Notes under the pieces: generated by a model | Told to the model about the DNA's origin: nothing | What the model saw: the letters and a program-made list of their open reading frames with translations, nothing else | The model's database searches: none | Virus record (IMG/VR): IMGVR_UViG_3300042195_000059 | Span: 1-64,000 of that record | DNA from: a virus | DNA length: 64,000 nucleotides | Strand: one strand, 5' to 3' | Shown: in pieces, positions 1 through 64,000 of the stretch | Layout: every line of letters starts with the position of its first letter | How positions within the stretch are numbered: position 1 is the first letter of the stretch | Position numbers and translations under genes: made by a program

Positions 1-400
1 CAGTCGGATTGCCGCCGCTTTCCGCCATGATGATGTTATCGACAACGCTTCCGCCTTGCGGACGTGCAGCCGCGCCGGTCCCCGCCTCGATCTCTGGTCT
101 TGCGGGCTGGCTCGAACGCCACGGCGCTGCGGAGCTTGTCTGCGGCGCTGGCGATCCGCCGATACCCAGAACCTCACTGAGCAGCTTGTTCGCTTCGCCG
201 CGCTCCTTCTTGCCCTCTTCACGCATGCCGCGCATATGGTAGCCGCCGACGAGCGCCTTCGCCAGCCGTCCAGCGCCTTCCGTCCAGTGTCCGACCGGAC
301 CGCCCTGCATGCCCTGCTGGAGCATCCCATAGGCCATTCTCTGCCGGGCTTGGTCCTCGGCGGACGTGCCCGGATCGATCAGAAAACTTTGCTGGACCAT
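1..400 (-). CDS. Internal virion protein with lytic transglycosylase (SLT)-like motif, 5' part only (runs off left edge)
   Basis: Not in the ORF track because there is no stop in the window. ATG 400-398 directly follows the upstream stop (TAA 403-401). My translation MVQQSFLIDPGTSAEDQ...GGSVVDNIIMAESGGNPT stays open to position 2. AESGGNP resembles the catalytic Glu-Ser region of SLT domains. Confidence 0.5.
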   Translation of the reverse strand, partial: MVQQSFLIDPGTSAEDQARQRMAYGMLQQGMQGGPVGHWTEGAGRLAKALVGGYHMRGMREEGKKERGEANKLLSEVLGIGGSPAPQTSSAAPWRSSQPARPEIEAGTGAAARPQGGSVVDNIIMAESGGNPT

Positions 401-1342
401 TTATTGCACCGCCAAATCATAGTTCACTGCTTTGAAACCGCCGATTTCACGCACTGCTTCAGGATTGATGCGCTCGACCTCATCGGCCATCAGACCAAGC
501 TGCGGCGCATCTGATCCCTTCATGCGGTAGGCATAGACGTTGAGGCCATTGTCAAGCTTGCCGACCGGCCTGATATGCTTCTTCAGCCGCCTGTCGGACA
601 TGGCCCAGCCGCCAGCCGCCGCGCTGGCAATATCGAAGATGCCACCCATCTTGGCGTTGTGAGAAGCGAGCTGATTCTGGTAGTTCTGGTTTACGAGACC
701 GGCATAGTCCACGCCCGAAACCTGCGATTGCGGCGTGTTCGTATATCCGGGTTGCTGAACCTGCGATCCCGACAGCATCGCCATCATCTCGTTCAATGGC
801 TGGTTGCGCTCCGTAAGCGCCTGGTTCGCGGTCGTCCCGTATGCACTCAGATAATTCTGGTCATAGGCCGACTGCCGGTTCTGCGAATGCTCCTGCATCG
901 CGCGGGTGTAGGCTTCCGTTCCCGGATTGACACCCTGATTGGTGAGCTGCGTTTCAAGCGCTGCTTGCTGGCGGTCCCACTGCGGGTTCAAGAAAGTGTC
1001 TTGAATATCCGTCAGTTTCTTGGCCTGCGATGCTTCAAAGTTGAACGGTTGGCCCATCGTGCCGGCAACGTTATCAGCTTGCGTATTGCCGATCCCGCCG
1101 AGCTTGCCAGACAGTGACATATACTGATCGTAAAGCGCCTGATTCTCCGGCGAAAGCGTTTGCGTCGCTGTGTATTGCGGCGTCCCAGATGCGCTCGTTC
1201 CGGTTTGCTCATAGCTTAATGAGCCATAGGGCGTGTTCTGGTTCACCATATTCAACTCTTGCTGAGTTGTTGCGGTGGCTTTATTCATTTGGGTTTGCGC
1301 GGCGGCTGTGGCTTCTGGCGATGGGGCCTTGGGTGTCTTCAT
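401..1342 (-). CDS. Tail fibre/spike-like protein with C-terminal Peptidase_S74 intramolecular chaperone domain
   Basis: The C-terminus SDRRLKKHIRPVGKLDNGLNVYAYRMKG...MADEVERINPEAV fits the SDxRxK-type auto-cleaving chaperone domain of phage fibres. The N-terminus is Q/N/T-rich. Confidence 0.6.
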   Translation of the reverse strand: MKTPKAPSPEATAAAQTQMNKATATTQQELNMVNQNTPYGSLSYEQTGTSASGTPQYTATQTLSPENQALYDQYMSLSGKLGGIGNTQADNVAGTMGQPFNFEASQAKKLTDIQDTFLNPQWDRQQAALETQLTNQGVNPGTEAYTRAMQEHSQNRQSAYDQNYLSAYGTTANQALTERNQPLNEMMAMLSGSQVQQPGYTNTPQSQVSGVDYAGLVNQNYQNQLASHNAKMGGIFDIASAAAGGWAMSDRRLKKHIRPVGKLDNGLNVYAYRMKGSDAPQLGLMADEVERINPEAVREIGGFKAVNYDLAVQ

Positions 1343-1413
1343 CTTCGTTGTTTAATTCCTATTGCGCATACTTCGCAAATCAGGTAATCCCCTTCCTAGA
1401 AGGGAGAACTTAC

Positions 1414-2277
1414 ATGACAGACGAAGAAAGATTTTGGGCAAAAGTAGCAAAAGCTGGTCCAGATGATTGCTGGCCGTGGACGGGGCATACTCATCCGAGA
1501 GGATACGGAATTTTCTGGCTTGACGGCAAAAATGTCAGAGCGAACCGATACGCCTTGGAGCAAGTTGAAGGGCCGCCGCCGTTCGAAGGCGCGATGTCCC
1601 TTCACTCTTGCGATAATCCTCCATGCTGCAATCCAGGACACCTTCGCTGGGGAACGGGAGCGCAAAACTATAACGATATAGTCTTACGGCGAGGACCGAT
1701 CAGGGGCGAAGCTTCAGCAAGCGCCACTGTCACCAATGAGATCGTTGCAACGATCTATAAAATGCGCCTTGACGGATACATCATCACGGAGATTGCCGCA
1801 GAGCTAGGCATTCCAGAGACGACGGTCGAAAACATCTATGTGGGCAAGGCGTGGCCGCATCTTCTTGGCGTTGACGGAAACCCGACCCTCGAAGAACTCA
1901 AGGCGAAGAGGAAGCGCAAAAACCCTAAGCGCGCTCACAATCTGGTTGTCACTGACGACATTGCCGACGACATTCTTCGTTCCCGCATGGCTGGCGAATC
2001 CATCTCCGCTATCGCGACGCGCCTTGACCTGCCGCGCGGCACCATATCTCCAGTCTACTGCGGCCTCTCGTGCAAGCACAGACTTGGCGTGGATGGCAAT
2101 CCAACATTCGACGAGCTACGAACGGTTCAGGCTCCCAATCCAAAATACAAGCTAACAGAAGACGACATTATCGAAATCAGATCCCATCTAGGCAATGGTG
2201 TGGTTGGCGCTGATCTGGCGCGCCGATATGGTGTTAGTCGTGCCACTATTGCGAACATCAAGAGCGGGAAGAGGTAA
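1414..2277 (+). CDS. HNH homing endonuclease (HNH_3/AP2-like) with HTH repeats
   Basis: In-frame ATG 1414 is preceded by AGGGAGA (1401-1407). Motifs CWPWTG, GYG and HSCDNPPCCNPGHLRWGT..QN are present, followed by repeated HTH-like segments (LGVDGNPT twice). Opposite strand to all neighbours. Confidence 0.75.
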   Translation: MTDEERFWAKVAKAGPDDCWPWTGHTHPRGYGIFWLDGKNVRANRYALEQVEGPPPFEGAMSLHSCDNPPCCNPGHLRWGTGAQNYNDIVLRRGPIRGEASASATVTNEIVATIYKMRLDGYIITEIAAELGIPETTVENIYVGKAWPHLLGVDGNPTLEELKAKRKRKNPKRAHNLVVTDDIADDILRSRMAGESISAIATRLDLPRGTISPVYCGLSCKHRLGVDGNPTFDELRTVQAPNPKYKLTEDDIIEIRSHLGNGVVGADLARRYGVSRATIANIKSGKR

Positions 2278-2682
2278 CCACTTCCTAGCTTGATCGGGAA
2301 ACAGGGCGTAGACGAAAGCATCGTCCCGCTTGAGGGGGCCGTAATAACGGCGCTGAACGCATTCGAACTTGAAGCCGAGCCGCGTGATCAGGTCACGCAT
2401 GGTCTTGTTGTCGCGCCGGGTTGATGCGGTTACTCTGATGCAACCGAGATCGACGAACAGATGTGCGTAGCAAGCGCGGATGGTGCGGCGCGTCATCGCG
2501 CCCGGCGCATAGATCGTCAGATCGGCGTTGAAGCCGTTATAGCCTCCGACAACCCAGCCGCCGACAAGTTCTCCGGCATCGTTCAATATGCCGATTGCCC
2601 CGAATGGAGGAACGATTTCCTGCCCGAGGCATGACCCGATCCATCTTCCGACTTCGGCGTCACACCCGACCAGTAACCGCAT
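2188..2682 (-). CDS. GNAT-like acetyltransferase (tentative)
   Basis: 164 aa. C-terminal ..NKTMRDLITRLGFKFEC.. resembles the GNAT acetyl-CoA region. The start overlaps the upstream stop as TGATG. The 3' end overlaps the convergent HNH gene by 90 nt. Confidence 0.4.
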   Translation of the reverse strand: MRLLVGCDAEVGRWIGSCLGQEIVPPFGAIGILNDAGELVGGWVVGGYNGFNADLTIYAPGAMTRRTIRACYAHLFVDLGCIRVTASTRRDNKTMRDLITRLGFKFECVQRRYYGPLKRDDAFVYALFPDQARKWLPLPALDVRNSGTTNTISARQISANHTIA

Positions 2683-4265
2683 CAGATAAAGGCTCCGGAC
2701 TCCATCAAGACATCAAAACCATTCACGCGCAGTGTCGGGGCCAGATCCGCGCCGCCAACTGAAAGCACGCTGACTTTGCCCCGGATCGAGGCGCAATACC
2801 CTATGCCCGCAACGGTCGTCCAGTCCGCTATCGTCCGTTCCTCTTCCGGCCATACGTCTACGTCCCATACGGCTTCATCCCACTGAGCGCCCGGCGTTAT
2901 GCTGCTGTCGGGGACGGATAGCGGGGCGTCGTCGCGAAAGTCCGTATTGAATGCGATGCCAAGCGAGACCTGCCCGTCCGTCGTCAGGATCGGGCGACAC
3001 ATGACCCAGCGTTTCAGGTTGCCGCGCTGCTCGAAATAGTTGAAAGCCGTCTTGAACTCTGCCTCGATAGCCGAACCGTCGTCGGTCCCGCCTGTGTCAG
3101 CCTCGTAGACAATCCCGGCATTGCCGCCAAAGAACAGCCTGTCCTTGAACACCTCCCAGCAATTAGCCTCCTGGCCGAGGAACCGGCACCACGCGCCAGT
3201 CACGGTGTTCATGACATATTGCTGCTGCGATGCGTTAGCGGCGGCCGGAACGTTCAATATGGCGCGTGTTCCACGTGGATAGCTGATGAGCTGCCAGCCG
3301 AAATTGTCCGCCCAGTTGCGCGCCGCCTGGTTCATGGTGGGCTGAATATTTGCCGTCAGGGAGACGCTGATCGCCGCGCCGCGCTCGATGACCAGAGCGC
3401 GGCTGATCGGCAGGACGCCGTCGATCGATATGATGACGAGATCCGCGCCAACCCGCGTAAAACACCGCATCCCGATCGGTGGCCCGATCTGGAATACGCC
3501 TTTCAGTTGCCATGTCGCAGCGCTGTCCGGATCGATGCCGGAATAAATCGCCACTTGCCCCTTGGAGGAAACGAACGCTGCATAGTCCTCCGGCCCGTCG
3601 CCGCCGTCGATCGACCATGTTCCCATCGCAACGAGATAGCCGCCCAGCGAGAACAGCTTGCCAAGATCGAAGGTTGTTGCATCCCCCTGAATGGAGTTTG
3701 TCGGAAGGTATGCGGCCTTTGTCGAATCTGCGAGAACGAACCACAGGCGGTTTTTATGCACGTTGATGTTGACGATTTCGGAACTTGTGATGCCGGTGAT
3801 CGTCGGCGTTGCCCAGCTCGTGCCGTTGTAATATCTTGGCGCATCGGCTCCATTGCACACCCAGAGGAACTTGCCGCCGGTCGTGGTGAAGTTCACATGC
3901 TGGAAGCGGGCATTCGTCAGGGACGTGACATCAGCCGATGGCGTGTCCGTCGTCACATCATAGATCGTATCGTTCGCGGCGGCAAACAATGCATCGCCAG
4001 CGGCGGTATCGCCATGATACGCCATGAGGCTTTCAACAGGCGTCGTCTCGGTCGTGTCGCTGTGCTCGATGAACCCGTTACGGGTTTCGATATAGCCCGG
4101 CTGGGGAAACCAGTTGTCGATCTGGATCGCACGATCCGGGGCCATGTTTGCAAGAGGCGATATTGAATCCCAGCCCCCGGTCGGAGGCGGGACCGATGCA
4201 CCGCGCGCGACAACACCGCCGCCGCCGGTTCGCCGCTTGCGTTGAAGAACTGCCGTCAGTCGCAT
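2682..4265 (-). CDS. Virion structural protein (tail module), 527 aa
   Basis: Start moved to internal ATG 4265-4263 (MRLTAVLQRK..), which overlaps the upstream stop as TGATG. The first 63 tracked codons lie inside the upstream gene. Confidence 0.5.
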   Translation of the reverse strand: MRLTAVLQRKRRTGGGGVVARGASVPPPTGGWDSISPLANMAPDRAIQIDNWFPQPGYIETRNGFIEHSDTTETTPVESLMAYHGDTAAGDALFAAANDTIYDVTTDTPSADVTSLTNARFQHVNFTTTGGKFLWVCNGADAPRYYNGTSWATPTITGITSSEIVNINVHKNRLWFVLADSTKAAYLPTNSIQGDATTFDLGKLFSLGGYLVAMGTWSIDGGDGPEDYAAFVSSKGQVAIYSGIDPDSAATWQLKGVFQIGPPIGMRCFTRVGADLVIISIDGVLPISRALVIERGAAISVSLTANIQPTMNQAARNWADNFGWQLISYPRGTRAILNVPAAANASQQQYVMNTVTGAWCRFLGQEANCWEVFKDRLFFGGNAGIVYEADTGGTDDGSAIEAEFKTAFNYFEQRGNLKRWVMCRPILTTDGQVSLGIAFNTDFRDDAPLSVPDSSITPGAQWDEAVWDVDVWPEEERTIADWTTVAGIGYCASIRGKVSVLSVGGADLAPTLRVNGFDVLMESGAFI

Positions 4266-5200
4266 CAGCTTGATGGCCCGGGGAAGTTGCCGTCCTGAAT
4301 GTGGCCGGTGCTGATCAGGAACGAACGGGACTGCTTGCGGGACAGGGAAAGCGTCTTCTGGCCGCCGTCTCTGGCTTTCTCGCGGTTTACCCAATCGATA
4401 TATTCCGCTTGAATATCGGCATAGGCGAAGCCCTTGATCTGCCAGAAGCGCCACTTGATGCCAAGCTGAAGCAGTCCGTCAGGGAAGACAACCTCGTCAT
4501 CGTTCGCCGTCAGCTTGTTGGCAAATGTGCCATCAGCTTTCGAAACCCAGCCGTTCGAGATATATTCCCAGACAAGGGTGCCGGGATAATCTCCTGACGC
4601 CACGGGCGGCGGCCAGATCCGGAACGCGGTCGGCCGTCTGCCGACCTGCCGCCATTTACGCCGGGGGCCGAACGGAACGATGCCGGAGCGTTGCCACTGA
4701 TCGACCTGCGGGGATTGCGGACCGACAAGCTCCCATTGAAAACGCCGATCCCAGTGGGTCTGATCGATATAACGATCAAAGTCTGTCGGGATGTCGAACG
4801 TGTCTTTGGTGAAGGTGAGATCCACCGCCGTGCCGGTTTCGTCCACCTCCTGCGTCAACGTCACCTGTGTCGAACTATCGACAGAAGCGATCCGGGTGGC
4901 TTCCTGAATGCCTTCACCCGACACCGCATAGGCTGTTGACAGCCCGGTGGTATCCGAAATCCCCGTCACGACGCGAGAGCCTGCCGTGGTATTGCCGGCA
5001 AGTTCAGTCGGCCCCCCGAACTCGATTACATATTCGGTTTGCAGACCTGTCCAGTCAACGGCTTTCATCAGTTCGTTGCCGTCGCGATTTGCGAGAGCGA
5101 CAAGCTGACGGGTTTGCAATTCCGTTGCCGTGACGGCAGAGGGGCGGACGAGACCAAGCTCGTCCGCGACCTCTTGAAGGATTTCGATGAATGTGGGCAT
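4265..5200 (-). CDS. Virion structural protein (tail module)
   Basis: 311-aa ORF in the late operon, tightly packed with its neighbours. No recognisable catalytic motif. Confidence 0.5.
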   Translation of the reverse strand: MPTFIEILQEVADELGLVRPSAVTATELQTRQLVALANRDGNELMKAVDWTGLQTEYVIEFGGPTELAGNTTAGSRVVTGISDTTGLSTAYAVSGEGIQEATRIASVDSSTQVTLTQEVDETGTAVDLTFTKDTFDIPTDFDRYIDQTHWDRRFQWELVGPQSPQVDQWQRSGIVPFGPRRKWRQVGRRPTAFRIWPPPVASGDYPGTLVWEYISNGWVSKADGTFANKLTANDDEVVFPDGLLQLGIKWRFWQIKGFAYADIQAEYIDWVNREKARDGGQKTLSLSRKQSRSFLISTGHIQDGNFPGPSS

Positions 5201-5201
5201 A

Positions 5202-5591
5202 TTAGCCGACAGTCCGCCAATTGGTAGCAGTCATCTTACGAAGGCGGATACCAGAATTTGCACTGGACCCAGCCGCAGTGATATCCAAATGCGCGTTTGC
5301 CGTCCCATTGTTGATCGTTCCGCCACTTTGTGGGAACACGCGTACAGCGTTTGAGCCGTCGAGATTGTAAACCTCGATCTCATCACCCAAGCCAGCGGCG
5401 CTAGGAAGCGTGACGGCCCCATTCGAACCCGCCGGAGTAGCCAGAACCGCTTTATTGCCGTCGCCCTTGAGAAGGCCGCCCGCGCTTCCCTGTGTGGCAG
5501 CGGTCGTCGTAACGCTGACGATAGTTACGCCAGTGCGCTTCGCCACCTCGTCCGGCACTCCAACTCCCATCAATCCACTTGCTGTCGCCAT
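5202..5591 (-). CDS. Small virion-module protein
   Basis: 129-aa G/A/T-rich ORF. The stop lies 1 nt before the next start. Confidence 0.4.
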   Translation of the reverse strand: MATASGLMGVGVPDEVAKRTGVTIVSVTTTAATQGSAGGLLKGDGNKAVLATPAGSNGAVTLPSAAGLGDEIEVYNLDGSNAVRVFPQSGGTINNGTANAHLDITAAGSSANSGIRLRKMTATNWRTVG

Positions 5592-5595
5592 AATA

Positions 5596-6219
5596 TCAAG
5601 TCTCCTCTTGCGCGCCGCGTCGGCCGCGTTTTGGTTTGTCGCTGTCCAACTCGTTTACGCGCTGCTCAAGCTTCGATACGATATCGCTCAGCTTGGCGAT
5701 TTCATTGTCCTTGGCGTCGAGCTTCGACTGAAACTCGTGGTAGTCCTTGCCTTTTTCGGCTGAATCCAGATAGCCTTGCGCCATCACCTGCCATTGCGAT
5801 GCGCCAAGTCCGAGGTTCTGCAATTGCCCAGTGCCCAGCGTCGCCAGTTGCTCGATGGTCAGCACATGCATGAACTCCAGCGTCTTGACAGCGCCGGGAT
5901 TGTGCGGGAACAGGACAGACAGCGGCGTGCCGTCGATCTTCTGCTGCTGCTTGGCTTCGAACGCCGCCCATTGCTGGGGAAAGCGTTGCTTGTCATCCGG
6001 ACGGACGCGGCGATCGCGCGTATCCTTCTCACCGGGTTGAATGATCGAGATATACGGGACCGATTCATAAATCGGGCGTCCCGCTTCCTGTGAGGCGGCC
6101 TTGCGCTGTTCCGGAAACATGTAGAATCTGGCCATCGCACGGTCCTGGAACTGAACGCGCTGGCCATTCTGGAATGACTTGTCGAAAGTCATCGGCAGGT
6201 TGGGGATTTCGGCTTCCAT
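5596..6219 (-). CDS. Hypothetical virion-module protein with C-terminal coiled coil
   Basis: 207-aa ORF in the late operon. C-terminus ..NEIAKLSDIVSKLEQRVNELD.. is heptad-like. Confidence 0.4.
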   Translation of the reverse strand: MEAEIPNLPMTFDKSFQNGQRVQFQDRAMARFYMFPEQRKAASQEAGRPIYESVPYISIIQPGEKDTRDRRVRPDDKQRFPQQWAAFEAKQQQKIDGTPLSVLFPHNPGAVKTLEFMHVLTIEQLATLGTGQLQNLGLGASQWQVMAQGYLDSAEKGKDYHEFQSKLDAKDNEIAKLSDIVSKLEQRVNELDSDKPKRGRRGAQEET

Positions 6220-6246
6220 GATATTACCTTTTTGATCAGGCTGGGG

Positions 6247-7794
6247 TTAATTCCAGAACTCGGCCACCCACGGCAGGCGAGCCTGAACGTCCGCGTCACG
6301 CGGATTGAATTTGCCGTGGAAATTGATGATGCGAGCATGCGCGGGCAGTTTGGTGCTACTGGGATGTGCAGCTTCGAGCGTGTCCGCTTTCAGAATGTCA
6401 CGCTTGAACGACAAAACGCCATCAGCGGGCGTCCACACGGGCTGTGACGGCAGAACTTCGCTGATCCATGCCTGATCATAGCCGCTGAATTTGCCCGACG
6501 TGCGTAGCGCCAGCGCCTTCTCGGCATCAAACGTGTCGAGTACGTGCGGGAATGCTCCGGCGTTCATCTGGAAGACGGATGTGCAATACTGTCTTGGCCT
6601 GAACGGATCTCGCCAGGCCTTGAACGGCGCGTCATGATCGAATAGCGGATCAAGCTTGTTGCAGATCACAACATCCAAGTCAGTGCAGGCAAAACGAGGG
6701 CCGATGATGTCAGCCATTTCCGGCGCGAACAGTTTCAGGCGGTGCCAGTCCCGGCCATGCTCGAAATGATCGCGCCACATCGGCACGATGCGGATACTGC
6801 CGTCGATGCCTTCTGGATCGTCCGTGACGCAAACGAGTTCGCATGGCATGTCCAGCCAGCGGTCAACCATCCGCGCCCAGATATTCACGTCATTGGCATC
6901 ATAGGCGATGTGTCCCTTCCACTTGAAGGTCACGACGCGAAGCTTATCAACCGCTCTCGCAGTCGATGGTTTTGGCGGTGTAGAAACAGTCTTTTCAGCT
7001 TCCGGCGGCGTCTCCAACCGCGCCTTGATCATTGCAGGAAGCAGCCCGTCGCCGAATATCTCGATGTCGATCCCAAAGCCGCGGAACAATTCATAGCGGC
7101 CAAAAAACGTTTCCGCGTGATGCGCCATTGTCGGCGTGGCGATGTACTTGAGACCCCTGAACCGGAATTCCCGGACTTCCTCGTCAAGGTTCTGCTTCTG
7201 GGTGAAAGCGTGCTTGTCGTCGCCGCGCATCGAGCCGTCATAGCCGAACAGATGCCATATGCGATAACCCTTCGCGAGGATTGGACCGAGGCATGATTGG
7301 CCGACATTGTAGGCACCGCCGAAGATCGTGGCGCGCGGTGCCTGCTCGCGGATTGCCGCGGCCGCTCCTTCGTAATTATCGACCTGCCAGATCTCGACCT
7401 TGCGCCCCTCAAGGGCTTCGAAGATTTCCGGCTGACACTGAGAGCCGACGACATAGGTGGTATGGTCGTTCGCCTTGTCGAGAAACGACAGGTTTCCGGT
7501 TCGCGCATCGATCTGGAAATAGTAGTCCGGCACGATGCCGTGATCGATCAGGAAATTATGGCTCCCGTTCATCGAGGCAACGGAGAACCCGGCTTCCTGC
7601 CGCGCGCGGATATCGTCGATGTGATCGGCGAGCGACGGCCCGGAGGCGCAAATGCAAATGCTCTTGAATTCGACCTGCGGAAGGGGTCTGCCTGCATTCC
7701 GGCGGATGTTGTCGCACACCAGATCCGACGTTACATTGATGCCGTGAACGAATTTTGCTTCCGCCCACTTTTCTACGCCTTCGACGCTATCCAT
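6247..7794 (-). CDS. Two-domain glycosyltransferase-like protein (DUF115/MptE/Maf-like N-domain plus GT-A-like DxD C-domain)
   Basis: N-domain ICICASGPSL....GIVPDYYFQIDAR fits the DUF115 (motility accessory factor-like) pattern. The C-domain has ..ACTDLDVVICN.., which is DxD-like. Confidence 0.5.
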   Translation of the reverse strand: MDSVEGVEKWAEAKFVHGINVTSDLVCDNIRRNAGRPLPQVEFKSICICASGPSLADHIDDIRARQEAGFSVASMNGSHNFLIDHGIVPDYYFQIDARTGNLSFLDKANDHTTYVVGSQCQPEIFEALEGRKVEIWQVDNYEGAAAAIREQAPRATIFGGAYNVGQSCLGPILAKGYRIWHLFGYDGSMRGDDKHAFTQKQNLDEEVREFRFRGLKYIATPTMAHHAETFFGRYELFRGFGIDIEIFGDGLLPAMIKARLETPPEAEKTVSTPPKPSTARAVDKLRVVTFKWKGHIAYDANDVNIWARMVDRWLDMPCELVCVTDDPEGIDGSIRIVPMWRDHFEHGRDWHRLKLFAPEMADIIGPRFACTDLDVVICNKLDPLFDHDAPFKAWRDPFRPRQYCTSVFQMNAGAFPHVLDTFDAEKALALRTSGKFSGYDQAWISEVLPSQPVWTPADGVLSFKRDILKADTLEAAHPSSTKLPAHARIINFHGKFNPRDADVQARLPWVAEFWN

Positions 7795-8288
7795 ACAGTG
7801 TCCTCAAATAGCTTTTTTTCCGGGAAAAATTCATTGACGGCGGCAACCACGCTGGGGAACTTCCGCAGGTCGTAGTCGTGACCGGTGACGAACCCGCCGG
7901 GCCTGACCTTGGGGGACCATGCGGCGATGTCTTCTGCGCATTCTTCCTGCGAGTGGCCGGCATCGATGAACACGAAGTCGAGCGATGCGTCATCGACCAA
8001 ATCGGCGGCTTCGACGGAGGGTTTTTCGATCAGGCGGATTCTGTCGTCAAACGCCGCAGCCACACGCATGAACGCTGCTTTGTTGCCGTCTTGCTGCTCG
8101 CGGCTCCATTGTGTGCCCATCCACGTCAGATAGCCTTCCGGCCAGTAATCGACTGCTGTAAGGTGCAAGTTCGGAATGGCGCTGAGAAGTCCATTCGTGA
8201 AACGGCCCTCGGCAACGCCGATTTCCGCACCACTTTCCAGGCCATGCTCTTCGCACAGCCTGGAAAGAACTTCCCAGCGCCAGACCAT
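7773..8288 (-). CDS. Class I SAM-dependent methyltransferase
   Basis: AEIGVAEGRF (motif I-like), FVFIDAGHS and GGFVTGHDY resemble Methyltransf_24/O-MT family 3. Confidence 0.65.
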   Translation of the reverse strand: MVWRWEVLSRLCEEHGLESGAEIGVAEGRFTNGLLSAIPNLHLTAVDYWPEGYLTWMGTQWSREQQDGNKAAFMRVAAAFDDRIRLIEKPSVEAADLVDDASLDFVFIDAGHSQEECAEDIAAWSPKVRPGGFVTGHDYDLRKFPSVVAAVNEFFPEKKLFEDTVWIASKA

Positions 8289-8821
8289 TACGCGATAATG
8301 TTGGACGGTCTGTTGTGGACCGTGAACTGCGGATAGGTGGCAATGATCGCTGTTGCTCCACCGCCCGAGGACGCAGACGCCACGGAACGGACGCCATCCA
8401 CCAGAATCGGATCGCCAGTTGATGCAACTGCCGTCAGGACGCCAACGCTCGCAGATGTGTAAAGAGCATCGTTCGGGCCAACGGCGTCCTTGGTGAGAAC
8501 TTGCAGGCCATGACCATGTACGGCGACCCAGCCATACTGATCCGTTGCGAATGCTACTTGTGCGGCACCGAACGAATTCGCCTGCAAGGCAAGGGTGGAC
8601 GTGCAGGCCCGTGCCGTGAAGTCCTCGTCAATGCACACTGCCGCATATTGCGCCAATACACCGGACGATTTCACGAACACATAACGCTGGTCCTGCGTTG
8701 CCCGGACAGCCTGTCCGAGCGCAAACGGAAGTCCGGGGACCTCCGGATTTGTTGTGGTGTTTGGCGCGTCATAAACAGTGTCAAGCTTGACGCCAAGCTC
8801 ACCGGAGACTACGAATGCCAT
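8288..8821 (-). CDS. Putative head decoration / capsid accessory protein
   Basis: 177-aa ORF immediately downstream of the capsid gene. Assignment rests on position only. Confidence 0.35.
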   Translation of the reverse strand: MAFVVSGELGVKLDTVYDAPNTTTNPEVPGLPFALGQAVRATQDQRYVFVKSSGVLAQYAAVCIDEDFTARACTSTLALQANSFGAAQVAFATDQYGWVAVHGHGLQVLTKDAVGPNDALYTSASVGVLTAVASTGDPILVDGVRSVASASSGGGATAIIATYPQFTVHNRPSNIIA

Positions 8822-8839
8822 TGTTTTATCTCCTTTGGC

Positions 8840-9865
8840 TTAGTCGTTGGTCAGAATGCCGTGGAACAGCATGCCTGATGCGGTCATGTTGCCTGCCCAC
8901 CCGATAAGTCTTATCATCGCATCTTGGTTCACCGAGAAGCGATCCGGATCGAGCGGGACCATGTTCCGCTGCGAATGGGGACGCCAATACAGGTAATCGG
9001 AGTTGATGAAGAACATCGTGCCCGATGGAGCGCCGCCAACCGCGCCGACGCCAGCAGCGCCGAAGGTGTTGCCGTCGTTCACCGAACCCTGGAACCCGCC
9101 GTCGAGAACCACATCCGCATCCATGAACTTCACGGACATGAATCCGGCCTTGGCCATGTCGCTCTTTTCGTCCGTGATGCGCGCGATCGCGTGCAGCGAA
9201 CGATTGTAGACTGACCATGCGGTATTGTCGGCGAGGATCAGGTCAACCCGATCCGGGCCGCGCATGGTGTTGGTCCACATGTTGAGCATGTACTCATAGA
9301 TGTTCGACGGGCTGAGAGCCGCGCCGCCATCGGTGACTGCCCGGTAGGCATAGTTCTGCCAGAACTCCCAAGCAGAACGGTCGATGCCGCCAACGGTACC
9401 GGTAGTCGGAGAAGCATCGATCAGGGCCTGCAGGCCGGTGATCTGTCCCGTAAGGGAGCCGTCCGAATAGGCATCGTAGGCAAGACCGTTGCGGAAGGTA
9501 CGCTCCGCATTCTCGACACGGCTTCCAAGCAGGTCGATGATCGCCTCGCGCCCGGAGTTCTGGAGAAGCTCCAGACCCGAGATGGAGACGGCCACGGCTG
9601 CCTGACGGATGGGATATTCTGCCGCCGTGAAGACATCCGAAGGCTGGATGTTGAGCAGCTCATATCCGCTGTAACGCGAATAGGTGCTGTTATTGGCGTA
9701 TTCGATTTCCTGAACGATCGTGCGACCGCCAGAAAAAGGCTTCTGCTTGCCACGCGCTGACAGCCGGGTCAGGACTGCGTTATTGCGGGTGACAGAATCC
9801 GCTAATTTGCCACTACGGTTCCGAAGTGTGGTAGTGACAATTTCGCTCAGATTGGGAGACACCAT
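8840..9865 (-). CDS. Major capsid protein
   Basis: 341 aa, directly downstream of the scaffold-like gene. N-terminus MVSPNLSEIVTTTLRNRSGKLADSV..FSGGRTIVQEIEY is typical of podovirus-type HK97-fold capsid proteins as I recall them. Confidence 0.7.
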   Translation of the reverse strand: MVSPNLSEIVTTTLRNRSGKLADSVTRNNAVLTRLSARGKQKPFSGGRTIVQEIEYANNSTYSRYSGYELLNIQPSDVFTAAEYPIRQAAVAVSISGLELLQNSGREAIIDLLGSRVENAERTFRNGLAYDAYSDGSLTGQITGLQALIDASPTTGTVGGIDRSAWEFWQNYAYRAVTDGGAALSPSNIYEYMLNMWTNTMRGPDRVDLILADNTAWSVYNRSLHAIARITDEKSDMAKAGFMSVKFMDADVVLDGGFQGSVNDGNTFGAAGVGAVGGAPSGTMFFINSDYLYWRPHSQRNMVPLDPDRFSVNQDAMIRLIGWAGNMTASGMLFHGILTND

Positions 9866-9899
9866 CGTCTCTTTCTCCTATTGAATTGTCGGGAAGGGC

Positions 9900-11126
9900 T
9901 TAAGAGTGGGCGTCCCAGGCGGCGAGAAGATCATCACGCACGGTGCCCTTCGAATTGACAGGCGCTGATACCTGTCCGGAAGGTGCTCCTCTGACCGAAA
10001 CCGATGCGCGCTTGGCGGCTTCGGACTTGGCGCGTTTTTCTTCTGCTAGCCTGTCGGCCTGGGTCTTGCTCTCTTCATTGGTTTTGCGGAGGCGGTCGTT
10101 GATGAGCGCCTCGCGAACCTCCGGGTGGAGGTAGCAAGCCTGTTCGTATGCTTTGGCAAGATCGGTCCGGAAGTCTCCGGTGCGTTCGATCACGCCGGTC
10201 GTAAACAGACGGTTGATCGTCTCTTCGACATCGGAAAAGTAGCGGTACTCAACTGACGATTTGAGTTCGTCGATAACCTTCTGAGCTTGCGAGATCTGGC
10301 GTTCTTGATCCGCCTCCTGCCTGCTTTGAAAGGTGCTTTCGAGAGTGCTCAGTTTCTGCGTCAATGGGTTCAGAGCGGATTGAAGCGCCCTGTTGACGGC
10401 ATCTCTTACATAGGGGTCGTCATACTCGTCCTGACCCGCTGGGGCCGCGCCATTTGTCTGCCCGTTCTGATGGGGCTGGGAGGCTGGCGCTGCGCCTCCA
10501 AACATCTGCTGAAGCTGCTGCCTGCTGATGCCTGCGTTCTGGGCGATCGCGAGCAGTCCGCGCATGGGGTCCTGATTAAGAAGATTTTCAAAGCCGACAT
10601 AGTTTTTCAACGCGGCTTCCAGCGTCGTGCCGGAATTCTTCGCCATCTCGGCATATTGGTCAATGCCCTTGTAGTCTCTCAGCTTGGCGAAGCCGTTATT
10701 GACCTCCTGCTCACGCTTGATAATATCGGCGCGGATATGAGACGGGAGCTGCTCCCACTCGGATTTTGACTTGATCGACCACCCCGGAGGCGGTGCGCCT
10801 TCTGCCTCTGCCGCCAGCGGCTCAGGCTCTTCCTGTGGCGGCTGCTCTTCCGTGGCTGGCTTGTCGGGTGCGGGTTCAGCCTTCGGCTCTTCCTCGCGCT
10901 CCCATTGCGCCCTGACATCTTCTTCCGTAGCTTCGGGAGCGGTTTCCGCCGCTTTGCGAAAGCGGCCTCTTTCATCACGGGCGCGGCTGTCTGTTGGCTC
11001 GGGCGCCGCAACATCCGTTGCAGGCGCGTCACTGTCCGTCCAGCTGTCGAATGCTGCCTCGAGATCGGCGCGCACGGAAGTGTCTTCGGTGGGCGTTGAT
11101 GTCGCCTCCGTCAGGTCGTCTTGCAT
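9900..11126 (-). CDS. Scaffolding protein
   Basis: 408 aa, very acidic with a low-complexity N-half (E/P/A-rich) and a helical C-half. Located between portal-side genes and the capsid gene. Confidence 0.6.
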   Translation of the reverse strand: MQDDLTEATSTPTEDTSVRADLEAAFDSWTDSDAPATDVAAPEPTDSRARDERGRFRKAAETAPEATEEDVRAQWEREEEPKAEPAPDKPATEEQPPQEEPEPLAAEAEGAPPPGWSIKSKSEWEQLPSHIRADIIKREQEVNNGFAKLRDYKGIDQYAEMAKNSGTTLEAALKNYVGFENLLNQDPMRGLLAIAQNAGISRQQLQQMFGGAAPASQPHQNGQTNGAAPAGQDEYDDPYVRDAVNRALQSALNPLTQKLSTLESTFQSRQEADQERQISQAQKVIDELKSSVEYRYFSDVEETINRLFTTGVIERTGDFRTDLAKAYEQACYLHPEVREALINDRLRKTNEESKTQADRLAEEKRAKSEAAKRASVSVRGAPSGQVSAPVNSKGTVRDDLLAAWDAHS

Positions 11127-11175
11127 GGTTTTCCCTTGAGAGTTACTATAAATAAAGGCCGCCGAAGCGACCTGA

Positions 11176-12300
11176 TCATCTGAACCTTACTATCTGCTGG
11201 TCGTCTGGAACGTCCTGCGTTTCCCACGGGGGAGTGGCGCGGCGGTCTTCAGCGCTGAACTTGCGGCGTCTCTGGACGTTGCGGGCTTCGGTTTCGCCAG
11301 CAAGACGGCGATACGCGTCATGCGGATCTGCTGCGGCGCGCAAATTGTTCTCGATAACGAAATCAAAATCGCCGGTCACAGGATCGTAACCATCAGGATT
11401 TTTCCTTGCGCGTTCAAGCGCCTCCTGAAGGGTCTCCCTTGATGGGAATTGCATTGGGCTTCCACCGGGCGCAAAACCTTCTCGCCCTTGCACATTATGC
11501 TGAAGCTCGTGCAGGCCGATGCTCCTTGCGTCGTTCGGGTCAGTCCCTTCTACCAACATATAAGGCCACTTCTCATCGTGCCAATACGCGCCTTTCGGCT
11601 CCAAATCCGGCCCGTAGCTTCCGTACATGTCGGGGACATCGCCGTAAGCGGCAGAATATTCGGGATGATCAAGCCCCGTGAACTTGCCGGACTTGCTTGT
11701 CTGGAACATACCGGCTTTATCCGGAGTGACGCCGCTGAGCTGCGCGGCGCTGTCGTCGATCTCGAACTTCCACTTGCCATCGACGCCTTGCATCCATCCG
11801 GTGTCGCGCCAGATGTCATCACGTGACGCGCCGGAGGATGCCATTTCCTGAGCTTGCGCGAGCGCCTGCTGGTCCGCAGTTTTCGCTGTCGGTCCTGCAA
11901 AGATAGTCGTGGTGCTTCGCGGATCATCCGGATACACAGAGTCCAGCAGCCGGTTGAACCCTTCCGGCAAATTCCGGTCCATCCATGCAGCACCGCGTTT
12001 CGTGCCTCTGGCGACGATGCCAGCGCCGGGGATTGCGCCGACAAGCGCTGTCGCTAAATCACCGTAGTTTGAAGCGGCTTGCCCGTAATCGCCGCGCAAA
12101 AGTGCATCACCTCCCTGTCCGGAGGATTTCCACGCATCATAGAGGGACATCGCCTCGCCGGAGCCGGGAGCCATCCCGAGACCAAATTCAGCGGCTGGAA
12201 TCAGGTTGCGCCATGTCGCTTCCGGCGATATGCCTTGGCCATACGCGAAGATATCGTCAGGCGAGCCTAGCGCCAGATTACGGGCCGTTTGGCTTGGCAT
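11176..12300 (-). CDS. Head-module protein with HExxH zinc-metalloprotease-like motif
   Basis: The motif IGLHELQHNVQGREGF is present. Located between portal and scaffold. Confidence 0.4.
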   Translation of the reverse strand: MPSQTARNLALGSPDDIFAYGQGISPEATWRNLIPAAEFGLGMAPGSGEAMSLYDAWKSSGQGGDALLRGDYGQAASNYGDLATALVGAIPGAGIVARGTKRGAAWMDRNLPEGFNRLLDSVYPDDPRSTTTIFAGPTAKTADQQALAQAQEMASSGASRDDIWRDTGWMQGVDGKWKFEIDDSAAQLSGVTPDKAGMFQTSKSGKFTGLDHPEYSAAYGDVPDMYGSYGPDLEPKGAYWHDEKWPYMLVEGTDPNDARSIGLHELQHNVQGREGFAPGGSPMQFPSRETLQEALERARKNPDGYDPVTGDFDFVIENNLRAAADPHDAYRRLAGETEARNVQRRRKFSAEDRRATPPWETQDVPDDQQIVRFR

Positions 12301-12304
12301 TTGC

Positions 12305-12616
12305 TCAGCGCGACGATAGATCGTCGTAAGCGCGCCCGATGTCTTCCCTCAAGCCGGATGGCAGGGAGCGGTCAACGCGATCGGGGATGGTTTCATTACC
12401 GACTTCGGTAAGACCGCGCGCCCGCGTCTCGGCGCGGAACATCGACTTGCTGTCATAGGTCTGGCCGGTTACGGGATGAACAACGGGGTCCATGACATCA
12501 GAAATGACATGCAGACCTCGCCTTGAAAGCGGGCGCTGCTTCCGTCTGGTCTTGCGGTGCTCGGGAAGAGGGTTTTCTTTCATGAAATCGAGATTCAAGC
12601 CGGTCAGCGATATCAT
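12305..12616 (-). CDS. Hypothetical protein
   Basis: 103-aa ORF. The start overlaps the stop of the small upstream ORF (ATGA). Confidence 0.4.
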   Translation of the reverse strand: MISLTGLNLDFMKENPLPEHRKTRRKQRPLSRRGLHVISDVMDPVVHPVTGQTYDSKSMFRAETRARGLTEVGNETIPDRVDRSLPSGLREDIGRAYDDLSSR

Positions 12617-12768
12617 TGGAGCGCCTTCATTTCCTTGCAGGCATCGCGGGCAAACTTAGGACGGGTGAACTTCTCCAATGATATCAGCACCAGCAGGGGG
12701 CCTCGGTATCCGACGACGGACCAGAGACCTTCTTTGCAGGCGATTGTAAATCGAAGCGGATAGCCCAT
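12613..12768 (-). CDS. Small hypothetical protein (51 aa, below ORF-track cutoff)
   Basis: My translation is MGYPLRFTIACKEGLWSVVGYRGPLLVLISLEKFTRPKFARDACKEMKALQ. A GAGGAAGG RBS lies just upstream of ATG 12768-12766. ATGA overlap with the next gene. Confidence 0.4.
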   Translation of the reverse strand: MGYPLRFTIACKEGLWSVVGYRGPLLVLISLEKFTRPKFARDACKEMKALQ

Positions 12769-12782
12769 AGCCTTCCTCAGTC

Positions 12783-12986
12783 TCATCCGTTATAGCCTCT
12801 CGCCTCTGCCGCCTGCCGCATCATGAGCCATTCCTCGTTCGATGGGTGATAGGCGTTGAAATAACGATCCGTCTCCCATTCGAATTGCCATTTGTTGGGG
12901 TCGAATTCGATGAGCTTCTTGTCAGCCGAAGACATGGCGTCGTACTCGGCGCGGGTGATGTGTTGGGCGTCTTGCCAGTTGGTCAT
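12783..12986 (-). CDS. Hypothetical protein
   Basis: 67-aa ORF. The start overlaps the portal stop by 4 nt. Confidence 0.4.
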   Translation of the reverse strand: MTNWQDAQHITRAEYDAMSSADKKLIEFDPNKWQFEWETDRYFNAYHPSNEEWLMMRQAAEARGYNG

Positions 12987-15568
12987 TTGCTCGCACTCTT
13001 CCCTGCTGCATTCGCCTTGGCTTTCATCGCCTGCTCTGCAATGGTGGCCTTGCGTTCATCGGACTGCGCCTGACGCTCGGCGGAGCGATCATCATACTGC
13101 GCCTGGCGTTCTTGCGCCTCGGCATCGTAAGCGGCTTTCATCTGCATGTTCTGTGACTGAATCTGCAGTTTTTGACCTTCCATTGCAACATTCGCCTGGA
13201 GTTTTTCCATCTCCATTTGATGTTTCAGCATTTCGATCTGGGTTTTGCGGACCATCTCAGCCATTTTCATCTCGTATTCTTTTTCTTTGAACTGCATTTC
13301 CATTTGGCTGAGCTGGGCTTGCCGTTGGTCTTCAGCTTGCTGGCGCTGCGCTTCCGCCTGCATTTCTTGCTGACGGGCTTGCATCTCCATCTGCATCTTC
13401 TCGGCTTCGGCCTTCGCCTTGATCTCTTCCGGAGATGGCTGCGGAGGCTTGGGCTGCTTGGCGTCTTTTTCGAGGGCGTCTAAAGTTTCCTCGAAGCTGG
13501 TCTCCAACTCGCGCCCGGCGCGGAAGCCACGGACACCGAACAGAAGCATTTTGCCGAGCAGCGGGCGAAGCTCCGGCGCGGCCATCCCGATTTCGAGCGC
13601 CTGTCCGAGGAACCCGCTTGCCGCCGTCAGGAACTCGACGCGCGACTGCTTTTCGCTCTCGGGGTCAGGATCGATCGTCGAATCCGTCTCGATGTCAATC
13701 CTGAAGCCGCGCAGCTTGTCATTGCGCAGAAGCTCGACGGCGGCAGCGAAATCCGCCATTGCTTTTTCCCGGACCGCAACCATAGGATCGACGGGCGGCG
13801 GCATCTGGATCGGCGTACCGCCTTGCGGCAGGGGCGGAGCCATTGGAAGCATGCCCTGCTGTGGCGGCATCGGTCCGGGCTGTGGCCCTTGCGGAGGCAT
13901 CGCGCCTTGCGGCGGCATGGGAGGCGCACCGGCTGGCATCTCCGGGCCGCCTTGCATCGGAGGTGGCCCCTGCATTGGAGGCTGTGGCGGCCCTTGTGGC
14001 GGCATCTGGGGACCGCCCATCGGTGGCCCGCCATTGTGGCCCATCATCGGAGGCGGTGCAGGCTGCTCCGGCATATCCGGCGGCAGATGGTCCTCGATAC
14101 CCCATTGCTCATAGCTTGACATCAGGAAGATCGTCTCCGGCGAGAAATGCTCGGCGATGATCTCCGCCATGATGATCAGCGTGTCACGCGTGAACCGGCT
14201 CAACTCGGCCTGACGGTCCTGCAGGCGCAGATTGGCGAACTGCCCCTTGATGCGCTGCTCGGTCGCGGTCTTTGCCGACCCGCTCGACATGCCCCGCACA
14301 ATATCGGATATGCCGGTGATCTCGTAAAGATCGTTCTTGACCTGCTGGCGGGCTTCGTAAAGACGGATAAGGACTTCCGCCATTTCCTTGATCGGAAGGA
14401 ACGAGACGCCGCCGGGAATGCCGCCCTTTTCGGACAACGCTGCCCAGTTGTCGCACGGATAGAGTTTGTTCTCGTCGCCGTCTTCCAGAAGCCTGCGAAG
14501 CTCGGGGATGCTGGCGTCATACACGCCGGCCGCCCTGATGGCATCCGTCAGTAGCGAAATCCGTGTCGTCAGGTCGTCAAGCTCTTGCGCCTGATCCTTG
14601 TACTGGTGATAATCAGGTACGGGAACGACGCTGTTTGTCGTCACCGTGGATACACATGCGTCAGGCGTTGGCCAGAAGCAATGCAGCTTCAGCGGATCGT
14701 CAACCACTTCAAGCGGCTGCTCGGTCCAGGATTCAGCCAGGAAGATGACCTTACGGCTTTCCTTGTCCCATATTTCCCAGACGGTGGCCTTCTTCAGCAG
14801 CTCGTTTTCAGGCTTGGAGGCTTCGCTTGCATCCATTCCCGCCGGGCAGTGATCGAGCGGGATGGACTGAAGCTGCTGTTTCGTCAGCTTGCTGAAGCGC
14901 TTCTTCAGTTGATCCCGCGACAGGAATGCACGCTTGGCCTTCCATGTGATTTCATCTTCGACACGAGCCGGAGAGCATAGATAGTCTTCCCAATGCACGT
15001 AATCAACGCAGGTCTTTTCGCTGATGACGGCGGGATCATAGCTTTCTTCCGCAGCCATTGCCTCATCAGGCTGAGGTTGCGCCGCCTCGCCGCCTTCCGA
15101 GAGGGAAAGCTTGTCGTCAATCCCTTCGTACTCTGGCTCGTAGCGTATCCAGTTGACGCCCTGCCCGGTCAGCAGGTAATCGTCACGGCAAAGCTTGACC
15201 GTCTTGTGAAAATAGCCGACTTCGATCTGGTAGGCCAGCGTCCGTTCCAGCAATCGACAAGCAATGCGTCCGATAGGATCGCGGTCGCGGTAGCGGCGCT
15301 CGACGATCGGCTGTGGCGCTTTGGAATAGACCGCCGGCCCGAGCGTCTGGACATTCGACCACAGGACATTGAACCGGCAGTTCGTGTCCTTCTCGCCGCG
15401 CTCGTCACGATAGCGCTTGATGATCTTGCGGCAATCCTTGACCCAGGTCTTGCGCTCTTTCTGAGCAAGAGCAATCTCGGTCTTCCAGCGGCGGGCCATA
15501 GACTCCGGCGTGCTGCCGAAGTCTGCAATGCTCTCTACGGAGCGCGTATCGGCAGCGGTTTCAGCCAT
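12983..15568 (-). CDS. Portal protein with P/G/M/Q-rich insertion and Q/E/M-rich C-terminal coil
   Basis: 861 aa, second gene after TerL. Size and position are typical of a portal. See findings for the low-complexity segments. Confidence 0.7.
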   Translation of the reverse strand: MAETAADTRSVESIADFGSTPESMARRWKTEIALAQKERKTWVKDCRKIIKRYRDERGEKDTNCRFNVLWSNVQTLGPAVYSKAPQPIVERRYRDRDPIGRIACRLLERTLAYQIEVGYFHKTVKLCRDDYLLTGQGVNWIRYEPEYEGIDDKLSLSEGGEAAQPQPDEAMAAEESYDPAVISEKTCVDYVHWEDYLCSPARVEDEITWKAKRAFLSRDQLKKRFSKLTKQQLQSIPLDHCPAGMDASEASKPENELLKKATVWEIWDKESRKVIFLAESWTEQPLEVVDDPLKLHCFWPTPDACVSTVTTNSVVPVPDYHQYKDQAQELDDLTTRISLLTDAIRAAGVYDASIPELRRLLEDGDENKLYPCDNWAALSEKGGIPGGVSFLPIKEMAEVLIRLYEARQQVKNDLYEITGISDIVRGMSSGSAKTATEQRIKGQFANLRLQDRQAELSRFTRDTLIIMAEIIAEHFSPETIFLMSSYEQWGIEDHLPPDMPEQPAPPPMMGHNGGPPMGGPQMPPQGPPQPPMQGPPPMQGGPEMPAGAPPMPPQGAMPPQGPQPGPMPPQQGMLPMAPPLPQGGTPIQMPPPVDPMVAVREKAMADFAAAVELLRNDKLRGFRIDIETDSTIDPDPESEKQSRVEFLTAASGFLGQALEIGMAAPELRPLLGKMLLFGVRGFRAGRELETSFEETLDALEKDAKQPKPPQPSPEEIKAKAEAEKMQMEMQARQQEMQAEAQRQQAEDQRQAQLSQMEMQFKEKEYEMKMAEMVRKTQIEMLKHQMEMEKLQANVAMEGQKLQIQSQNMQMKAAYDAEAQERQAQYDDRSAERQAQSDERKATIAEQAMKAKANAAGKSASK

Positions 15569-15888
15569 TAGGAAGCGTTACCGTGGCCGGCGTAGCCAGC
15601 GGTGACGTACACCGGACTTGCATCAGTGCCCACGCTCTCAATCGAGACATGCGTCGCACCAGCGGGCACCATGAAAAACGCGCGTTCGCCCGCCGCCACC
15701 GTCACGTGAGTAGGCCCGGCCTCAACTGTCGAAGCCCCAAAGGCAATGAAAATCCCCTCTGAACTGGTGTTCAGAACGCATACAACAATTGCATTGCTCC
15801 CACTAGGTCTTGGCAGAACATCCGTGTCATGAGTTGCGCCTGATGTAAGCTCAACGCTGTTCGCAGCCTGCTGAAAGACTATTCCCAT
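15568..15888 (-). CDS. Hypothetical protein between TerL and portal
   Basis: 106-aa ORF with start/stop overlaps on both sides. Confidence 0.4.
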   Translation of the reverse strand: MGIVFQQAANSVELTSGATHDTDVLPRPSGSNAIVVCVLNTSSEGIFIAFGASTVEAGPTHVTVAAGERAFFMVPAGATHVSIESVGTDASPVYVTAGYAGHGNAS

Positions 15889-17249
15889 TATGATCTCCTG
15901 CGAGCCTTGCGCTCATGCTGAGCCCATAGGTCTTCGAGTGTAACTTGGTTGGGTGGCGGGTTAGGGCCGATCTGGAGGACGCGGCCGCGTTCCGGTGCTT
16001 CAGGCGCTTTAGATGCGAGCATCACCTGACAGCCGTAGGAGAACCCGTCACTCGGATGGCTTGCCCAATTATGCTTTGGCTCTTTCATGAAAACCTGAAG
16101 GTCTGGGTTCCACTCGTATTCCCAGGCTCTCAAGCCATCGAGGCCGCGCTCACAGTTGGTCTCATGAAACTCACACTTGCGGATAACTGTACGAGCTGCG
16201 TTGATACGGTCAGACTTGGTGGCGACTGGAACGATCGCGACCTTGTCGCCACCAAACGCTGACAGGAACTGCTCAAGCGCAGTGTGCTTGCTCTGAAAAG
16301 TCTTGTTTCTGGCATCGTGCGGCAAGTAGATTTTGCCCAGATTCGTCCAGCCACGCATTGTCAGGCGTTCTTGCAGACGCGGAATCCACTCCTGCGCCTC
16401 TAGGCCGCTGTCCTCGTCATAGTCGAGCAGGCCGAAACCGCCAATGCGGCGTTGCCAGAACCACCATGAAGCCGTGTCACGAAAACCGATGTCGCTACTG
16501 ATCTCGATCGGAGCACCGTTTGGCTCGTACTCGACGTGATCACCAATGCGACCTTCCTTCTCGGCGTTGCCGACCCATCTACCGAGGATCGCGCCTGCCT
16601 GAAGGCCATAGCCGCCTTCCCAGACGTGTTCCGCCGCATCGGGGTCGGTGGCGAAATCGTGGTCTCGCTCCTTGCGAAGCACTTCGGGAAACCATGGATT
16701 GTCCCGCCAGTTGACCTGTACGCTTACTGCATCAGGATGCGGGTTTTTACGGAAGAACATGTCCACCGCGTCGGTGCGGTTTCGAGGGTTCCAGCCAAAC
16801 CACAGCTCGGAGCCTTCTTTACGTATCGTCGGCCGAAGCAATTCCAGCGACATGGCCGAAAGTGTTTGCGCTTCTTCAACCCAGGCGATGTCATACGCTT
16901 CAAGCGACTTAATGCTGTCTGCGTTGTAAGACTGCATGCCGCGAAAGATGATCAGCGAGCCGTTCTTGCCTCTGATCTCATTATCGAGAACGTCGAAGTG
17001 TCCAACAAGATCAAGTTTGCGGATCTTATCGACGAGGAGCTGCCTAACGCTGTCCCGGATGGTGTTCTGAACTTCGCGAATGCAGACGATGCGGGTAGGC
17101 TTGGCGTAGCAGCGTATGATTGCCTGCTCGGCAAAGAAGTGTGACTTGGCCCCGCCTCTACCGCCATATGCGCCTTTGTATCGTGCTGGCTTTAAAAGTG
17201 GTGCCAGCGCACGAGGGACATCAACCCTCAGAAGCGTTGTCGATGACAC
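15888..17249 (-). CDS. terL: Terminase large subunit (PBSX/Terminase_6-like)
   Basis: Walker A-like YGGRGGAKSHFF near the N-terminus. IAWVEEAQ Walker B-like. 453 aa. Confidence 0.9.
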   Translation of the reverse strand: MSSTTLLRVDVPRALAPLLKPARYKGAYGGRGGAKSHFFAEQAIIRCYAKPTRIVCIREVQNTIRDSVRQLLVDKIRKLDLVGHFDVLDNEIRGKNGSLIIFRGMQSYNADSIKSLEAYDIAWVEEAQTLSAMSLELLRPTIRKEGSELWFGWNPRNRTDAVDMFFRKNPHPDAVSVQVNWRDNPWFPEVLRKERDHDFATDPDAAEHVWEGGYGLQAGAILGRWVGNAEKEGRIGDHVEYEPNGAPIEISSDIGFRDTASWWFWQRRIGGFGLLDYDEDSGLEAQEWIPRLQERLTMRGWTNLGKIYLPHDARNKTFQSKHTALEQFLSAFGGDKVAIVPVATKSDRINAARTVIRKCEFHETNCERGLDGLRAWEYEWNPDLQVFMKEPKHNWASHPSDGFSYGCQVMLASKAPEAPERGRVLQIGPNPPPNQVTLEDLWAQHERKARRRS

Positions 17250-17730
17250 GAAATTCTACGACGCCGACTTGATGCTGAATTGGATTGTCTTTATCGCCGG
17301 CAAGTTGGATCTTGTCGCCATACTCAGCCCTGAAGCGAGCGGCCATTGACTTGTTCCAGAGATTGGCGTTGAAGTCTTTGTCTTTCAAATTGGTGCGAGC
17401 TTCTTTCTCCCAGAAAGCTTGCTCAAGCTCCTTTGCACGCGTTAAAGCTGACGAAAAGACAGGATGCACGTCACACCATGAACGCATCGTCGTGCGAGGC
17501 ACATTGATCTCAGCGGAGATTTCGCATTCGCTGTATCCATGCCTTCCGAGGTCCATCACAAGGGCGCACATTGAATCGTGATACTCAGGTACATTCATCC
17601 ATGACGGTCTGCCGCCAGTGCTGATAGGCTTCGTCTCCTCACTCACCTTTACCTTAAGCGCAATTCCATCAGATGATGATTTAGCGCGGGGCTTGCGTTT
17701 GGTGGTGGGTGATTTAGGAGCGCGGGGCAT
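17221..17730 (-). CDS. terS: Terminase small subunit (HTH)
   Basis: 169 aa, immediately upstream of TerL and overlapping it. ..ECEISAEINVPRTTMRSWCDVHPVFSSALTRAKE.. matches the usual TerS HTH pattern. Confidence 0.7.
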   Translation of the reverse strand: MPRAPKSPTTKRKPRAKSSSDGIALKVKVSEETKPISTGGRPSWMNVPEYHDSMCALVMDLGRHGYSECEISAEINVPRTTMRSWCDVHPVFSSALTRAKELEQAFWEKEARTNLKDKDFNANLWNKSMAARFRAEYGDKIQLAGDKDNPIQHQVGVVEFRVIDNASEG

Positions 17731-17971
17731 GCTTATCTTTGTAGTACCCTGTTTTAAAATATGAGATCAAAGTCAGCACTGCGAACAAAAGTGCGCCGAG
17801 GCAGACCGTTCCAACCACAAGTACGATAGCCACTTCCTGCGAAATTACGGCTAATGAAGCAAAAATCAGAATGCTGATCCCGAAAGCAGACCTTATCCCC
17901 TCCCAGTAATGGCGGGTTTCGTAATAAAACTGCTCACGGGCAGTCTTGGGCTCTAACTTAGGATTCGGCAT
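17714..17971 (-). CDS. Small membrane protein
   Basis: 85 aa with two hydrophobic helices (ISILIFASLAVISQEVAIVLVVGTVCLGALLFAVLTLI). Confidence 0.4.
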   Translation of the reverse strand: MPNPKLEPKTAREQFYYETRHYWEGIRSAFGISILIFASLAVISQEVAIVLVVGTVCLGALLFAVLTLISYFKTGYYKDKHAPRS

Positions 17972-18152
17972 TGGTCTTCTTCATGGCGTCTAGCTTTAGA
18001 TGCTGCATGAGCGGGCTGTTTCTGACCACATTATCAGAAAAGACTGTGTGGTTCTCACGCAAGGTGCTCGTGAGCATCTCCTGAATGACTGGCGGCTTTT
18101 CAATACCTAGTGCACGCAAGACTCGATGATATAGCCGATTGAAAAATGTCAT
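17958..18152 (-). CDS. Hypothetical protein
   Basis: 64-aa ORF, first gene after the hairpin pair. Confidence 0.3.
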   Translation of the reverse strand: MTFFNRLYHRVLRALGIEKPPVIQEMLTSTLRENHTVFSDNVVRNSPLMQHLKLDAMKKTNAES

Positions 18153-18214
18153 TCCTTAGCTCCTGCTCTACGCTTGCGCACACCAACACCCGAGAATCCA
18201 GAGAAAATTTGATG

Positions 18215-18288
18215 TAAAAGACGCGGATGTCGGCCTTGTACCCGACATCCGCGTATGCGTTCCCGCAGGATTTGCCTGACGCGGGAAC
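18215..18288 (-). terminator. Tandem hairpins upstream of the packaging/late genes; the promoter-distal one is an intrinsic terminator
   Basis: 13-bp perfect stem 18221-18233/18242-18254, followed on the minus strand by CTTTT. A second 8-bp stem lies at 18259-18266/18281-18288. Confidence 0.5.
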
Positions 18289-18299
18289 CCGAATCAATA

Positions 18300-18566
18300 T
18301 TAGCCGTCATTATTAACTCGATTGTAGGCGATCACAAGTGAATGCGGCTTCTTCTGACGTAGCGCAATGACTAGAGCATCCGAACAGATAACATTCTCAA
18401 TCCTGGCGACAGTGGCGACGTTCAGATATGAACCGTCTGGCATCTGCTTGAATTTTTGAATATTGGATAAAAGATGGTCAGCCTTGGCGCGAAGGCGTTC
18501 ATACGTGGCGTCTGGTATTTTTACGACCCTGGCGCGGTCATGACGCTTGAATGTTATTTCAGGCAT
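18300..18566 (-). CDS. Hypothetical protein
   Basis: 88-aa ORF with lower GC than the flanks. Confidence 0.4.
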   Translation of the reverse strand: MPEITFKRHDRARVVKIPDATYERLRAKADHLLSNIQKFKQMPDGSYLNVATVARIENVICSDALVIALRQKKPHSLVIAYNRVNNDG

Positions 18567-18571
18567 TTGCC

Positions 18572-18829
18572 TTAGCTCCCGTCATTGGCGGTCTCGGCTC
18601 CAAGTTCGGCAACGCGCTTCGCCAGCCGGTCGCGCTCATTCTTCAGCTCGATCAGATTGACGATTGCAGTCAATCGCTCGTTCTCGGCGTGCAGCCGGTC
18701 CAACTCAACTCCCATATCGACAAGCTGAGGCAAATAGTTGATCAGCGTTACCTTGGCAAATTCCGGGCTTTTTCCGATACTGCGCCGGATTGCGTCGGTC
18801 AGTTCTTCCATGCGGTCACGGTAGCTCAT
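18572..18829 (-). CDS. Hypothetical coiled-coil protein
   Basis: 85-aa ORF. Confidence 0.4.
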   Translation of the reverse strand: MSYRDRMEELTDAIRRSIGKSPEFAKVTLINYLPQLVDMGVELDRLHAENERLTAIVNLIELKNERDRLAKRVAELGAETANDGS

Positions 18830-19088
18830 CTGTTAAGCTCCTTGAGCTTGGCGCTGGCGGGTCAGCGGAAGGCTCCTCATTGAGGATATCATTCAGCATC
18901 GCCGCGTCATAAGGCATCCGTTGAAGCCAAACGACGAGGATCGCCACCGGTCTCGGTATCGGATTTTCTCCGCTACACCAGCGGCGCACCTGGCGCGCGT
19001 CCCTGCCCATCATTTCGCCCCACTCCCTCTGGGTAATGTCCAGATCCTTCAGGAGCTTGTGCAGATCTTGTCCCGTCACGTTCTTCAT
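18816..19088 (-). CDS. HTH DNA-binding protein (XRE-like)
   Basis: Start moved to ATG 19088 (MKNVTGQDLHKLLKDLDITQREWGEMMGRDARQVRRWCSGE..), a typical HTH. Confidence 0.5.
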   Translation of the reverse strand: MKNVTGQDLHKLLKDLDITQREWGEMMGRDARQVRRWCSGENPIPRPVAILVVWLQRMPYDAAMLNDILNEEPSADPPAPSSRSLTDELP

Positions 19089-19135
19089 GACAAGCACTAT
19101 AGGACATTTTTGCAGTGTTTTCCAGCGAAAAGAGC

Positions 19136-19164
19136 TTGACAAGCGGACGCTGGCGTCCTATATT
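19136..19164 (+). promoter_or_regulatory. Near-consensus sigma70-type promoter with a palindrome in the spacer
   Basis: TTGACA (19136-19141), a 17-nt spacer, then TATATT (19159-19164). The spacer contains GGACGC-TG-GCGTCC (19145-19158). Confidence 0.6.
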
Positions 19165-19288
19165 GGAGTTATCAGCCACGGAAACCGACCTGGGACGTGC
19201 AGTCTAACAAACGGTCTCAGGTGCTACTCAGCAAAAACGGGCGGCGATACGATCTCTCTTCAAGGCGATTTCAACCTTGGAGGAAAAC

Positions 19289-19492
19289 ATGACCCCGCAA
19301 GACCAGAAAACAGTGGATATGGCTATGGGCCGCATTTTCGGAATGATGATGCGCCCAACGCAGGACGGCGATTTGCAAGAATACCAGCGTTGCCGCAACC
19401 TTATCCTTGATCTGACTGAGGGCACAATCGACACATCAGACCGTAGCCCTTGCTATATCCGTGACCGCAATAAAGGCGCTCAGGGAGACTGA
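19289..19492 (+). CDS. Small hypothetical protein (moron cassette gene 1)
   Basis: ATG 19289 is preceded by GGAGGA (19279-19284). 67 aa. Confidence 0.45.
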   Translation: MTPQDQKTVDMAMGRIFGMMMRPTQDGDLQEYQRCRNLILDLTEGTIDTSDRSPCYIRDRNKGAQGD

Positions 19493-19522
19493 CGTAATCC
19501 TCTTGGCGGCTCTTCGGAGTCG

Positions 19523-19578
19523 CCTTGAAGGGAGATCGATAAGCGAAAGCCTTCAAGGAATGATCTGAACCTTGGAGG
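19523..19578 (+). promoter_or_regulatory. Three-element RBS-sequestering RNA motif
   Basis: The elements are CCTTGAAGG (19523-19531), CCTTCAAGG (19550-19558) and the RBS CCTTGGAGG (19570-19578). The middle element can pair with either flank. Confidence 0.45.
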
Positions 19579-19586
19579 ATTTAGAA

Positions 19587-19817
19587 ATGCTCAGGCCAAC
19601 ATCTAATCTAACAGCAGGTGAAACGAAGCAGTACGTCAACGATAAGCTATCCGAATACATCGTGATCGCATCGAGTAGGGCTTTTAGAGGTCAGCGCAAG
19701 CGATTTCTTTTCCAGCCCCTCAGTGGCGATTATATCGTTGAACTTGATCTCGAAAAAATCGAGATCGGGCCTGCTACCGAACTTGACCGGCTGGTACAGG
19801 TTTTCAACGAAACCTAA
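19587..19817 (+). CDS. Small hypothetical protein (moron cassette gene 2)
   Basis: ATG 19587 lies after AACCTTGGAGGA. 76 aa. A weak hairpin at 19826-19849 follows the stop. Confidence 0.45.
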   Translation: MLRPTSNLTAGETKQYVNDKLSEYIVIASSRAFRGQRKRFLFQPLSGDYIVELDLEKIEIGPATELDRLVQVFNET

Positions 19818-20089
19818 CCCCTCTCGGGACGGCCTTTACTGGTCGTTCCCTTGAAGGCTTTCGTAATCAGCTATTCAGGGAATACAGGTCCGCGCATTTC
19901 TACTTCCTCGGATTAAGTAAGTATTTGCGTAGCAGGCATGGCGCGAAGTCAACTCGCTCTTGCTCAAGATCACCTGAATTGTGTGGAGAGTGCTTGCTCA
20001 TGCCGGAGCGCAAAAGGAATGATTTCTGCGTCGAGGCGCAAAATTAACCATTCTAGTAATTTCATCGATAATTCATGACATTACAAATG

Positions 20090-21076
20090 TCAAGCGCTTT
20101 CCTTCAATGAAGCTGTGGATAACTCCATCAACGATGAATTAACGTCCTTGCGCAAAGCTTTCCGCTCCTGTCGCTGCCTGAATTGGTTCATCTCCCACTC
20201 GACATAGAGAAAGTTTAAATGCTGCGCCAGCTTGCGATAGTTGCCGATGTACGCGCCCTTGCCGACTCTATCGTCCGTCGATGACGATATTATCTTGCCT
20301 TGCTCGACTGGCGACAGGTAAAACTGATCTCGCTTTTTGTTTCGGTCGCGCGGCATGAGCTGATCGACAAGAATGTCCATATCCGCTTGAGATTGCTCGG
20401 GGAGGCGGGAATAAACATATTGCCGAGCACCGATCTCCATGCGCTCTTTCTCGCTGAACGGAAGCCGCCCGGAGACGTCCGAGGACTGGAACTCTGGCTG
20501 CCGGTTATCTTCGCCAGTCAACCGCATGAAGCCCTCGGACACCATCGTTCCGACAAAGAAACGGAAAATCGCCAGAGCCTCAATATCCTGGATTGCCTTA
20601 TCGAGAAACGACGTGCGCTTGACGGCCTCCGGCGGCGTCAACGGCGCGCGATCGACGGCGCGCACAACCTTGGGAGCGCCGTTCGGGGCGAGGTTGTCCT
20701 CGTGGAAACCGAACTCCGTCTTGGCGTTCCGTTCGCGCGTCGGCTGTCCCATGTGTGCAGGATTGTACGGCTTCCTGGATCGCGGCGGCTTGCGTGTGTC
20801 GGCAATGCGGCGAATTTCTTCAGCCTTCCGCACCACGCGAAGCTTACGGCGCTCTTCCTCGATGAACTCTTGCTGCTCTTCTGCATCCTGCTTTCGCTTG
20901 GCGAGCACTTCCTTTTGCTCAGGCGTTGCGCCGAGCCGGACCGCCCTATTGTCGCGGCGCTTGATCTCGCCGCTGTCCATCAGTTCGATCGTGACGGCCG
21001 GGTCTCGGTCTGGCGCTTCCGCCGACTGTTCATCCGGCGAACCCTTCAGGACGATTTTCTTCGTGCGTTTGCTCAT
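20090..21076 (-). CDS. Hypothetical basic protein (328 aa)
   Basis: Long ORF. ATGA overlap with the upstream gene. K/R/E-rich N-half. Confidence 0.5.
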   Translation of the reverse strand: MSKRTKKIVLKGSPDEQSAEAPDRDPAVTIELMDSGEIKRRDNRAVRLGATPEQKEVLAKRKQDAEEQQEFIEEERRKLRVVRKAEEIRRIADTRKPPRSRKPYNPAHMGQPTRERNAKTEFGFHEDNLAPNGAPKVVRAVDRAPLTPPEAVKRTSFLDKAIQDIEALAIFRFFVGTMVSEGFMRLTGEDNRQPEFQSSDVSGRLPFSEKERMEIGARQYVYSRLPEQSQADMDILVDQLMPRDRNKKRDQFYLSPVEQGKIISSSTDDRVGKGAYIGNYRKLAQHLNFLYVEWEMNQFRQRQERKALRKDVNSSLMELSTASLKESA

Positions 21077-21276
21077 TCTGCCCTCGGCTTCACCAATTTC
21101 ACCCTGAGCCCCTTGGCATCGGAGTATTCAAACTTCCGCCAGACCTCGTATTCGCCGTTCTGAAAATGCTTTTCGGGAATGAAAATCTCATCCTTGCCGA
21201 GCATGTTCATGAGGCTGGCGACAATCTCCATGTACATCTGGTTGTCGTCCTCGTCTGGTTCAGGTAGGTTGCTCAT
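21073..21276 (-). CDS. Hypothetical protein
   Basis: 67-aa ORF, abutting both neighbours. Confidence 0.4.
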   Translation of the reverse strand: MSNLPEPDEDDNQMYMEIVASLMNMLGKDEIFIPEKHFQNGEYEVWRKFEYSDAKGLRVKLVKPRAE

Positions 21277-21543
21277 TCAGTTTCCCCTCGGCTGCCGATT
21301 ATCCAAAGTGACGTTGCAAAAGTCCTGAATGTCCAAGAAAATCTCCAATGGAACCTTATGGCCGGTCTTCTGAATCATGGTGAGAATTTTCGTGAAATCA
21401 GATATGCTGTCCATTGACCAATGGAACTTATGAGCTTCGGCGAAGAGCGTGACGAGGAACTTCCCTTCGATGAAGCTCGCATCGATATCGCTTTTCTTGC
21501 CGAAACTGGTAAACCGGATGCCGCCCGTTGAATCTGCGCTCAT
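21277..21543 (-). CDS. Hypothetical protein
   Basis: 88-aa ORF. Confidence 0.4.
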   Translation of the reverse strand: MSADSTGGIRFTSFGKKSDIDASFIEGKFLVTLFAEAHKFHWSMDSISDFTKILTMIQKTGHKVPLEIFLDIQDFCNVTLDNRQPRGN

Positions 21544-21549
21544 TCTGCC

Positions 21550-21759
21550 TCAATCCCCTCGATTTCCTGCCGGATGGCCTCGGCGCCAAGCCACGTATCG
21601 CAAAGCGCCACCGCAGTATGAGCCGACAGCGTCTCCTTGGTGGGTCTCCCATTCTTCGATGGCTTTCAAATCCATCTGCTCGCCGGGAGGCTTGGCGACC
21701 TCGGTGATGTAAGCCAACGCTTTCGAGCGGATGTGTTCGACGTATTCGCGTTCTGTCAT
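21550..21759 (-). CDS. Hypothetical protein
   Basis: 69-aa ORF. Confidence 0.4.
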   Translation of the reverse strand: MTEREYVEHIRSKALAYITEVAKPPGEQMDLKAIEEWETHQGDAVGSYCGGALRYVAWRRGHPAGNRGD

Positions 21760-21806
21760 TCAAATGCACCTCAGATCTGGCGTATAGGGGTCGCACAGCG
21801 GCGAAG

Positions 21807-22385
21807 CTAGTCCTCGGCTCCGAATGTACCGGAGGAATTTGAAGCGGCTCCTGCGGCTTCCCTGCCGCCTTTCCCTTCGTTCCGAAGATGTGTGATTTCT
21901 TCAACGTGCCTGTCTGCTTCGAGCGTGAGTTCTGCGACTTGGGCTTCAAGCTCCGCGACCCTACCCCGTGAGGCTTCAAGCTCCGCTATTCTGGCGTCCT
22001 TAAGAAAGCCTCGTTGTGTTAGATCGAACGTCGCCCTCGCCACTGTGAAAGCATTCGCCCATGCGGCTGACCGGCCTTTCTCCGTGACCAGCTTGTCGAA
22101 CATGTGCCAGTAACCGCTTAGGGTTTCAGATTTCTCCATCTCATCCGCTTCAGCGCTGATCTTTTCGAGATACTCAAGCTCCGCGACCCGCTCCCGTGAG
22201 AGGTCTTCGCCTTCAGCTTCAAGAGCGGCGGCTATGGCGGAGACGAGATCGGCAGAAAGCTGAGCGCTGATCGATAATGCCATAGGCGGGTAAACGGATT
22301 TGGCGTTATCAACGATCGCGCGCGCCCGGTCTGCCGGGGTGTCAACGTTCGGTGACTTTTCCGAATTGTCAGTGATCGTTGTCAT
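21807..22385 (-). CDS. Coiled-coil protein
   Basis: 192 aa with repeated ..RVAELE.. heptads. Confidence 0.45.
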   Translation of the reverse strand: MTTITDNSEKSPNVDTPADRARAIVDNAKSVYPPMALSISAQLSADLVSAIAAALEAEGEDLSRERVAELEYLEKISAEADEMEKSETLSGYWHMFDKLVTEKGRSAAWANAFTVARATFDLTQRGFLKDARIAELEASRGRVAELEAQVAELTLEADRHVEEITHLRNEGKGGREAAGAASNSSGTFGAED

Positions 22386-22609
22386 GCTGCCCTCCTCATG
22401 CGATATTTCGAAAGATCGATGATCTCTTCACCGCCGCCCGGATCATCGTCGGGACCGTCCTCGGGATCTGGATCGCCGTAGCGCCAGCCCTCGCAGACCA
22501 GCGCGAGACACGCGAGCGACTTGGTGGCAAACTCGTCACCGGCATCCGCCCGGCGCTCAAGCTCCTTGACGTGCTCGTAGTAGAGTTCGGAGACGGATTT
22601 CTCGGTCAT
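22382..22609 (-). CDS. Hypothetical acidic protein
   Basis: Start moved to ATG 22609 (MTEKSVSELYY..), which gives an ATGA overlap with the upstream stop. Confidence 0.4.
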   Translation of the reverse strand: MTEKSVSELYYEHVKELERRADAGDEFATKSLACLALVCEGWRYGDPDPEDGPDDDPGGGEEIIDLSKYRMRRAA

Positions 22610-22893
22610 TCCGGCGATTCCCTTGTCCAGCGTTTCCATGTGTGCTGCTTGGCAGCCTCAAGCCAGCCAAGCTCCTCCGGCCGTGTCATGCCGCAACGAT
22701 AGGATTCAACCGTGGACGTGCCATCGCCTTCAACTTCGTCTATGATCACGATGATGGCCTTGGTCGGCTTCTGGAAATCGCCGCGGTCAATGTCGGCGAG
22801 AGCCAGCGCCAGCAGATCCCGGACGCTGACATCCTTGTTGTCGGGATTGCGGCGCAAGCGTTCGATGTGGAAATCTGCCGTGTTCTCGCTCAT
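22606..22893 (-). CDS. Hypothetical protein
   Basis: Start moved to ATG 22893 (MSENTADF..) with GAGGG upstream. Confidence 0.4.
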   Translation of the reverse strand: MSENTADFHIERLRRNPDNKDVSVRDLLALALADIDRGDFQKPTKAIIVIIDEVEGDGTSTVESYRCGMTRPEELGWLEAAKQHTWKRWTRESPE

Positions 22894-22946
22894 GTTCCAT
22901 TTCCCTCTATGCGCAATGCGCAACTATCTGGCGCTCTATGCGCAAG

Positions 22947-23231
22947 TTACGCGGGTTGCTCATTGATATCGACACTCCCGATACAAACCTCTTCCGGCCA
23001 TGTCTGCGGGGCAAGCGGTCCGGTTTTCAGCAGTTGCAAGATCCGCGCCGCAGCGGCCCGTGCCGTAGGATGTGTGGAAGGCGGCCCGATGCCGTCCGGG
23101 CGATGATCGTGAACCTCGAACTGCCCGTCGATCTCGACGATCATCAGAGTTCTGTGCGCTGTCGCAATGCGTTTGAAGCTATCCTGCCGGATCTGTTCAA
23201 TGTGGGCAGCGATCTTTTCTTCGTAGGTCAT
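22947..23231 (-). CDS. Hypothetical protein
   Basis: 94-aa ORF. Confidence 0.4.
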   Translation of the reverse strand: MTYEEKIAAHIEQIRQDSFKRIATAHRTLMIVEIDGQFEVHDHRPDGIGPPSTHPTARAAAARILQLLKTGPLAPQTWPEEVCIGSVDINEQPA

Positions 23232-23605
23232 ACATCCTCGCTTTGAGTGCCAGAATTGTCTGTTTGAGTGCCAGTTTCGGGGTTGAGTGCCAAACGGTCG
23301 AGACGTTCGATCTCAGCGATGATAAGCGCGGCGGCGCGGATGAGATCATAGCGCCGAGTTTTTGGCTTCCACCAATATCCCGTCCAAGGCCACAGCCTTG
23401 GTGCTGTGACAAGAATAGACCGGTCCCGATCACTCAAGGCAGCATGTTCAGCATAGCAAGAGGCAGCCGCTGCCATCTGGCCGCCAGTGTGCGTATCATC
23501 ATGCACCGGAGTCCAATTTTCCGCGCCGATCTGCCGTGCGCGCTCATCCGCGATTTCCGAAAGTATCTCTGACGTTTTCATGCCGAGTTCGATGTCTTGT
23601 CTCAT
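23228..23605 (-). CDS. Hypothetical protein (125 aa)
   Basis: Only the 3' part of tracked ORF 23228-24052 is used. ATG 23605 (MRQDIELGMKTSEIL..) overlaps the upstream stop as ATGA. The upstream part of the tracked ORF is R-rich and overlaps two better ORFs. Confidence 0.5.
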   Translation of the reverse strand: MRQDIELGMKTSEILSEIADERARQIGAENWTPVHDDTHTGGQMAAAASCYAEHAALSDRDRSILVTAPRLWPWTGYWWKPKTRRYDLIRAAALIIAEIERLDRLALNPETGTQTDNSGTQSEDV

Positions 23606-23811
23606 TTGATTTTCCCTTCTCCCCGGAACCTGGCTCCACGCTGGTTGATCCCGCCGGTGTCCTTCCCGTAGAAAACCTCGTTTACAGCGTCCCGGTGCTT
23701 CTCGACGATGCTGTCGTAGGTTTCGCCTCTTTGCTCGAACCGGTTCATTCCCTGATTGAGGGCTTCGCATAGCTGGGTGAGGATTTCGATTGTGGGGTCT
23801 GTTATTCCCAC
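23602..23811 (-). CDS. Hypothetical protein
   Basis: 69-aa ORF. Confidence 0.4.
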   Translation of the reverse strand: MGITDPTIEILTQLCEALNQGMNRFEQRGETYDSIVEKHRDAVNEVFYGKDTGGINQRGARFRGEGKIK

Positions 23812-24068
23812 GGCGCGGCTCCGTCATATGGATCGGGCGTTCCCTGCCAATCCGATGTTCGCTCAGTAATGCGCGGGCCATCGTCCGCCAGATAGCATTT
23901 GGCGTCCTCATAATGCTGGATATGGCGGCACTTCTTGCACGTGTCCCAATATTTAAAATAGTAAGGCGCTGCCGGTTTTGGCTTCCATCCAGACGGGTGC
24001 GCCTTTCTCGCCATTGGCTTCCTGCATTTTGGGCACGGGCTTCCCTTGCCAATCACTTTAGATTTCAT
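23802..24068 (-). CDS. Zinc-ribbon protein
   Basis: CPKC...CKKC cysteine pairs. Confidence 0.45.
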   Translation of the reverse strand: MKSKVIGKGSPCPKCRKPMARKAHPSGWKPKPAAPYYFKYWDTCKKCRHIQHYEDAKCYLADDGPRITERTSDWQGTPDPYDGAAPWE

Positions 24069-24403
24069 GCCGCATCCTCACCGCCATTCAGCCCTTCATA
24101 CGCTCGGCTGCTTTTCTCTATGACGCGGGCGACCGGCTCGCTGATATGCTCCCAGGCGTCGGGAAGCTCCGCGATGTGATCGTCCGGCCGATCCGCAAAT
24201 GATCCGCACCAGTCGCCGCCGAAAGACTGCGGCCAAGCGCCCTCAATGGCGCGAGCCGGAGCCATTACGGGGACCGGCGGGGACACGCGGCATTCACCGG
24301 CGCGGCGCTCAACCGGCATCTCCGAAGCCGTGACGCCGCCGTAAAGAGCGTTCATCTTCCACCAGCGGCAGTACATGCAAATTCGTTTCTGATCGCTGCT
24401 CAT
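24065..24403 (-). CDS. Hypothetical protein
   Basis: 112-aa ORF with 4-nt overlaps on both sides. Confidence 0.4.
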   Translation of the reverse strand: MSSDQKRICMYCRWWKMNALYGGVTASEMPVERRAGECRVSPPVPVMAPARAIEGAWPQSFGGDWCGSFADRPDDHIAELPDAWEHISEPVARVIEKSSRAYEGLNGGEDAA

Positions 24404-24660
24404 GCGTTAAATCCTTCCTCTTCCAGAACCCGGCGTTTTTCTGCTTCGAATTCCTCTCGGCCACAGATTTGCCAGTGTTTCAGACAAAGCCATTCGGGTA
24501 TATCGAACTTTGCAAACTGGTTTTTCTTGACGGGTCCATATGGCTTTACCTGCGACTTCGGAAGATAGAATACATCTTCACCTTTTGCATTTCTTGAACA
24601 TTTTAGCGCCTTGCCGCTAGATGTCTGCTCGATTACATAGATGTCCACAGTTCTTTTCAT
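24400..24660 (-). CDS. Hypothetical protein
   Basis: 86-aa ORF. Confidence 0.4.
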   Translation of the reverse strand: MKRTVDIYVIEQTSSGKALKCSRNAKGEDVFYLPKSQVKPYGPVKKNQFAKFDIPEWLCLKHWQICGREEFEAEKRRVLEEEGFNA

Positions 24661-25436
24661 GTCAGCCTCACTTTTTTACGTGCGCTTGCTATAGTCTTTT
24701 CTGCCTCCATCTTGTCCAAGCCAGTGGCTTGCGCGGCTTCTGCCAGCGTGGCGGCCCCGCCTGCGTCCAGAAGGCCCGTCTCGGCAGCGCGGCAAGCCGC
24801 CCAGAAAAGGCTGTTGTTCCGGACGCCCTCGCCGGATCTGGCGACGAAATTGACGAGCGGTGCGATGTCGGCAGATGGCTTTTGATCCGACCGCTTGAAA
24901 ACAGGTGGGGGCGCTGGCTTCAGCTTCTTGATTGCCCATGCCGGGAGTTTGGGGAAATCGCCGCCAAGCGGTGAATTTTCCCACCTATAGCGCTTGCCTC
25001 CGTCCAGGACGGAAGGCGGCGCGACCACATAGCCGCCCGTGGTTTTGATATCGATGCCGGGAGCCAGAACAGACTTGGAATTCTTCAGGCTCGGCTCATA
25101 GGCGTAATAAAAATGCGTCCCGCCGTTGGCCGTTCTGGCTGTCACCGTCGGCGGAAATTCAAAGCCTGCCTTCTTCAGATCGGCCACGGATTTGTCAGAT
25201 CCATTGCGCGGGTCCAGATCGATCACGATGCATTTCGACGGCAGCCCGGTCGCGATGCCGATGTTGGCCTTGGGTAAATGCCACGCCCAATCCTCGATTA
25301 TGTCGTCATCGTCAGTCGCATCGAGGCATCCCCGGCCGCCTTTCGCCTTTGAAATGGCAGGGATTTTTGCACCAGCCAGGAGCGGAAAGATCTTGAATCC
25401 GAGCGGCACAAGATAGAACGCTGCATCAAGAAACAT
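24657..25436 (-). CDS. Bifunctional DNA primase/polymerase (Prim-Pol) N-terminal domain protein
   Basis: ..GFKIFPL..K.P....GG..DATDD...I..W....ANIGIATG....VIDLDPRNG...GTHFYY..GIDIKTTGGYVVAPPS.. matches the Prim-Pol pattern. Confidence 0.75.
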   Translation of the reverse strand: MFLDAAFYLVPLGFKIFPLLAGAKIPAISKAKGGRGCLDATDDDDIIEDWAWHLPKANIGIATGLPSKCIVIDLDPRNGSDKSVADLKKAGFEFPPTVTARTANGGTHFYYAYEPSLKNSKSVLAPGIDIKTTGGYVVAPPSVLDGGKRYRWENSPLGGDFPKLPAWAIKKLKPAPPPVFKRSDQKPSADIAPLVNFVARSGEGVRNNSLFWAACRAAETGLLDAGGAATLAEAAQATGLDKMEAEKTIASARKKVRLT

Positions 25437-25439
25437 GGC

Positions 25440-26537
25440 TCAATCCTTCCAGATTTCTTTGACGCCCTGCGTAGCAATGGAGTCATGTGAAAGCCGGAAT
25501 TCATTGGCGATGAACTTCGCCGCGACGGTGCCTTTCCTGCCCATCTTGCGCTCGACCTTCGCCTTGTCGAGGCGGATGATCGAATGCCCGTTCTTGGGGT
25601 CAAATTTCTTTGTGCGCGCAATGCAGATGCCCCGATCGGCCTTGTTCCCAAAGTTCGAAGATCCGAAGGCATGGCCGATCTTGAACGGCTCGATTCCGCC
25701 ATCGCCCTTGATGAACTTGCCGGGGATATGCGTGGCAATCACCATGATGATTTGCAGCTCGTCCACGAGATCGCGGAAAGCGCGCATGACATCCTTGACG
25801 TAATCGGTTTCCATCTGGCGCGGGTCGCGCTGATGATCCATTTCGTTCCATGGATCTAGGAAAAAAAACCGCGTTCCGTAGCGCCGGAAATGGTAGCGGA
25901 CGAGATCCATGTACCACGAGACAAGCCGATCCTCGGACGCACGCCGGCGAACGAAATGGATCTTGTTCATCAGGTCCGGCGCGCGGTTATCGTTGGCGAA
26001 CAGGTTGATGTTGCGCTTGACCTCGCTGCCCAGATCTTCCCAGGAGCACAGCATAGCGCCGCTGCCCAGCATCCGGCCGGCTTCGCTCTCATGAACGAAG
26101 TTCGCTGCAAGGATCTGGCCGATTGTGGATTTGCCGCAGCCATAAGGCCCGCAGAGAATAACCAGTTCTGGCAAGCGCCAGTACCATCCAAGCTCAGCTT
26201 GCAGGAAGGGAATGCCGGTCGGGTAAACCTTGAAATCTTCTTCCGTGATCTGCGAAACCGGGACCACATCATCCCAGAACAGATGCTTCGGCGATCCGAT
26301 CCGAACAAACAGATCATCGCCTTTTTGGAGATCCACATAGCTTAGCCGAGACGCGTCGAGCCCCCTTGCCATCAGGGACAGAGCCGCATCTTTCGGCTCA
26401 TCCCCACGTCCCAGCACGATCAGTTCTCCGCTCGACAAATCGGCCTGTTCCAGATCGGAAAGCATGTACGCCGTTTCGTTGACATCGCGCAGACTGTTGA
26501 AATCGTCCACGGACATCGTGAGCCACGTTCGGGTCAT
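25440..26537 (-). CDS. P-loop replicative helicase (DnaB C-terminal/RepA-like)
   Basis: Start moved to ATG 26537 (MTRTWLTMSV..), an ATGA overlap. Walker A CGPYGCGKST. Walker B FFFLDPWNE. Confidence 0.7.
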   Translation of the reverse strand: MTRTWLTMSVDDFNSLRDVNETAYMLSDLEQADLSSGELIVLGRGDEPKDAALSLMARGLDASRLSYVDLQKGDDLFVRIGSPKHLFWDDVVPVSQITEEDFKVYPTGIPFLQAELGWYWRLPELVILCGPYGCGKSTIGQILAANFVHESEAGRMLGSGAMLCSWEDLGSEVKRNINLFANDNRAPDLMNKIHFVRRRASEDRLVSWYMDLVRYHFRRYGTRFFFLDPWNEMDHQRDPRQMETDYVKDVMRAFRDLVDELQIIMVIATHIPGKFIKGDGGIEPFKIGHAFGSSNFGNKADRGICIARTKKFDPKNGHSIIRLDKAKVERKMGRKGTVAAKFIANEFRLSHDSIATQGVKEIWKD

Positions 26538-27415
26538 AGCAGCTCTCCCGTGTAGGTTCCGTTCAAGCTGTATGAACCGTTCATTTTTCGGTGTTTTTGA
26601 TCGAGATTTCCGAACTGCTTGGCCTTGCGCATCCAGGTCTGAAAAGCCTGATCCCAGTTCAAAAACCGATTTCCCTTCGACTGGTGGAAATCTCGAAATG
26701 CATCGAACTGCTCGGCGATTTGCTCCGCAGTGGCTCCGATCTTGTTCCCCTTCGCCCACGAAATCGTCTCAGCCGCTGGTTGCCAATCCGGGGGCATTCG
26801 ACGAGCGCGTTTTTTGGGCTCTGCCGGTTCATCCGAATTTTCATCGTGGGGACCAACAGGGGTATTTTTATTGGTAGTATTTTCTTTAGGGGGTGTGGGG
26901 GGTATTTCTTTTTGCGTGGCATCACCGTGACCCTCGCTTTTTGACACCTCGGTATCACCGTGACCCTTGCTCTGTGATACCTCGGTATCTGGGAGACCCT
27001 CGCTTTTTGAACCCGGTATCACAAAGAGACCGGCTTTCTGATACCTGGCTCTCAATGACCCGGTATCACTGTGACCCTTGGTTCTGACGGTCAAGCTCTC
27101 CAGCGCTGCTTCAATATCAGTGATGGTAATGCACGATTTTGGTGTATACTCAGTTGTTGCACCGTGGTTCGGATTGACCTCAAAGAACGCTTTCAGCAGC
27201 CCGTAGGAACGCTTGAACGTGGCCTCCGAACATGATGCATCAGCGAGAATTTCGGCTCGACGCGGCGACGCTTTGCCGCCGGCCTTCTGCGCACGGCGGG
27301 CGATGACGAGCTGAATCAGCTTTTGCTGCGCGGATGCCGGCGATGAAACGACGAGATCGAAGAACTCGTTAAAATCGAACGGCGGGATATTATGCCCCTG
27401 TCCTGGTGGGTTCAT
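26534..27415 (-). CDS. Replication initiator-like protein carrying internal iterons
   Basis: Start moved to ATG 27415 (MNPPGQGHNIPPF..), an ATGA overlap. Located immediately upstream of the helicase. The central low-complexity part is encoded by the iteron array. Confidence 0.55.
   Translation of the reverse strand: MNPPGQGHNIPPFDFNEFFDLVVSSPASAQQKLIQLVIARRAQKAGGKASPRRAEILADASCSEATFKRSYGLLKAFFEVNPNHGATTEYTPKSCITITDIEAALESLTVRTKGHSDTGSLRARYQKAGLFVIPGSKSEGLPDTEVSQSKGHGDTEVSKSEGHGDATQKEIPPTPPKENTTNKNTPVGPHDENSDEPAEPKKRARRMPPDWQPAAETISWAKGNKIGATAEQIAEQFDAFRDFHQSKGNRFLNWDQAFQTWMRKAKQFGNLDQKHRKMNGSYSLNGTYTGELL
26918..27082. repeat. Iteron array (putative phage ori) inside the initiator gene
   Basis: Five copies of GG(T/C)ATCAC(C/T)GTGACCCT(C/T)G(C/G)T-like 21-mers start at 26918, 26951, 26984, 27015 and 27062, mostly spaced 33 bp apart. 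Inverted GTGATACC copies lie at 26974-26981; a partial TGATACC lies at 27039-27045. Confidence 0.55.
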
Positions 27416-27693
27416 GCTGCGCCTCCTTTCCGTAGGAGATTCATGCACTTCTTGCATTTTGTGAAATTTCCAGGTGCGAATAGCGGGCACTGGCCATTGT
27501 GGAGGAACGCCGGAGCGTCTACGCTCTCGCACAGGCTCTTGTAACCACGGTCGTGACGGAGCCAGAAATGCACCTTTTGCCGGCTGACGAAGCTTAGCTG
27601 CTTGGCCCAGACTTTTGAGATGCCGTGCGGAAGTTCTCCGCCTGTGCATTTGAAGCCGGTATCCGGCATCAGGGGAACGACGTTCTCACCCAT
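27412..27693 (-). CDS. Hypothetical Cys-rich protein
   Basis: 93-aa ORF. ATGA overlap downstream. Confidence 0.4.
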   Translation of the reverse strand: MGENVVPLMPDTGFKCTGGELPHGISKVWAKQLSFVSRQKVHFWLRHDRGYKSLCESVDAPAFLHNGQCPLFAPGNFTKCKKCMNLLRKGGAA

Positions 27694-27898
27694 TGACGCC
27701 TCCCTGAACAGGCTGGAGAAACGACACGTGGATCATTTCAGGCTGTTTCCGGCCGTCTAATAAGACCTTGAATCGCTGGTCTGTTCTTGGATGCGGCGCT
27801 ACGATGACGCCGGTTTTCGGAAGGATTCTGTCCCGCGGGAACATCCTTGCGAAAGCGTCGTTGGTTTCGATGCGATCTCCGGGTTTGAGCTTAGACAT
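27686..27898 (-). CDS. Hypothetical protein
   Basis: 70 aa with a GGGAGG RBS upstream of ATG 27898. Confidence 0.45.
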   Translation of the reverse strand: MSKLKPGDRIETNDAFARMFPRDRILPKTGVIVAPHPRTDQRFKVLLDGRKQPEMIHVSFLQPVQGGVNG

Positions 27899-28367
27899 TT
27901 GCGCCTCCCTTTATGCGATCGATGATGGAGCGGAGGGCGCGGGCTTGGCCCAACGTGATGGTAAGATCGTTTCGATCCACGCCTCCGCGCGGGAGGCGAC
28001 GCGGGAAGAACCGCTCCTGCAAGCGCTCAATGAGGTTTCGATCCACGCCTCCGCGCGGGAGGCGTGGATCGAAGTAGTCCGGTAATGGCGGCTCAGGGTA
28101 TTTTTGCTCACGCTTCTCAAGCGCTTGCATGATAGGCTCTGCCGCCTCTATCAGATCTGTGACCCCAAGTGCCGAAAGGACTATCTCTGCAGAAATCTCG
28201 ATGATTTCCTCGTGGTCCCCTACGGCGACGCCCTCGGGAAGATTCCGTGGATCTCCGCTCTTGCCGATGATGGTGAGAGTCTTACCGTCTTCTGATTTGA
28301 GGACAGCAGGGCATGCGCCGATAGAGCAACGATGCTGAGGGGTGGTGATGTTTATGAGTTTGGTCAT
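27891..28367 (-). CDS. Hypothetical protein whose 3' third is occupied by the CRISPR-like repeat pair
   Basis: 158-aa ORF. The N-terminal ~95 aa look like ordinary coding sequence. The C-terminal part contains the duplicated PRLPRGGVDRN encoded by the repeats. Confidence 0.35.
   Translation of the reverse strand: MTKLINITTPQHRCSIGACPAVLKSEDGKTLTIIGKSGDPRNLPEGVAVGDHEEIIEISAEIVLSALGVTDLIEAAEPIMQALEKREQKYPEPPLPDYFDPRLPRGGVDRNLIERLQERFFPRRLPRGGVDRNDLTITLGQARALRSIIDRIKGGANV
27969..28066 (-). CRISPR. Orphan mini-array: two type I-C-like 32-nt repeats and one 34-nt spacer
   Basis: An identical 30-mer occurs at 27969-27998 and 28035-28064. The minus-strand unit is GTCGCCTCCCGCGCGGAGGCGTGGATCGAAAC. 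The spacer is 28001-28034. No cas genes in the window. Confidence 0.5.
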
Positions 28368-28777
28368 GCGCGCTCTCCCACTGGCTGGAAGGGCTTTGAA
28401 CTGGATACAGAGGGGATAGGGGCTGTAAGCCTCTCAGGAAGCGCGACAGGGCCAAGTTCGGAAAAAGCCAGCCGTGACATCAGCTCATAGAAATCGGCGT
28501 CCACGGCGTCAGGAAGCAGCCTCAGGGCATATAGCCATCCAACGGCGACTTCCTCGTCATAACAGCCGGTAAGCCATTCATTGATGACGCCGTGAAGGAT
28601 GATCTCGGTGGTGGTTTGATCCGCGTTGAGCTTTGCGCGCCATGCGGAGGTTTCACGGCGGCGGTATTCGCCGGAGTCAACGATGGTGGCGTCAAGCGTC
28701 ACGTCGTCGAGGATGTTTCCACTGTCAAGATATGGCTCTTGATCTTGCCTCAATTCGGCGCTATATGGTGTAGACAT
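28364..28777 (-). CDS. Hypothetical protein
   Basis: 137-aa ORF with a 4-nt overlap downstream. Confidence 0.4.
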   Translation of the reverse strand: MSTPYSAELRQDQEPYLDSGNILDDVTLDATIVDSGEYRRRETSAWRAKLNADQTTTEIILHGVINEWLTGCYDEEVAVGWLYALRLLPDAVDADFYELMSRLAFSELGPVALPERLTAPIPSVSSSKPFQPVGERA

Positions 28778-28942
28778 GGTGTTCTGGCCTCATCTTTTTG
28801 AGGTTTGTGTTAATTCCTGTCGCTGAAAACTGATCTGCCCGATCACGTCTTCAGCACTCGGCTTGGTCAGCCCTTCGAAAGACTCAAAACTCAACAAACG
28901 TTTTTGCTTGGCACCCCGGTTCGCGGCCGGGGTCCAACACCT

Positions 28943-30250
28943 CTATGCCGCTTTCCTCTTCGCGATTGACTGGCGTATGACAGCGCCGTAAACGACGCCC
29001 TTGGAGTTGCGCGCCCTGTCGACAAATTCGCCGATGAAACGCCCAAAATGATTACGACCAACAGGGCTTCGGTCGTTGTCACGGCACCAGCGGCGGAAGT
29101 CGGTGTAGATGTCGTCGCCCGCCGTGCCGCCGGCCTTCCACCCGCCCTTTGAGGTCAGGTTGATTTCAGCTGATGACGACGCTGTATCCAGCCGCTCATC
29201 GACGTAAGAGCTTACGAGGGCACGGTTTTGCCGGTCGATGATCTCTTTCTTCCGGCGCTTCTCATCCCGCTTCTTGACGGGAGGTTCATAGAGCGTGACG
29301 ACGTTGTTCTCAGGCTGTACGGTGTCGTCAGGCTTGCCGTCAGGCTCAGCAACCGGCGTGCCTCCATCGTCAGGCGCAGCCGGCGGTGCAGGCGGCTCCG
29401 GCGCTGCCGTGACGGAACGTGTCACAGGCTTTACAGGCAGCGTCAGGGACGGCGTGTAAGCCTTGCGGGGGATGATGATGGCAGGCGCCACGGGACGCCT
29501 TGCAAAGAATGGCGACCAGATCGCCCACAGTCCAAAGGCCGTTGCTGCCTCCACGAGAAGTGCGATGAAAATCTTGACGAACAGGACAATCGATCCGTCA
29601 TCAACGCCACTGACGGCAGATAGCGAATTGGTTCTCGGATCAACCACCGTCACGCGATCGGTTTTCTTCAGCTCTTCACGCTTGAGCGCAAGCTGTCCGT
29701 CCAGCCACATGGCGCGCTCAGCATGGCCGATCTCCGCCTCCAGCTTGCCGAATGTCGGGCAATGCTTCTCCGTAACGGGGCCGTCTATCTTGACGCACCC
29801 GTTGATGCCGGGAATACGCAGGAGCGCGTCGATGTCGGCCTTGATGGTCTTCATCGGCCTGACATCAAGAACCTGTTCACGCTGCGCCTTCAGGCGCGTG
29901 ATCTCTGCCGTCAGCTCATGCCATTCTGATGCCGCTTTTCCGCGCGAGTCTTGAAGCGTGGAGAATTTTGACGATATAAATCCTACGGCTGATATCATCG
30001 ACCACACCGTAAAGCCGATGAACAGGAGCAGGAGCGCGCCGCCCTGAAACCAGTGCCGATTGCGCCAGAGTGAGAACACGCCGATCAGAGCCACGACCTT
30101 GATGAGGTCAGAAGCAACCGACACTCCGCCGATGACCGGCCCACCGAAATCCATCCCATAGATGAAGTTCGCAGCGGTCGAAGCGGTTATGAGGACGAGC
30201 AGCGCCGCAGAGACCGGCAACACCCACCAGAGATCTTTTCGCTCAGACAT
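28943..30250 (-). CDS. Multi-pass membrane protein with coiled-coil and proline-rich linker
   Basis: 435 aa. There are about 4 N-terminal TM helices, a further TM pair around FVKIFIALLVEAATAFGLWAIW, and a PEPPAPPAAPDD linker. A GGGGAAAG RBS is present. Confidence 0.5.
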   Translation of the reverse strand: MSERKDLWWVLPVSAALLVLITASTAANFIYGMDFGGPVIGGVSVASDLIKVVALIGVFSLWRNRHWFQGGALLLLFIGFTVWSMISAVGFISSKFSTLQDSRGKAASEWHELTAEITRLKAQREQVLDVRPMKTIKADIDALLRIPGINGCVKIDGPVTEKHCPTFGKLEAEIGHAERAMWLDGQLALKREELKKTDRVTVVDPRTNSLSAVSGVDDGSIVLFVKIFIALLVEAATAFGLWAIWSPFFARRPVAPAIIIPRKAYTPSLTLPVKPVTRSVTAAPEPPAPPAAPDDGGTPVAEPDGKPDDTVQPENNVVTLYEPPVKKRDEKRRKKEIIDRQNRALVSSYVDERLDTASSSAEINLTSKGGWKAGGTAGDDIYTDFRRWCRDNDRSPVGRNHFGRFIGEFVDRARNSKGVVYGAVIRQSIAKRKAA

Positions 30251-30356
30251 TTGACTTTCCCCGACTTGTGAGAGATACTTGATCGGTTTTTACGGGGACG
30301 CATTACAGGGGGACTTCACAAGCAGGTTGGCTGGCGGGCCGCCTGCTTTCGCTTTT

Positions 30357-30476
30357 TTAGACGCCTGGCAGCATGCTAGTAGCCGCATCCAGATATTCAG
30401 CGGCGAAGTAGATAATCGCTATGACGGCAACGCCGATGGCGAGATACCAAAACCACTTCGGGATGTATGGGGGCAT
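30357..30476 (-). CDS. Small single-pass membrane protein (39 aa, below ORF-track cutoff)
   Basis: My translation is MPPYIPKWFWYLAIGVAVIAIIYFAAEYLDAATSMLPGV. The ATG lies 4 nt after the upstream stop. Confidence 0.35.
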   Translation of the reverse strand: MPPYIPKWFWYLAIGVAVIAIIYFAAEYLDAATSMLPGV

Positions 30477-30479
30477 TGC

Positions 30480-30737
30480 TCAGTCTCCCTTGAGGTAAGT
30501 TGCAAAAACGCCTGCGGTCCTTACAATGGCTCCGGCGTCGAAGTTTTCAGCCTTGGCGCAAGCCTGTATCGCCAGTTCCAGCGCTGTATGACGGCGGCCT
30601 TCTTCTATTCCTTCGGACAACGCCGGAGAGAACATTCCGACGCCCTGACCGTTCGTTCCGACTGGACCGAAATTGTCCAAAATGTCGTCACCGTTCATTT
30701 TCTCAGTCTCCATATTCGCCCGGCAGCCTATTGCCAC
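30480..30737 (-). CDS. Hypothetical protein
   Basis: 85-aa ORF directly downstream of the porin gene. The competing plus-strand ORF 30279-30749 looks like a shadow. Confidence 0.35.
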   Translation of the reverse strand: MAIGCRANMETEKMNGDDILDNFGPVGTNGQGVGMFSPALSEGIEEGRRHTALELAIQACAKAENFDAGAIVRTAGVFATYLKGD

Positions 30738-30758
30738 CGGGCTTTGTGAAACGTTAGA

Positions 30759-31694
30759 TTAGAAGCTGTTGAGCTTGATTTTCAGCGTGCCGAGAATTTT
30801 GGTTTCGCTGAGATCATCGCTGACGCTAGCGCCGACGTTGCTGTCAGCGTCGTAGGCATCGAAGATCGTCTCTTTGTCGTAGAAGGTGTGGGTGCCTTCG
30901 ATACCGAAGAAGACATTGTTGGCCACGGCAAGCTCGATACCGGCTCCGACAGTGATGCCGTCGAAAGTGGTGGTCTTGCTGAGAGTGGCCGCGCCGTCTG
31001 TGACGCTCAGATCGTATTCAGTCTGGGTGTAGGCAGCGAGGGCGTACAGCAGGGTGCTGTTGTTGACCAGCACACCGGCGCGAACGCCTGCCGACCAGTC
31101 ATCGCCGCGTTCGAGTTTGAAGCTGCCGACGCCAGCAACAGAGCCGTCAGCGTCCATGTTCGAGAAGCCATAGGTGCCGAAGACGCCGACCAGAAAGCGG
31201 TTGCTGAGCTGCTGGTCATAGCCAGCGCGAACATCGCCGACGATGCCGGTGCTATTCAGGCCGTCGAGGTGAGCGATTTCGCGACTATCGCCGGGGACTG
31301 TAGCGAAATCGCCTTCTTTCGCAGGAAAGATTTTATACGGATTGCCATGAGTGACAGTTTCACAAGAAAGCCAATCTGTCGTCGGTACGACAGCTTTATC
31401 AATTCTTGTTGCTAAGGTATCATCACGATCCTTATTGCCAAATGGATCGAAGTCCAAGTCAGCGGTATCGTCTGAGCAATAGTCCTTGAAATAATCCCGC
31501 ACGCTCAGATCATGGTTGGCATTCCCATACCCGATAGCGCCGCCGAGATAAAAGCCGCTCCAGTTCACCGCAGTTCCCTGTGGAGCTGGATCGTTAAGGG
31601 AGTCGAGAAGATCGCTGGATTGAGCGAAATTCGGCGAAAAAATGACCAGTGAGGCCGCAATCGCCATAGACAACTTTGAGATTTGCATGTACAA
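30759..31694 (-). CDS. Outer-membrane beta-barrel protein, Omp25/Omp31 (OMP_b-brl) family
   Basis: Signal peptide MQISKLSMAIAASLVIFSPNFAQS. NWSGFYLGGAIGYG motif. Alternating beta-strand pattern. Terminal ..LKIKLNSF aromatic residue. Confidence 0.7.
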   Translation of the reverse strand: MYMQISKLSMAIAASLVIFSPNFAQSSDLLDSLNDPAPQGTAVNWSGFYLGGAIGYGNANHDLSVRDYFKDYCSDDTADLDFDPFGNKDRDDTLATRIDKAVVPTTDWLSCETVTHGNPYKIFPAKEGDFATVPGDSREIAHLDGLNSTGIVGDVRAGYDQQLSNRFLVGVFGTYGFSNMDADGSVAGVGSFKLERGDDWSAGVRAGVLVNNSTLLYALAAYTQTEYDLSVTDGAATLSKTTTFDGITVGAGIELAVANNVFFGIEGTHTFYDKETIFDAYDADSNVGASVSDDLSETKILGTLKIKLNSF

Positions 31695-31765
31695 TTTTCC
31701 TATGTTGACAGTGACGTATTTACATCACCAGTGTACCCGGCGTTTCCCCCGCCGGGATCTCGTTT

Positions 31766-32335
31766 TCAAGCAGCCGCTTGATTGAATTTCCCTGTTTCGT
31801 CGCCCCATGAGTCCCAGCCGGTACGATCCGTGCGACTGAACAGCTCGACGCGCCAAGCATCCGGCAGATAGCGTTCTGCCCATGCGTAAGCTTCGTCCGG
31901 TTTGCGTGAGTGCTCTCTGACAAGTCCCTCGATGACGTTGCGCTCTGATCGCGAATTGATCGGATTGCCGATGAAGCCCAGAAGGAAGGGTTCGGAGGCG
32001 GAGCGCACGCGGTAGCCGGTGCCGAACGCCGTCTTGCCGTTCACGGTCTTCTTGTGCCAAACGCCGCCGGTTTTATAGTCGAAGCCCCAAGCGCTCATGA
32101 CTTCGAACGCCTTGTCGAGCATGGGCCATGTCGCCCAGAGAAAGAGGCAGCAGTCGCCAGATGCGAGTTGTGAAACCGGAAGCGCTTTGATAGCCTCAAG
32201 ATCCATGCAATCGTAATGGTGCTTGGCGTTTTTCTTCTCGCCCTTGACGCTCCAGTTCATGAAGTTCCAAGGCGGGTCGGCGACAATCATTCCGTATGTG
32301 AGCGGGCGCAAGGGCGCGAAGGGCCAGTCTGTCAT
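31766..32335 (-). CDS. MT-A70 family N6-adenine DNA methyltransferase
   Basis: Start moved to ATG 32335 (MTDWPF..), an ATGA overlap. Catalytic IVADPPWNF motif. Confidence 0.8.
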   Translation of the reverse strand: MTDWPFAPLRPLTYGMIVADPPWNFMNWSVKGEKKNAKHHYDCMDLEAIKALPVSQLASGDCCLFLWATWPMLDKAFEVMSAWGFDYKTGGVWHKKTVNGKTAFGTGYRVRSASEPFLLGFIGNPINSRSERNVIEGLVREHSRKPDEAYAWAERYLPDAWRVELFSRTDRTGWDSWGDETGKFNQAAA

Positions 32336-32481
32336 ACGACCTCCCCACGCTTGGCGAATCTCGTCTTCGCGTAACGAGCGCATACAGGCTTACGTGACTT
32401 GACCTTGGCCTCATCGCGTTCGACTTTGACTTTTCCGTCACTGTCGATTTTGAGTTTGAAAATGTCGCCGAGCTTGGTCAT
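32332..32481 (-). CDS. Small hypothetical protein (49 aa)
   Basis: ATG 32481 (MTKLGDIFKLKID..) has ATGA overlaps at both ends. Confidence 0.35.
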   Translation of the reverse strand: MTKLGDIFKLKIDSDGKVKVERDEAKVKSRKPVCARYAKTRFAKRGEVV

Positions 32482-33491
32482 GCTTCGCACACTCCCCACT
32501 GATCGCAGGCGGTGCCGAAATCGATTGCCGTCACCAAATTGTATTGACGCCCGCCCCGATCCGTTTTCGACCACTCGACGTGATTACGGACGCCGTGTGT
32601 CTGGTGGGAAATTTCTCCGCGCTCGCGAACGGCAGGATCATCGCAAGCGGCGAAAAACGTGGCCTGCCCACGTTTTGACACTTCGCTGACGAGGCTTTCC
32701 CATGCTTCAATGCGTTCGATGTGCTCCGGGAAACGGCGCGAAATTTCTCGCAGTTCCGACTTCCGGCACATGATGCAAGGCATGCATCCGACGCGGTTCA
32801 TGCCTTGCTCGTAAAGCGGGTTAGGCTTGAGATCGTGGCGCTTGTGCATTGCCCACACGTCATCGATCGTCCAGCGCAGCAACGGGCGGTAGGCGTATAG
32901 CCGCCCCGGCAGGTCAGTGATTTCCCGCTGTTCGAGGTGCTGCCACGCTGGGAGGAACGACCGGGCAACGCTTTCATCCGCTCGGACGCCCTGCCACGAG
33001 ATAACGCGCCGCCCTTCGGACAGGATCGGGCAATTGACCTGCTTGTTGATCGGCTTGACCTTAAGCTCTTCGGTGCAGAACCGGGCCTTCGTCGAAGGAA
33101 AGCGGCCTTTCATCATGCACAGGTCAAGGAACGGATTGCCGGTCGGATGGAACAGTTGCAGCGCGCGCTTGATCTTGTCGGCAGGAACGCCATCAAGTGG
33201 CCATTTCTCTGCGATAAATTTGCGCTTGCGCTCGAAATCTGCGGTGAAGTCAGCTCTCACCCATTGGATTTTAGGACCGCCGGTTTTCTTCGGCAGCGCG
33301 CGGACAAAATCATAGGTGGCTTCGTGCTCGTTGCCGGTGTCGGCGAAGACGGCTTTGAACGGCCTGCCACGCTCCATCGCCAGCAGATACAGTGCGGTGC
33401 TGTCTTTGCCGCCAGAGACAGAAACGATGTGCTCATATGGTCTGGCGCCGTTGACGATGACGCGCTTTGCGTTCGGGGGAAGCTTTTTCAT
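32478..33491 (-). CDS. Phosphoadenosine phosphosulfate (PAPS) reductase family protein
   Basis: PP-loop VSVSGGKDSTALYLL. Start at ATG 33491 (MKKLPPNAK..) overlaps the upstream stop. Confidence 0.8.
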   Translation of the reverse strand: MKKLPPNAKRVIVNGARPYEHIVSVSGGKDSTALYLLAMERGRPFKAVFADTGNEHEATYDFVRALPKKTGGPKIQWVRADFTADFERKRKFIAEKWPLDGVPADKIKRALQLFHPTGNPFLDLCMMKGRFPSTKARFCTEELKVKPINKQVNCPILSEGRRVISWQGVRADESVARSFLPAWQHLEQREITDLPGRLYAYRPLLRWTIDDVWAMHKRHDLKPNPLYEQGMNRVGCMPCIMCRKSELREISRRFPEHIERIEAWESLVSEVSKRGQATFFAACDDPAVRERGEISHQTHGVRNHVEWSKTDRGGRQYNLVTAIDFGTACDQWGVCEA

Positions 33492-33829
33492 GCTGCCCTC
33501 GCCTTGCACGAAGGCTCTGCAGAAACAGAATTCCGAACGGCATATTCAGTCTCGCCAAGATCGCGGGCGATGAAGCGGATGCTGAACCCGCAGGCGTAAA
33601 GGATGTTTGCGGCCTTCAGTTTGATATGGGGCAGGCGTTTGATACGCTCATGGATCGCGTCATTTCTGGCGCGCGCTTCTTCCGTGCAGGCTTTGCACCG
33701 CTCCGAATATCCGGTGTCTCTTGTCTTGTTACGGTTGAAGTTGCATGGCCTCAGTTCAAGCTCTTCCTTGCAAGGGCCTGTGCAAATGGCGGTTTTGATC
33801 ATGCGGCCCTCGCCGTTTTCGTCCAGCAT
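33488..33829 (-). CDS. Cys-rich small protein (zinc-ribbon plus HTH-like tail)
   Basis: Internal start at 33829 or 33802 (..MIKTAICTGPCKEEL..CKAC..). The upstream part of the tracked ORF crosses a 12-bp hairpin. Confidence 0.4.
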   Translation of the reverse strand: MLDENGEGRMIKTAICTGPCKEELELRPCNFNRNKTRDTGYSERCKACTEEARARNDAIHERIKRLPHIKLKAANILYACGFSIRFIARDLGETEYAVRNSVSAEPSCKARAA

Positions 33830-33848
33830 CGTTCCGTTCCGTCTAGGG

Positions 33849-33880
33849 TTGGCCCCTGCCGGGGGTGTGGCAGGGGCCAA
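33849..33880. other. Perfect 12-bp stem hairpin in an intergenic gap
   Basis: TTGGCCCCTGCC (33849-33860), an 8-nt loop, then GGCAGGGGCCAA (33869-33880). No U-tract on either strand. Confidence 0.5.
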
Positions 33881-33965
33881 GGGCACTATGAGAAAGTACT
33901 CAGCGGTGACGCTGGACGAGCCGCTTACACAACCAAACGCAACGCTTACGAAACTGGGAAGGCAC

Positions 33966-34445
33966 TTAAACCAGAACCTGAAATGCAGCCGCGTCCGCCT
34001 CACGCGTGGCCGTGACTTCTTGGTAAAGAAGGTCGAGGCGCTCGGCTTCCGCGATGCATTCCTCACCCTTTCGGCGCATGAATTTGCGCGCATCATCCAA
34101 AAGGTCAGGTTCGTCGATAAGGCCTTGAATGCTGACGTATTCCTGCGCGCTCTCGACGTAGTATGAAGAGCTGCGGAGTTCTTTCACCAGAAGGCCGAAC
34201 TGCGGTTCTTTCTCAGCGAAGTCGTGTTGGTTCTCATCGCACGCGTTCTGACGCAGAATGCGCGATACGTGACCGATAAACCCACGGCGCAGGATCGAAT
34301 AAGCACCTTCATGGTGCGCCTCTGCGCACGTCCGAGGGAAGACCGCTTCTAGGATTTCGTCGGCAACCTTCGGAGCGTTGTTGCCAACCCGTGATGCCGC
34401 TATGACGATGGCTTCATTGACTTCGCGGAGCTGTTCATTCAGCAT
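33966..34445 (-). CDS. Hypothetical protein
   Basis: Start moved to ATG 34445 (MLNEQLREVNEAIV..). Confidence 0.4.
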   Translation of the reverse strand: MLNEQLREVNEAIVIAASRVGNNAPKVADEILEAVFPRTCAEAHHEGAYSILRRGFIGHVSRILRQNACDENQHDFAEKEPQFGLLVKELRSSSYYVESAQEYVSIQGLIDEPDLLDDARKFMRRKGEECIAEAERLDLLYQEVTATREADAAAFQVLV

Positions 34446-35217
34446 TTGCCGCCTCCAGAATATCGTTGAGGAAGTCGCGGCATTCCGTGATGACAGCAAG
34501 GCTGCGGGCGCGTTCGCCTTCGGATCTGAAGCCGCCGATAATGTACTCAGGCGCATACTCACCCGCACCGTCGAGAAGACGCTGACACGACCCGACGATA
34601 ACGCGGACTGCCTCAGCCTGAGCGCTGGGCTGATACATGGGGTTCTTGCGGCTGACGCTTGTTCCGTTCCCGCCTCGCAAACCTTGAATTGATGCCGCGA
34701 TAATGCCTTGCCGAAGCGCCGCCTTGGACGGTTCCCCGCCGCTCTTTATGCGGTCATTCAGTATGCGCTTCGTTACGCCGGGGTCTGCCTTTTCAGCATC
34801 ACGCAGAGTGCGGGCTTCGTGGATGTCTTTCGATGTCAATCCAAGGTCGCTGACCGAAGGGATATTCTCGTTGGGAATATCCCTCTTGCCCTGACCGCCG
34901 CGTCCTTGGACTTCGCCGCGATCCTGCGCCGCATCGTATTCGTCAGCCAACCGACGTTTCGCGCCAGCCTCGATTTCCAGAGCGTCGGCTTGTGCGCGAT
35001 AGACACGCTGGATAATATCGTCGTGAGCATCCTTCGCCTTGGCGAGGCGCGCCGTCTTCTTCGCCGCGTCATAGGCGAAAGAGGCTATCTCTTTGGCTTC
35101 AAGGATTTCCGCCGATGTCCGTGCGCCAGCCAGCGCTTTCGCGGCCCGGTCTATGAGCACGGGAAGCGACTGCATTTGAATCTGCTGCTCTACGGGCTGG
35201 TCTACAGCGGTCAACAT
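34435..35217 (-). CDS. Hypothetical early protein (260 aa)
   Basis: First large ORF after the Cro-like gene. Helical and charged. Confidence 0.45.
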   Translation of the reverse strand: MLTAVDQPVEQQIQMQSLPVLIDRAAKALAGARTSAEILEAKEIASFAYDAAKKTARLAKAKDAHDDIIQRVYRAQADALEIEAGAKRRLADEYDAAQDRGEVQGRGGQGKRDIPNENIPSVSDLGLTSKDIHEARTLRDAEKADPGVTKRILNDRIKSGGEPSKAALRQGIIAASIQGLRGGNGTSVSRKNPMYQPSAQAEAVRVIVGSCQRLLDGAGEYAPEYIIGGFRSEGERARSLAVITECRDFLNDILEAANAE

Positions 35218-35267
35218 TGCTCAATCCTTGTTTAGGCAAATACTTGGAACGCTGTACTGGGAACTGT

Positions 35268-35537
35268 TCAGGCGGCGGCGCACTCGTAGCCAATCAGTTC
35301 GTCAGCGGACAGGGCAATTCCCCGATCTCTCGCAGCCGTTAGAATTGGCTTGTGGTGTCGCGGCGGGATCATTCCGTCGGTCCCGCCAAACTCACTCCCG
35401 TACATCCACCGATAAACGCGCGATTGGTCTACCCCGCAGATTTCTGCGAGCACTTTCACGCCCGCATCATCTTGATTTGTGAACTTTCTCACAATAGAAG
35501 CAGCAGGCGACAATCTGCGACGGTTCAAATCACTCAT
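35268..35537 (-). CDS. Cro-like HTH regulator
   Basis: Start at ATG 35537 (MSDLNRRRLSPAASIVRKF...LAEICGVDQSRVYRWM..). Divergent from the repressor gene, and the operator lies 9 nt upstream. Confidence 0.55.
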   Translation of the reverse strand: MSDLNRRRLSPAASIVRKFTNQDDAGVKVLAEICGVDQSRVYRWMYGSEFGGTDGMIPPRHHKPILTAARDRGIALSADELIGYECAAA

Positions 35538-35545
35538 GATGGTGT

Positions 35546-35572
35546 TTTGCGTTATTCGCAAAGCCTTGTCAA
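35546..35572 (-). promoter_or_regulatory. Leftward early promoter-operator module
   Basis: The minus strand reads TTGACA (35572-35567), AGGC, then TTTGCGAATAACGCAAA (17-bp palindrome 35546-35562). A weaker half-matching site TTTGCGATTTCGGCAA lies at 35578-35593. Confidence 0.55.
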
Positions 35573-35628
35573 TAGCATTTGCGATTTCGGCAATTTGAAT
35601 AAGGGGAAAGGCATGTCAAAAACGAGCT

Positions 35629-36354
35629 ATGGAAGAGGATCTGTCAGAGTACTACAGGCGTCTGTTCAACGCCGAGCTGGTTGCACAAAACAAGAAGCGC
35701 TCGGAGCTGGCGCGTTATTTGCAGGTCAATCCCTCGCAGATATCCAGGCTGCTTGGCGTGGAGGAAAAAAACAAGGGCAAGGGCCCGCCCATAAAACTCG
35801 CGCAGCTGACGCTCGACAAGGTCGAACAAATTTCGAGATTCCTAGATATTAAAATGTCGCCAGAGATTTTGATTGCCAGAGGAAAGTCTTATGTTAAGTT
35901 TGCTCCCTTTAGAGGCGAACTAGCACACGGCGTATGGCTCGAAAAGATAATGGTGAGACAAAAGCATGTAAGGCAAATCCCTTATTTGCCTGTTGCTGAA
36001 TTTGCACATTTAGAACAGTATGCCTACACGATTATAGACAATCATGCCAAAAGTTTTGCTGAGCAGGACTCTTTCGTAATCTGCGTCGATTATAACAAAG
36101 CCCGCAGCTCTCCCAAAGACGAGGATGTTGTCGTAATTGAGCGGGTCAACACTCTTGCGGGTGGCAAAAGCAATGTCGTGGCGATTGAGCGAACCTTACG
36201 GATCGTCTCGCTACAAGATGACAAGGTTGTTCTCATCCCCCTCACGGATGATCCGGACGTGCAAGAGATCTCATATGATCCCAAAGGCACAGACATCACA
36301 ATAAAAGCCTTAGTCCTCGGCACCTTCAATCTCTCCACCAACATCTCCTTATAA
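35629..36354 (+). CDS. CI-like repressor (N-terminal XRE HTH, C-terminal LexA/S24-like fold)
   Basis: ..KKRSELARYLQVNPSQISRLLG.. HTH. The C-terminal beta-rich domain (..VVVIERVN....RIVSLQDDKVVLIPL..) is S24-like. Lower GC. Flanked by identical operators. Confidence 0.7.
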   Translation: MEEDLSEYYRRLFNAELVAQNKKRSELARYLQVNPSQISRLLGVEEKNKGKGPPIKLAQLTLDKVEQISRFLDIKMSPEILIARGKSYVKFAPFRGELAHGVWLEKIMVRQKHVRQIPYLPVAEFAHLEQYAYTIIDNHAKSFAEQDSFVICVDYNKARSSPKDEDVVVIERVNTLAGGKSNVVAIERTLRIVSLQDDKVVLIPLTDDPDVQEISYDPKGTDITIKALVLGTFNLSTNISL

Positions 36355-36404
36355 ACAGGAAAGACTGCGACTTTTTCGCATCAGACGCAAAGGCTGACGT
36401 TTGA

Positions 36405-36456
36405 TTTGCGAAAAACGCAAAAATTACGATTGACATGCCTTTGCGAATAACGCAAA
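36405..36456 (+). promoter_or_regulatory. Rightward early promoter-operator module (two operators)
   Basis: TTTGCGAAAAACGCAAA (36405-36421); TTGACA (36430-36435), TGCC, then TTTGCGAATAACGCAAA (36440-36456). Nearly identical to the leftward module. Confidence 0.55.
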
Positions 36457-36554
36457 GATGACCCTATCAGCCGCCCCAATGGCTGAACTCTACCAAACCC
36501 CGGCGTTGCCCATAAAGCTTCGCCGGGTCCAAAGAGCAAAAGGATCAAGGGAAT

Positions 36555-36824
36555 ATGAAACCAGTCTTAATCACAACTCAGCATCGCGGCGTCTTCGCCG
36601 GTCTGGTCGAAGACGATCAGGACATCAACGCACGCTCCATGCCGCTGAAAGCAGCGAAGATGGCTATCTACTGGGGCACGACGCGCGGCGTCATGGAACT
36701 GGCACAGTCCGGCCCCACCGGTAAGAGCCGCATTAGTCTTCCCGCTGACATTCCGGCCTTACACGACATTACAGCCGTTTTCGAAATCTCCCCGGAAGCT
36801 TGGGCCAAGTGGCTGGAGGCTTGA
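36555..36824 (+). CDS. Hypothetical immediate-early protein
   Basis: 89-aa ORF, first gene of the rightward operon. Confidence 0.45.
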   Translation: MKPVLITTQHRGVFAGLVEDDQDINARSMPLKAAKMAIYWGTTRGVMELAQSGPTGKSRISLPADIPALHDITAVFEISPEAWAKWLEA

Positions 36825-36828
36825 TCCA

Positions 36829-37251
36829 ATGGATGACCTCCTAATCACGCGCGATGACCTCATTAAGGGCGGCCTTTGCATGGAAGGCGTGAATGAGGTC
36901 ATCAGCAGGGTTTGGCCAATCGCTGCGGCGATGCCGATCAGCGCCATTCTGCCAAGCCTCGACGAAGACGAGAAAGACCAGATGCTAACCGCCGTCAAGG
37001 CGGACGGCTACGGCAACGGCAACGGCAACGGCGACGGCTCCGGCTACGGCTCCGGCGACGGCTACGGCAACGGCAACGGCAACGGCGACGGCTACGGCTA
37101 CGGCTACGGCAACGGCGACGGCGACGGCTACGGCTACGGCTACGGCTACGGCTACGGCAACGGCGACGGCTCCGGCTACGGCTCCGGCGACGGCTACGGC
37201 AACGGCAACGGCAACGGCGACGGCGACGGCTACGGCTACGGCTACGATTAG
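36829..37251 (+). CDS. Gly-Tyr/Gly-Asn/Gly-Asp dipeptide-repeat protein
   Basis: A 59-aa unique N-domain is followed by 40 consecutive G-X dipeptides (X = Y, N, D, S). Confidence 0.55.
   Translation: MDDLLITRDDLIKGGLCMEGVNEVISRVWPIAAAMPISAILPSLDEDEKDQMLTAVKADGYGNGNGNGDGSGYGSGDGYGNGNGNGDGYGYGYGNGDGDGYGYGYGYGYGNGDGSGYGSGDGYGNGNGNGDGDGYGYGYD
37006..37245 (+). repeat. 40 tandem GGC-NNC hexanucleotide units
   Basis: GGCTAC/GGCAAC/GGCGAC/GGCTCC units only. Open in other frames on both strands (shadow ORF 36912-37361). Confidence 0.9.
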
Positions 37252-37304
37252 TCTATTTCACCAAACTCTCTGCCTCCTCCCTCAGTAATGGAAGAGAGCA
37301 ACTA

Positions 37305-37348
37305 AGCCCCAGCCGCACAGCCAAACCAACTAAGGCTGGGGCTTTTTT
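37305..37348 (+). terminator. Rho-independent terminator
   Basis: AGCCCCAGCC (37305-37314), a 19-nt loop, GGCTGGGGCT (37334-37343), then TTTTTT. Confidence 0.8.
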
Positions 37349-37365
37349 CAAAGAAGGTTGAGATC

Positions 37366-37887
37366 ATGATTTTCAATTCTGCCCCCAGCGATGAGCGTCA
37401 CCACTTTAGCTCCGGCGACACTAGTGCCCGTTGCCGTTATGCGGGGGCGGAAGCGCGTCAGTCGTCACGACATATAGCCCAGAGGCGGCTGACGCGCAGC
37501 TATTGGCTGGCGGTAACGCTCGGAACGGTTCTGGCGATCCTGATGCTGCTGTTCGCCCTCACATCCATCTATTTCAATTACACGCCGATCGGCATTTTCT
37601 ACACGGTCGTCGTGGGCAACATCGTCTTCATACTGAAGGTGCTTCAAACATTCCGCAAGCACTACGAGGCGGCGAACAAGACCTGCTGCCTTCAAGCGGA
37701 GGTCATCGAGAAACTCGGTCAAGACAACATCGATCTCCAGCATGACGTTGAATACTGGAAAGCAATTTCCTTCACCAAGCGGGGTGGACTGACGGTGGTG
37801 GGGGAAGCGGCGGCGGGGCAATCCCGTTCGGAAAATCAGGAGGGCTCCGCCGCCGTTGTTCCTTTCAAGACAGATGGAGCGGCGTGA
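37366..37887 (+). CDS. Membrane protein (two TM helices)
   Basis: ..YWLAVTLGTVLAILMLLFALTSIYF..IGIFYTVVVGNIVFILKVL.. Confidence 0.45.
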   Translation: MIFNSAPSDERHHFSSGDTSARCRYAGAEARQSSRHIAQRRLTRSYWLAVTLGTVLAILMLLFALTSIYFNYTPIGIFYTVVVGNIVFILKVLQTFRKHYEAANKTCCLQAEVIEKLGQDNIDLQHDVEYWKAISFTKRGGLTVVGEAAAGQSRSENQEGSAAVVPFKTDGAA

Positions 37888-38135
37888 TGAAACTGCGCAA
37901 GAGCTTCTACGAGGTAGCCGAAGCAGACCCAGCAATGGCGACGGCCATGTTCCACGCAGCGCTTAAGCGCTTGGGCGGAAGCTTGTGCCTCACGCAAGAA
38001 GAGCTTGAAGCCTACGAGGGCGTCGGGTCCGCCAAAGCGCTTGTCGCGGGTGAAATGACCGAAGAGCCGGATATTGCCCATGTGGAATGGACTGCCGCCG
38101 TTTTCCAATTCACCAAGCCAGAGGGAGCCGCGTAG
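37884..38135 (+). CDS. Hypothetical protein
   Basis: 83-aa ORF with a 4-nt overlap upstream. Confidence 0.4.
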   Translation: MMKLRKSFYEVAEADPAMATAMFHAALKRLGGSLCLTQEELEAYEGVGSAKALVAGEMTEEPDIAHVEWTAAVFQFTKPEGAA

Positions 38136-38137
38136 TC

Positions 38138-38422
38138 ATGAGCAAGCTTGTCACATGCGCAGTCAGCCACCTTCCTGCCGGTCATCCGAACGCTTGCGGC
38201 GATTGCGATCCCTGCATCGTGCACGACCGCCCGAAGCAGCTCGAAGCGCTCTATGTGGACTGGGAGCGCATGTACTGGAACATCAAATCTCTCATGAGCT
38301 CCGCACAAGCCGCAAGCTATGCGCTGAAAAGCTACGAGTACGGTAATTCGTCACCGGAGCTTGCACAAGAGGTGATCGTGGCGCTTGAAGCAGATCTAGC
38401 CAAAGCAAGAGGCGCACAATGA
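38138..38422 (+). CDS. Hypothetical Cys-rich protein
   Basis: ATG 38138 lies after GAGGGAG (38121-38127). Confidence 0.4.
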   Translation: MSKLVTCAVSHLPAGHPNACGDCDPCIVHDRPKQLEALYVDWERMYWNIKSLMSSAQAASYALKSYEYGNSSPELAQEVIVALEADLAKARGAQ

Positions 38423-38754
38423 CCCCATCCGTAGAAGCCTACATCTCTCTCGACGGCACCGGCTACACGATCAGCGACAAGGGCGGAATGTTCCCCTGCG
38501 ATCTGTACGCGGATATCGCGCCGGGAATGATGCCGGGAGATTTCGAGATCACCGCCATTTATGTCGGCTCTGAACACGTCAGTTTCAAGGAACGCCTTAC
38601 CGGAGATCGTCACGACGAAGCCGCTCTCATTCTGATCAAGGATCACGACTGGCTTGAATGGGCGGAAGAACAAGGCGGCGTTGATGCTGATTGTCGGCGT
38701 CCTGCTGGCGGCGATGTTGGTTCAACGCATGTCGATGCGGGGGCACAGATATGA
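38419..38754 (+). CDS. Hypothetical protein
   Basis: 111-aa ORF. Confidence 0.4.
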   Translation: MTPSVEAYISLDGTGYTISDKGGMFPCDLYADIAPGMMPGDFEITAIYVGSEHVSFKERLTGDRHDEAALILIKDHDWLEWAEEQGGVDADCRRPAGGDVGSTHVDAGAQI

Positions 38755-39002
38755 CCGTTGAAGACAGGGTGAAGCGGGTAATCGGAAGCCATTTCGATCT
38801 CGATCCGGACATGATCAAGGTCACTTCTGAACTCGAAGTTCTTGGCGCGGATAGTCTCGACCTCATCGAACTGCTCATGGCCCTTGAGGAAGAATTCAGA
38901 GTTGAACTGCCAGACAATGACGAGATCTGCCACATCGCGACAGTGAAAGACGTGGTGAGGATGGTCAAGGATCATCTCTCCCATCAGGGAGTAACAGCAT
39001 GA
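38751..39002 (+). CDS. Acyl carrier protein-like (phosphopantetheine-binding)
   Basis: MTVEDRVKRVIGSHFDLDPDMIKVTSELEVLGADSLDLIELLMALEEEFRVELPD.. carries the canonical DSL serine motif and has ACP length. Confidence 0.7.
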   Translation: MTVEDRVKRVIGSHFDLDPDMIKVTSELEVLGADSLDLIELLMALEEEFRVELPDNDEICHIATVKDVVRMVKDHLSHQGVTA

Positions 39003-39226
39003 CCTCAGACCGCGAACGCAAGCTCAAATTCATCGCCGAAGCTGGCTTCACCGATTTCCGCAAGAGCGTCATCGAAATGCTCTCAAGGCGCGGCCCCGAT
39101 TGGCTCACAGACGATCAGATCGATGATCTTTACAGGGCAGAAGCCGCTGCCTGGGAACGGGCGCAGAGGCGGAATGCAGAGAACCGTGAACTTGCAGCCA
39201 GCGCCAAGCACGGGAGAGCGGCATGA
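38999..39226 (+). CDS. Hypothetical protein
   Basis: 75-aa ORF. Confidence 0.4.
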   Translation: MTSDRERKLKFIAEAGFTDFRKSVIEMLSRRGPDWLTDDQIDDLYRAEAAAWERAQRRNAENRELAASAKHGRAA

Positions 39227-39342
39227 GCGACATCCTCCACTTTCTCAATCTCCGCGAAGCCTACCGTACCGGGATAATAGACCGCGCTGAATTTGTCCGC
39301 CGGTTTAACGAGGCGATGAAAGAGGCTGCAAATGACAAATGA
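39223..39342 (+). CDS. Small hypothetical protein (39 aa, below cutoff)
   Basis: My translation is MSDILHFLNLREAYRTGIIDRAEFVRRFNEAMKEAANDK. ATGA overlap upstream. Confidence 0.3.
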   Translation: MSDILHFLNLREAYRTGIIDRAEFVRRFNEAMKEAANDK

Positions 39343-39565
39343 TCTGAACCTTTTCGAACGCCCCGCAGAGATTTGCTACTGCGTCGGCAATGGCGCTGCG
39401 ACTTGTGCGCCATGCCGGGAACGTCGCGCGGGCAAAACCGCACAAAGCGAAGTCGTGCAGGCTGACACCTCGAAGCATCCCTTTCAGTGGCTACTGGATG
39501 CGTTGCCGGAGGCGGGAAAAGCAACCACCGACGATAACAATACCTGCTGGAGCAATGGCCAATAG
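39332..39565 (+). CDS. Hypothetical Cys-rich protein
   Basis: 77-aa ORF. Confidence 0.35.
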   Translation: MTNDLNLFERPAEICYCVGNGAATCAPCRERRAGKTAQSEVVQADTSKHPFQWLLDALPEAGKATTDDNNTCWSNGQ

Positions 39566-39773
39566 CGGAAACTGCGATTACGAATGCAGCGTTTTTCTCG
39601 CTGGCCGCTGTGATGCTCAGGCCGACGCAGCAGAACACTTTGTTTATGAGGCAGAAGGCCGTGAATGGGCGATGACGCGCATTGAAGAAGATGCTGACGA
39701 GGAAGTCTATTCTTCCGTCAAAGCCATGATTGACGATCAGCGCGCGAAGGATGGAGGCTCTGATGCAGTCTAA
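39555..39773 (+). CDS. Hypothetical acidic protein
   Basis: Internal ATG 39555 (MANSGNCDYEC..). Confidence 0.35.
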   Translation: MANSGNCDYECSVFLAGRCDAQADAAEHFVYEAEGREWAMTRIEEDADEEVYSSVKAMIDDQRAKDGGSDAV

Positions 39774-40074
39774 GACCATCAATTTCCGCGACCTGCCGCC
39801 AGACGAGCGGAAAGAGCTTATCGCAGCGCTTGAGAGCGATGTTGCAACCCTGCGATACGTCGCCGGGGACCGCATAGAAGACCTATGTGAAACCGTACAG
39901 GACGCTGTTCGCGAAGTCATAGAGGAATGCCGCCAGCGTGGCAAGCGCTGCGCCCGTGAGCATGAAGATCTGAGAATTTCCGTCTACGCCTATCTGCATC
40001 AATCAGGCGACGGAATTTGCTGGGGAATTGATGGCTGTACGGGCGTCAATACAAAGCGGGGGATCGTGGAATGA
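39763..40074 (+). CDS. Hypothetical protein
   Basis: ATG 39763 lies after GGAGG (39753-39757). Confidence 0.4.
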   Translation: MQSKTINFRDLPPDERKELIAALESDVATLRYVAGDRIEDLCETVQDAVREVIEECRQRGKRCAREHEDLRISVYAYLHQSGDGICWGIDGCTGVNTKRGIVE

Positions 40075-40256
40075 CCTGGGAAGAGCGCTGCAAAGCCGTG
40101 CCCCTCGGCACGAAGGCCCCAGCCATTGGCGGAGGCTACTGGATCAAAACCGATCGCGGATGGAAATGGCACAACGGAGCTACCTTTCCTTGTCCAGGAG
40201 GGGATTGGACCGGGGAATTGATTGAACCCGCGAAGAAGGAAGAGGACGGGAAATGA
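40071..40256 (+). CDS. Hypothetical protein
   Basis: 61-aa ORF. Confidence 0.4.
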   Translation: MTWEERCKAVPLGTKAPAIGGGYWIKTDRGWKWHNGATFPCPGGDWTGELIEPAKKEEDGK

Positions 40257-40756
40257 CCACAATTCGCGACCTTGCCAGAGAAACAGAAGCCGCCCGCGCC
40301 CTCCGCGCGAACCTGGCTGACATTATTCAGGATGAAGACGACGCCCGTGATTTTGTCGAAGGCGAAACCAACCTTCTGGAAGCCATTGAGCTTGCCGTCA
40401 AGCAGACCGGTGAAGACGAGGCCGCTATCGAAGCGATCGACAATTACGTCGCCAAGCTTAAGGGCCGGAAGGATCGTCTCAAGAGCCGCTTGGAGGCCAC
40501 ACGCACCGCTATTGCCGTTGCGATGAACCAAGCCAGCCAGAAGAAGATGGAGACGCCTTACGGCACCGTGACGCGGAAGTACACCATCAAGACCGCGATC
40601 ATCACCGATGAAACCAGCATACCCACACATTACTGGAAACCGCAAGACCCGAAGCTGGACAAGGCGAAGCTCGCTTCCGACATGCGTGCCGGCCAACGGA
40701 TCGAAGGCGCAACGCTGTCCAACGGCGGCGAAACTGTAGCGATTAAGAGGGGCTGA
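40253..40756 (+). CDS. Siphovirus Gp157-like protein
   Basis: 167 aa. Helical N-half and C-terminal ..ITDETSIPTHYWKPQDPKLDKAKLASDMRAGQRIEGATL.. resemble the Gp157 family. Located directly upstream of recT. Confidence 0.55.
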   Translation: MTTIRDLARETEAARALRANLADIIQDEDDARDFVEGETNLLEAIELAVKQTGEDEAAIEAIDNYVAKLKGRKDRLKSRLEATRTAIAVAMNQASQKKMETPYGTVTRKYTIKTAIITDETSIPTHYWKPQDPKLDKAKLASDMRAGQRIEGATLSNGGETVAIKRG

Positions 40757-40758
40757 CC

Positions 40759-41742
40759 ATGAACGCACTCGTCAGATTTGATCCGAAACAAGTTGCTCTC
40801 ATCAAGCAGACAGTCGCCAAAGACGCTGACGATGACGAGTTCAATCTCTTTGTCGAGATGTGCAAGGCGCGCGGACTCAATCCACTGACGCGGCAAATCT
40901 TCTGCCAGATATACAACAAAGACAATCCAGCCAAGCGTCAGATGGTCATCGTCGTGTCTCGCGAGGGGCAGCGCTCCATTGCCGAGCGCACCGGTTCCTA
41001 TCGCCCCGACGAACAGCCAACCCGATTTGTAACATGCGAGAAGGTGCCAGCATCAAACCCTGCCGGTCTCGTCAGTGCAGAAGTGGCAGTCTACAAATAC
41101 GCGAAAGACGGATGGTATCCGGTTCCCGCCGTTGTCTATTGGGAAGAATTCGCTCCCTTGATTGAAGCGGCTGAGGATGAGCGTTGGGAAGAGACGGGCG
41201 AAGTCTGGCCTGACACAGGGAAGCCCAAAAAGAAGAAAATTACCAGCGGCGAAATCATCACCAAGCTTGATCCGTCAAAACAGAACTGGCGCAAAATGCC
41301 TCGCCTGATGCTGGAAAAGTGCGCGGAAATGGCTGCGTTGCGCAAGGCATTTCCTGACGATTTCGGCGGGCTGTATGGCGAAGAGGAAATGGATCGGGGT
41401 GACATCATAGATCTGACGCCAACTGAGATGGCCGAGAAATCCGCGCGCGAAGATCGCCTCGCCAAGATAGGCGGTCCTGATACCTACATCATCGATTGGC
41501 TTGACGGCAACGAGCTTCAAAACGTGCCCGGCGGTAAGTTCGCCGATCAGGTCATGGCCTTCATCACGAGCTGCAAAGACGAACCGAGCGCCATCCGCAC
41601 ATGGAAAGATCGCAATAAGCATAGTTTCCGCCAGTTTTGGGCAGCGCACAAGGGCGAAGCGCTTGAACTAAACAAAGCCCTTGAGGCTGCAAGTCAGCCC
41701 GTCACCGCCGGTCATGACCCTATAGGGGAGGAAGCGGCGTAA
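40759..41742 (+). CDS. recT: RecT/Bet-family single-strand annealing recombinase
   Basis: ..DDEFNLFVEMCKARGLNPLTRQIFCQIY....VSREGQRSIAERTGSY.. matches the RecT/Bet signature. Confidence 0.8.
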   Translation: MNALVRFDPKQVALIKQTVAKDADDDEFNLFVEMCKARGLNPLTRQIFCQIYNKDNPAKRQMVIVVSREGQRSIAERTGSYRPDEQPTRFVTCEKVPASNPAGLVSAEVAVYKYAKDGWYPVPAVVYWEEFAPLIEAAEDERWEETGEVWPDTGKPKKKKITSGEIITKLDPSKQNWRKMPRLMLEKCAEMAALRKAFPDDFGGLYGEEEMDRGDIIDLTPTEMAEKSAREDRLAKIGGPDTYIIDWLDGNELQNVPGGKFADQVMAFITSCKDEPSAIRTWKDRNKHSFRQFWAAHKGEALELNKALEAASQPVTAGHDPIGEEAA

Positions 41743-42008
41743 TGGCAGAGTACAATCAGCAATTCGACAGCTTTACGGAATGGGAGTGCAAGGCCCGCTC
41801 CTGGCTGACGCGCCGGCAGCGCTTCGATTCAAGCGGCCACCCGTACAACCGCGCCGTCTGCTTCGATATGAAGGGGCGACTTGTCCAGAACGGCGGCGAC
41901 TTCATGCGCGCGCGGGATGATGGATCGTTCCCTGTCCGCTGGCTATGGCCGGATCAAATCGCAGAGATCGGAAATCAGCACCCGTTCTTTCAGGATGAAG
42001 CGGCATGA
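41742..42008 (+). CDS. Hypothetical protein
   Basis: 88-aa ORF. Confidence 0.4.
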   Translation: MAEYNQQFDSFTEWECKARSWLTRRQRFDSSGHPYNRAVCFDMKGRLVQNGGDFMRARDDGSFPVRWLWPDQIAEIGNQHPFFQDEAA

Positions 42009-42256
42009 GCGACCGGCAGGACTGGCTGACATTTCGCGACATGCTCAGAGGCTACCGCAAGGATGTCGGCATGACGCAGGCAAAGTTCGGCGAGGCTATC
42101 GGCTATTCCACGGCCTACGTGTGCGACATCGAGCTAGGGCATCGGAAGCCGTCAGTCCAGTTCGTCGAAAATTTCACCAGCAGGATGAGCATGCCGGAAG
42201 GCGAAGCCACAATCTGGCACAGGCTCGGCGCGAAAGCAAACGGGTGGAAGATATGA
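42005..42256 (+). CDS. XRE-family HTH protein
   Basis: ..GMTQAKFGEAIGYSTAYVCDIELGHRKPS.. Confidence 0.55.
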   Translation: MSDRQDWLTFRDMLRGYRKDVGMTQAKFGEAIGYSTAYVCDIELGHRKPSVQFVENFTSRMSMPEGEATIWHRLGAKANGWKI

Positions 42257-42348
42257 CCGAAACCGATCCAAACGCCTGGGTAATCATAGCCCTGCTTTGC
42301 GTCTGCATTGTTGTCTGGGGGATGGTTTTTTTGAGGCCGATGAAATGA
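42253..42348 (+). CDS. Small TM peptide (31 aa)
   Basis: MTETDPNAWVIIALLCVCIVVWGMVFLRPMK. ATGA overlaps at both ends. Confidence 0.3.
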   Translation: MTETDPNAWVIIALLCVCIVVWGMVFLRPMK

Positions 42349-42857
42349 GACAGGGCGCTCCGCTATCATATCGCTGGTCAGGCGACAGCTTCGAGATCCT
42401 CCCGCGCCATCAGAAGGCGGCAGACGCGGAGTTTGTGATCGGCCAAGTCTACACCTTGGAAGAGGTCAAGGGCCGGTCGCAGGTCAGTCACAACCACTAT
42501 TTTGCAGCGATCCAATCCGGCTGGATGAATTTGCCGGAGCAGGTTGCTGAACGCTTTCCGACGACTGAGCATTTGCGCAAGTGGTGCTTAATTCGTTCTG
42601 GCTACCACGATCAGCGATCCATCGTAGCAGCATCGAAGGCGGAGGCCCGGCGTGTCGCCGCATTCATCAAGCCTATCGACGAGTTCGCCGTCGTTGTCGT
42701 CTCAGAATGCACTGTAACGGTCTACACGGCAAAAAGCCAGAGCAAGAAGGCGATGGGCGCGGCTGATTTTCAGGCATCCAAACAAGCCGTCCTTGATCTG
42801 ATTGCCGAGATGATCGGCGTCGAAACGAAGCAGTTGAAACAGGAGCAAGCAGCATGA
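42345..42857 (+). CDS. Hypothetical protein (170 aa)
   Basis: ATG 42345 (MRQGAPLSYRW..). Confidence 0.45.
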   Translation: MRQGAPLSYRWSGDSFEILPRHQKAADAEFVIGQVYTLEEVKGRSQVSHNHYFAAIQSGWMNLPEQVAERFPTTEHLRKWCLIRSGYHDQRSIVAASKAEARRVAAFIKPIDEFAVVVVSECTVTVYTAKSQSKKAMGAADFQASKQAVLDLIAEMIGVETKQLKQEQAA

Positions 42858-43114
42858 GCAAGCGTTTTTGGATGGTCTGGAATTCGAACGGCCGCGCGCC
42901 GTGTCATCGCCATCTTACCGAAGCTGAGGCGATCAAGGAAGCCGAAAGGCTCATGAACTCATGCGCGCGTGGCGATGATGTCTTCTACGTGCTGGAAGCC
43001 AAGCACCGCATCAAGATTGCAGATCGCCCGGTCGAGAAAGTCGAATTGGCTAATGAGCCGTTCACGGATGAAGAACGCCGGGCGATCGAGCACGATCAGG
43101 AAATTCCATTCTGA
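42854..43114 (+). CDS. Hypothetical protein
   Basis: 86-aa ORF. Confidence 0.4.
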   Translation: MSKRFWMVWNSNGRAPCHRHLTEAEAIKEAERLMNSCARGDDVFYVLEAKHRIKIADRPVEKVELANEPFTDEERRAIEHDQEIPF

Positions 43115-43326
43115 TGACCAGCCGCCGCGCCATCCTCTTCCAAGATCTTGAGGCTGATATAGAGGCCCGTATGCATCCCCTCGAAGCAAAGAGACCGGGA
43201 CGCATCGTTACGGCTGCCTATGTCGCCACGGGCTTTCTGACAGGGATTGGGATGGTGTTCGGCTATCTGTTCGGTCTGGTTTTCATTCTGCCGGTGGCGG
43301 CTGTTTTCAGGAGGGTTAGGCGATGA
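43114..43326 (+). CDS. Small membrane protein
   Basis: ..AAYVATGFLTGIGMVFGYLFGLVFILPVAAVF.. Confidence 0.4.
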   Translation: MTSRRAILFQDLEADIEARMHPLEAKRPGRIVTAAYVATGFLTGIGMVFGYLFGLVFILPVAAVFRRVRR

Positions 43327-43697
43327 CGGAGCGCTGGACGATCCCCGAAGACCGCAAGCCACTGACACGCAAGCAGATTGCTGAGTTGTTCCTACGCCAG
43401 CAAGGGCGCTGCCCGATCTGCACCATGCGCCTCGAAACGAAGGGCCATGAGCCGGTGGAATTCATCGACGAGCACATGGATCCGCTCTGGCGCGGAGGAT
43501 CGAACGAACTGAACAACAGGGCTCTGGTCTGCAAACCTTGCGCCAATGCGAAGACTGTAAAGGAAACCTCAGAGCGCGCCAAGGGCTATCGGGTGAGGGA
43601 TAGATTCATCGGGGCGAAGAAGCCCCGTAACCCAATGCCGGGTTCGCGCAATTCGAAATGGAAAAAACGTATGGATGGGACGGTAGTGCTGAGATGA
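43323..43697 (+). CDS. HNH endonuclease
   Basis: CPIC...DEHMDPLWRGGSNELNNRALVCKPCANAKT. Confidence 0.7.
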   Translation: MTERWTIPEDRKPLTRKQIAELFLRQQGRCPICTMRLETKGHEPVEFIDEHMDPLWRGGSNELNNRALVCKPCANAKTVKETSERAKGYRVRDRFIGAKKPRNPMPGSRNSKWKKRMDGTVVLR

Positions 43698-43915
43698 CCC
43701 CCCTACAATCAATAACCAAGGCTGCATACGAGGCAGAATGGGGACCGGGAAGCTGGGATCTCGTGTCTGAAGATCGCCAGATGGAGCGGTGCCGGTATAT
43801 GAGCGCCGGGTTGATGGCGCTCGCTGCATTCGATTTCAAAGGCCCTCATCTTCTACCCGATGAAGCATTCAAGGCAAGGCTACGCACCATTGCAACGGAG
43901 AACACCGATGGCTGA
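43694..43915 (+). CDS. Hypothetical protein
   Basis: ATG 43694, ATGA overlap. Confidence 0.4.
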   Translation: MTPLQSITKAAYEAEWGPGSWDLVSEDRQMERCRYMSAGLMALAAFDFKGPHLLPDEAFKARLRTIATENTDG

Positions 43916-44294
43916 CGATCCAACAGAAGACGAAAAGCTTCCTGCATTTCTTGAACGCATGGCAGGAGAGACTGGTAGTTTTAAAGCGCTCAGCGTCGGT
44001 GATGCCGCCCGGCTTTGCAGCATTGCCGCAAGCTTCTTCGATCTGGATTGCCAAGCTGCAACGCACGTCGAAAGCGTCATCTGCATGCGCTCCGCTCATT
44101 TTACTGGCGAGCCACCTTACACCGGATGGAAGGGCTTGGGCAAAGCTCTTCGCGAAGATTATGACGACCTTTCAGCGCTAAAGGAAAAGCTGAACGAGGC
44201 GAGGGAAATCATCACCGGACTGCTTGATTTTCCTTTGTCTCCTTCATGGCTTGCCCGCGCCCGCGCTTTCCTGAAGGAGAACGCCAATGGCTGA
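43908..44294 (+). CDS. Hypothetical protein
   Basis: ATG 43908 (MADDPTEDEK..). Confidence 0.4.
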   Translation: MADDPTEDEKLPAFLERMAGETGSFKALSVGDAARLCSIAASFFDLDCQAATHVESVICMRSAHFTGEPPYTGWKGLGKALREDYDDLSALKEKLNEAREIITGLLDFPLSPSWLARARAFLKENANG

Positions 44295-44523
44295 CATGGA
44301 CAAGCTGAGAGCAGACCTCCTTGAAACGATAGCCGACGCCATTGCGGATGAATGGTCAGCAAGACCCGGCTGGCATCAGCATTGTGCGGCTGCCGCTCTC
44401 TCAGCGATAGAATCCGCAGGCTACGTCCTTATGCCTAAGGATCAGATCCTCCGCAAGATGAGCCACGAGGAATTCACCGAGATGGTGGAGCGGATCAGGT
44501 TCAGGGAGAATGCAGATGGCTGA
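44287..44523 (+). CDS. Hypothetical protein
   Basis: 78-aa ORF. Confidence 0.4.
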   Translation: MADMDKLRADLLETIADAIADEWSARPGWHQHCAAAALSAIESAGYVLMPKDQILRKMSHEEFTEMVERIRFRENADG

Positions 44524-45190
44524 TCAGGACAAGACCCCCGGCCAGATCGCATTCGATGCATGGATTGCACATCGGATTGGCGAAGCGACCCATGAAGAAG
44601 AGCTTCTGTGGGGCAATCAACTCACAGAAGACAGATCGATCTGGGAAGCCTCCGCCTCTGCCGTATGGGATCAAGCAGTAGAGGCTTGCATCAGCGCGAT
44701 TTGCGAGGATTGCGCCGAGGGTAAACCTATCAGTTACGGCTATACGCATAAGCGGCTCACGCTGACAAAAGATGTTTACGAGGTCAATTGCCCTGCCGAG
44801 ACCATTCACCTCTTAAAGCGCTCTCACCAGAGCCAGACGGGTACGGATGTTCTGTGTCAGGCGAAATCCTCGACGCAAGGCGAGACCGTATCGCGCGAAG
44901 GCGCTCTTCAATTGGACTTGGTTGCGGAAGCGGAAAAGCGGGAATCGCAGCCAGCATGGATGGAAGCACGCAAGATTATCCATCTGTTGGTCCTCCATTG
45001 CAACGGGCACGTCGATCACTTCGGATCGCATTGTTCGCAATGCAAGGAGGCCACTGCAATCGTCGCCGGACTCATCGCAGCAAATACCCAAGGCCAGATT
45101 GATGAGCCCGGCACGGGCGATGAGATGACCGCTGCAAGTGACGGCGTTTGCCTGACACCAACTATCAATCAGGAGTCGGACAATGGCTGA
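44516..45190 (+). CDS. Hypothetical protein (224 aa)
   Basis: ATG 44516 lies after CAGGGAGA. Confidence 0.4.
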   Translation: MADQDKTPGQIAFDAWIAHRIGEATHEEELLWGNQLTEDRSIWEASASAVWDQAVEACISAICEDCAEGKPISYGYTHKRLTLTKDVYEVNCPAETIHLLKRSHQSQTGTDVLCQAKSSTQGETVSREGALQLDLVAEAEKRESQPAWMEARKIIHLLVLHCNGHVDHFGSHCSQCKEATAIVAGLIAANTQGQIDEPGTGDEMTAASDGVCLTPTINQESDNG

Positions 45191-45413
45191 TCTATCCAGA
45201 GAAGAGATAAAAGACTTGGCCGACGAACACGAACTTTCTGGCAATGCATTTGATATGGATGATGAGCCGCAAGCGGTTGGCCATTGCGTCGTGGAAACGC
45301 CCGTTACTCTCAAGGGGCAGCTCACGCTCATGATTAACGTTCAGGGTCTCACCGCGCATGATTTCCACTGTGATTCATACATCCCGGATACGGCGGAGAA
45401 GACAGATGAATGA
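45183..45413 (+). CDS. Hypothetical acidic protein
   Basis: 76-aa ORF. Confidence 0.4.
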   Translation: MADLSREEIKDLADEHELSGNAFDMDDEPQAVGHCVVETPVTLKGQLTLMINVQGLTAHDFHCDSYIPDTAEKTDE

Positions 45414-45870
45414 CCCCACGCGCAGCGAGCTTCTGGACGAATACTACACCGTTTTGCATCAAGCCCATGCGGCTATGCGGCTTGCCATGAAGGACAGCGG
45501 ACTGTCGAATGAAGAAATTTCCTCGAAACTTGGCAAAGAGACGCCGACACTAAAAACGCTGAGCTTCATGGCAACCGAAATCGGTTGTCGCGTGGAATTG
45601 ATGTTCACTCCGTTCAGCGAAATTGGCAAATCAAAATCCCGGCCGATGGAAGAAGCCCCATTGGATGGAACACCGCTTCTTCTGTTTGCCCGACACCCGG
45701 ATGCTGAAGTCGAAGCACCAATAATCGGAGCATGGCGAGACGGCAATTGGTGGGCTGTACGCTTCATTGGCGAAGCGCCTTGCCGCGTCATCCCGATCGC
45801 ATGGATGCACATACCTGAGTTTACAGACGCGACCCATGCTCCGTTTCACAACCCAGGAGCCGACCAGTGA
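45406..45870 (+). CDS. Hypothetical protein with HTH-like N-terminus
   Basis: ATG 45406 (MNDPTRSELLDEYY..). Confidence 0.4.
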   Translation: MNDPTRSELLDEYYTVLHQAHAAMRLAMKDSGLSNEEISSKLGKETPTLKTLSFMATEIGCRVELMFTPFSEIGKSKSRPMEEAPLDGTPLLLFARHPDAEVEAPIIGAWRDGNWWAVRFIGEAPCRVIPIAWMHIPEFTDATHAPFHNPGADQ

Positions 45871-46166
45871 GCAGATGCCCTGAATGCCAATACCGCAAGA
45901 CCATGGTAGCGGATTCCCGCCCTCGCGATAACTGGAAAATCGTATTTCGCCGGAGACGATGCGCCAAGTGTGGGCACAGGTTCAATACTATCGAGTCATA
46001 CGAAATGGCGGGCGGAAATGTGGTTGGACCGGCCAAGAGGCGCGCGATTGCAGAGGCAAGGCGCGCTTTGCAATCTGGCATTCGCGTGCTCGATGAAATC
46101 GACATCTCCGACGAGATCGCCAGAGGCGCCAGCCAGTTTCAGAATACCGGAGGCGACAATGAGTGA
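45867..46166 (+). CDS. NrdR-like zinc-ribbon protein (no ATP-cone)
   Basis: MSRCPECQYRKTMVADSRPRDNWKIVFRRRRCAKCGHRFNTIE parallels the NrdR N-terminal pattern CPxC..DSR..RRRRxCxxCxxRFTTxE. Confidence 0.55.
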   Translation: MSRCPECQYRKTMVADSRPRDNWKIVFRRRRCAKCGHRFNTIESYEMAGGNVVGPAKRRAIAEARRALQSGIRVLDEIDISDEIARGASQFQNTGGDNE

Positions 46167-46494
46167 CGGCTACCACGATGACGAGGTGCTGACCCAGACG
46201 GAAGCCGCGCGGCGTCTCAAATACTCGGTCCGCTATTTCTCGACACTGGACATTCCCTATATAGGCCGACACAAGGCGAAGCGCTATCGTTGGGGTGACA
46301 TAGCAGCGTGGCAGGAGAGAAATAAAACATGCCCAGCATCTACGTCTTCCGGCGCAAGTGGAAGGACAAGGAAGGCAAGCAGCAAATCGCAAAAGAGTTC
46401 TCCGCAGAGATACGATTCTCAGGCGGTGCCAGATATCTCCGACGTACTGGAGAGACTGAGGAACGGCGCGCAAAAGCGGCTGCCCGCGGCCTAG
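46159..46494 (+). CDS. xis: Excisionase-like (AlpA/MerR-type HTH) protein
   Basis: ATG 46159 lies after GGAGG. ..LTQTEAARRLKYSVRYFSTLDIPYIGRHKAKRYRWGDIAAWQE.. The frame stays open 166 nt into int, so the true 3' end is uncertain. Confidence 0.45.
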   Translation: MSDGYHDDEVLTQTEAARRLKYSVRYFSTLDIPYIGRHKAKRYRWGDIAAWQERNKTCPASTSSGASGRTRKASSKSQKSSPQRYDSQAVPDISDVLERLRNGAQKRLPAA

Positions 46495-47468
46495 CGGCCG
46501 ATATCGAGGCCAAGGAGCTTCCCAGGCGCGGCAAGGAAGTCATGACGCTGGGGAAGATGTTCGCCAAATGGGGGATGGAGAAGGGCAACGAGCTGCGATC
46601 CGGTAAGGACGTTGCTTGGCAGATCGAGAAGCTCATGCAGTTCATTGGAGAAGCTCGCGAGGTCGCGGAAATCGGCAACAAGAATGTAAACGGATTCGTG
46701 CAGGACGCCAAGCTGGCTGGTCACGGCCCCGTCGTAATCAACCGATGCCTTGAGCGGCTGCGCGCCACGATGAACTTTGCGGCGAAGCGTTGGGAAGAAC
46801 CCGTGCGGGTAATCGATTGGAGAGAATTCCGGCAGAAGGAACCGAAGGCGAGAGAAGTTTATCTGTCGCCGCCCGAAGCGCGCAGATTGATGGAGGCGCT
46901 GCCAAAGCATATTGCGCTGGCGTTTGCATTCACGCTGTACACGGGATGTCGTCTGAACGAGATGCAGACGCTTCGATGGGATTGGATCGACTTCGGGCGC
47001 GGCGTGGCTAATGTGATCACGAAAGCTCAGGGCGCGGAGATTGTCACGCGGCTACTGTGGTTGTCCGAAAAGGCTATGCGCGTGCTTCACGGTGTCGGCG
47101 TTCCGCCAGAGATCGAAATCGGCGCATGCGTGCCAATCGAGAGAGTCAGGGTCTTCACGTTGACGAACCGGCGGCGACATTGGGAAGCCGCTCGCAAGAA
47201 GATCGGGCGGGAGGATCTGCACTGGCATGACATCCGCGCAATGACCGCCAGTTGGGCGCGGCAGTACACGCGAGCGGACAACACGCTGATTGCCGAAACG
47301 CTCGGACACTCTGACGTTGAAGTGACAAGAAGATACACGCGCGTCGTGGACAGGGAGATTGTGGAGATGCTGAATCAGTTGCCGGACATCGACGTTGCAG
47401 ATGCCGCGACGGCTGCACCTATCGAATCTACCATCAATCTTATTGACCAGAAGGCGCGGAACACTTAG
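46329..47468 (+). CDS. int: Tyrosine integrase
   Basis: ..YTGCRLNEMQTLRW.., HWHDIRAMTAS and LGHSDVEVTRRYTRV correspond to the R...HxxR...Y catalytic residues. Confidence 0.9.
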   Translation: MPSIYVFRRKWKDKEGKQQIAKEFSAEIRFSGGARYLRRTGETEERRAKAAARGLAADIEAKELPRRGKEVMTLGKMFAKWGMEKGNELRSGKDVAWQIEKLMQFIGEAREVAEIGNKNVNGFVQDAKLAGHGPVVINRCLERLRATMNFAAKRWEEPVRVIDWREFRQKEPKAREVYLSPPEARRLMEALPKHIALAFAFTLYTGCRLNEMQTLRWDWIDFGRGVANVITKAQGAEIVTRLLWLSEKAMRVLHGVGVPPEIEIGACVPIERVRVFTLTNRRRHWEAARKKIGREDLHWHDIRAMTASWARQYTRADNTLIAETLGHSDVEVTRRYTRVVDREIVEMLNQLPDIDVADAATAAPIESTINLIDQKARNT

Positions 47469-47493
47469 AATCGTTGTGAATTAAGGATTTTGT

Positions 47494-47538
47494 TGGTCGG
47501 GGCGGGGTGATTCGAACACCCGACCCTCTGGTCCCAAA
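47494..47538 (-). other. 3' fragment of tRNA-Pro(UGG): att core
   Basis: The minus strand reads TTTGGGA-CCAGA-GGGTC-GGGTG-TTCGAAT-CACCC-CGCCCCG-A-CCA, i.e. anticodon loop to CCA. The 5' anticodon stem, D-arm and 5' acceptor are absent upstream. Confidence 0.7.
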
Positions 47539-47666
47539 ACATAGGGATTGAGGCCAGAACCCTTAGTTTACTAGGGAATTGACAGCGCGAAAGCCGCATA
47601 TTCGCGCAAGAACGGTTCATAAACATACGCATGACTTACCATCAAAAGTGTCATCAAGAAACATCC

Positions 47667-48293
47667 ATGAATGATGTGGCCGACATTCCGCGTTGCGCAG
47701 ATTGCACATCCTATCCGCTCAGCTTCTGCGATCAGGAGCGCTTTTGCCGGACCGTGATGAAGACCGTCTCGTTTATGCGTCCGGCTTGCGACAAGCAGTC
47801 AGAGCGAGCACGGGGGTGGTCGGCCAATGTGGAACTGCTGAAAGTTCAGGTCCGCCGTCGAAGGGTCAATTTGTTGGGCATGCGCATGGAGAGTGCACTA
47901 ACGCGCGCCCATGAACTCGACAAGCAGCGTCAAGTGGATCTTGCCGAGCGTCAGATGGTCGAAGCGTTTCGAGCGGGTCAGTCTGGGGACATTCTTCACA
48001 AGGAGTGGGGCGGGGTCGTTTACTTCGTGCGCTGCGGTGAGTTCATGAAGATCGGGCACACGGCGCATTCAATCAAGAAACGCTTCGACGGGCTGATGAA
48101 TGGAAATCCGTACGAGCTGGATTTGATTGGATTAGTGCGCGGCACCGTTCAATTGGAACGACGCTTTCATGCGCATCTGAAAGAGCATCATCATCGTTTG
48201 GAGTGGTTTCGCATTGATCTGCGATTTATGAGGCGTGCCCGTTTACTGATCACGCGCAACGGTGGGCACTTTTTCGGACAGCACCTGTTCTAA
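47667..48293 (+). CDS. T5orf172 (GIY-YIG-like) domain protein with Cys-rich N-terminus
   Basis: ..GVVYFVRCGEFMKIGHTAHSIKKRFDGLMNGNPYELDLIGLVRG..ERRFHAHLKEHHHRLEWFRID matches the T5orf172 pattern. Confidence 0.65.
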   Translation: MNDVADIPRCADCTSYPLSFCDQERFCRTVMKTVSFMRPACDKQSERARGWSANVELLKVQVRRRRVNLLGMRMESALTRAHELDKQRQVDLAERQMVEAFRAGQSGDILHKEWGGVVYFVRCGEFMKIGHTAHSIKKRFDGLMNGNPYELDLIGLVRGTVQLERRFHAHLKEHHHRLEWFRIDLRFMRRARLLITRNGGHFFGQHLF

Positions 48294-48359
48294 CCGCACG
48301 CGCCATGCTCTCCGTGGGGTAGAGGGGAGCCGCGACTGTTCTGGAGAAAGGAGAGAAGG

Positions 48360-48926
48360 ATGGCAGAAGCCTATCCGTTACATTGGCCCGCCGGTTGGCC
48401 TCGGACACGATCGCCGCAGCGGTCGCGCTTCGACGTGACCTTCGAGAAGGCTCGGCAGGAGCTTGTCTGGGAGATCGAGCGCATGGGCGGCCGCTATCCC
48501 TTGATCTCAACAAACATTGCGTTGCGTCGCGATGGCTATCCCTATGCGAGCGCGAAAGCGCCGGATGATCCTGGCGTCGCCGTCTATTTCCAGAAAGGTG
48601 ACAAGCAGATGGTGTTCGCCTGCGATCGCTGGGATCTGGTAAAGGACAATATCAGAGCGATCACGAAGACGATAGAGGCTTTACGCGGGATTGAGCGCTG
48701 GGGCGCGTCGGACATGATGGAGCGGGCGTTCTCAGCGTTCGAAGCTCTCCCGCCGCCGAGCGACTGGCGCGACACTTTCAAGGGCTGCCGGACGGCTGAC
48801 GACGTGCAGCGGGAGTTCCGCCGCAAGGCCAAGGAATGTCACCCTGACAGCGGCGGCAATAATACGGCGTTCGCGAAGCTCACAGAGCATTATGAACAGG
48901 CAAAACGGGAGATGGCTTCAACATGA
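48360..48926 (+). CDS. J-domain (DnaJ-like) protein
   Basis: C-terminal ..DVQREFRRKAKECHPDSGGNNTAFAKLTEHYEQAK.. carries the HPD tripeptide. Confidence 0.65.
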   Translation: MAEAYPLHWPAGWPRTRSPQRSRFDVTFEKARQELVWEIERMGGRYPLISTNIALRRDGYPYASAKAPDDPGVAVYFQKGDKQMVFACDRWDLVKDNIRAITKTIEALRGIERWGASDMMERAFSAFEALPPPSDWRDTFKGCRTADDVQREFRRKAKECHPDSGGNNTAFAKLTEHYEQAKREMAST

Positions 48927-49177
48927 GCCGGATGTCGTTTGACGATCCTCATGGCACCAGCGACCAAGCGCGTCAGCATCTTCTGGATAACCGGTGCGAG
49001 CACGCCACGAAGCGTCACCGCACTCGCAAGCGTCGCATTAAAGTGAGCGCCAAGAAGAAGGCCCGCGTTGCCCATGTGAACGCTCTATATAAAGCACGGC
49101 AGCGGAAATGGAACAAGGCGGCACGGGACTATTGGCAGGGCAGGCGGGACAGCCATCCATGTGGCGGTGATTGGTGA
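48923..49177 (+). CDS. Hypothetical basic protein
   Basis: 84-aa ORF. Confidence 0.4.
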   Translation: MSRMSFDDPHGTSDQARQHLLDNRCEHATKRHRTRKRRIKVSAKKKARVAHVNALYKARQRKWNKAARDYWQGRRDSHPCGGDW

Positions 49178-49225
49178 CCCCTATTCCAACCCTCTCCCTA
49201 TACGGGGGAGATTGAGAGGATTAAA

Positions 49226-49669
49226 ATGAGCCTCGATGTTTATTTGAACGAAGGCAGCGCGGGACCGGAGCGCTGGGCGATCTTCATTCGTGAAGACGGC
49301 CAGAATAAGGAAATCACGCTGGAGGAATGGAACCGGAGATTTCCGGGGCGTCAGCCAGTGCTGGCGAAAGTCGGCGGCGGCAGCACGATCTACGAAGGCA
49401 ACATCACGCACAATCTCACGGAGATGGCCGAAGCAGCCGGACTTTGCAAGCCACTGTGGCGACCAGAAGAAATCGGCATCGAACGCGCTGAGCAGCTTAT
49501 CGATCCGCTCGAAAGCGGTTTGATCGAACTTCGCGCTGACCCCGACAAATACAAGCCGTTCAATCCTGAAAACGGCTGGGGTCATTATGAACTGCTCGTC
49601 AGATTTGTCGATGACTATCTACAGGCTTGCAAGGAAAATCCTGAAGCCAAGGTTAGCGTTTCACGTTGA
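49226..49669 (+). CDS. Hypothetical protein
   Basis: 147-aa ORF. A small hairpin (CCCTCTCCC..GGGGGAGA) lies upstream. Confidence 0.45.
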   Translation: MSLDVYLNEGSAGPERWAIFIREDGQNKEITLEEWNRRFPGRQPVLAKVGGGSTIYEGNITHNLTEMAEAAGLCKPLWRPEEIGIERAEQLIDPLESGLIELRADPDKYKPFNPENGWGHYELLVRFVDDYLQACKENPEAKVSVSR

Positions 49670-49710
49670 TGATCTGGCGCGGGATATGGCGTCAGCCTGA
49701 TGGAGGGGAA

Positions 49711-49995
49711 ATGAGCGCTTTCAAGCTGGACATAGACGACAGATCAAGAAATGCTGGTCGCTTCATTAGCCGTGTCCGGCGCGAACTTGCCAAAACATTC
49801 ACGATCGAAGTCGCTAAAGGGAATATAACCAAAGATGGCTTGGCAGCAAAGCTTGAAGTTGAATGGTCAACAATTCAGGCCAAGCTCAATGGTGAGGAAG
49901 CCATGTCCTGGCGGGACGTTGCCGACATCGCGTGGGCAATGGGGTGTGAAGTGGTCTTGGAGGTGAAGCCGAAGCCGGAGGAAGGGAAGCTATGA
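49711..49995 (+). CDS. Hypothetical HTH-like protein
   Basis: ATG 49711 lies after GGAGGGG. Confidence 0.4.
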   Translation: MSAFKLDIDDRSRNAGRFISRVRRELAKTFTIEVAKGNITKDGLAAKLEVEWSTIQAKLNGEEAMSWRDVADIAWAMGCEVVLEVKPKPEEGKL

Positions 49996-50246
49996 CCAAC
50001 AGAATTTTAGAACTCGCACAAGCGAAAGCGCAAGCTGAAAATTTCGTCAACATGCTCGGCATGGTGAACACGCCGACAGACCTGAACGAGCGCATCGCGT
50101 CAGACGCCAGATACAGGCTTGCAGTTGACGCCGCTATGAAGGCTGATGCCGAGTATAGGGAAGCTATTTCGAATTTGACGCCGGGGGAGTTGCAGGAGCT
50201 TGCGTTGAACGGTGGCTCCGGGAGTAATGGCGGTCAGGTGAAATGA
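49992..50246 (+). CDS. Hypothetical protein
   Basis: 84-aa ORF. Confidence 0.4.
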   Translation: MTNRILELAQAKAQAENFVNMLGMVNTPTDLNERIASDARYRLAVDAAMKADAEYREAISNLTPGELQELALNGGSGSNGGQVK

Positions 50247-50479
50247 ACGATGATGAAGTGGCCGCAATCGCGGAGCAGCATGACGGCCGGTATTTGATTT
50301 CGCGCTCGGACTGGCGGAATAAGGAAGGCGCATACGATGCGTGCGCCAAGCTGGTTTCCAGTGGACGTGCGCGATGGCTCGGCATCAAGACGTACGCATC
50401 AGAAGGATGCGGCGATCCAGGGCCAGGCATTGAACTGACCCGGCGTCAGGGGCACCTCACCCAATCAGGCGGCGAGTAG
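50243..50479 (+). CDS. Hypothetical protein
   Basis: 78-aa ORF. Confidence 0.4.
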   Translation: MNDDEVAAIAEQHDGRYLISRSDWRNKEGAYDACAKLVSSGRARWLGIKTYASEGCGDPGPGIELTRRQGHLTQSGGE

Positions 50480-50570
50480 CAGGACACTGGCGCGGCAAAG
50501 AGATCATCATCAGCCGCCCAATGCCGTCCCGCATTGAAGATCAGTAGCCCAATCGCTATACTGGCAAATA

Positions 50571-50834
50571 TTACGGCGAAAGCAAGGGTGCGATCGCCTT
50601 TATCCAGTCGATCACTACAGGCAGCGGGGCTTGCATCAGCAACGCGATCCCGCCGCCGATGTACAGTAGCGCCTGAGGCTGCGCCAGCTTGCTGAGGTCG
50701 AGGCGCTTGGGCGCTGGCTTGTGGTCCAGTTGCCCTTTGATCTCGGATAGTTCGTTCAGGATCGCCATGATCAGAACTGCCAAATCGGGATGGTCTTGCC
50801 GGAGCCGCCTCAAACTGTCCTCGATGAAATCCAT
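50571..50834 (-). CDS. Hypothetical protein with hydrophobic C-terminus
   Basis: ATG 50834 (MDFIEDSLRRL..). Confidence 0.35.
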   Translation of the reverse strand: MDFIEDSLRRLRQDHPDLAVLIMAILNELSEIKGQLDHKPAPKRLDLSKLAQPQALLYIGGGIALLMQAPLPVVIDWIKAIAPLLSP

Positions 50835-50971
50835 TCGTCTTCCCCGACTCCGCAATATATTCACTGGTTGTCATGTCTTCGCCTGTTTTTCAGAGTTGAT
50901 TGTTGTCAGCCATTTGGCGAAACCTTCTTTCGTCTTTTGGTCAGCAGCGGCGTCGATGGTCTAGATCGGCG

Positions 50972-51001
50972 TTGCTGCGCTGCTTGTAGTTGGTGTATAA
51001 T
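50972..51001 (+). promoter_or_regulatory. Sigma70-type promoter
   Basis: TTGCTG (50972-50977), an 18-nt spacer, then TATAAT (50996-51001). Confidence 0.45.
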
Positions 51002-51080
51002 CTACGGATGATTCAATCGGTTAAGGAGACTCTCATGACCATGTCCACGCGGGTAGCGCCCGCTTCCAAGGAGATGATCG

Positions 51081-51302
51081 ATGAGAGGACGCGCGTTTCG
51101 CCGTCACAAGGCGTACACGAAGATGATGCGCCGGTTGAAGGAAGATCGTAACGAGCACTATGACGATCTGACCTGCGCCTGCTGGCATGATCCCCGCGCA
51201 ATGGCGCGGTTCAAAGAGCAACCACAAGTTTGCAGCGGTCGCTGTTGCGGCAACCAGCGGAAGCACGAGGGACCGACGATGCAGGAACGCCGCTGGCTTT
51301 AG
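51081..51302 (+). CDS. Small Cys-rich basic protein
   Basis: 73 aa. AAGGAG lies 7 nt upstream of ATG 51081. ..CCGNQRKHEG.. motif. Confidence 0.45.
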   Translation: MRGRAFRRHKAYTKMMRRLKEDRNEHYDDLTCACWHDPRAMARFKEQPQVCSGRCCGNQRKHEGPTMQERRWL

Positions 51303-51728
51303 TGTCTTGAATTCAGTGTAAAGCCATGCACAAATGGTTTTGTGTATCGCGGACCCTCACCCCAATGGGATGGAGGTGCCATCACCCTATGGGAGAGGGC
51401 TGGATCACCTTCGACACGTGTCGAACATGTTAAGGGAACCCCGTTTCCCTTACCTTAGCGCTGGGATATGTAAAGGCTTCTTGCCCTACAAACGCTATCT
51501 GTAGGGCAATGCGGATTTACTTGCGGTGCGTTCAGTCGAACATTTTCAAATGTGCGCTGTCTCGAACATGCGGATTTATTGGACACGACTGCACGATGTC
51601 CAATAAACTGGTTATTTAACCGGGCGGAAAAGGTACCTTATGGAACAGAAACCGTTGCTGCGTAAGGCTTTCAGGCTGGGTAAAACCGGACAAAAAACCG
51701 GGCATAAATAGTGGTTTTAAACCACCAT

Positions 51729-52082
51729 TTACACCGCCACCCAGACGAAGTAACCAGCCCCGGCACCGGCGATCCCGCTTACAACCAACGGAATGAACGC
51801 CAGCGGCGCGGCAAACAGTGCGCTGAGCGATCCGATCACAAGCCCGATCGTCAGCAGGAGTATGGCAGCTTCGAAATATTCAGCTTTTGCCCGCGCCTGA
51901 TTACGCATGGTGCCCATGCGATCAATCACGGCGGACTGGCCTTTCAGTTCCAGCGTCATGACTTTCAGATCAATGCGTGAGGCCCGCGAGCGGTAATCGT
52001 CTTCCTTCATGGAGACGACGGCGAGAGCGCAGCCGAGAATGACGAGATAGAGCGCGGTGAGGGATTTGAGGCGGTCAACCAT
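51729..52082 (-). CDS. Membrane protein at the end of the lysis cassette
   Basis: 117 aa with an N-terminal TM and two C-terminal TM helices. Confidence 0.4.
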   Translation of the reverse strand: MVDRLKSLTALYLVILGCALAVVSMKEDDYRSRASRIDLKVMTLELKGQSAVIDRMGTMRNQARAKAEYFEAAILLLTIGLVIGSLSALFAAPLAFIPLVVSGIAGAGAGYFVWVAV

Positions 52083-52341
52083 CTTTACAGAAACTCGGCT
52101 GTGGTTTCTTACAGGTGCATGCGTGCTTCCGATTATGCGCCCTCACTCCGTCCGCTGTTGGGATCGTATCATCGACGTGCCACGTTAGTTGCGAGAAGTC
52201 CTCGCAGGCCGTATTAACTACCTTTACGGCAGGTTGGACTTTGCTCGCAGAGCCGCACCCGATCAGGGCGAGCGGCAGGAGTAGGGGGAGTGCGGTCAGC
52301 AGCCTGACGCGCCTGCCTGCGTATGGCGTCGAGTTCATCAT
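52075..52341 (-). CDS. o-spanin (outer-membrane lipoprotein, Rz1-like)
   Basis: MMNSTPYAGRRVRLLTALPLLLPLALIGCGS has an LIGC lipobox. The 5' part lies out of frame inside the i-spanin gene. Confidence 0.6.
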   Translation of the reverse strand: MMNSTPYAGRRVRLLTALPLLLPLALIGCGSASKVQPAVKVVNTACEDFSQLTWHVDDTIPTADGVRAHNRKHACTCKKPQPSFCKDG

Positions 52342-52498
52342 TTGCCTCTTGGATCTGGGTCTGCCAATGGATATCGCGCGCGGTGACCGCTGCGGCTTTA
52401 CCATTTGCCCCGGTGGAATATCCATGTGTCCATATAGAGATGATTGCGCCAGCGCCAGCGAGCGCCGCAATCAGGTACTTGCTTCCAAAGCCAAGCAT
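52214..52498 (-). CDS. i-spanin (Rz-like)
   Basis: N-terminal TM (YLIAALAGAGAIISIW) plus a charged helical periplasmic part. The start abuts the endolysin stop. Confidence 0.55.
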   Translation of the reverse strand: MLGFGSKYLIAALAGAGAIISIWTHGYSTGANGKAAAVTARDIHWQTQIQEANDELDAIRRQARQAADRTPPTPAARPDRVRLCEQSPTCRKGS

Positions 52499-53253
52499 CA
52501 GCGGCCTTTCTCGCGATTGTCGTCATAGCGTGCCCACACGATCAGCAGGAAGGCAGCAATCGACAGCGCGCTGGTCAGCAGCATCAGTTGCGGCAGCGAC
52601 GTTCCCAGATCCTTCAAGACACCGATGATGCCCATGATCTGGGTTTGGCTATCCAAGATCGCCGTGCCGGTCGCGCCCGCCGAGACAATGCCGAGCGCGG
52701 CAGATTGCACCGTCCGGGAATTCATCGCTGTGGATGGCTTCCTGTAGCCGAGCAGCCGCGATTTCGCCTGCGGGGCGATGCTGACCTGATTGGACTGATT
52801 GCCACCCAGCACCTGCACGTTGCCGCCAGATTCGCCGACGTAGAAACCAACGTGCCCCGTCCAGCTTCTGGGATCGCCTCTTGAAAAGACTGCGATGCAA
52901 CCCGGATAGGGTTTGTCCACCGGCTTGCCCCATGTTAGAAAGGAGCGTGCTGCGAGTGACTTTGATCCGGCATATCCGGCGCGCTGAAGCATCGCGTTTG
53001 TAAAGCCGGCGCACCAAGCCGTTTCATCGTCATTGATCTCCGGGAAACCAGCGTCGCGGAAATAGGCAAGCACCGATGGATTGTGCTCCGGCCCGACTAC
53101 TTCCTTGGTCCCGATCTCAGATCGAGCCAGCCTCATCCACTTCGGCTCACCGGACACCGGCTCATCTGCCGACTTCTCCGGCCTCGGAACCGTAGCCTTC
53201 CCGCCGAATATAGCGGCAAAGATCGCCTTGATGATGTCAATCAACCATTGCAT
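52498..53253 (-). CDS. Endolysin, TIGR02594/CHAP-NlpC-P60-like, with C-terminal membrane segment
   Basis: ..EIGTKEVVGPEHNPSVLAYFRDAGF...DETAWCAGFTNAMLQRAGY...ARSFLTWGKPV..PYPGCIAVFSRG....GHVGFYVGE.. matches TIGR02594 as I recall it. Confidence 0.7.
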   Translation of the reverse strand: MQWLIDIIKAIFAAIFGGKATVPRPEKSADEPVSGEPKWMRLARSEIGTKEVVGPEHNPSVLAYFRDAGFPEINDDETAWCAGFTNAMLQRAGYAGSKSLAARSFLTWGKPVDKPYPGCIAVFSRGDPRSWTGHVGFYVGESGGNVQVLGGNQSNQVSIAPQAKSRLLGYRKPSTAMNSRTVQSAALGIVSAGATGTAILDSQTQIMGIIGVLKDLGTSLPQLMLLTSALSIAAFLLIVWARYDDNREKGR

Positions 53254-53276
53254 TCGCTATGTCCTTCTGGCTTTTC

Positions 53277-53302
53277 AAAGAAAAAGCCCCTGAGAAGGGG
53301 CT
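53277..53302 (-). terminator. Intrinsic terminator immediately upstream of the endolysin gene
   Basis: Stem 53285-53291/53296-53302 (AGCCCCT/AGGGGCT), followed on the minus strand by TTTTTCTTT. Confidence 0.55.
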
Positions 53303-53394
53303 GGATTTGAGATTGCTTGGTTCAAGTCAATCTTGTAAAAGACTGCTTCTCATGTTAGGCAATAAATCCATTTATGCCCATAGATGGAACGCAG

Positions 53395-53436
53395 GCCCGC
53401 TCCTCTTTTATCTCAAGAGGGGAGCGGGCTTTCTAA
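53395..53436 (+). terminator. Plus-strand hairpin with U-rich tail
   Basis: GCCCGCTCCTCT (53395-53406) pairs with AGAGGGGAGCGGGC (53416-53429) with one bulge, then CTTTCT. Confidence 0.4.
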
Positions 53437-53497
53437 TGTTTGGATCATGTCGTGTGCGGCGGCAAGTCTGCCATATCGGGATTGCTGGCGTCCATGT

Positions 53498-54217
53498 TCA
53501 CGCCATTTGCAGATAACAACTCACGAGCCCATTGGTCCCTTCGTCGTCCATATCCACAGTCGTGTCTTGCGGCGCTGAATTGTAGATTCTGAATTTCAGA
53601 AACAGGATGGTATCGGGATTAATTTCCCCGCCTGCCGCTGGGGTAAATGTACGTGGGTCAACCCCGCCTGTGCCGTAATATGCAGCGATTACCACCAAGG
53701 GGGCATCACCCCCGGACGCAGCGACATTCTGGCTCGATGGATTTCCCGTTGTGCCCTCGCTGTTGACTGTAGAAGGCGTGATCATTGTCGCCGCCGGAGA
53801 ACGCCGGAACACCGCCAACGCCTTCTTGTTTGCAAAGACAGGATCAATCCCCGCGATTGATGTACTACCTTCGCTTCCGTCAGCCTCCTTATAGCTGACA
53901 ACCATTGCGGTCGTAGCGGAGGGGGTGAAACTAGCAAGCGCAGTAAAGTCCGTCGGCGTAGCAGGAGTGACAGCCCCGAAATCCTGACCGATATCGGCAA
54001 GGACCAGTAAATCGCCAGCCTGAATGTTAGGAGGCACCGTGATTGTATCATCAGTGCTAACGGCTGAATCGAAAAAAAGAATAGCTGCAGCGGACGAAGC
54101 AGCCATCATCAGCCCCGGAAACATCCCCGGCAAAAAGCTCGCCTTCTGAACAGGCGCGGGCCGGATGATTGCAGGCTTTGCAGGCAGCCAGATTTTCGGC
54201 GGAAGATCCCAGATCAT
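53498..54217 (-). CDS. Hypothetical tail-fibre-associated protein
   Basis: 239 aa with a 4-nt overlap with the upstream fibre gene. Confidence 0.45.
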
Positions 54218-55641
54218 GCCGGACTCCCATCAACCGCAGTCACGATGAACTGACCGGTCGCGCGGCAATAAATCGTAAGCAGATAGCCCTTCGTCGTCGT
54301 GATATCGTCGAGCGTTGGCGGTGCGCCGCCATACTCACTGCCGAAAGTAAGCGTGTCCGGTCCGCCATCACTAATGACGAACACCGTTCGGAACGTGCCG
54401 GGGATTTCATTGGTAGGATTGCCGAGAATGCGATTCGTGGTGAGCGTCAGCGTGAAGTTGATTCCCGCCGTCCAGTCGATTGCGACGGTGGCGGCATCTG
54501 TGAGCGCCACGAGGGCGTTCGCTGTTTGCAAATCTTGCGCCGTGATGGCGTGAGCGCCTGATGTGGCGGCGTAGATTTCTGCATCTGTTGCCAGATCAAC
54601 GATGCCTTCTGTGCCCTCAGTCGCTGTCGCGGGGGTTGGTCCAGTTGGGCCGGTCGGCCCAGTCGCTCCCGTGACGCCCGTGGGACCAGTCGGGCCTGTA
54701 ACGCCAGTTGGCCCCGTTGCGCCAAGGTCTCCGGCTCGCGCAAATTCCAGAACGCAAGGATCAGTGTTTGATAGCGTTCCAGCGCTCACGACATGAGTTA
54801 GTGCGAGCTGCGTCCAACCAGTATCGTCTGTACTGGCTCCGGTAATATTATATATCGCAAAATTTGCCGGGTCAGCGATCTGCTTGATATATAGCGTACC
54901 GCGAACCGAATTCGTACTATCATCCCATGCGAGGATGGCGTTGGTCACCGCTGGATTGCCTGTATCAGCAGAATTATCCGATACAGCCGCTGCTGTGACT
55001 GAGGCGAGCGTCGCATTGTTGAGGCGGAAATCACCGGCCCCAGGGTCAGCCATGGCGGTCGCGCTGTCGAACAGGAACCGATAACCGGGATGCGCACCAT
55101 CAACGCCGGTTGGCCCTGTCGGTCCTGTTGCGCCGGTCGGCCCAGTGACACCAGTCGGCCCCGTTGGCCCGGTAACACCAGTGGGGCCAGTTGGCCCCGT
55201 TGCGCCAGTGACCCCCGTTGGTCCGGTAGGTCCAGTTGCGCCAGTCGGGCCTCCTGATGGCCCTGTCGGACCTTCCGGCCCTGTCGGTCCCGTTGGACCC
55301 GTTGGACCCGTTAACCCTGTTGACGCGTCAACCAAGCGCCCGCCAGTCAAGATCAGATCGCCGCCGTCGCCGTCGCAAAATATCGAAAGATGCGTCTCGC
55401 CAGCGAGAACCCCTATATAAGCAGGATCAGCCGTAGACCCCGGCAAAAGCCGCATCGACGTGTCTTTGTCGCCCGTGACCGTACCGTCGCCGAGCTTGAT
55501 CCATATCGCATCCATGTTCCCCTGACGCGAGGTCAGGCGGATCATCGGAGCATCAGCAGGCAGCGGCGGGAGTTCGACGCGTTGATCCGTTTGCGTGACG
55601 GTGATTATATCACCATCACCCAAGGGGGCGAATATCGTCAT
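54214..55641 (-). CDS. Collagen-like-repeat tail fibre protein
   Basis: Two blocks of G-X-Y triplets ([29 protein letters not shown].. and [13 protein letters not shown]..). Confidence 0.7.
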
Positions 55642-55656
55642 GTTGTGTGGAGATCC

Positions 55657-56730
55657 TTAGAGGGCGTAGAAGCCGTCACCCCAGAGGGTGGCCAATCTTT
55701 CGAAATGGGTCTGGTATTTTTGCGCGACGGTATCGGTCGAATAGAGACTTACGGCGCGGTCTCGGATATAATGCGGATCGAGATCACGCACAGCGTCAGC
55801 CGCCGCCATGAACTCTTTGAGCGTGTGGCATCTGAACCCGGTCTTGCCGTCTTCGACGGTCTCTGTCGCGGCCCCGAATGGGGTGGCAATGACAGGGGTG
55901 CCGCAAAGCTGGGCTTCAACCGCCACATTTCCGAAGCACTCGACATACAGCGAAGGCATCCAGAGCGCCTGCGCCCCGGACATGAGCCGCCCGCGCTCCT
56001 CCGGTCCGACGACGCCGACATATTCGATATGATCGCCCTTTGGCGGCTCGCCCTGCCCGGCGATGATGAGGCGCTTTCCTAGGCGTTGGCAGGCTTCAAC
56101 GGCTATGCCGTAGCCTTTGCGCTCGATCAACCTGCCCATGAACAGATGGTAATCGTCTTTCTCCGCACGGAAGGGGAAATCCCTAGGATCGAATGAGCCA
56201 GGAATGACGCAATCAAACAGGAGACCATCAATCGCGTTCGGATTGCTGTTTGCCGATCCCCAGCACAGATGCTGCCACGCCGCCGATTCCCAAATCCGAT
56301 ACTTGGCAAAGGTGCCGCCATAGCCGATACTATGTTCGACGGTCATCATGTGAGGGAAAGCGTCGGCAATTTCCTTGTGAGCCAGACCGCCCTGCACGCA
56401 GATGAAATCATGAGGCTGGGCGCGCGCTCTGATACCCTCGATTGCGCGCTGATTAAATGCCCGCCAATGTGGCAAGCTATAGTCGAAACTCGCTTCCACA
56501 AAATGTTTCGGCCCGACCGCTGCGGCGCGTTCTTCCTCGGAGATGCAAGGAATATGCTCTGTGCATTCTGCATCGCTCTCAGGCCCGGCGTAGAGAAACA
56601 CCTCGTGGCCGTTCGTCGAGTGCATCATTCCACAGAACTTCCGCACTCTCTCGGTAAACGCACAAGCTGTGAAAGCTTCCGTAACGGAAGTATGCGGGAG
56701 TCCAACACAGTGTATGCGAAATTTTTGCAT
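55657..56730 (-). CDS. Glycosyltransferase family 4 (GT1-fold)
   Basis: Start moved to ATG 56730 (MQKFRIHCVG..). ..GRLIERKGYGIAVEA...ECFGNVAVEAQLCGTPVIATPFGAATETVEDGKTGF.. is the EX7E-type region. Confidence 0.75.
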   Translation of the reverse strand: MQKFRIHCVGLPHTSVTEAFTACAFTERVRKFCGMMHSTNGHEVFLYAGPESDAECTEHIPCISEEERAAAVGPKHFVEASFDYSLPHWRAFNQRAIEGIRARAQPHDFICVQGGLAHKEIADAFPHMMTVEHSIGYGGTFAKYRIWESAAWQHLCWGSANSNPNAIDGLLFDCVIPGSFDPRDFPFRAEKDDYHLFMGRLIERKGYGIAVEACQRLGKRLIIAGQGEPPKGDHIEYVGVVGPEERGRLMSGAQALWMPSLYVECFGNVAVEAQLCGTPVIATPFGAATETVEDGKTGFRCHTLKEFMAAADAVRDLDPHYIRDRAVSLYSTDTVAQKYQTHFERLATLWGDGFYAL

Positions 56731-56921
56731 ATTTGTTTGCTGCTTGCTTTCTGGCGGATGTTTTGTAGAGTTTGTTGCCGCGTTTTTAAAGCGCTGCAAC
56801 GTGCAATTTGCATCTATTTTTATGGGCAAGTGATTTGTTGGTTTTATTGAAAAAGAGCTTACCATTTTACAGTGCGTGCGCCATGAACTGTGGGGTCAAG
56901 CTTCCCTTGGACACTAAGATC

Positions 56922-57536
56922 ATGTCGAGAAAAGTCCGTCGAGGACTACGCAAGGGAACCTATGAGATTGAAGAGGCTGAAGCAGCCAGAGATCTTTTTC
57001 TCGCAAATGACACTGTACTGGAACTCGGTGCTGGTATCGGCTTCATGTCTAGCTATCTGCGCAAATACACAGGTGTTGGGCGAATTGTTGCATATGAAGC
57101 TGACGCCAGGCTAATCCCTTGCATCGAGCGCACTCACACGCTAAACGACGTCACCTCGATTGAAGTTCACAACGCTGTCGTTACGCATTCAGATGGCTCT
57201 GGAGCACTGCCTTTCTATATCAGAGATGAGTTTTGGGCCAGCTCGCTCTCGCCAAATCAGAAAGGGGTTGTTAATACGACATCGGTCCCAACAAAGAATT
57301 GGGCCGAGGTGCTTGCAGACATCAGGCCGACTGCGTTGGTCATGGACATTGAAGGCGGTGAAGTAGATCTGCTGGAAAATTGCGACTTGGGGTCTATCGA
57401 CCGCGCTGTCATAGAACTTCACCCATCGAGAGGCGGCATTATCGGAATGGCGAAAGTATATACTGCCATCGTTAATCAGGGATTCACTCTCATCAGGGAG
57501 AGTGCAGATCGATCTGTGATTTCCATACGGCGGTAA
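56922..57536 (+). CDS. FkbM-family methyltransferase
   Basis: ..VLELGAGIGFMSSYL...VAYEADARL...ALVMDIEGGEVDLLEN.. The start is uncertain (ATG 56883 or 56922). AT-richer than the flanks. Confidence 0.7.
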   Translation: MSRKVRRGLRKGTYEIEEAEAARDLFLANDTVLELGAGIGFMSSYLRKYTGVGRIVAYEADARLIPCIERTHTLNDVTSIEVHNAVVTHSDGSGALPFYIRDEFWASSLSPNQKGVVNTTSVPTKNWAEVLADIRPTALVMDIEGGEVDLLENCDLGSIDRAVIELHPSRGGIIGMAKVYTAIVNQGFTLIRESADRSVISIRR

Positions 57537-57545
57537 AGGCGCACT

Positions 57546-58814
57546 TTAGTTCGCATTAACTGCATCTACCCAGCCGAGGCAGGCTAACCTGCTTGCGCTT
57601 ATGGCGCCGACCCAAAAAAGATCTGATGTCTCCAGCGTGATATAAGCTACGTTGGAACTGGCAGCGCCTGACCCGGTGTCTAAAACCAGAAAAGGCGAGT
57701 TTGTCGCATCGTCAAACGCACCTGTGTCATCATTGGGAGAAACCATTGTCGTGCCATTGATCGCATGCACACGTACTTGTATAATGGGCGCGGTAGGCGG
57801 TACGTAAGATCCAGTTGCTACCGCGACATAGGTAGGGTTGGATCTATTGCCAGCGACACCGGAAGCCATAATCGGATAATTCGGCGTCGTGGAACCGGTA
57901 ACGACCACATATTGCGCCCGGTTACCGACCTGCCTGACCCTGGTGAACGTCGCGCTACCACCTGTCCGTATCGCCCCGACGCGGTATTTATAGGTATAGC
58001 CGCTCGGCATGGTCGGTGTTGTGGCGGATGTGCTGGCCAGCCCTGCCGTCGTAGTGCCGTTGCTGATAATGAATAAGTTGTACCACGTATTGTTCGCAAG
58101 CGAGCCAGCATCAAGACCATTCGCGCCGGTTCCTGCGCACGCGACCGTAAGGTTGACAGAGCTTATCAAGATCGCGTTGTTGGACGTATCAAGCAGAATT
58201 GCATTATCTGCATCGATATCGATCGAGGTCGTCGGCGTTCCCGAATTGTTGGTGATAACGAGAGCATTGACGGCTGGCAATGCCGCAATGCCGAGACTGG
58301 CGCGCGCCGTCGCCCCGCTCTCAGCAACCCAGTTTGATCCATCCCCGACAATGATATTGCCGTCTGTCGGCGTCAGTGCGGCGATATCGTCGAGTTGATC
58401 ATCATGCGCTTGCACATCCGTTCCGATTACATGGCCGGTTATGTCTCCCGTGACCGTCAGAGCGCCATCGATTTGCGCGTCGCCGGCAACATCAATGTCA
58501 TCGAGCGCAAAGAGCTTGCCTGCATCGTCGATATAAACCCGCTCACTCCCCGCCGTGGCAAAGCCGAGACTGTCCGCGCCCTTCCGGTACATACCGGTGT
58601 TCGGGTCCGAGGCGAAGCCATAAGCGGGCGCTGCCGCCGATCCGTTCGCCCCCTTCAGAGCACCCGTCAGCGTCGTTTGACCGTCAGCCGCTACGGAGTT
58701 CGTGATCTCGTCGCCTGCGTCCGTGAAGTTGGCATTCACAGCCGAACTTGATATTGTCGTCGCTGGCGTAAAGCTGTTTGGCACCGAGTATGTGCCGGAC
58801 CCGTTTCTGCTCAT
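57546..58814 (-). CDS. Tail fibre protein
   Basis: The N-terminus MSRNGSGTYSVPNSFTPATTISSSAVNANFTD...DPNTGMYRKGADSLGFATAG is typical of fibre N-termini. Confidence 0.6.
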   Translation of the reverse strand: MSRNGSGTYSVPNSFTPATTISSSAVNANFTDAGDEITNSVAADGQTTLTGALKGANGSAAAPAYGFASDPNTGMYRKGADSLGFATAGSERVYIDDAGKLFALDDIDVAGDAQIDGALTVTGDITGHVIGTDVQAHDDQLDDIAALTPTDGNIIVGDGSNWVAESGATARASLGIAALPAVNALVITNNSGTPTTSIDIDADNAILLDTSNNAILISSVNLTVACAGTGANGLDAGSLANNTWYNLFIISNGTTTAGLASTSATTPTMPSGYTYKYRVGAIRTGGSATFTRVRQVGNRAQYVVVTGSTTPNYPIMASGVAGNRSNPTYVAVATGSYVPPTAPIIQVRVHAINGTTMVSPNDDTGAFDDATNSPFLVLDTGSGAASSNVAYITLETSDLFWVGAISASRLACLGWVDAVNAN

Positions 58815-58839
58815 ATCATTTTCCTTGTGGCTTGGCCGG

Positions 58840-60471
58840 TCACATTGCCCCCTGCTGTGCTGCGATGTGGTTGAGGTAGCTCGCGATCAATTCCGGCGGC
58901 ACGCCCTCATTGATGAGCATCTGGACTTCTGACGGATCGTTTTGAGGGATGGACTGTGGATCGCGTGGGATCTGCCCTCTTGCCGGGTTCGGTGGCGGCA
59001 TCTGGGCCATGTCATAGGCCTCCTTGGGATACCCGCCGACAAACTGTGAAACTTCCGGCATGTTGCGCGCCGTCCAGTTGCGCGCCATGTTCGTTTCTTC
59101 CGGCGTGTAATCTGTCATTTCAGCGGCGGCAGTCGGCATCATCATCTGCATGCCGCCGCCCATTGCCTTCATCGCAGTCGGGGCATAATTGGCAAGCGTG
59201 TTGGCAAGCTTGCGGCCGCCTGCGTATCCTGTCACGCCCATTGCGCCGCCGGTCAGACCGCGCGCCGTTTCGTCGAGCGCTCCGACTGTGCTCCCGTCAG
59301 CAGCCTGCGCATCGCCTGTTGCCAGATCATAGCCGACTAGCCCTGCAACAAGCGGCCCGGCAACGCCGACTTTCGGAAGCTTCTTGACGCGCGATGCAAT
59401 CGTGCGCTTACCGCCGTGCTCGATATTCGCATCGGCTAGCGCTATCGCAAGATCGGATTTCGTCATCTTGCTGCGGCCGGGGATTTTCAGATCCTTGGCC
59501 TGCTGATACATGTAGGCTTTGGTGCCGGGGGAGAGCGCCGTTGGCTGGGGATCGGAAAGCGTCTTGGCCAGCGTGCCCTCTATGGTCTTTGAGGCCGCTG
59601 GCTGTGCCGGGCCGCGCCTAAGCTGATCAGACTCAATGATGGCGATGGATTTAGCGTCTGGGGCAACGCCGGGATTGACGGCATACGATCCGCCCTTTTC
59701 GAGAATCCCGGTTCCTGCGCCCATCATCCCCCAGCCAAGCGCCTGATTTGCCTGATCCGCATAATAGGAGTCACCGCCCTCATCGCCAAAGGCCAGCAGC
59801 GCGCCCTTGCCGAGCATAGCGCCGCCGCCGATTGTGTGTGGTAGTTGACGGCCAAAGACCCGCAATGCGGAGTTGCGGGACGGCATCGCACCGGATCGCT
59901 CTGCGCCAGTGCGCGCTCCCTTCGTTGTCGTGCGGCCTGCCATGCGATCGTCGGCAACGCCCTGTAGAACCTGATTACGCGATGTCTGAGAAACATTCGC
60001 TTCGCGGTTTGCTAAAGCGCCGAGCTTGCGTCCACCAAGATACCCAGCGGCAGGTGCAAGGCTGTGCGCGGCAATGTTTGAGGTGATGCCCCAGCCTGAA
60101 CCAGCATCCTCCTGATACTGCTTCTTGCGCGCAGTGTCGATTTGGAGCGCTTCCGTTTCAGCATCACCCTTCTTGCCCTGCTGTTCAAGCTGTAGCCGCT
60201 GATTGGCGAGTTCCTGCTCCCGCAATCTGTCGGTCCGCGCCTGCGCTTCAGCCTCTTGTTGATTTGCCCGCTGCTCCAGTTGTCTGGTATACTGAAGTTT
60301 GTACTGGTTGAGGGCCTTGACGGTTCCGCTTTCTTTAGGCTTCTTTCCAAGCGATCCGTCGATTGAGCCATCGTAAAGACCCTTGCGCTGCAATTCTGTC
60401 TGCGCGGCGCGGATCTGTTCTGGCTTGCCAGAATCTATCATTTCCTGTAACTGGATCGGGTCTATATCCAT
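58840..60471 (-). CDS. Virion protein with N-terminal peptidoglycan-binding (PG_binding_1-like) motif
   Basis: ..IRAAQTELQRKGLYDGSIDGSLGKKPKESGTVKALNQYK.., followed by coiled-coil and Gly/Ala-rich regions. Confidence 0.5.
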   Translation of the reverse strand: MDIDPIQLQEMIDSGKPEQIRAAQTELQRKGLYDGSIDGSLGKKPKESGTVKALNQYKLQYTRQLEQRANQQEAEAQARTDRLREQELANQRLQLEQQGKKGDAETEALQIDTARKKQYQEDAGSGWGITSNIAAHSLAPAAGYLGGRKLGALANREANVSQTSRNQVLQGVADDRMAGRTTTKGARTGAERSGAMPSRNSALRVFGRQLPHTIGGGAMLGKGALLAFGDEGGDSYYADQANQALGWGMMGAGTGILEKGGSYAVNPGVAPDAKSIAIIESDQLRRGPAQPAASKTIEGTLAKTLSDPQPTALSPGTKAYMYQQAKDLKIPGRSKMTKSDLAIALADANIEHGGKRTIASRVKKLPKVGVAGPLVAGLVGYDLATGDAQAADGSTVGALDETARGLTGGAMGVTGYAGGRKLANTLANYAPTAMKAMGGGMQMMMPTAAAEMTDYTPEETNMARNWTARNMPEVSQFVGGYPKEAYDMAQMPPPNPARGQIPRDPQSIPQNDPSEVQMLINEGVPPELIASYLNHIAAQQGAM

Positions 60472-60482
60472 GAGGACACCTT

Positions 60483-60704
60483 ATGATTAGAGAGATTGTT
60501 TACGAGGAGACCTCTAGAGGGGTCATGGAGCCCAAGCCATCGCCGCACCAACGCCGGAAGATGCGCGAAGCAGAAAAGCGCAAGGCTGAAAAACGCGAAG
60601 CTTTCTGGGGTAATCTGTTCGGCACTCTTGGCTTGCTTCTGGCATTTGCCATGTGGGCACTAGGTTCATGGCTTGCTTTCGGTGGAGGCGCACGCTATCT
60701 GTGA
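60483..60704 (+). CDS. Small membrane protein, reverse-oriented inside the late operon
   Basis: 73 aa. A basic N-half is followed by ..LFGTLGLLLAFAMWALGSWLAF.. Confidence 0.3.
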   Translation: MIREIVYEETSRGVMEPKPSPHQRRKMREAEKRKAEKREAFWGNLFGTLGLLLAFAMWALGSWLAFGGGARYL

Positions 60705-60783
60705 TTGATCCCTGCCATCCGGCCTTGGACTGGCTGGAATTCTTCGCCCTTAACATCGCCCCGTTCATGATCGTGTATCTGCA

Positions 60784-60954
60784 ATGATAAGCCGCAAGAC
60801 CGAACAGACCATTCAACTGATCTTTGTCTTAACCATGCTAATCACAGGATCATCTGGGATTGTTGCGCTGTTTCTCGGCGCAATCGGTCCGGCGCTGGGG
60901 CTATTGGTAATCGCCGCCATTTCCTATTACTTTTCCGATCTGGGGGCGGTCTAG
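60784..60954 (+). CDS. Small two-TM protein (56 aa, below cutoff)
   Basis: My translation is MISRKTEQTIQLIFVLTMLITGSSGIVALFLGAIGPALGLLVIAAISYYFSDLGAV. It is linked to 60483-60704 through a 28-codon GTG ORF (60701-60787) with overlapping start and stop codons. Confidence 0.3.
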   Translation: MISRKTEQTIQLIFVLTMLITGSSGIVALFLGAIGPALGLLVIAAISYYFSDLGAV

Positions 60955-63185
60955 TCGTCCTCACCAGAAGCTGCCACGGTGCCTAGTTCGGTGGCCGGAC
61001 GACGACCAACGCGCCGATATTCCCGCATCATCGCCTGATACGAGGCGCGCTCTCCTGCCGTTGTCGCCTCTTCTGACAGTCTGCGAAGCATTGGAAGAAG
61101 CTGGGCCGGGTCCGTTTCGGTCAAAATACGAATGCGCTCCTGCGCAGCACGCTTCCCGATCCTGCGCGTCAGATTATTGGATAGATCTTCCAGAAGCTTT
61201 CCAAATCGTCCAGTTGCAAGATTGGCGGCCGTTCGTGCGCCTTCCATCATTTCGGCCATGTCATCTTGCAACGGAGCCGTTCTTGATCCGCTCAGCACGT
61301 CGCGTGTCGTCTCCGTCGTCCGCCCCTCGCGCTGCAAGCGTTGAAGAAGGCGCTGGCCGCGATCATACACTTGCTGTTGCTGCGTTCTGGTAGGTCCGCG
61401 CCGCGCCGTTGGTTGCGGATATAATTGCTCGACAATCTGTGTGAAACTGTCGGAATTGAACCGATCGGCAACCGCTGTGCCACGCCTCGCCCCTAGGGCT
61501 TCGCTGGCCATTTCCTTCTCGAAGGCCACGCGGGTCAATTCCTGCTGTGTCGGTGTCAGATCGTTGAATTCCCGCAACGCTCTGCGCGTGCGCGGCGTCA
61601 ATCGTTTGCCTATGTCACCCCCGCGATCAAGGATGCGCTGCGTTGTGCGATTTTCCGCAAATCTCTGGTCAGCAGCAAGCAGATCAGGATTGTTTCGGCG
61701 TGCTGCATTATTCAGATCGGTTCGAAGCTGGGTCAGTTCACGCGTCAGCGGTGTGGGGCGGCCATCCTGCATCGAGCGGGAGATCATCTGGTCCAGTTCT
61801 TGGCGACGCTCCAAGTAAGTCGGCACATCATCGATGACATCCATTGCGCGGGTATAGCGCATGCGACCGCGCTGGCCCTCAACCATGCCGCCACGGAAAA
61901 ACATGTCGATCGCATTATTCACCGAATTGTTGATCTCGCCGCCTTGTTGCGGACGCCGCGCACGCCAGCGGCGAATGACGGGAAGGATGCCAACAGGCTG
62001 CGCATTGTCGCGGGCGAGAGTGTAGGCAGCGCGCTCTTCCTGCCTGGCGGTCGTGGTGAGCCGCTGGATCTCATCATCGAAGTTGCGACCCTCCACACCA
62101 GACTGCTCAATAATGTCAGCCACACGCCCTGTCTGTCCTCTCTGACGGCTGATAAGCCGTTCAGCCGCGAGGGGATCGTCGGCAATCGCCATATCCGTGC
62201 GCGCTTGGTTGGAAAGCGGCATCGCATTGCCGGAACCGCGAAGCTCTTTCGCGGCGTCAACAACGTTGATCGGCGTCGGGTTTTGATCCAGATAACGCTG
62301 ATGATATGCTCTAGCCGTGGGGGCTGTCAGCGGACGGCCGCGAGAGGCAAAGTCCGATACGATATCCTCTGCGGCTTCACCGGCCATCTGCCGCGAGATA
62401 ATCTCGGCGATATCATCCTCTGAAAACCCGCGCCCGCGCAAATTGGCGCTGCCCGCAGGCGTGACGAGTTGACGGACATCATCAGGGTTGACGCCTGCTT
62501 CAACCATGCGACCGGCAATATCCTGATAGGCTGCTTGCTCTGGATTCCTGGCGCGCTGTATCTGTTGATTGGCATAGCGGCCAGCTTCACGCGTTCCGCT
62601 TACAAATCGACCGCCAAGGTTCAAGGCATTTGGAGCCGCGAAGCCACCGATAAGCCCTAACCCAGCCTCTGCGACAGGACCAAGCTCTTTCTCACGGGCA
62701 TAGCCGACACCAGTCCCGGCTCCTGTCGTGGAAGCTGCTTCAATTGTCGCCGCCTTTCTGGGATTGCTGGCCATCGTCTGCAACATGCCCGGCGCGCGTG
62801 ACCCCATTTGTGTTCCGGCCTTGAGCATTCCGCCGAATGGAATTGTTGAAGCTCCGGCAACTTCGCCGGTTGCCTGCGCATATCGGCCAGCTTCGGTTTC
62901 AGCCGGGCCGGCAACGTTGGCCCGCTTGGCAAGATCGAGTTGCGGGATGAGTTCGCCTTCGTATCCCATCAGCCGAGCCGCTTCATTGATCGGGACGCGC
63001 ACGGGCGAACCGATCACATTCAGCATATCGTCAATGCCGGTGTTCGCGCCGTACCCGAAGCCCTTGGCCATATCGACAGCAACATCGGGCTGCTCGCCAG
63101 GCTGCCCACCGAGAGCTTGCGCAATATCGTCCTCGGTGAAGTCGTCCGGGAATTCGTGAACACTGCCTTCAAATTCAATGCGCAT
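60951..63185 (-). CDS. Large internal virion protein (744 aa)
   Basis: Long ORF in the late operon. The start overlaps the upstream stop by 1 nt. No recognisable motif. Confidence 0.5.
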   Translation of the reverse strand: MRIEFEGSVHEFPDDFTEDDIAQALGGQPGEQPDVAVDMAKGFGYGANTGIDDMLNVIGSPVRVPINEAARLMGYEGELIPQLDLAKRANVAGPAETEAGRYAQATGEVAGASTIPFGGMLKAGTQMGSRAPGMLQTMASNPRKAATIEAASTTGAGTGVGYAREKELGPVAEAGLGLIGGFAAPNALNLGGRFVSGTREAGRYANQQIQRARNPEQAAYQDIAGRMVEAGVNPDDVRQLVTPAGSANLRGRGFSEDDIAEIISRQMAGEAAEDIVSDFASRGRPLTAPTARAYHQRYLDQNPTPINVVDAAKELRGSGNAMPLSNQARTDMAIADDPLAAERLISRQRGQTGRVADIIEQSGVEGRNFDDEIQRLTTTARQEERAAYTLARDNAQPVGILPVIRRWRARRPQQGGEINNSVNNAIDMFFRGGMVEGQRGRMRYTRAMDVIDDVPTYLERRQELDQMISRSMQDGRPTPLTRELTQLRTDLNNAARRNNPDLLAADQRFAENRTTQRILDRGGDIGKRLTPRTRRALREFNDLTPTQQELTRVAFEKEMASEALGARRGTAVADRFNSDSFTQIVEQLYPQPTARRGPTRTQQQQVYDRGQRLLQRLQREGRTTETTRDVLSGSRTAPLQDDMAEMMEGARTAANLATGRFGKLLEDLSNNLTRRIGKRAAQERIRILTETDPAQLLPMLRRLSEEATTAGERASYQAMMREYRRVGRRPATELGTVAASGEDD

Positions 63186-64000
63186 TATTGAACTCTCCGG
63201 GGCTTGCCGTCAGGACCGCGCTCCCATTTTACCACGCCTCCAGCATCCGTCTTCATCGGATCCAACCCCGCCTTTGTGCGCAAATCATTGTACGATGCCT
63301 GCATCATCTTTTCGAGCGTATCGAGCATTTCAAGATACTGCTCTTTCGACTGAGCTGTCTCAAGGCTGGCAATGGCCTCCTCACCTTTTTTGCCTTCGAA
63401 GTCAGTAACCTGGCCAGCGCCTTTCAAGGCTTCGCGGGCTGTCATGAAGCTTTGGCCCATAGCCTGCCGGTTTTTGACCTGGAAGTCGTAGGAATCACTG
63501 CCAGGGATCCAGCTTCTCGGATCGAATACCGATGATGCGCCTGTCCCGGTATCAAGTCCGGGATGCGTCCTGAGTGACTTTATCGTTGCGAAGGCATTCT
63601 GCATTGTCGTTTCGGCTGCGGGCAACGCCTGTCGTGCCTGCGTCTGGGACTTGCCAAGCTCTCTTTGCCCCGACTCACCTGCAACATCCTTCGGTATCAT
63701 CGGGCCAGTCGGTTGAGCTGTGCGTTTGTTCAACGGTATAACGCCGGTGCCGACATCCTGGAACTGAATGCCAGGGAGCCATTGCGCACCCTCGGGAAGA
63801 TCCACATCCTTGCGTCCACCGCCTTTGCTGAGTTGCGAGACGCGAACGTTGCCTTCGGCATCCTGATAATATTGCGGCGACGTGCCATATTCAGCATCGC
63901 CGGCTGCCTGCTCAGTCCCCGGCACGATCTGCCCCGTGACCGTATCGACAACGCCTTGCTTCGACGGACGATAGCGTCCAACCTTGTTCTGTGGCGTCAT
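63185..64000 (-). CDS. Virion-module protein (possibly truncated by the window edge)
   Basis: The ORF is open to the last base. An ATG sits at 64000-63998, but the frame may continue upstream. Confidence 0.45.
   Translation of the reverse strand: MTPQNKVGRYRPSKQGVVDTVTGQIVPGTEQAAGDAEYGTSPQYYQDAEGNVRVSQLSKGGGRKDVDLPEGAQWLPGIQFQDVGTGVIPLNKRTAQPTGPMIPKDVAGESGQRELGKSQTQARQALPAAETTMQNAFATIKSLRTHPGLDTGTGASSVFDPRSWIPGSDSYDFQVKNRQAMGQSFMTAREALKGAGQVTDFEGKKGEEAIASLETAQSKEQYLEMLDTLEKMMQASYNDLRTKAGLDPMKTDAGGVVKWERGPDGKPRRVQ

Follow-up and report, generated by a model that had tools for sequence, protein, structure and literature searches.

The head module of a temperate, Mx8-like podovirus carries a cassette of about 2 kb, wedged between its capsid/decoration and head-tail genes, which encodes a methyltransferase and a 515-aa protein that joins a Maf-like domain to a GT-A glycosyltransferase domain. 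On balance, we favour the reading that this cassette O-glycosylates the neighbouring p177, a probable decoration protein, with a host-supplied CMP-ulosonic acid that would be extended and methylated. Glycosylation of the capsid or of a decoration protein, possibly with a methylated sugar, had been suggested in an earlier note on this DNA; it stands as the best-supported interpretation of the locus on account of the conserved gene order, the fused domains and the way in which p177 varies with the cassette, and it is still one that we infer, the acceptor being narrowed by correlation.

The window, a stretch of 64,000 nucleotides from a viral record (IMGVR_UViG_3300042195_000059, positions 1 to 64,000), holds these genes on its minus strand in the order scaffold gene (9900-11126), major capsid protein (MCP; 8840-9865; phrog_9953, E 3e-103), p177 (177 aa; 8288-8821), methyltransferase (MTase, 171 aa; 7773-8288), the 515-aa ORF (6247-7794), p207 (207 aa; 5596-6219), a Ser/Thr/Gly-rich ORF of 129 aa (5202-5591), an SU10-type adaptor (4265-5200) and a nozzle-like gene (2682-4454). 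Assigned to the Mx8 p50 family through phrog_20268 and synteny, p207 lies directly downstream of the cassette and forms the distal edge of its insertion site. The TAA stop codon of p177 and the ATG of the MTase have the A at 8288 in common (TAATG). Between the MTase and the 515-aa ORF the overlap is longer, 22 nt (7773-7794), and GAGGA stands 6 nt ahead of the ATG of the 515-aa ORF at 7794. The overlaps from which the earlier note had argued for co-expression with the capsid are real and its argument was correct: packed in this manner among its late-operon neighbours, the cassette is predicted to be expressed together with the head genes. No promoter or terminator of the cassette's own lies beside it, although the promoter scan relied on the sigma-70 consensus, a poor guide in a host of this sort.

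The Maf-like domain occupies approximately residues 20-262 of the 515-aa protein and is followed by a linker (263-284). It matches PF01973 (MptE-like, formerly DUF115/MAF_flag10) over residues 43-187 (E 1.8e-17 and 64.1 bits, where the cut-off is 34.6). In a comparison of profiles with the PDB, its best solved relative is the Maf structure 5MU5, residues 40-199 aligning with 272-429 of that protein (E 2.8e-8) in a match that spans the conserved G-x-D...H...Q segment (G184-x-D186, H195 and Q199). The GPSL motif (G52 P53 S54 L55) and D96 of 'QIDAR' are invariant among 54 homologues. The protein is predicted to be soluble, with no transmembrane segment and a maximum KD of 1.12, and its AlphaFold2 model reached a pLDDT of 90. 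When the full-length model was searched against the PDB with Foldseek, GT-A structures took all 50 of the matches listed, and the assignment of the N-domain therefore rests on sequence profiles together with its structural neighbours in BFVD, which carry the automatic name MptE-like.

Maf enzymes O-glycosylate Ser/Thr residues from CMP-Pse, CMP-Leg, CMP-Neu5Ac or CMP-Kdo (PMC11339370; bioRxiv 10.1101/2020.06.03.131540), and they are built of an N-terminal Rossmann-like domain, a central domain and a C-terminal helical, flagellin/chaperone-like domain (PMC11339370). The 515-aa protein has the PF01973/Maf_flag10 catalytic domain in common with the motility accessory factors, flagellin nonulosonic-acid O-glycosyltransferases, of Magnetospirillum magneticum (5MU5), C. 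botulinum and G. kaustophilus and keeps their GxGPS loop and G-x-D...H...Q segment. By analogy, the expected chemistry would be the same: in the cytoplasm, ahead of assembly, a CMP-ulosonic acid would be transferred to Ser/Thr of a surface protein that is abundant and assembles itself. Unlike Maf, however, it begins its PF01973 domain near residue 20, continues with a GT8-like GT-A domain in place of the Maf N- and C-terminal domains, and has no helical C-terminal domain; in relatives, MTase or sulfotransferase domains stand in its place. Its gene belongs to a phage head module, between capsid/decoration and head-tail genes, and not to a flagellin glycosylation island. Since the terminal domains of Maf and the flagellar context are both absent, the enzyme is not a Maf proper.

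The C-domain (residues 285-515) was modelled as a GT-A fold of GT8/GT6-like type with pLDDT above 90 over most of its length. Its sole sequence match is phrog_1962 'glycosyltransferase' (E 6e-17); neither Pfam GT8 (PF01501, Glyco_transf_8) nor any other Pfam or NCBIfam family was matched, nor any glycosyltransferase of the PDB in the profile comparison. The closest folds are the retaining GT8/GT6 enzymes LgtC (1G9R), glycogenin (1LL0/3QVB) and the ABO transferases (Foldseek prob 1.0, E around 3e-8), with a target-normalised TM of about 0.5 at 9-17% identity, and the BFVD matches are named GT family 8. A DxD motif (D372-L-D374) and H493 (in 'FHGKFNP') are conserved in at least 90% of the 54 homologues, a DxD and a late histidine that resemble the Mn-binding triad of GT8. 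With respect to CAZy GT8, the domain thus has the fold but no sequence-level membership. Glycogenin is a case of a GT-A fold that acts on protein.

The MTase matches PF13578 (Methyltransf_24; E 1.8e-19 and 71 bits, where the cut-off is 26.3), and 11 relatives share E22-x-G24-V-x-x-G28 and D109-A-x-H112 without exception. The best PDB matches of its family profile are 6G7D (E 2.6e-5), which we take to be a mycobacterial sugar 1-O-methyltransferase, and the O-methyltransferases 3NTV and Rv1220c. Judged from these profiles the enzyme is of the O-methyltransferase type, which suggests a sugar hydroxyl as methyl acceptor; it has no membrane segment. In several relatives (P0013 and P0014; loci L006, L021, L023 and others) the MTase is fused in-frame to the Maf-like protein. 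The earlier note had named a class I SAM methyltransferase, a DUF115 N-domain and a C-domain with the look of a DxD nucleotide-sugar transferase. All three names hold, and, of the checks that it had put forward, the profile search and, for the C-domain, the structure prediction came out in its favour: by their scores, the domain matches lie well above chance and are not motif coincidences.

In the Mx8-like podovirus lineage the order MCP, p177, cassette, p207, adaptor, nozzle and the position of the cassette are kept in about 50 diverged phages, relatives in the same slot being only 28-37% identical. The cassette gene typically starts 540-620 bp past the MCP, and a member of the p177 family follows the MCP in 48 of the approximately 50 cassette-bearing loci. 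A genome scan gave 12 loci in total, among them prophages with this same order in Caulobacter sp. UC70_42 and in a Magnetospirillum MAG. As an accessory element, the cassette is present in 19 of the 66 loci that were selected by their MCP, a distribution that takes about 18 gains or losses. These loci come from a scan with an alignment of six MCP sequences, nine being too diverse; a p177-based scan gave only 8 loci, which were left out of the statistics. Among relatives the domain orders Maf-GT, GT-Maf, GT-Maf-MTase and MTase-Maf-GT occur, and Methyltransf_23/25 and Sulfotransfer_3 are further partners fused to the Maf-like domain; by profile assignment, all of its fusion partners are glycan-building or glycan-tailoring domains.

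The comparison with Mx8 and Mx9 places the insertion. Their head module (p48 MCP, p49, p50, p51, p52, p53 GNAT) has the same structural gene order as the window, which holds homologues of MCP (44-46%), p49 (p177), p50 (p207), adaptor, nozzle and GNAT. In Mx8 and Mx9, p50 follows p49 directly, whereas the window has the MTase and Maf-GT genes there. The MCP is 54% identical to that of Bradyrhizobium phage ppBjS10J-1 and 44% to that of Mx8.

The best candidate for the acceptor, and the most likely target, is p177. It matches Mx8 p49, annotated as 'virion structural protein' (HMM E 2.5e-31), and also Mx9 p82, and the C-terminal half is rich in Ser, Thr, Ala and Gly. Its AlphaFold2 model is poor (pLDDT 50), and the Foldseek matches in the PDB, non-significant with a best E of 0.24, are mostly decoration proteins; together with the Mx8 annotation they make p177 a probable capsid decoration protein. 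The presence or absence of the cassette can be explained with 7 changes on the tree of p177 but takes 18 on that of the MCP; with matched taxa, p177 requires 5-8 changes, and p207, adaptor, nozzle and MCP require 11-15. In 26 out of 30 matched pairs, it is the member with the cassette whose p177 has the higher Ser+Thr content (Wilcoxon p 3e-5), and that of the MCP does not differ (14/30 pairs, p 0.63). These tests were run on UPGMA trees and on pairs with some dependence among them, and there is physical linkage between p177 and the cassette. At the p177 alignment column of window residue 151, Ser/Thr accounts for 77% with and 5% without the cassette; it was rejected as a cassette-specific site because the region aligns poorly. 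Many cassette-free relatives carry the same p177 family, so that p177 does not need the enzyme.

We therefore word the course of the reaction as a proposal, of which the protein target, p177 as acceptor, the donor sugars, the order of the steps and the benefit are all part. Late in infection the soluble 515-aa enzyme would work in the cytoplasm on a head protein, most likely p177. Its Maf-like domain would move a CMP-ulosonic acid made by the host (pseudaminic acid, legionaminic acid or Kdo) onto Ser/Thr, the GT8-like GT-A domain would then attach a hexose from a UDP-sugar, and the Methyltransf_24 enzyme would O-methylate the glycan. The outcome might be a capsid under a methylated acidic glycan with altered surface properties, be it recognition, adhesion or stability. 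A Pfam scan of 40 window ORFs, small ORFs left out, revealed no sugar-nucleotide pathway, flagellar or NulO genes, and the donor sugar is for this reason a guess.

The same chemistry might be directed at another virion component, such as the MCP, the 129-aa protein, tail fibres or several of these, with p177 a mere neighbour. In the cited accounts of mycobacteriophages, as far as they describe them, the acceptors are capsid and tail-tube subunits (PMC12619734, PMC11600133), the 129-aa ORF is likewise rich in Ser/Thr, and the MCP lies one gene away from the cassette in nearly all loci. However, its Ser/Thr content is unaffected by the cassette and its tree tracks the cassette much worse than the p177 tree does, while the 129-aa ORF, with tblastn matches in L003 and L005 only, lacks conservation among the loci that bear the cassette; we regard a different virion target as rather unlikely. 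Alternatively, the cassette might be a moron, serving lysogenic conversion or host takeover, that modifies LPS, capsule, flagellin or another surface protein of the host, for instance against superinfection, and that sits in the head module merely because the p177/p207 junction tolerates insertions. The phage is temperate (integrase at 46329-47468), the cassette is frequently gained and lost, and serotype-changing phage glycosyltransferases are well known (PMC12619734, in a passage citing Markine-Goriaynoff 2004). The slot moreover takes unrelated cargo, a holin and endolysin in BUCT555 and small ORFs with GapR in L005, so that position alone is no proof of a head target. Yet the genes overlap late genes, and the scan described above gave them no separate promoter- or terminator-like signal, which makes expression in the lysogen unlikely; both proteins are free of membrane segments, in contrast to the Gtr-type modifiers of O antigen; unrelated head modules show this position again; and a host-directed function does not predict the co-variation of p177 with the cassette. 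Modification of the host surface thus appears quite unlikely.

Two further possibilities concern the substrate class itself. The MTase and the transferase might build a hypermodified, glycosylated base during packaging, a view in keeping with the PHROG label of the MTase family (phrog_2675, 'DNA methyltransferase') and with the existence of DNA-hypermodifying phage glycosyltransferases (bioRxiv 10.1101/2023.12.21.572611). It is very improbable, considering that the MTase is without the DPPY/NPPY and PCQ motifs of DNA methyltransferases and that its nearest solved relatives are O-methyltransferases, that no 5hmC, TET or dU-hydroxymethylase partner lies nearby, and that the early region of the phage encodes a distinct DNA methyltransferase (MT-A70) as well as a DndC-like protein; in addition, the characterised Maf-type enzymes act on Ser/Thr of proteins, and sulfotransferase fusions fit glycans rather than DNA. 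The N-domain might also be a pyrophosphokinase of the MptE type or another nucleotide-dependent small-molecule enzyme, which would make the gene an auxiliary metabolic one: PF01973 is named MptE-like and also covers the pterin pyrophosphokinase MptE, whose structure 8SD5 is the second PDB match of the domain (E 7e-5). That match, however, extends over residues 7-90 only, against 40-199 including the G-x-D...H...Q segment for Maf, the domains to which it is fused are of the GT-A, MTase and sulfotransferase kinds, and no folate or pterin genes are found in the neighbourhood, so that we give this assignment hardly any credence.

Glycosylation of virions by phages is in itself already known, to our knowledge with a demonstration essentially only in mycobacteriophages, where it shields the particles from antibodies; the new element is the Maf-like enzyme with its GT-A fusion in a head module. 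In the passages that cite Freeman et al. (2023), virion glycosylation is described for Che8, Corndog and Myrna (PMC11600133, PMC12363180, PMC12619734), and phage glycosyltransferases together with an O-methyltransferase (cluster O) are said to modify capsid and tail-tube subunits (PMC11600133, PMC12619734). Both systems have a phage-encoded glycosyltransferase and an O-methyltransferase-type gene of accessory nature, that of the mycobacteriophages altering recognition of the virion surface according to these passages. The mycobacteriophages are siphoviruses and myoviruses of Actinobacteria, whereas the cassette phages are Mx8-like podoviruses. As cited, the mycobacteriophage enzymes are conventional glycosyltransferases, no Maf-like domain being reported in those passages, and their acceptors include the C-terminus of the MCP; the core enzyme of the cassette is Maf-like, its candidate acceptor is a probable decoration protein and its predicted sugar an acidic ulosonic acid.

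If glycosylation of p177 by the cassette is true, virion glycosylation would reach podoviruses of Gram-negative bacteria by a different enzyme class and with an acidic, sialic-acid-like sugar, capsids being 'sialylated' from host CMP-sugar pools, and it would be common in environmental viromes. This would bear on phage surface chemistry (mucus or particle adhesion, immune recognition, stability) and on the use of host nucleotide-sugar pools by phages. Maf-type enzymes have already been explored for protein glyco-engineering, and this field would gain a useful tool in a Maf core that is compact, does not depend on flagellin, has its tailoring domains built in and acts on a small, defined acceptor. 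The proposal also offers a testable function for hundreds of 'MptE-like' hypothetical phage proteins.

The earlier note had called a Maf-like enzyme in this role unusual. This holds for the literature, in which no description of such an enzyme in a phage head module was found, but the gene is not a single-genome rarity, as 526 stretches in IMG/VR encode relatives. Among cultured phages, a tblastn search of 50,697 phage records found homologues of the C-domain only and no full-length fusion. Tentatively, a Maf-derived core that has dispensed with its flagellin-binding domain and acquired tailoring domains might have been re-targeted in a large unrecognised class of phage head modules, so as to decorate a capsid decoration protein with ulosonic acids that resemble sialic acid and are methylated or sulfated. 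The extent behind this broader reading is about 30% of the Mx8-like podovirus lineage, the IMG/VR stretches mentioned above and analogues in other lineages. In one of the latter (L070) a Maf-like gene and a methyltransferase adjoin a head protein, and in Tetraselmis viridis virus S20 the genes between the HK97 MCP and the head-closure gene form an island of glycosyltransferases and methyltransferases, one ORF of which has a weak, sub-threshold match to PF01973.

In the late operon of this phage, a methyltransferase (MTase) gene (171 aa; 7773-8288) and a 515-aa ORF (6247-7794) form a two-gene cassette among the structural genes, on the same minus strand. The operon runs from the terminase (15888-17249) over the 861-aa portal (12983-15568), a 374-aa protein (11176-12300), the scaffold (9900-11126) and the major capsid protein (MCP; 8840-9865; phrog_9953, E 3e-103) to p177, a 177-aa ORF (8288-8821). 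The cassette follows, and after it p207 (207 aa), a 129-aa ORF, the SU10-type adaptor (4265-5200), a nozzle-like gene (2682-4454), a GNAT acetyltransferase (2188-2682) and an S74-chaperone fibre (401-1342). The tight packing described in the earlier note was confirmed: one base, at 8288, belongs both to the p177 stop codon and to the MTase start codon (TAATG), and the two cassette ORFs overlap by 22 nt (7773-7794), with a GAGGA Shine-Dalgarno sequence 6 nt 5' of the second start. No promoter-like or terminator-like site was found between the cassette and the capsid genes. The window as a whole corresponds to approximately one genome, whose ends join each other in comparison with a second contig (L003), and the integrase (46329-47468) marks a temperate phage.

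The domain assignments proposed for the 515-aa protein from the sequence alone held on profile search. Residues 43-187 match PF01973 (MptE-like, formerly DUF115/MAF_flag10) at 64 bits (gathering score 34.6), and the last 220 residues give a match to PHROG 1962 ('glycosyltransferase'). Structure prediction, likewise suggested in the earlier note, was done with AlphaFold2 from 54 homologues and gave a model (mean pLDDT 90) with two compact domains, the PF01973-type N-domain and a GT-A-like C-domain, separated by a disordered linker (263-284). The N-domain family profile matches the Magnetospirillum flagellin glycosyltransferase Maf (5MU5; E 2.8e-8) over residues 40-199, an alignment that takes in the conserved G-x-D...H...Q segment. 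The Maf domain is a modified GT-A fold related to the GT42 sialyltransferase Cst-II, and Maf enzymes transfer CMP-activated pseudaminic, legionaminic or neuraminic acid or Kdo to flagellin Ser/Thr (PMC11339370; bioRxiv 10.1101/2020.06.03.131540). In a Foldseek search against the PDB, the C-domain groups at E about 3e-8 and prob 1.0 with the retaining GT-A enzymes LgtC (1G9R), glycogenin and the ABO transferases. Its predicted DxD is present as D372-L-D374, which together with H493 is at least 90% conserved, as would fit a metal site of the GT8 type. The C-domain is not matched by any Pfam GT model and is therefore GT8-like by fold rather than a demonstrated GT8 member. The smaller gene is indeed a methyltransferase (Methyltransf_24, E 1.8e-19), and neither enzyme has a membrane segment.

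The nearest cultured relatives by MCP, Bradyrhizobium phage ppBjS10J-1, Stenotrophomonas phage BUCT555 and Mx8/Mx9, have the entire structural gene order in common with the window; however, their p49-like/p50-like gap is empty or holds other cargo where the window has the cassette. The cassette is real, widespread and uncharacterised. We found about 50 full-length metagenomic homologues of the 515-aa fusion, several with a methyltransferase fused in-frame, and a pattern scan identified 526 IMG/VR stretches encoding relatives. Database relatives bear only the automatic name 'MptE-like', and our literature search turned up no publication that describes a PF01973 enzyme within the head module of a phage. 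Among the 80 best loci, those with the window's MCP family always show the order MCP, p177 homologue, Maf-like gene, p207, adaptor, nozzle; a p177 homologue is present in 48 of about 50 of them, and the start of the Maf-like gene typically lies 540-620 bp after the MCP gene. Architectures were counted by tblastn with the window's domains in 82 loci (80 from IMG/VR plus L003-L007, less three without a containing ORF). GT-Maf (12), GT-Maf-MTase (7), Maf-GT (5) and MTase-Maf-GT (1) fusions were found, and in 57 loci Maf stood with no detected window-type GT or MTase domain. Fusions to Methyltransf_23, 25 and 11, seen by Pfam among 55 members, belong to this last class.

The same gene order (MCP, p177, GT-Maf(-MTase), p207) occurs in prophages of Caulobacter sp. 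UC70_42 (L092, NZ_CP171994.1) and a Magnetospirillum MAG (L093), prophages or contigs with identifiable hosts, the former in the complete genome of an isolate. Flagellin glycosylation in both genera draws on nonulosonic acids of their own making, which would supply the donor. An analogous, larger cassette is found in an isolated siphovirus, Tetraselmis viridis virus S20 (L192, NC_020840.1, 2122-7705), as an island of roughly 5.5 kb bounded by an HK97 MCP (plus a 188-aa ORF) and a head-closure gene; it encodes GT-D, an ORF annotated 'sialyltransferase' with a weak, sub-threshold MptE-like match, Methyltransf_23, an FkbM methyltransferase, GT2 and a protein homologous to the C-domain of the window's 515-aa enzyme. 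The Pfam survey of 55 members also gave two sulfotransferase (PF13469)-Maf fusions, L070 7347-8822 and L063 7359-8843, in IMG/VR stretches of a lineage other than the window's. In L070 a capsid-type protein (phrog_1645) is followed by a methyltransferase and then the fusion; a separate methyltransferase also precedes the L063 fusion, near which lies a radical-SAM gene. About 20 marine loci similar to L031, L035, L038 and L055, and these four themselves (GC about 40%), carry a stand-alone 279-aa Maf-like protein; their phage type has no detectable relation to the window lineage, and neither Pfam nor PHROG gives a match for the neighbours of this protein (351 and 194 aa).

By enzyme, bacterial Maf is the nearest known system, but the phage protein keeps only the catalytic core and lacks Maf's N- and C-terminal domains. 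Since two defining Maf features, this architecture and the flagellar context, are absent from the cassette, we call it Maf-like and not Maf. By function, the nearest system is virion glycosylation in mycobacteriophages, where, according to PMC11600133, PMC12363180 and PMC12619734 (all citing Freeman 2023), glycosyltransferases, and in cluster O an O-methyltransferase, modify capsid and tail-tube proteins. For the window we infer the steps, donors and benefit of a mechanism in which the soluble cassette enzymes would work late in infection on freshly synthesised head protein in the cytoplasm. First, Ser/Thr of the decoration protein would receive, through O-linkage by the Maf-like domain, a CMP-ulosonic acid that the host has made; a hexose would be added by the GT8-like domain, and the glycan would be capped by the methyltransferase. 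That the Maf domain can act first, and by itself, is implied by relatives having just Maf and a methyltransferase.

The candidate acceptor is p177, which has no Pfam or PHROG match. An HMM from its relatives matches Mx8 p49 (E 2.5e-31), annotated as a 'virion structural protein', and Mx9 p82. The AF2 model of p177 is of poor quality (pLDDT 50), and the non-significant Foldseek matches are mostly to capsid decoration proteins (HFTV1, phi29 gp8.5 base, lambda gpD/SHP); with moderate confidence we regard p177 as a decoration-type head protein. Alternatively, the acceptor might be another virion protein, and here the variable presence of the cassette is informative. It is found in 19 of 66 loci of an MCP-selected sample, and a UPGMA tree of 117 distinct MCPs calls for at least 19 changes in its presence. 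For a common set of 102 taxa, 18 changes are needed with the MCP tree and 7 with the p177 tree, where about 32 would be expected at random, and on matched taxa 14 for p207, 14 for the adaptor and 11 for the nozzle versus 5-8 for p177. As p207, which adjoins the cassette downstream, tracks it worse than p177 does, simple adjacency does not explain the association. Moreover, p177 homologues contain 21% Ser+Thr with the cassette versus 17% without (Mann-Whitney p 2e-6), and in nearest cassette-plus/cassette-minus pairs the content is higher with the cassette in 26 of 30 (Wilcoxon p 3e-5), with no trend for MCP in the same pairs (14/30, p 0.63), all of these tests being approximate, with distance trees, only partly independent pairs and a p177 linked to the cassette. 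These data point to p177, rather than MCP, as the cassette's partner. The most serious rival is a host-directed moron, because the p177/p207 junction takes unrelated cargo too.

Two further readings concern the enzymes themselves. Against DNA hypermodification, no DNA-methyltransferase motif was found in the cassette MTase, whose family profile matches 6G7D first (E 2.6e-5) and then O-methyltransferases. The phage has a separate DNA methyltransferase of MT-A70 type in its early region (31766-32383); with an adjoining PAPS-reductase/DndC-like protein (32478-33509; both on the minus strand) it forms a possible DNA-modification pair. A pterin kinase activity would draw on the N-domain profile match to archaeal MptE, which covers residues 7-90 only (E 7e-5).

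Several other genes of the window deserve mention. The GNAT slot after the nozzle-like gene, an enzyme inside the structural operon, is kept throughout the lineage (Mx8 p53, BUCT555, ppBjS10J-1). In the portal, a long low-complexity stretch rich in Pro, Gln, Met and Gly precedes a repeat-like C-terminal extension rich in Gln, Glu, Met and Lys. The 374-aa protein between portal and scaffold, with an LPD23 domain and a HELQH motif, is possibly an ejected protein or one of polyvalent type. The sole long plus-strand ORF within the structural region (1114-2277, between the fibre and GNAT genes), of which the gene caller of the second contig calls just a 171-aa piece, shows several helix-turn-helix-like segments in repetition, is rich in Cys and His in its N-terminal part, and looks like a homing-endonuclease-type insertion. 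The phage also encodes an outer-membrane beta-barrel protein (PF13505; 30759-31694, minus strand), likely a moron. Finally, a second glycosyltransferase, of GT4/GT-B type (55657-56865, minus strand; PF13692, PF00534), sits in the tail-fibre region, flanked by a collagen-repeat protein and an Mtd-like protein (54214-55641, 57546-58814), and possibly serves a separate fibre-glycosylation function.

Follow-up and report, generated by a model that had tools for sequence, protein, structure and literature searches.

A conserved phage gene in the window, by which we mean the whole 64-kb stretch of DNA analysed (positions 1 to 64,000 of the IMG/VR record IMGVR_UViG_3300042195_000059), contains a type I-C CRISPR repeat-spacer-repeat within its reading frame. 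This intragenic element is certainly real and recent. We give a probability of roughly 60% to the reading that it was recently copied from a bacterial array and that it stands at a former phage protospacer, after the PAM. Its borders, a PAM and a short duplication, suggest how phages gain such repeats. The features on which the argument rests are the following:

27891-28367, minus strand: host gene for a 158-aa phage protein, conserved and of unknown function, with 22 homologues
27935-27968, minus strand: putative protospacer P, GATCTTACCATCACGTTGGGCCAAGCCCGCGCCC, placed from the empty site and the general pattern
27965-27968, minus strand: downstream copy of the target duplication, GATC, equal to the first 4 nt of P
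27969-28000, minus strand: downstream repeat unit, a canonical 32-nt type I-C repeat, GTCGCCTCCCGCGCGGAGGCGTGGATCGAAAC
28001-28034, minus strand: spacer, 34 nt, CTCATTGAGCGCTTGCAGGAGCGGTTCTTCCCGC
28035-28066, minus strand: upstream repeat unit, 30/32 nt canonical, its first 2 nt being CA and not GT
28037-28073, no strand: perfect 16-bp palindrome with arms 28037-28052 and 28058-28073 and a 5-nt loop
28067-28070, minus strand: upstream copy of the target duplication, GATC, or CGATC (5 nt) with the ambiguous C included
28071-28073, minus strand: TTC, the PAM of type I-C, immediately preceding the first copy of the duplication

Two copies of the 30-mer GTTTCGATCCACGCCTCCGCGCGGGAGGCG, and no more, are present in the window (27969-27998 and 28035-28064, a period of 66 nt); it was matched in 0 of 100 shuffles. 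An initial annotation of this DNA had described such an identical pair, and both copies were recovered in the places it gave. Its account of the units was also borne out. Read from 28000 to 27969, the downstream unit is the 32-nt repeat listed above and agrees at 32/32 positions with the canonical form GTCGC-stem-loop-stem-GTGGAT(C/T)GAAAC. The upstream unit, read from 28066 to 28035, differs from it in the first two nucleotides alone, and the perfect-stem palindrome was found with the 16-bp arms that had been claimed. The outer 7 bp of this palindrome are native gene sequence, TTCGATC. A separate inverted similarity, between the spacer and 28120-28143, comes from AGCGCT/TGCA palindromes and was taken as chance.

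The 32-nt unit proved to be an authentic repeat of type I-C. The downstream unit is identical at 32/32 positions to the array repeats of two loci (L003 and L007), and arrays of the exact repeat occur in Sphingomonas, Xanthobacter, Pedomonas and others, with 5-74 copies and a period of about 66 nt. In the Pedomonas locus (L007), cas5c-cas8c-cas7-cas4-cas1c-cas2 lie directly upstream of the array on the same strand, and 6/6 of these cas genes exceed the NCBIfam cut-offs. The resemblance to type I-C (Dvulg) repeats, which the initial annotation had pointed out, is thus confirmed as an identity: the exact repeat forms long arrays, and these adjoin a complete set of I-C cas genes with the same orientation. 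The commonest spacer length in arrays with this repeat is 34 nt (85/202 spacers), in agreement with the claimed I-C geometry of a 32-nt repeat plus a 34-nt spacer. The repeat family was present in 48 of 80 further I-C loci. The exact 30-mer was found at 12 loci of the genome collection (genome_contigs), 10 of them arrays; the remaining two are a pair of copies at a contig end (L005) and a single copy in a MAG, beside an integrase and IS fragments (L008). Over genome_contigs and viral_contigs, the 30-mer appeared in arrays or as solitary units only, and the solitary ones were that MAG copy and one viral contig (L015), where the repeat stands 17 nt upstream of a gene start. With this distribution and two copies in the window, the 30-mer withstood the suggestion, made at the outset, that it might be a dispersed REP-type palindrome. 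Rfam gave no family match, only two chance matches (E ~0.8). As for the existence of I-C systems with a similar repeat, systems with the exact repeat were found in these genome loci.

The gene that contains the element is conserved. All 22 homologues share an N-terminal domain and an invariant C-terminal tail, ALRSIIDRIKGG, and the stop of the gene overlaps the start of the next one. Peptide-pattern scans of representative genomes (genome_contigs) found no relatives. The element forms a 34-aa insert (residues 100-133) in a variable linker and is missing from 21/21 other homologues; an AlphaFold2 model has low confidence across the insert. The 158-aa ORF reads through both units and contains the peptide PRLPRGGVDRN twice, as had been stated from the translation. 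Two options had been offered for this ORF, either a fortuitous tail or a coding gene that has absorbed repeat units. The latter holds, in view of the 22 homologues and the empty site described below, and the former is discarded.

The closest relative, L013, has retained the empty site, in which GGATTACTT is directly followed by CGATCTCACC, with a single CGATC. When the DNA of the two sites was aligned, the filled site proved to exceed the empty one by 102 nt; CGATC stands at both of its borders, and the flanks are about 95% identical. Such a clean empty site identifies the element as a 102-nt in-frame insertion in the variable linker. The TTC in front of the first duplication copy is the PAM of type I-C (PMC8406640). 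In the empty-site relative, P comes directly after this TTC; in the window, it comes directly after the repeat end ...GAAAC, like a spacer in an array, and the right border accordingly reads GAAAC followed by GATCTTACC. The left border in the window is without a canonical TTC at -37. The insertion is known from one contig, so selection is not supported. Among the origins put forward in the initial annotation, a relic of recombination with a host array is the one now directly supported, by the empty site together with the duplicated target and the PAM.

We propose the following course of events, as read from the junctions. The element would have landed in a conserved early gene, directly after a TTC PAM, with duplication of 4 nt of target. 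The right border is the junction that would be expected in a host array after normal spacer acquisition from this phage site. First, a type I-C host would have taken P from this phage as a spacer. Phage DNA with a probable break at the P site may then have been repaired or recombined against the array by way of the P homology, and the repair would have copied repeat, neighbouring spacer and repeat into the phage. The left side may have been rejoined by way of 7 complementary nt (TTCGATC:GATCGAA), the strand being switched within the hairpin of the repeat; such a switch would account for both the CA and the perfect 16-bp palindrome. The left border would thereby require a two-step template switch. 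The insert presumably survived because it is 102 nt long, in frame, free of stop codons and placed in a length-variable linker, and because it left intact both the C-terminal tail and the coupling of the gene to the one that follows. Since the PAM was split from P, the phage would escape that spacer with no coding sequence lost.

Three other routes of origin were considered. Off-target spacer integration by Cas1-Cas2 into a pre-existing repeat was rejected because the empty site has no repeat, and restriction and ligation at GATC because it is at odds with the fragment sizes. A "giant prespacer" model, which has the two ends of a broken phage genome integrated at a single repeat, was retained as a sub-variant only; it does not predict TTC at -37. 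Among 92 I-C loci, no host array contained P or the adjacency of window spacer, repeat and P, and the spacers compared with the window (first 202, then 1,709 from these 92 loci) gave no match.

The same layout was found in other phage contigs. Exact 32-nt repeats lie there between duplications of 4, 7, 7, 7 and 15 nt, and each of the five duplications has TTC or TTT before it. Duplications of at least 5 nt were observed 4 times, compared with 0.24 expected (P = 1e-4). TTC or TTT stands at the equivalent position in L120, L135, L190, L239 and L142, and also in L198, L205, L225 and L245. In L120, a conserved head-morphogenesis-like gene carries a second insertion that keeps the frame, and this case has an empty site of its own. 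In L173 and L165, the order is TTC, 34 nt, the repeat and the same 34 nt again. The downstream 6-mer recurs upstream in 12 units, and TTC or TTT precedes the upstream copy in 8 of them, compared with 0/15 in controls (Fisher P = 2e-4). Among 111 units, made up of phage-borne I-C solitary repeats and mini-arrays, 31 had TTC 33-36 nt upstream of the repeat, where about 7 were expected. Counted by offset from the repeat start (-39 to -36), TTC occurred 6, 5, 14 and 7 times against 1.8 expected each, a peak with P of about 1e-9 to 1e-12; the PAM pattern was first spotted during data exploration, and a second set of 10 units gave one more candidate only. As a separate observation, the repeat in L116 falls near the 5' end of a small but real gene, in a portion that is hypervariable; the case is ambiguous, since the repeat may belong to the 5' UTR rather than to the reading frame.

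Taken together, the PAM-plus-duplication borders and the TTC peak in viral I-C repeats point to the host's adaptation machinery and array as the source. We would extend this further only tentatively, at a little under even odds: phage-borne repeats, both Racr-type solitary ones and mini-arrays, may arise at protospacers targeted by host immunity. By such a general route, a phage would recombine with the host array, or Cas4-Cas1-Cas2 would join phage to array, and a repeat or a repeat-spacer-repeat would end up inserted right after the PAM. The scar left behind would consist of PAM, duplicated protospacer start, repeat and protospacer. The split between PAM and protospacer would give immediate escape, even in essential genes when the insertion is in frame, and the insertion would also seed RNA that mimics host repeats. 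On this view, the window would show a recent case of the route, in frame and inside a conserved gene.

What the element might do at the RNA level depends on its fold. As RNA, the downstream unit has the canonical hairpin: a stem of 7 bp closes a 5-nt loop, and 11 nt remain single-stranded as the tail. The upstream unit together with the native TTCGATC forms a perfect stem of 16 bp (-32 kcal/mol), which pairs 9/11 nt of the would-be crRNA 5' handle. The initial annotation had held that the two units supply exactly what one crRNA needs; the extended upstream stem speaks against clean production, and since the upstream handle is sequestered, a properly matured crRNA is doubtful. No minus-strand promoter or terminator was found adjoining the element. 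We expect transcription of the element, in sense orientation, as part of the early operon. In an I-C host, Cas5c should bind and cut the canonical downstream repeat, the transcript would serve as a Racr-like repeat decoy, and it could also yield a crRNA-like species with a host-derived spacer.

A rival idea is that the element is kept as an RNA anti-CRISPR, either as a Racr decoy that ties up Cas5c and Cas7 or as a Cracr, a crRNA-like regulator that silences host immunity through a partial spacer match to a cas or toxin promoter. We consider this unlikely. There is precedent in RacrIC1, a solitary I-C repeat that inhibits I-C immunity (PMC10651486), and in the Cracr elements of phages, which include I-C examples and two-spacer arrays (bioRxiv 10.1101/2024.10.29.618823). 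The solitary repeat upstream of the L015 gene start fits the same idea, as do the more than 100 viral contigs in which members of the repeat family stand alone. Like RacrIC1, the element is a phage-encoded copy of a type I-C repeat, and its transcript could occupy Cas5c and Cascade subunits. However, Racrs are single intergenic repeats expressed as small RNAs, often after a promoter and near acr genes, whereas the window has two repeats with a full-length 34-nt spacer inside an ORF, no nearby minus-strand promoter and no recognisable acr or aca among the neighbours, which have no Pfam or PHROG match. With the Cracrs and the host CreR/CreA mini-arrays (bioRxiv 10.1101/2024.10.29.618823; 10.1101/2023.03.03.530964) it shares the scheme of phage repeat-spacer units that load host Cas proteins, and I-C and multi-spacer examples exist. 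By contrast, the spacers of Cracrs partly match cas or toxin promoters, with at least 9 PAM-proximal matches to such a promoter of the targeted locus as the criterion, and no promoter match was found for the window spacer in 92 I-C loci. A PAM-plus-seed scan over these loci (1.6 Mb, leaving out the cas3-upstream regions of exact-repeat systems) gave no convincing match; its one match, TTC plus 11/12 inside a Mesorhizobium cas8c, reaches 13/34 overall and is compatible with chance. In addition, the measured I-F Cracr spacers are shorter than their bacterial counterparts, whereas the window spacer is full length and the repeats are canonical.

Somewhat less probable still is a viral mini-array kept for competition between phages, by which the I-C Cascade and Cas3 of the host would be aimed at a competing phage or plasmid (superinfection exclusion). 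Matches to Pfam and PHROGs in the window are phage functions, and the gene content includes a terminase, capsid-region genes, replication genes, RecT and an integrase; with the integrase and RecT, the virus looks temperate. The claim that the window has no cas genes was upheld by tblastn, Pfam and PHROGs: tblastn with six I-C Cas proteins, and with an upstream ORF fragment of L007 that is possibly a Cas3 C-terminus, gave nothing below E = 0.06 in the 64 kb. The phage has a GC content of 56-58%, its terminase shares only 37% identity with those of known phages, and megablast of 24000-32000 against phages gave no match. Virus-borne CRISPR mini-arrays (Faure et al. 2019; Medvedeva et al. 2019) are, as reviewed in PMC11656645 and PMC8616872, an established class with host-identical repeats and spacers that mostly match related viruses. 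The window element resembles them in having one spacer between two repeats identical to those of a cellular system, in a temperate-looking virus without cas genes, and it has a canonical repeat, a canonical 34-nt spacer and sense orientation in the early operon. IMG/VR contigs also hold other I-C mini-arrays (13 two-copy and 4 three-copy units). The known ones, however, are intergenic with their own leader or promoter, whereas this one is intragenic and in frame: neither cas genes nor a leader adjoin it, its flanks are coding sequence of the phage gene, and it lacks a promoter of its own. Its upstream repeat is locked in the 16-bp stem, so that the crRNA 5' end may not form; its processing would cleave the message from which a conserved gene and those downstream of it are translated; and the element is missing from all 21 other homologues. 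Its arrival, moreover, is documented by an empty site, a target duplication and a PAM, which sets it apart from the known mini-arrays.

Most known mini-array spacers target related viruses, and no such target was found for the window spacer. A search of viral_contigs with every sixth base left free, using the full length and both halves, gave 0 matches. The first 23 nt gave 7 matches in metagenome_contigs and 7 in genome_contigs, which agree at 21-26 of 34 nt and none of which has a TTC PAM; exact-pattern searches of this kind would overlook diverged targets. BLAST against GenBank phages and PLSDB plasmids gave only E values of at least 0.1. A Tn3 of Sphingomonas aerolata was rejected as a target since the alignment needs a 3-nt gap. 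No credible protospacer appeared in related loci, and the window holds no self-target, the longest match being 10 nt. The protospacer with a TTC PAM that the initial annotation had suggested looking for was not found in the viral, metagenome, genome, phage and plasmid sequences searched.

That the element is no biological CRISPR element at all, being a chance or REP-type palindrome or a chimeric assembly of host array and phage contig, is highly improbable, even though the window was assembled from a metagenome, an identical protein (P0001) is known from one JGI contig only and GC-rich palindromes are common in such genomes, because the downstream unit equals the array repeats beside I-C cas genes at 32/32 positions, the 30-mer has 2 copies in the window and 0 in shuffles and lies in arrays or solitary units only in genome and viral contigs, the same gene continues in frame on both sides with a target duplication, a chimera would not come back to the same gene after 98 nt, and the same architecture recurs in independent contigs from other samples.

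Recent copying from a bacterial array thus remains our preferred reading, and it can be compared with what is known of recombination and integration. Recombination between phages and CRISPR loci through spacer-protospacer homology has been described (Varble et al. 2019, as cited in PMC7099407), and type I-C integration by Cas4-Cas1-Cas2 is polarised (10.1101/2022.05.30.494039; PMC6519985). The borders of the phage-borne units resemble array junctions of two kinds: a spacer end joined to a repeat start, 33-36 nt after the PAM, and a repeat end joined to the first protospacer base right after the PAM. Those studies, in contrast, cover the transfer of CRISPR loci or the insertion of spacers into arrays. 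In the literature that we searched, there was no report of repeats deposited in phage genes with a PAM-plus-duplication scar, and no account of how phages acquire solitary repeats or mini-arrays.

Phage-borne solitary repeats and mini-arrays are known tools of counter-defence and competition. The SRUFinder pipeline masked ORFs and took intragenic matches as probable false positives (PMC10651486); if our reading is true, searches for viral CRISPR elements should take in coding regions. It would also provide a sequence signature for detecting such events, as well as a link from phage to host, in that the phage must have replicated in an I-C host with this repeat. Above all, a single mechanism would join spacer acquisition, escape from CRISPR and the birth of RNA anti-CRISPRs.

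A conserved phage gene in the window, ORF 27891-28367 on the minus strand, encodes a 158-aa protein with 22 metagenomic homologues, in which the N-terminal domain is conserved, the C-terminal tail ALRSIIDRIKGG is invariant and the linker varies in length and sequence. The window protein alone carries the 34 residues DPRLPRGGVDRNLIERLQERFFPRRLPRGGVDRN. In a DNA alignment, the gene of its closest relative (P0002, locus L013) shows a clean 102-nt gap against the window gene, with flanks about 95% identical: the empty site reads ...GGATTACTT joined to CGATCTCACC..., and the filled site reads ...GGACTACTT, then CGATCCA, 30-mer, spacer and repeat, then CGATCTTACC.... Since the gap is clean and the gene conserved, a repeat-spacer-repeat unit has entered the coding sequence, leaving the frame, the C-terminal tail and the start overlap with the following gene intact. 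AlphaFold2, run on the family alignment, gave a model (mean pLDDT 67) in which confidence is low where the insert lies, between a helix at residues 69-89 and a C-terminal one at 139-152. The initial annotation had left open whether the ORF tail was fortuitous or a coding gene had taken up repeats; the gene's homologues and the empty site in L013 settle this for the second option. A second length difference lies at window 28150-28160 (alignment columns 222-278), where L013 carries 57 nt (19 aa) of the gene that are lacking in the window. Separately, homologue P0018 carries a fused DNA cytosine methylase domain.

The ORF spans the whole element without a break. The parts of the element are as follows.

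27969-28000, minus strand: downstream unit, the 32-mer GTCGCCTCCCGCGCGGAGGCGTGGATCGAAAC
28001-28034, minus strand: spacer, the 34-mer CTCATTGAGCGCTTGCAGGAGCGGTTCTTCCCGC
28035-28066, minus strand: upstream unit, identical to the downstream unit except for its first two bases (CA)
28037-28052 and 28058-28073: perfect 16-bp inverted repeat

The window holds just two copies of the shared 30-mer GTTTCGATCCACGCCTCCGCGCGGGAGGCG, at 27969-27998 and 28035-28064, and 100 shuffles gave no match. Thus the repeat pair, spacer, palindrome and ORF first described are all present. No cas gene was found in the 64 kb. The gene content (terminase, replication initiator, helicase, primase, methyltransferase, RecT and integrase; 56-58% GC) looks like that of a temperate phage.

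Twelve loci of the representative-genome collection contain the exact 30-mer, in organisms including Sphingomonas, Sphingobium, Xanthobacter, Pedomonas and Hephaestia. In ten of these loci, 5 to 74 copies form an array with a period of about 66 nt and spacers of 33-39 nt (mode 34); the other two hold two copies at a contig end (L005) and a single copy (L008). The full repeat of the arrays is identical to the downstream unit (32/32). In the Pedomonas locus (L007), cas5c, cas8c, cas7, cas4, cas1c and cas2, all exceeding NCBIfam cut-offs, precede the array on the same strand, and this order and strand settle both the subtype and the reading direction of the repeat. The likeness to type I-C repeats proposed in the initial annotation is thereby confirmed. 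The repeat family GTCGC-N13-GCGTGGAT(C/T)GAAAC was seen in 48 of 80 further I-C loci. Solitary copies lie in two bacterial loci. The one in L008 (5013-5044, a Sphingosinicella MAG) is a full copy of the window repeat right beside integrase sequences (a gene and an N-terminal fragment) and an IS5-like transposase remnant, and probably sits in a decayed mobile element. The other, near-canonical, lies 55 nt upstream of cas5c within the I-C cas operon of Shinella daejeonensis (L076:9914-9945) and may be a host crRNA-like regulator (CreR-type).

The empty site has a single GATC (CGATC with the ambiguous C), and in the window a copy flanks the insert at either end. The three bases ahead of the first copy (28073 to 28071, minus strand) are TTC, the type I-C PAM (PMC8406640). 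The right border reads ...GGATCGAAAC followed by GATCTTACC; lying at the TTC-adjacent putative protospacer P (27935-27968, minus strand), it has the form that a host array would take after normal acquisition of that protospacer. In the window phage, the repeat end now precedes the protospacer in place of the PAM. At the left border, the native TTCGATC is complementary to the repeat's GATCGAA, which together with CA instead of GT completes the perfect 16-bp stem. Most simply, priming on this 7-nt complementarity would have been followed by a strand switch inside the 7-bp repeat stem, a course that reproduces the sequence including the forward-oriented loop CGCGC; alternatively, GT may have been corrected to CA later through template switching. 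The left border has no TTC at -37.

In a scan of IMG/VR, members of the repeat family turned up in more than 130 contigs, mostly as solitary units and in some as two- and three-repeat mini-arrays. Several loci carry an exact repeat flanked by a duplication.

Loci with an exact repeat: duplication and preceding three bases
L135: 4-nt duplication, TTC
L120: 7-nt duplication, TTC
L190: 7-nt duplication, TTC
L239: 7-nt duplication, TTT
L142: 15-nt duplication, TTT

In L198, L205, L225 and L245, imperfect or slightly offset duplications likewise follow TTC or TTT. In 12 units, the downstream 6-mer recurs no more than 30 nt upstream; TTC or TTT precedes the upstream copy in 8 of them, against 0 of 15 shifted-word controls (Fisher P = 2e-4). 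L120:2895-2926 (IMGVR_UViG_3300045242_000069) is a second in-frame case: within a conserved gene for a 445-aa, head-morphogenesis-like protein (2618-3955), one exact I-C repeat plus the duplication GTTGCAG (39 nt, 13 codons) follows TTC. This insert is missing from all 11 aligned homologues, and the empty site was confirmed in DNA (L121).

We quantified PAM offsets for 111 unique I-C repeat units (IMG/VR loci L015 and L116-L250). The start of TTC relative to the repeat start peaked sharply at -39 to -36 (counts 6, 5, 14 and 7, versus 1.8 expected per offset), so that 31 units, against about 7 expected, have TTC there (33-36 nt upstream of the repeat). The pattern, first noticed during exploration of the data, has P ~5e-9 at -37 by itself and ~2e-12 over the four offsets together; a small second set of 10 units gave only one further candidate. 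GAA or TTC downstream of the 111 units showed no comparable peak. Hence, in about 28% of units, the 33-36 nt ahead of the repeat are a PAM-flanked, spacer-like phage protospacer ending exactly at the repeat. Two loci have the complete form, TTC, 34 nt, repeat and the same 34 nt (32/34 and 34/34 identical, respectively), which reads as a spacer-repeat-spacer made from the phage's own protospacer.

L173, 1090-1121: solitary I-C repeat
L165, minus strand, 5724-5755 of the reverse-complemented locus: solitary I-C repeat

Other phage units differ in setting. About 10% of the 111 units lie in long sense-strand open frames (e.g. L180, an 888-codon frame), versus 48% for random positions. An unrelated viral contig (L015:9588-9619, IMGVR_UViG_3300026196_000022) has the window's exact 32-nt repeat on its own, 17 nt ahead of a gene start; this is a candidate Racr-type unit. 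Two intergenic phage elements each have an intrinsic terminator behind them: L117 (minus strand, 3941-4113 of the reverse-complemented locus), with three repeats and two spacers, and L119:14127-14158, with one repeat and about 22 nt. A small conserved gene (ORF 3393-3647, minus strand) has a hypervariable 5' part that contains the solitary repeat L116:3590-3621, either translated or in the 5' UTR; the C-terminal motif HAPHGKVYCADGHEEAVLIAR of this ORF is common to more than 150 proteins.

[quoted passage not shown] We infer that the borders of phage-borne repeats are these two junctions. An I-C host would have acquired a spacer at this phage site; the phage would then have recombined with that array, or been repaired from it, and carried off repeat-spacer-repeat between PAM and protospacer. 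Phage-array recombination via spacer homology is reported in Varble 2019, as cited in PMC7099407. The element's spacer would be the host spacer that neighboured P in the array, which fits the absence of a findable target.

The displaced PAM would allow escape from spacer P with no coding sequence lost. Near the element, no minus-strand promoter or terminator was seen, so it is presumably transcribed in sense within the early operon. In RNA folding, the downstream repeat forms a 7-bp stem with a free 11-nt tail, and this canonical repeat in the sense transcript should be recognised by Cas5c. Nine of the 11 handle nucleotides of the upstream unit are paired in a stem of -32 kcal/mol, and in the whole-element fold its left arm can pair with the downstream repeat as well. 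For these two reasons, correct maturation of a crRNA seems doubtful, and the element would more plausibly act as a decoy than guide targeting.

The element could possibly be a mini-array kept for inter-phage competition, but this handle sequestration counts against it, processing would cost a cut in the operon mRNA, and the search for a phage or plasmid target of the spacer, suggested in the initial annotation, returned no credible one in viral, metagenome or genome contigs, GenBank phages or PLSDB plasmids. Retention as a Racr (a solitary-repeat RNA anti-CRISPR) or Cracr (a viral crRNA-like regulator) has precedent in RacrIC1 and the I-C Cracrs (PMC10651486; 10.1101/2024.10.29.618823); the element, however, is neither solitary nor intergenic, and no cas-promoter match to its spacer was found in 92 I-C loci. 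One partial match lies antisense within cas8c of Mesorhizobium sp. CAU 1741 (L110, minus strand, position 12096): a TTC, then 11 of the first 12 spacer bases with the mismatch at position 6, and 13/34 over the whole spacer. It is probably chance. An artefact or REP element is excluded for practical purposes by the shuffles, the 30-mer in I-C arrays, the empty site in L013 and the second case in L120.

The element belongs with virus-borne mini-arrays and solitary repeat units and would work like them. Unlike them, it is intragenic and in frame, has an empty-site relative and carries a PAM-plus-duplication scar, of which our literature search found no earlier account. The Racr study masked ORFs and took intragenic matches as likely false positives (PMC10651486). 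Because of the borders of the window element, hypotheses on how phages came to carry CRISPR repeats can be tested.
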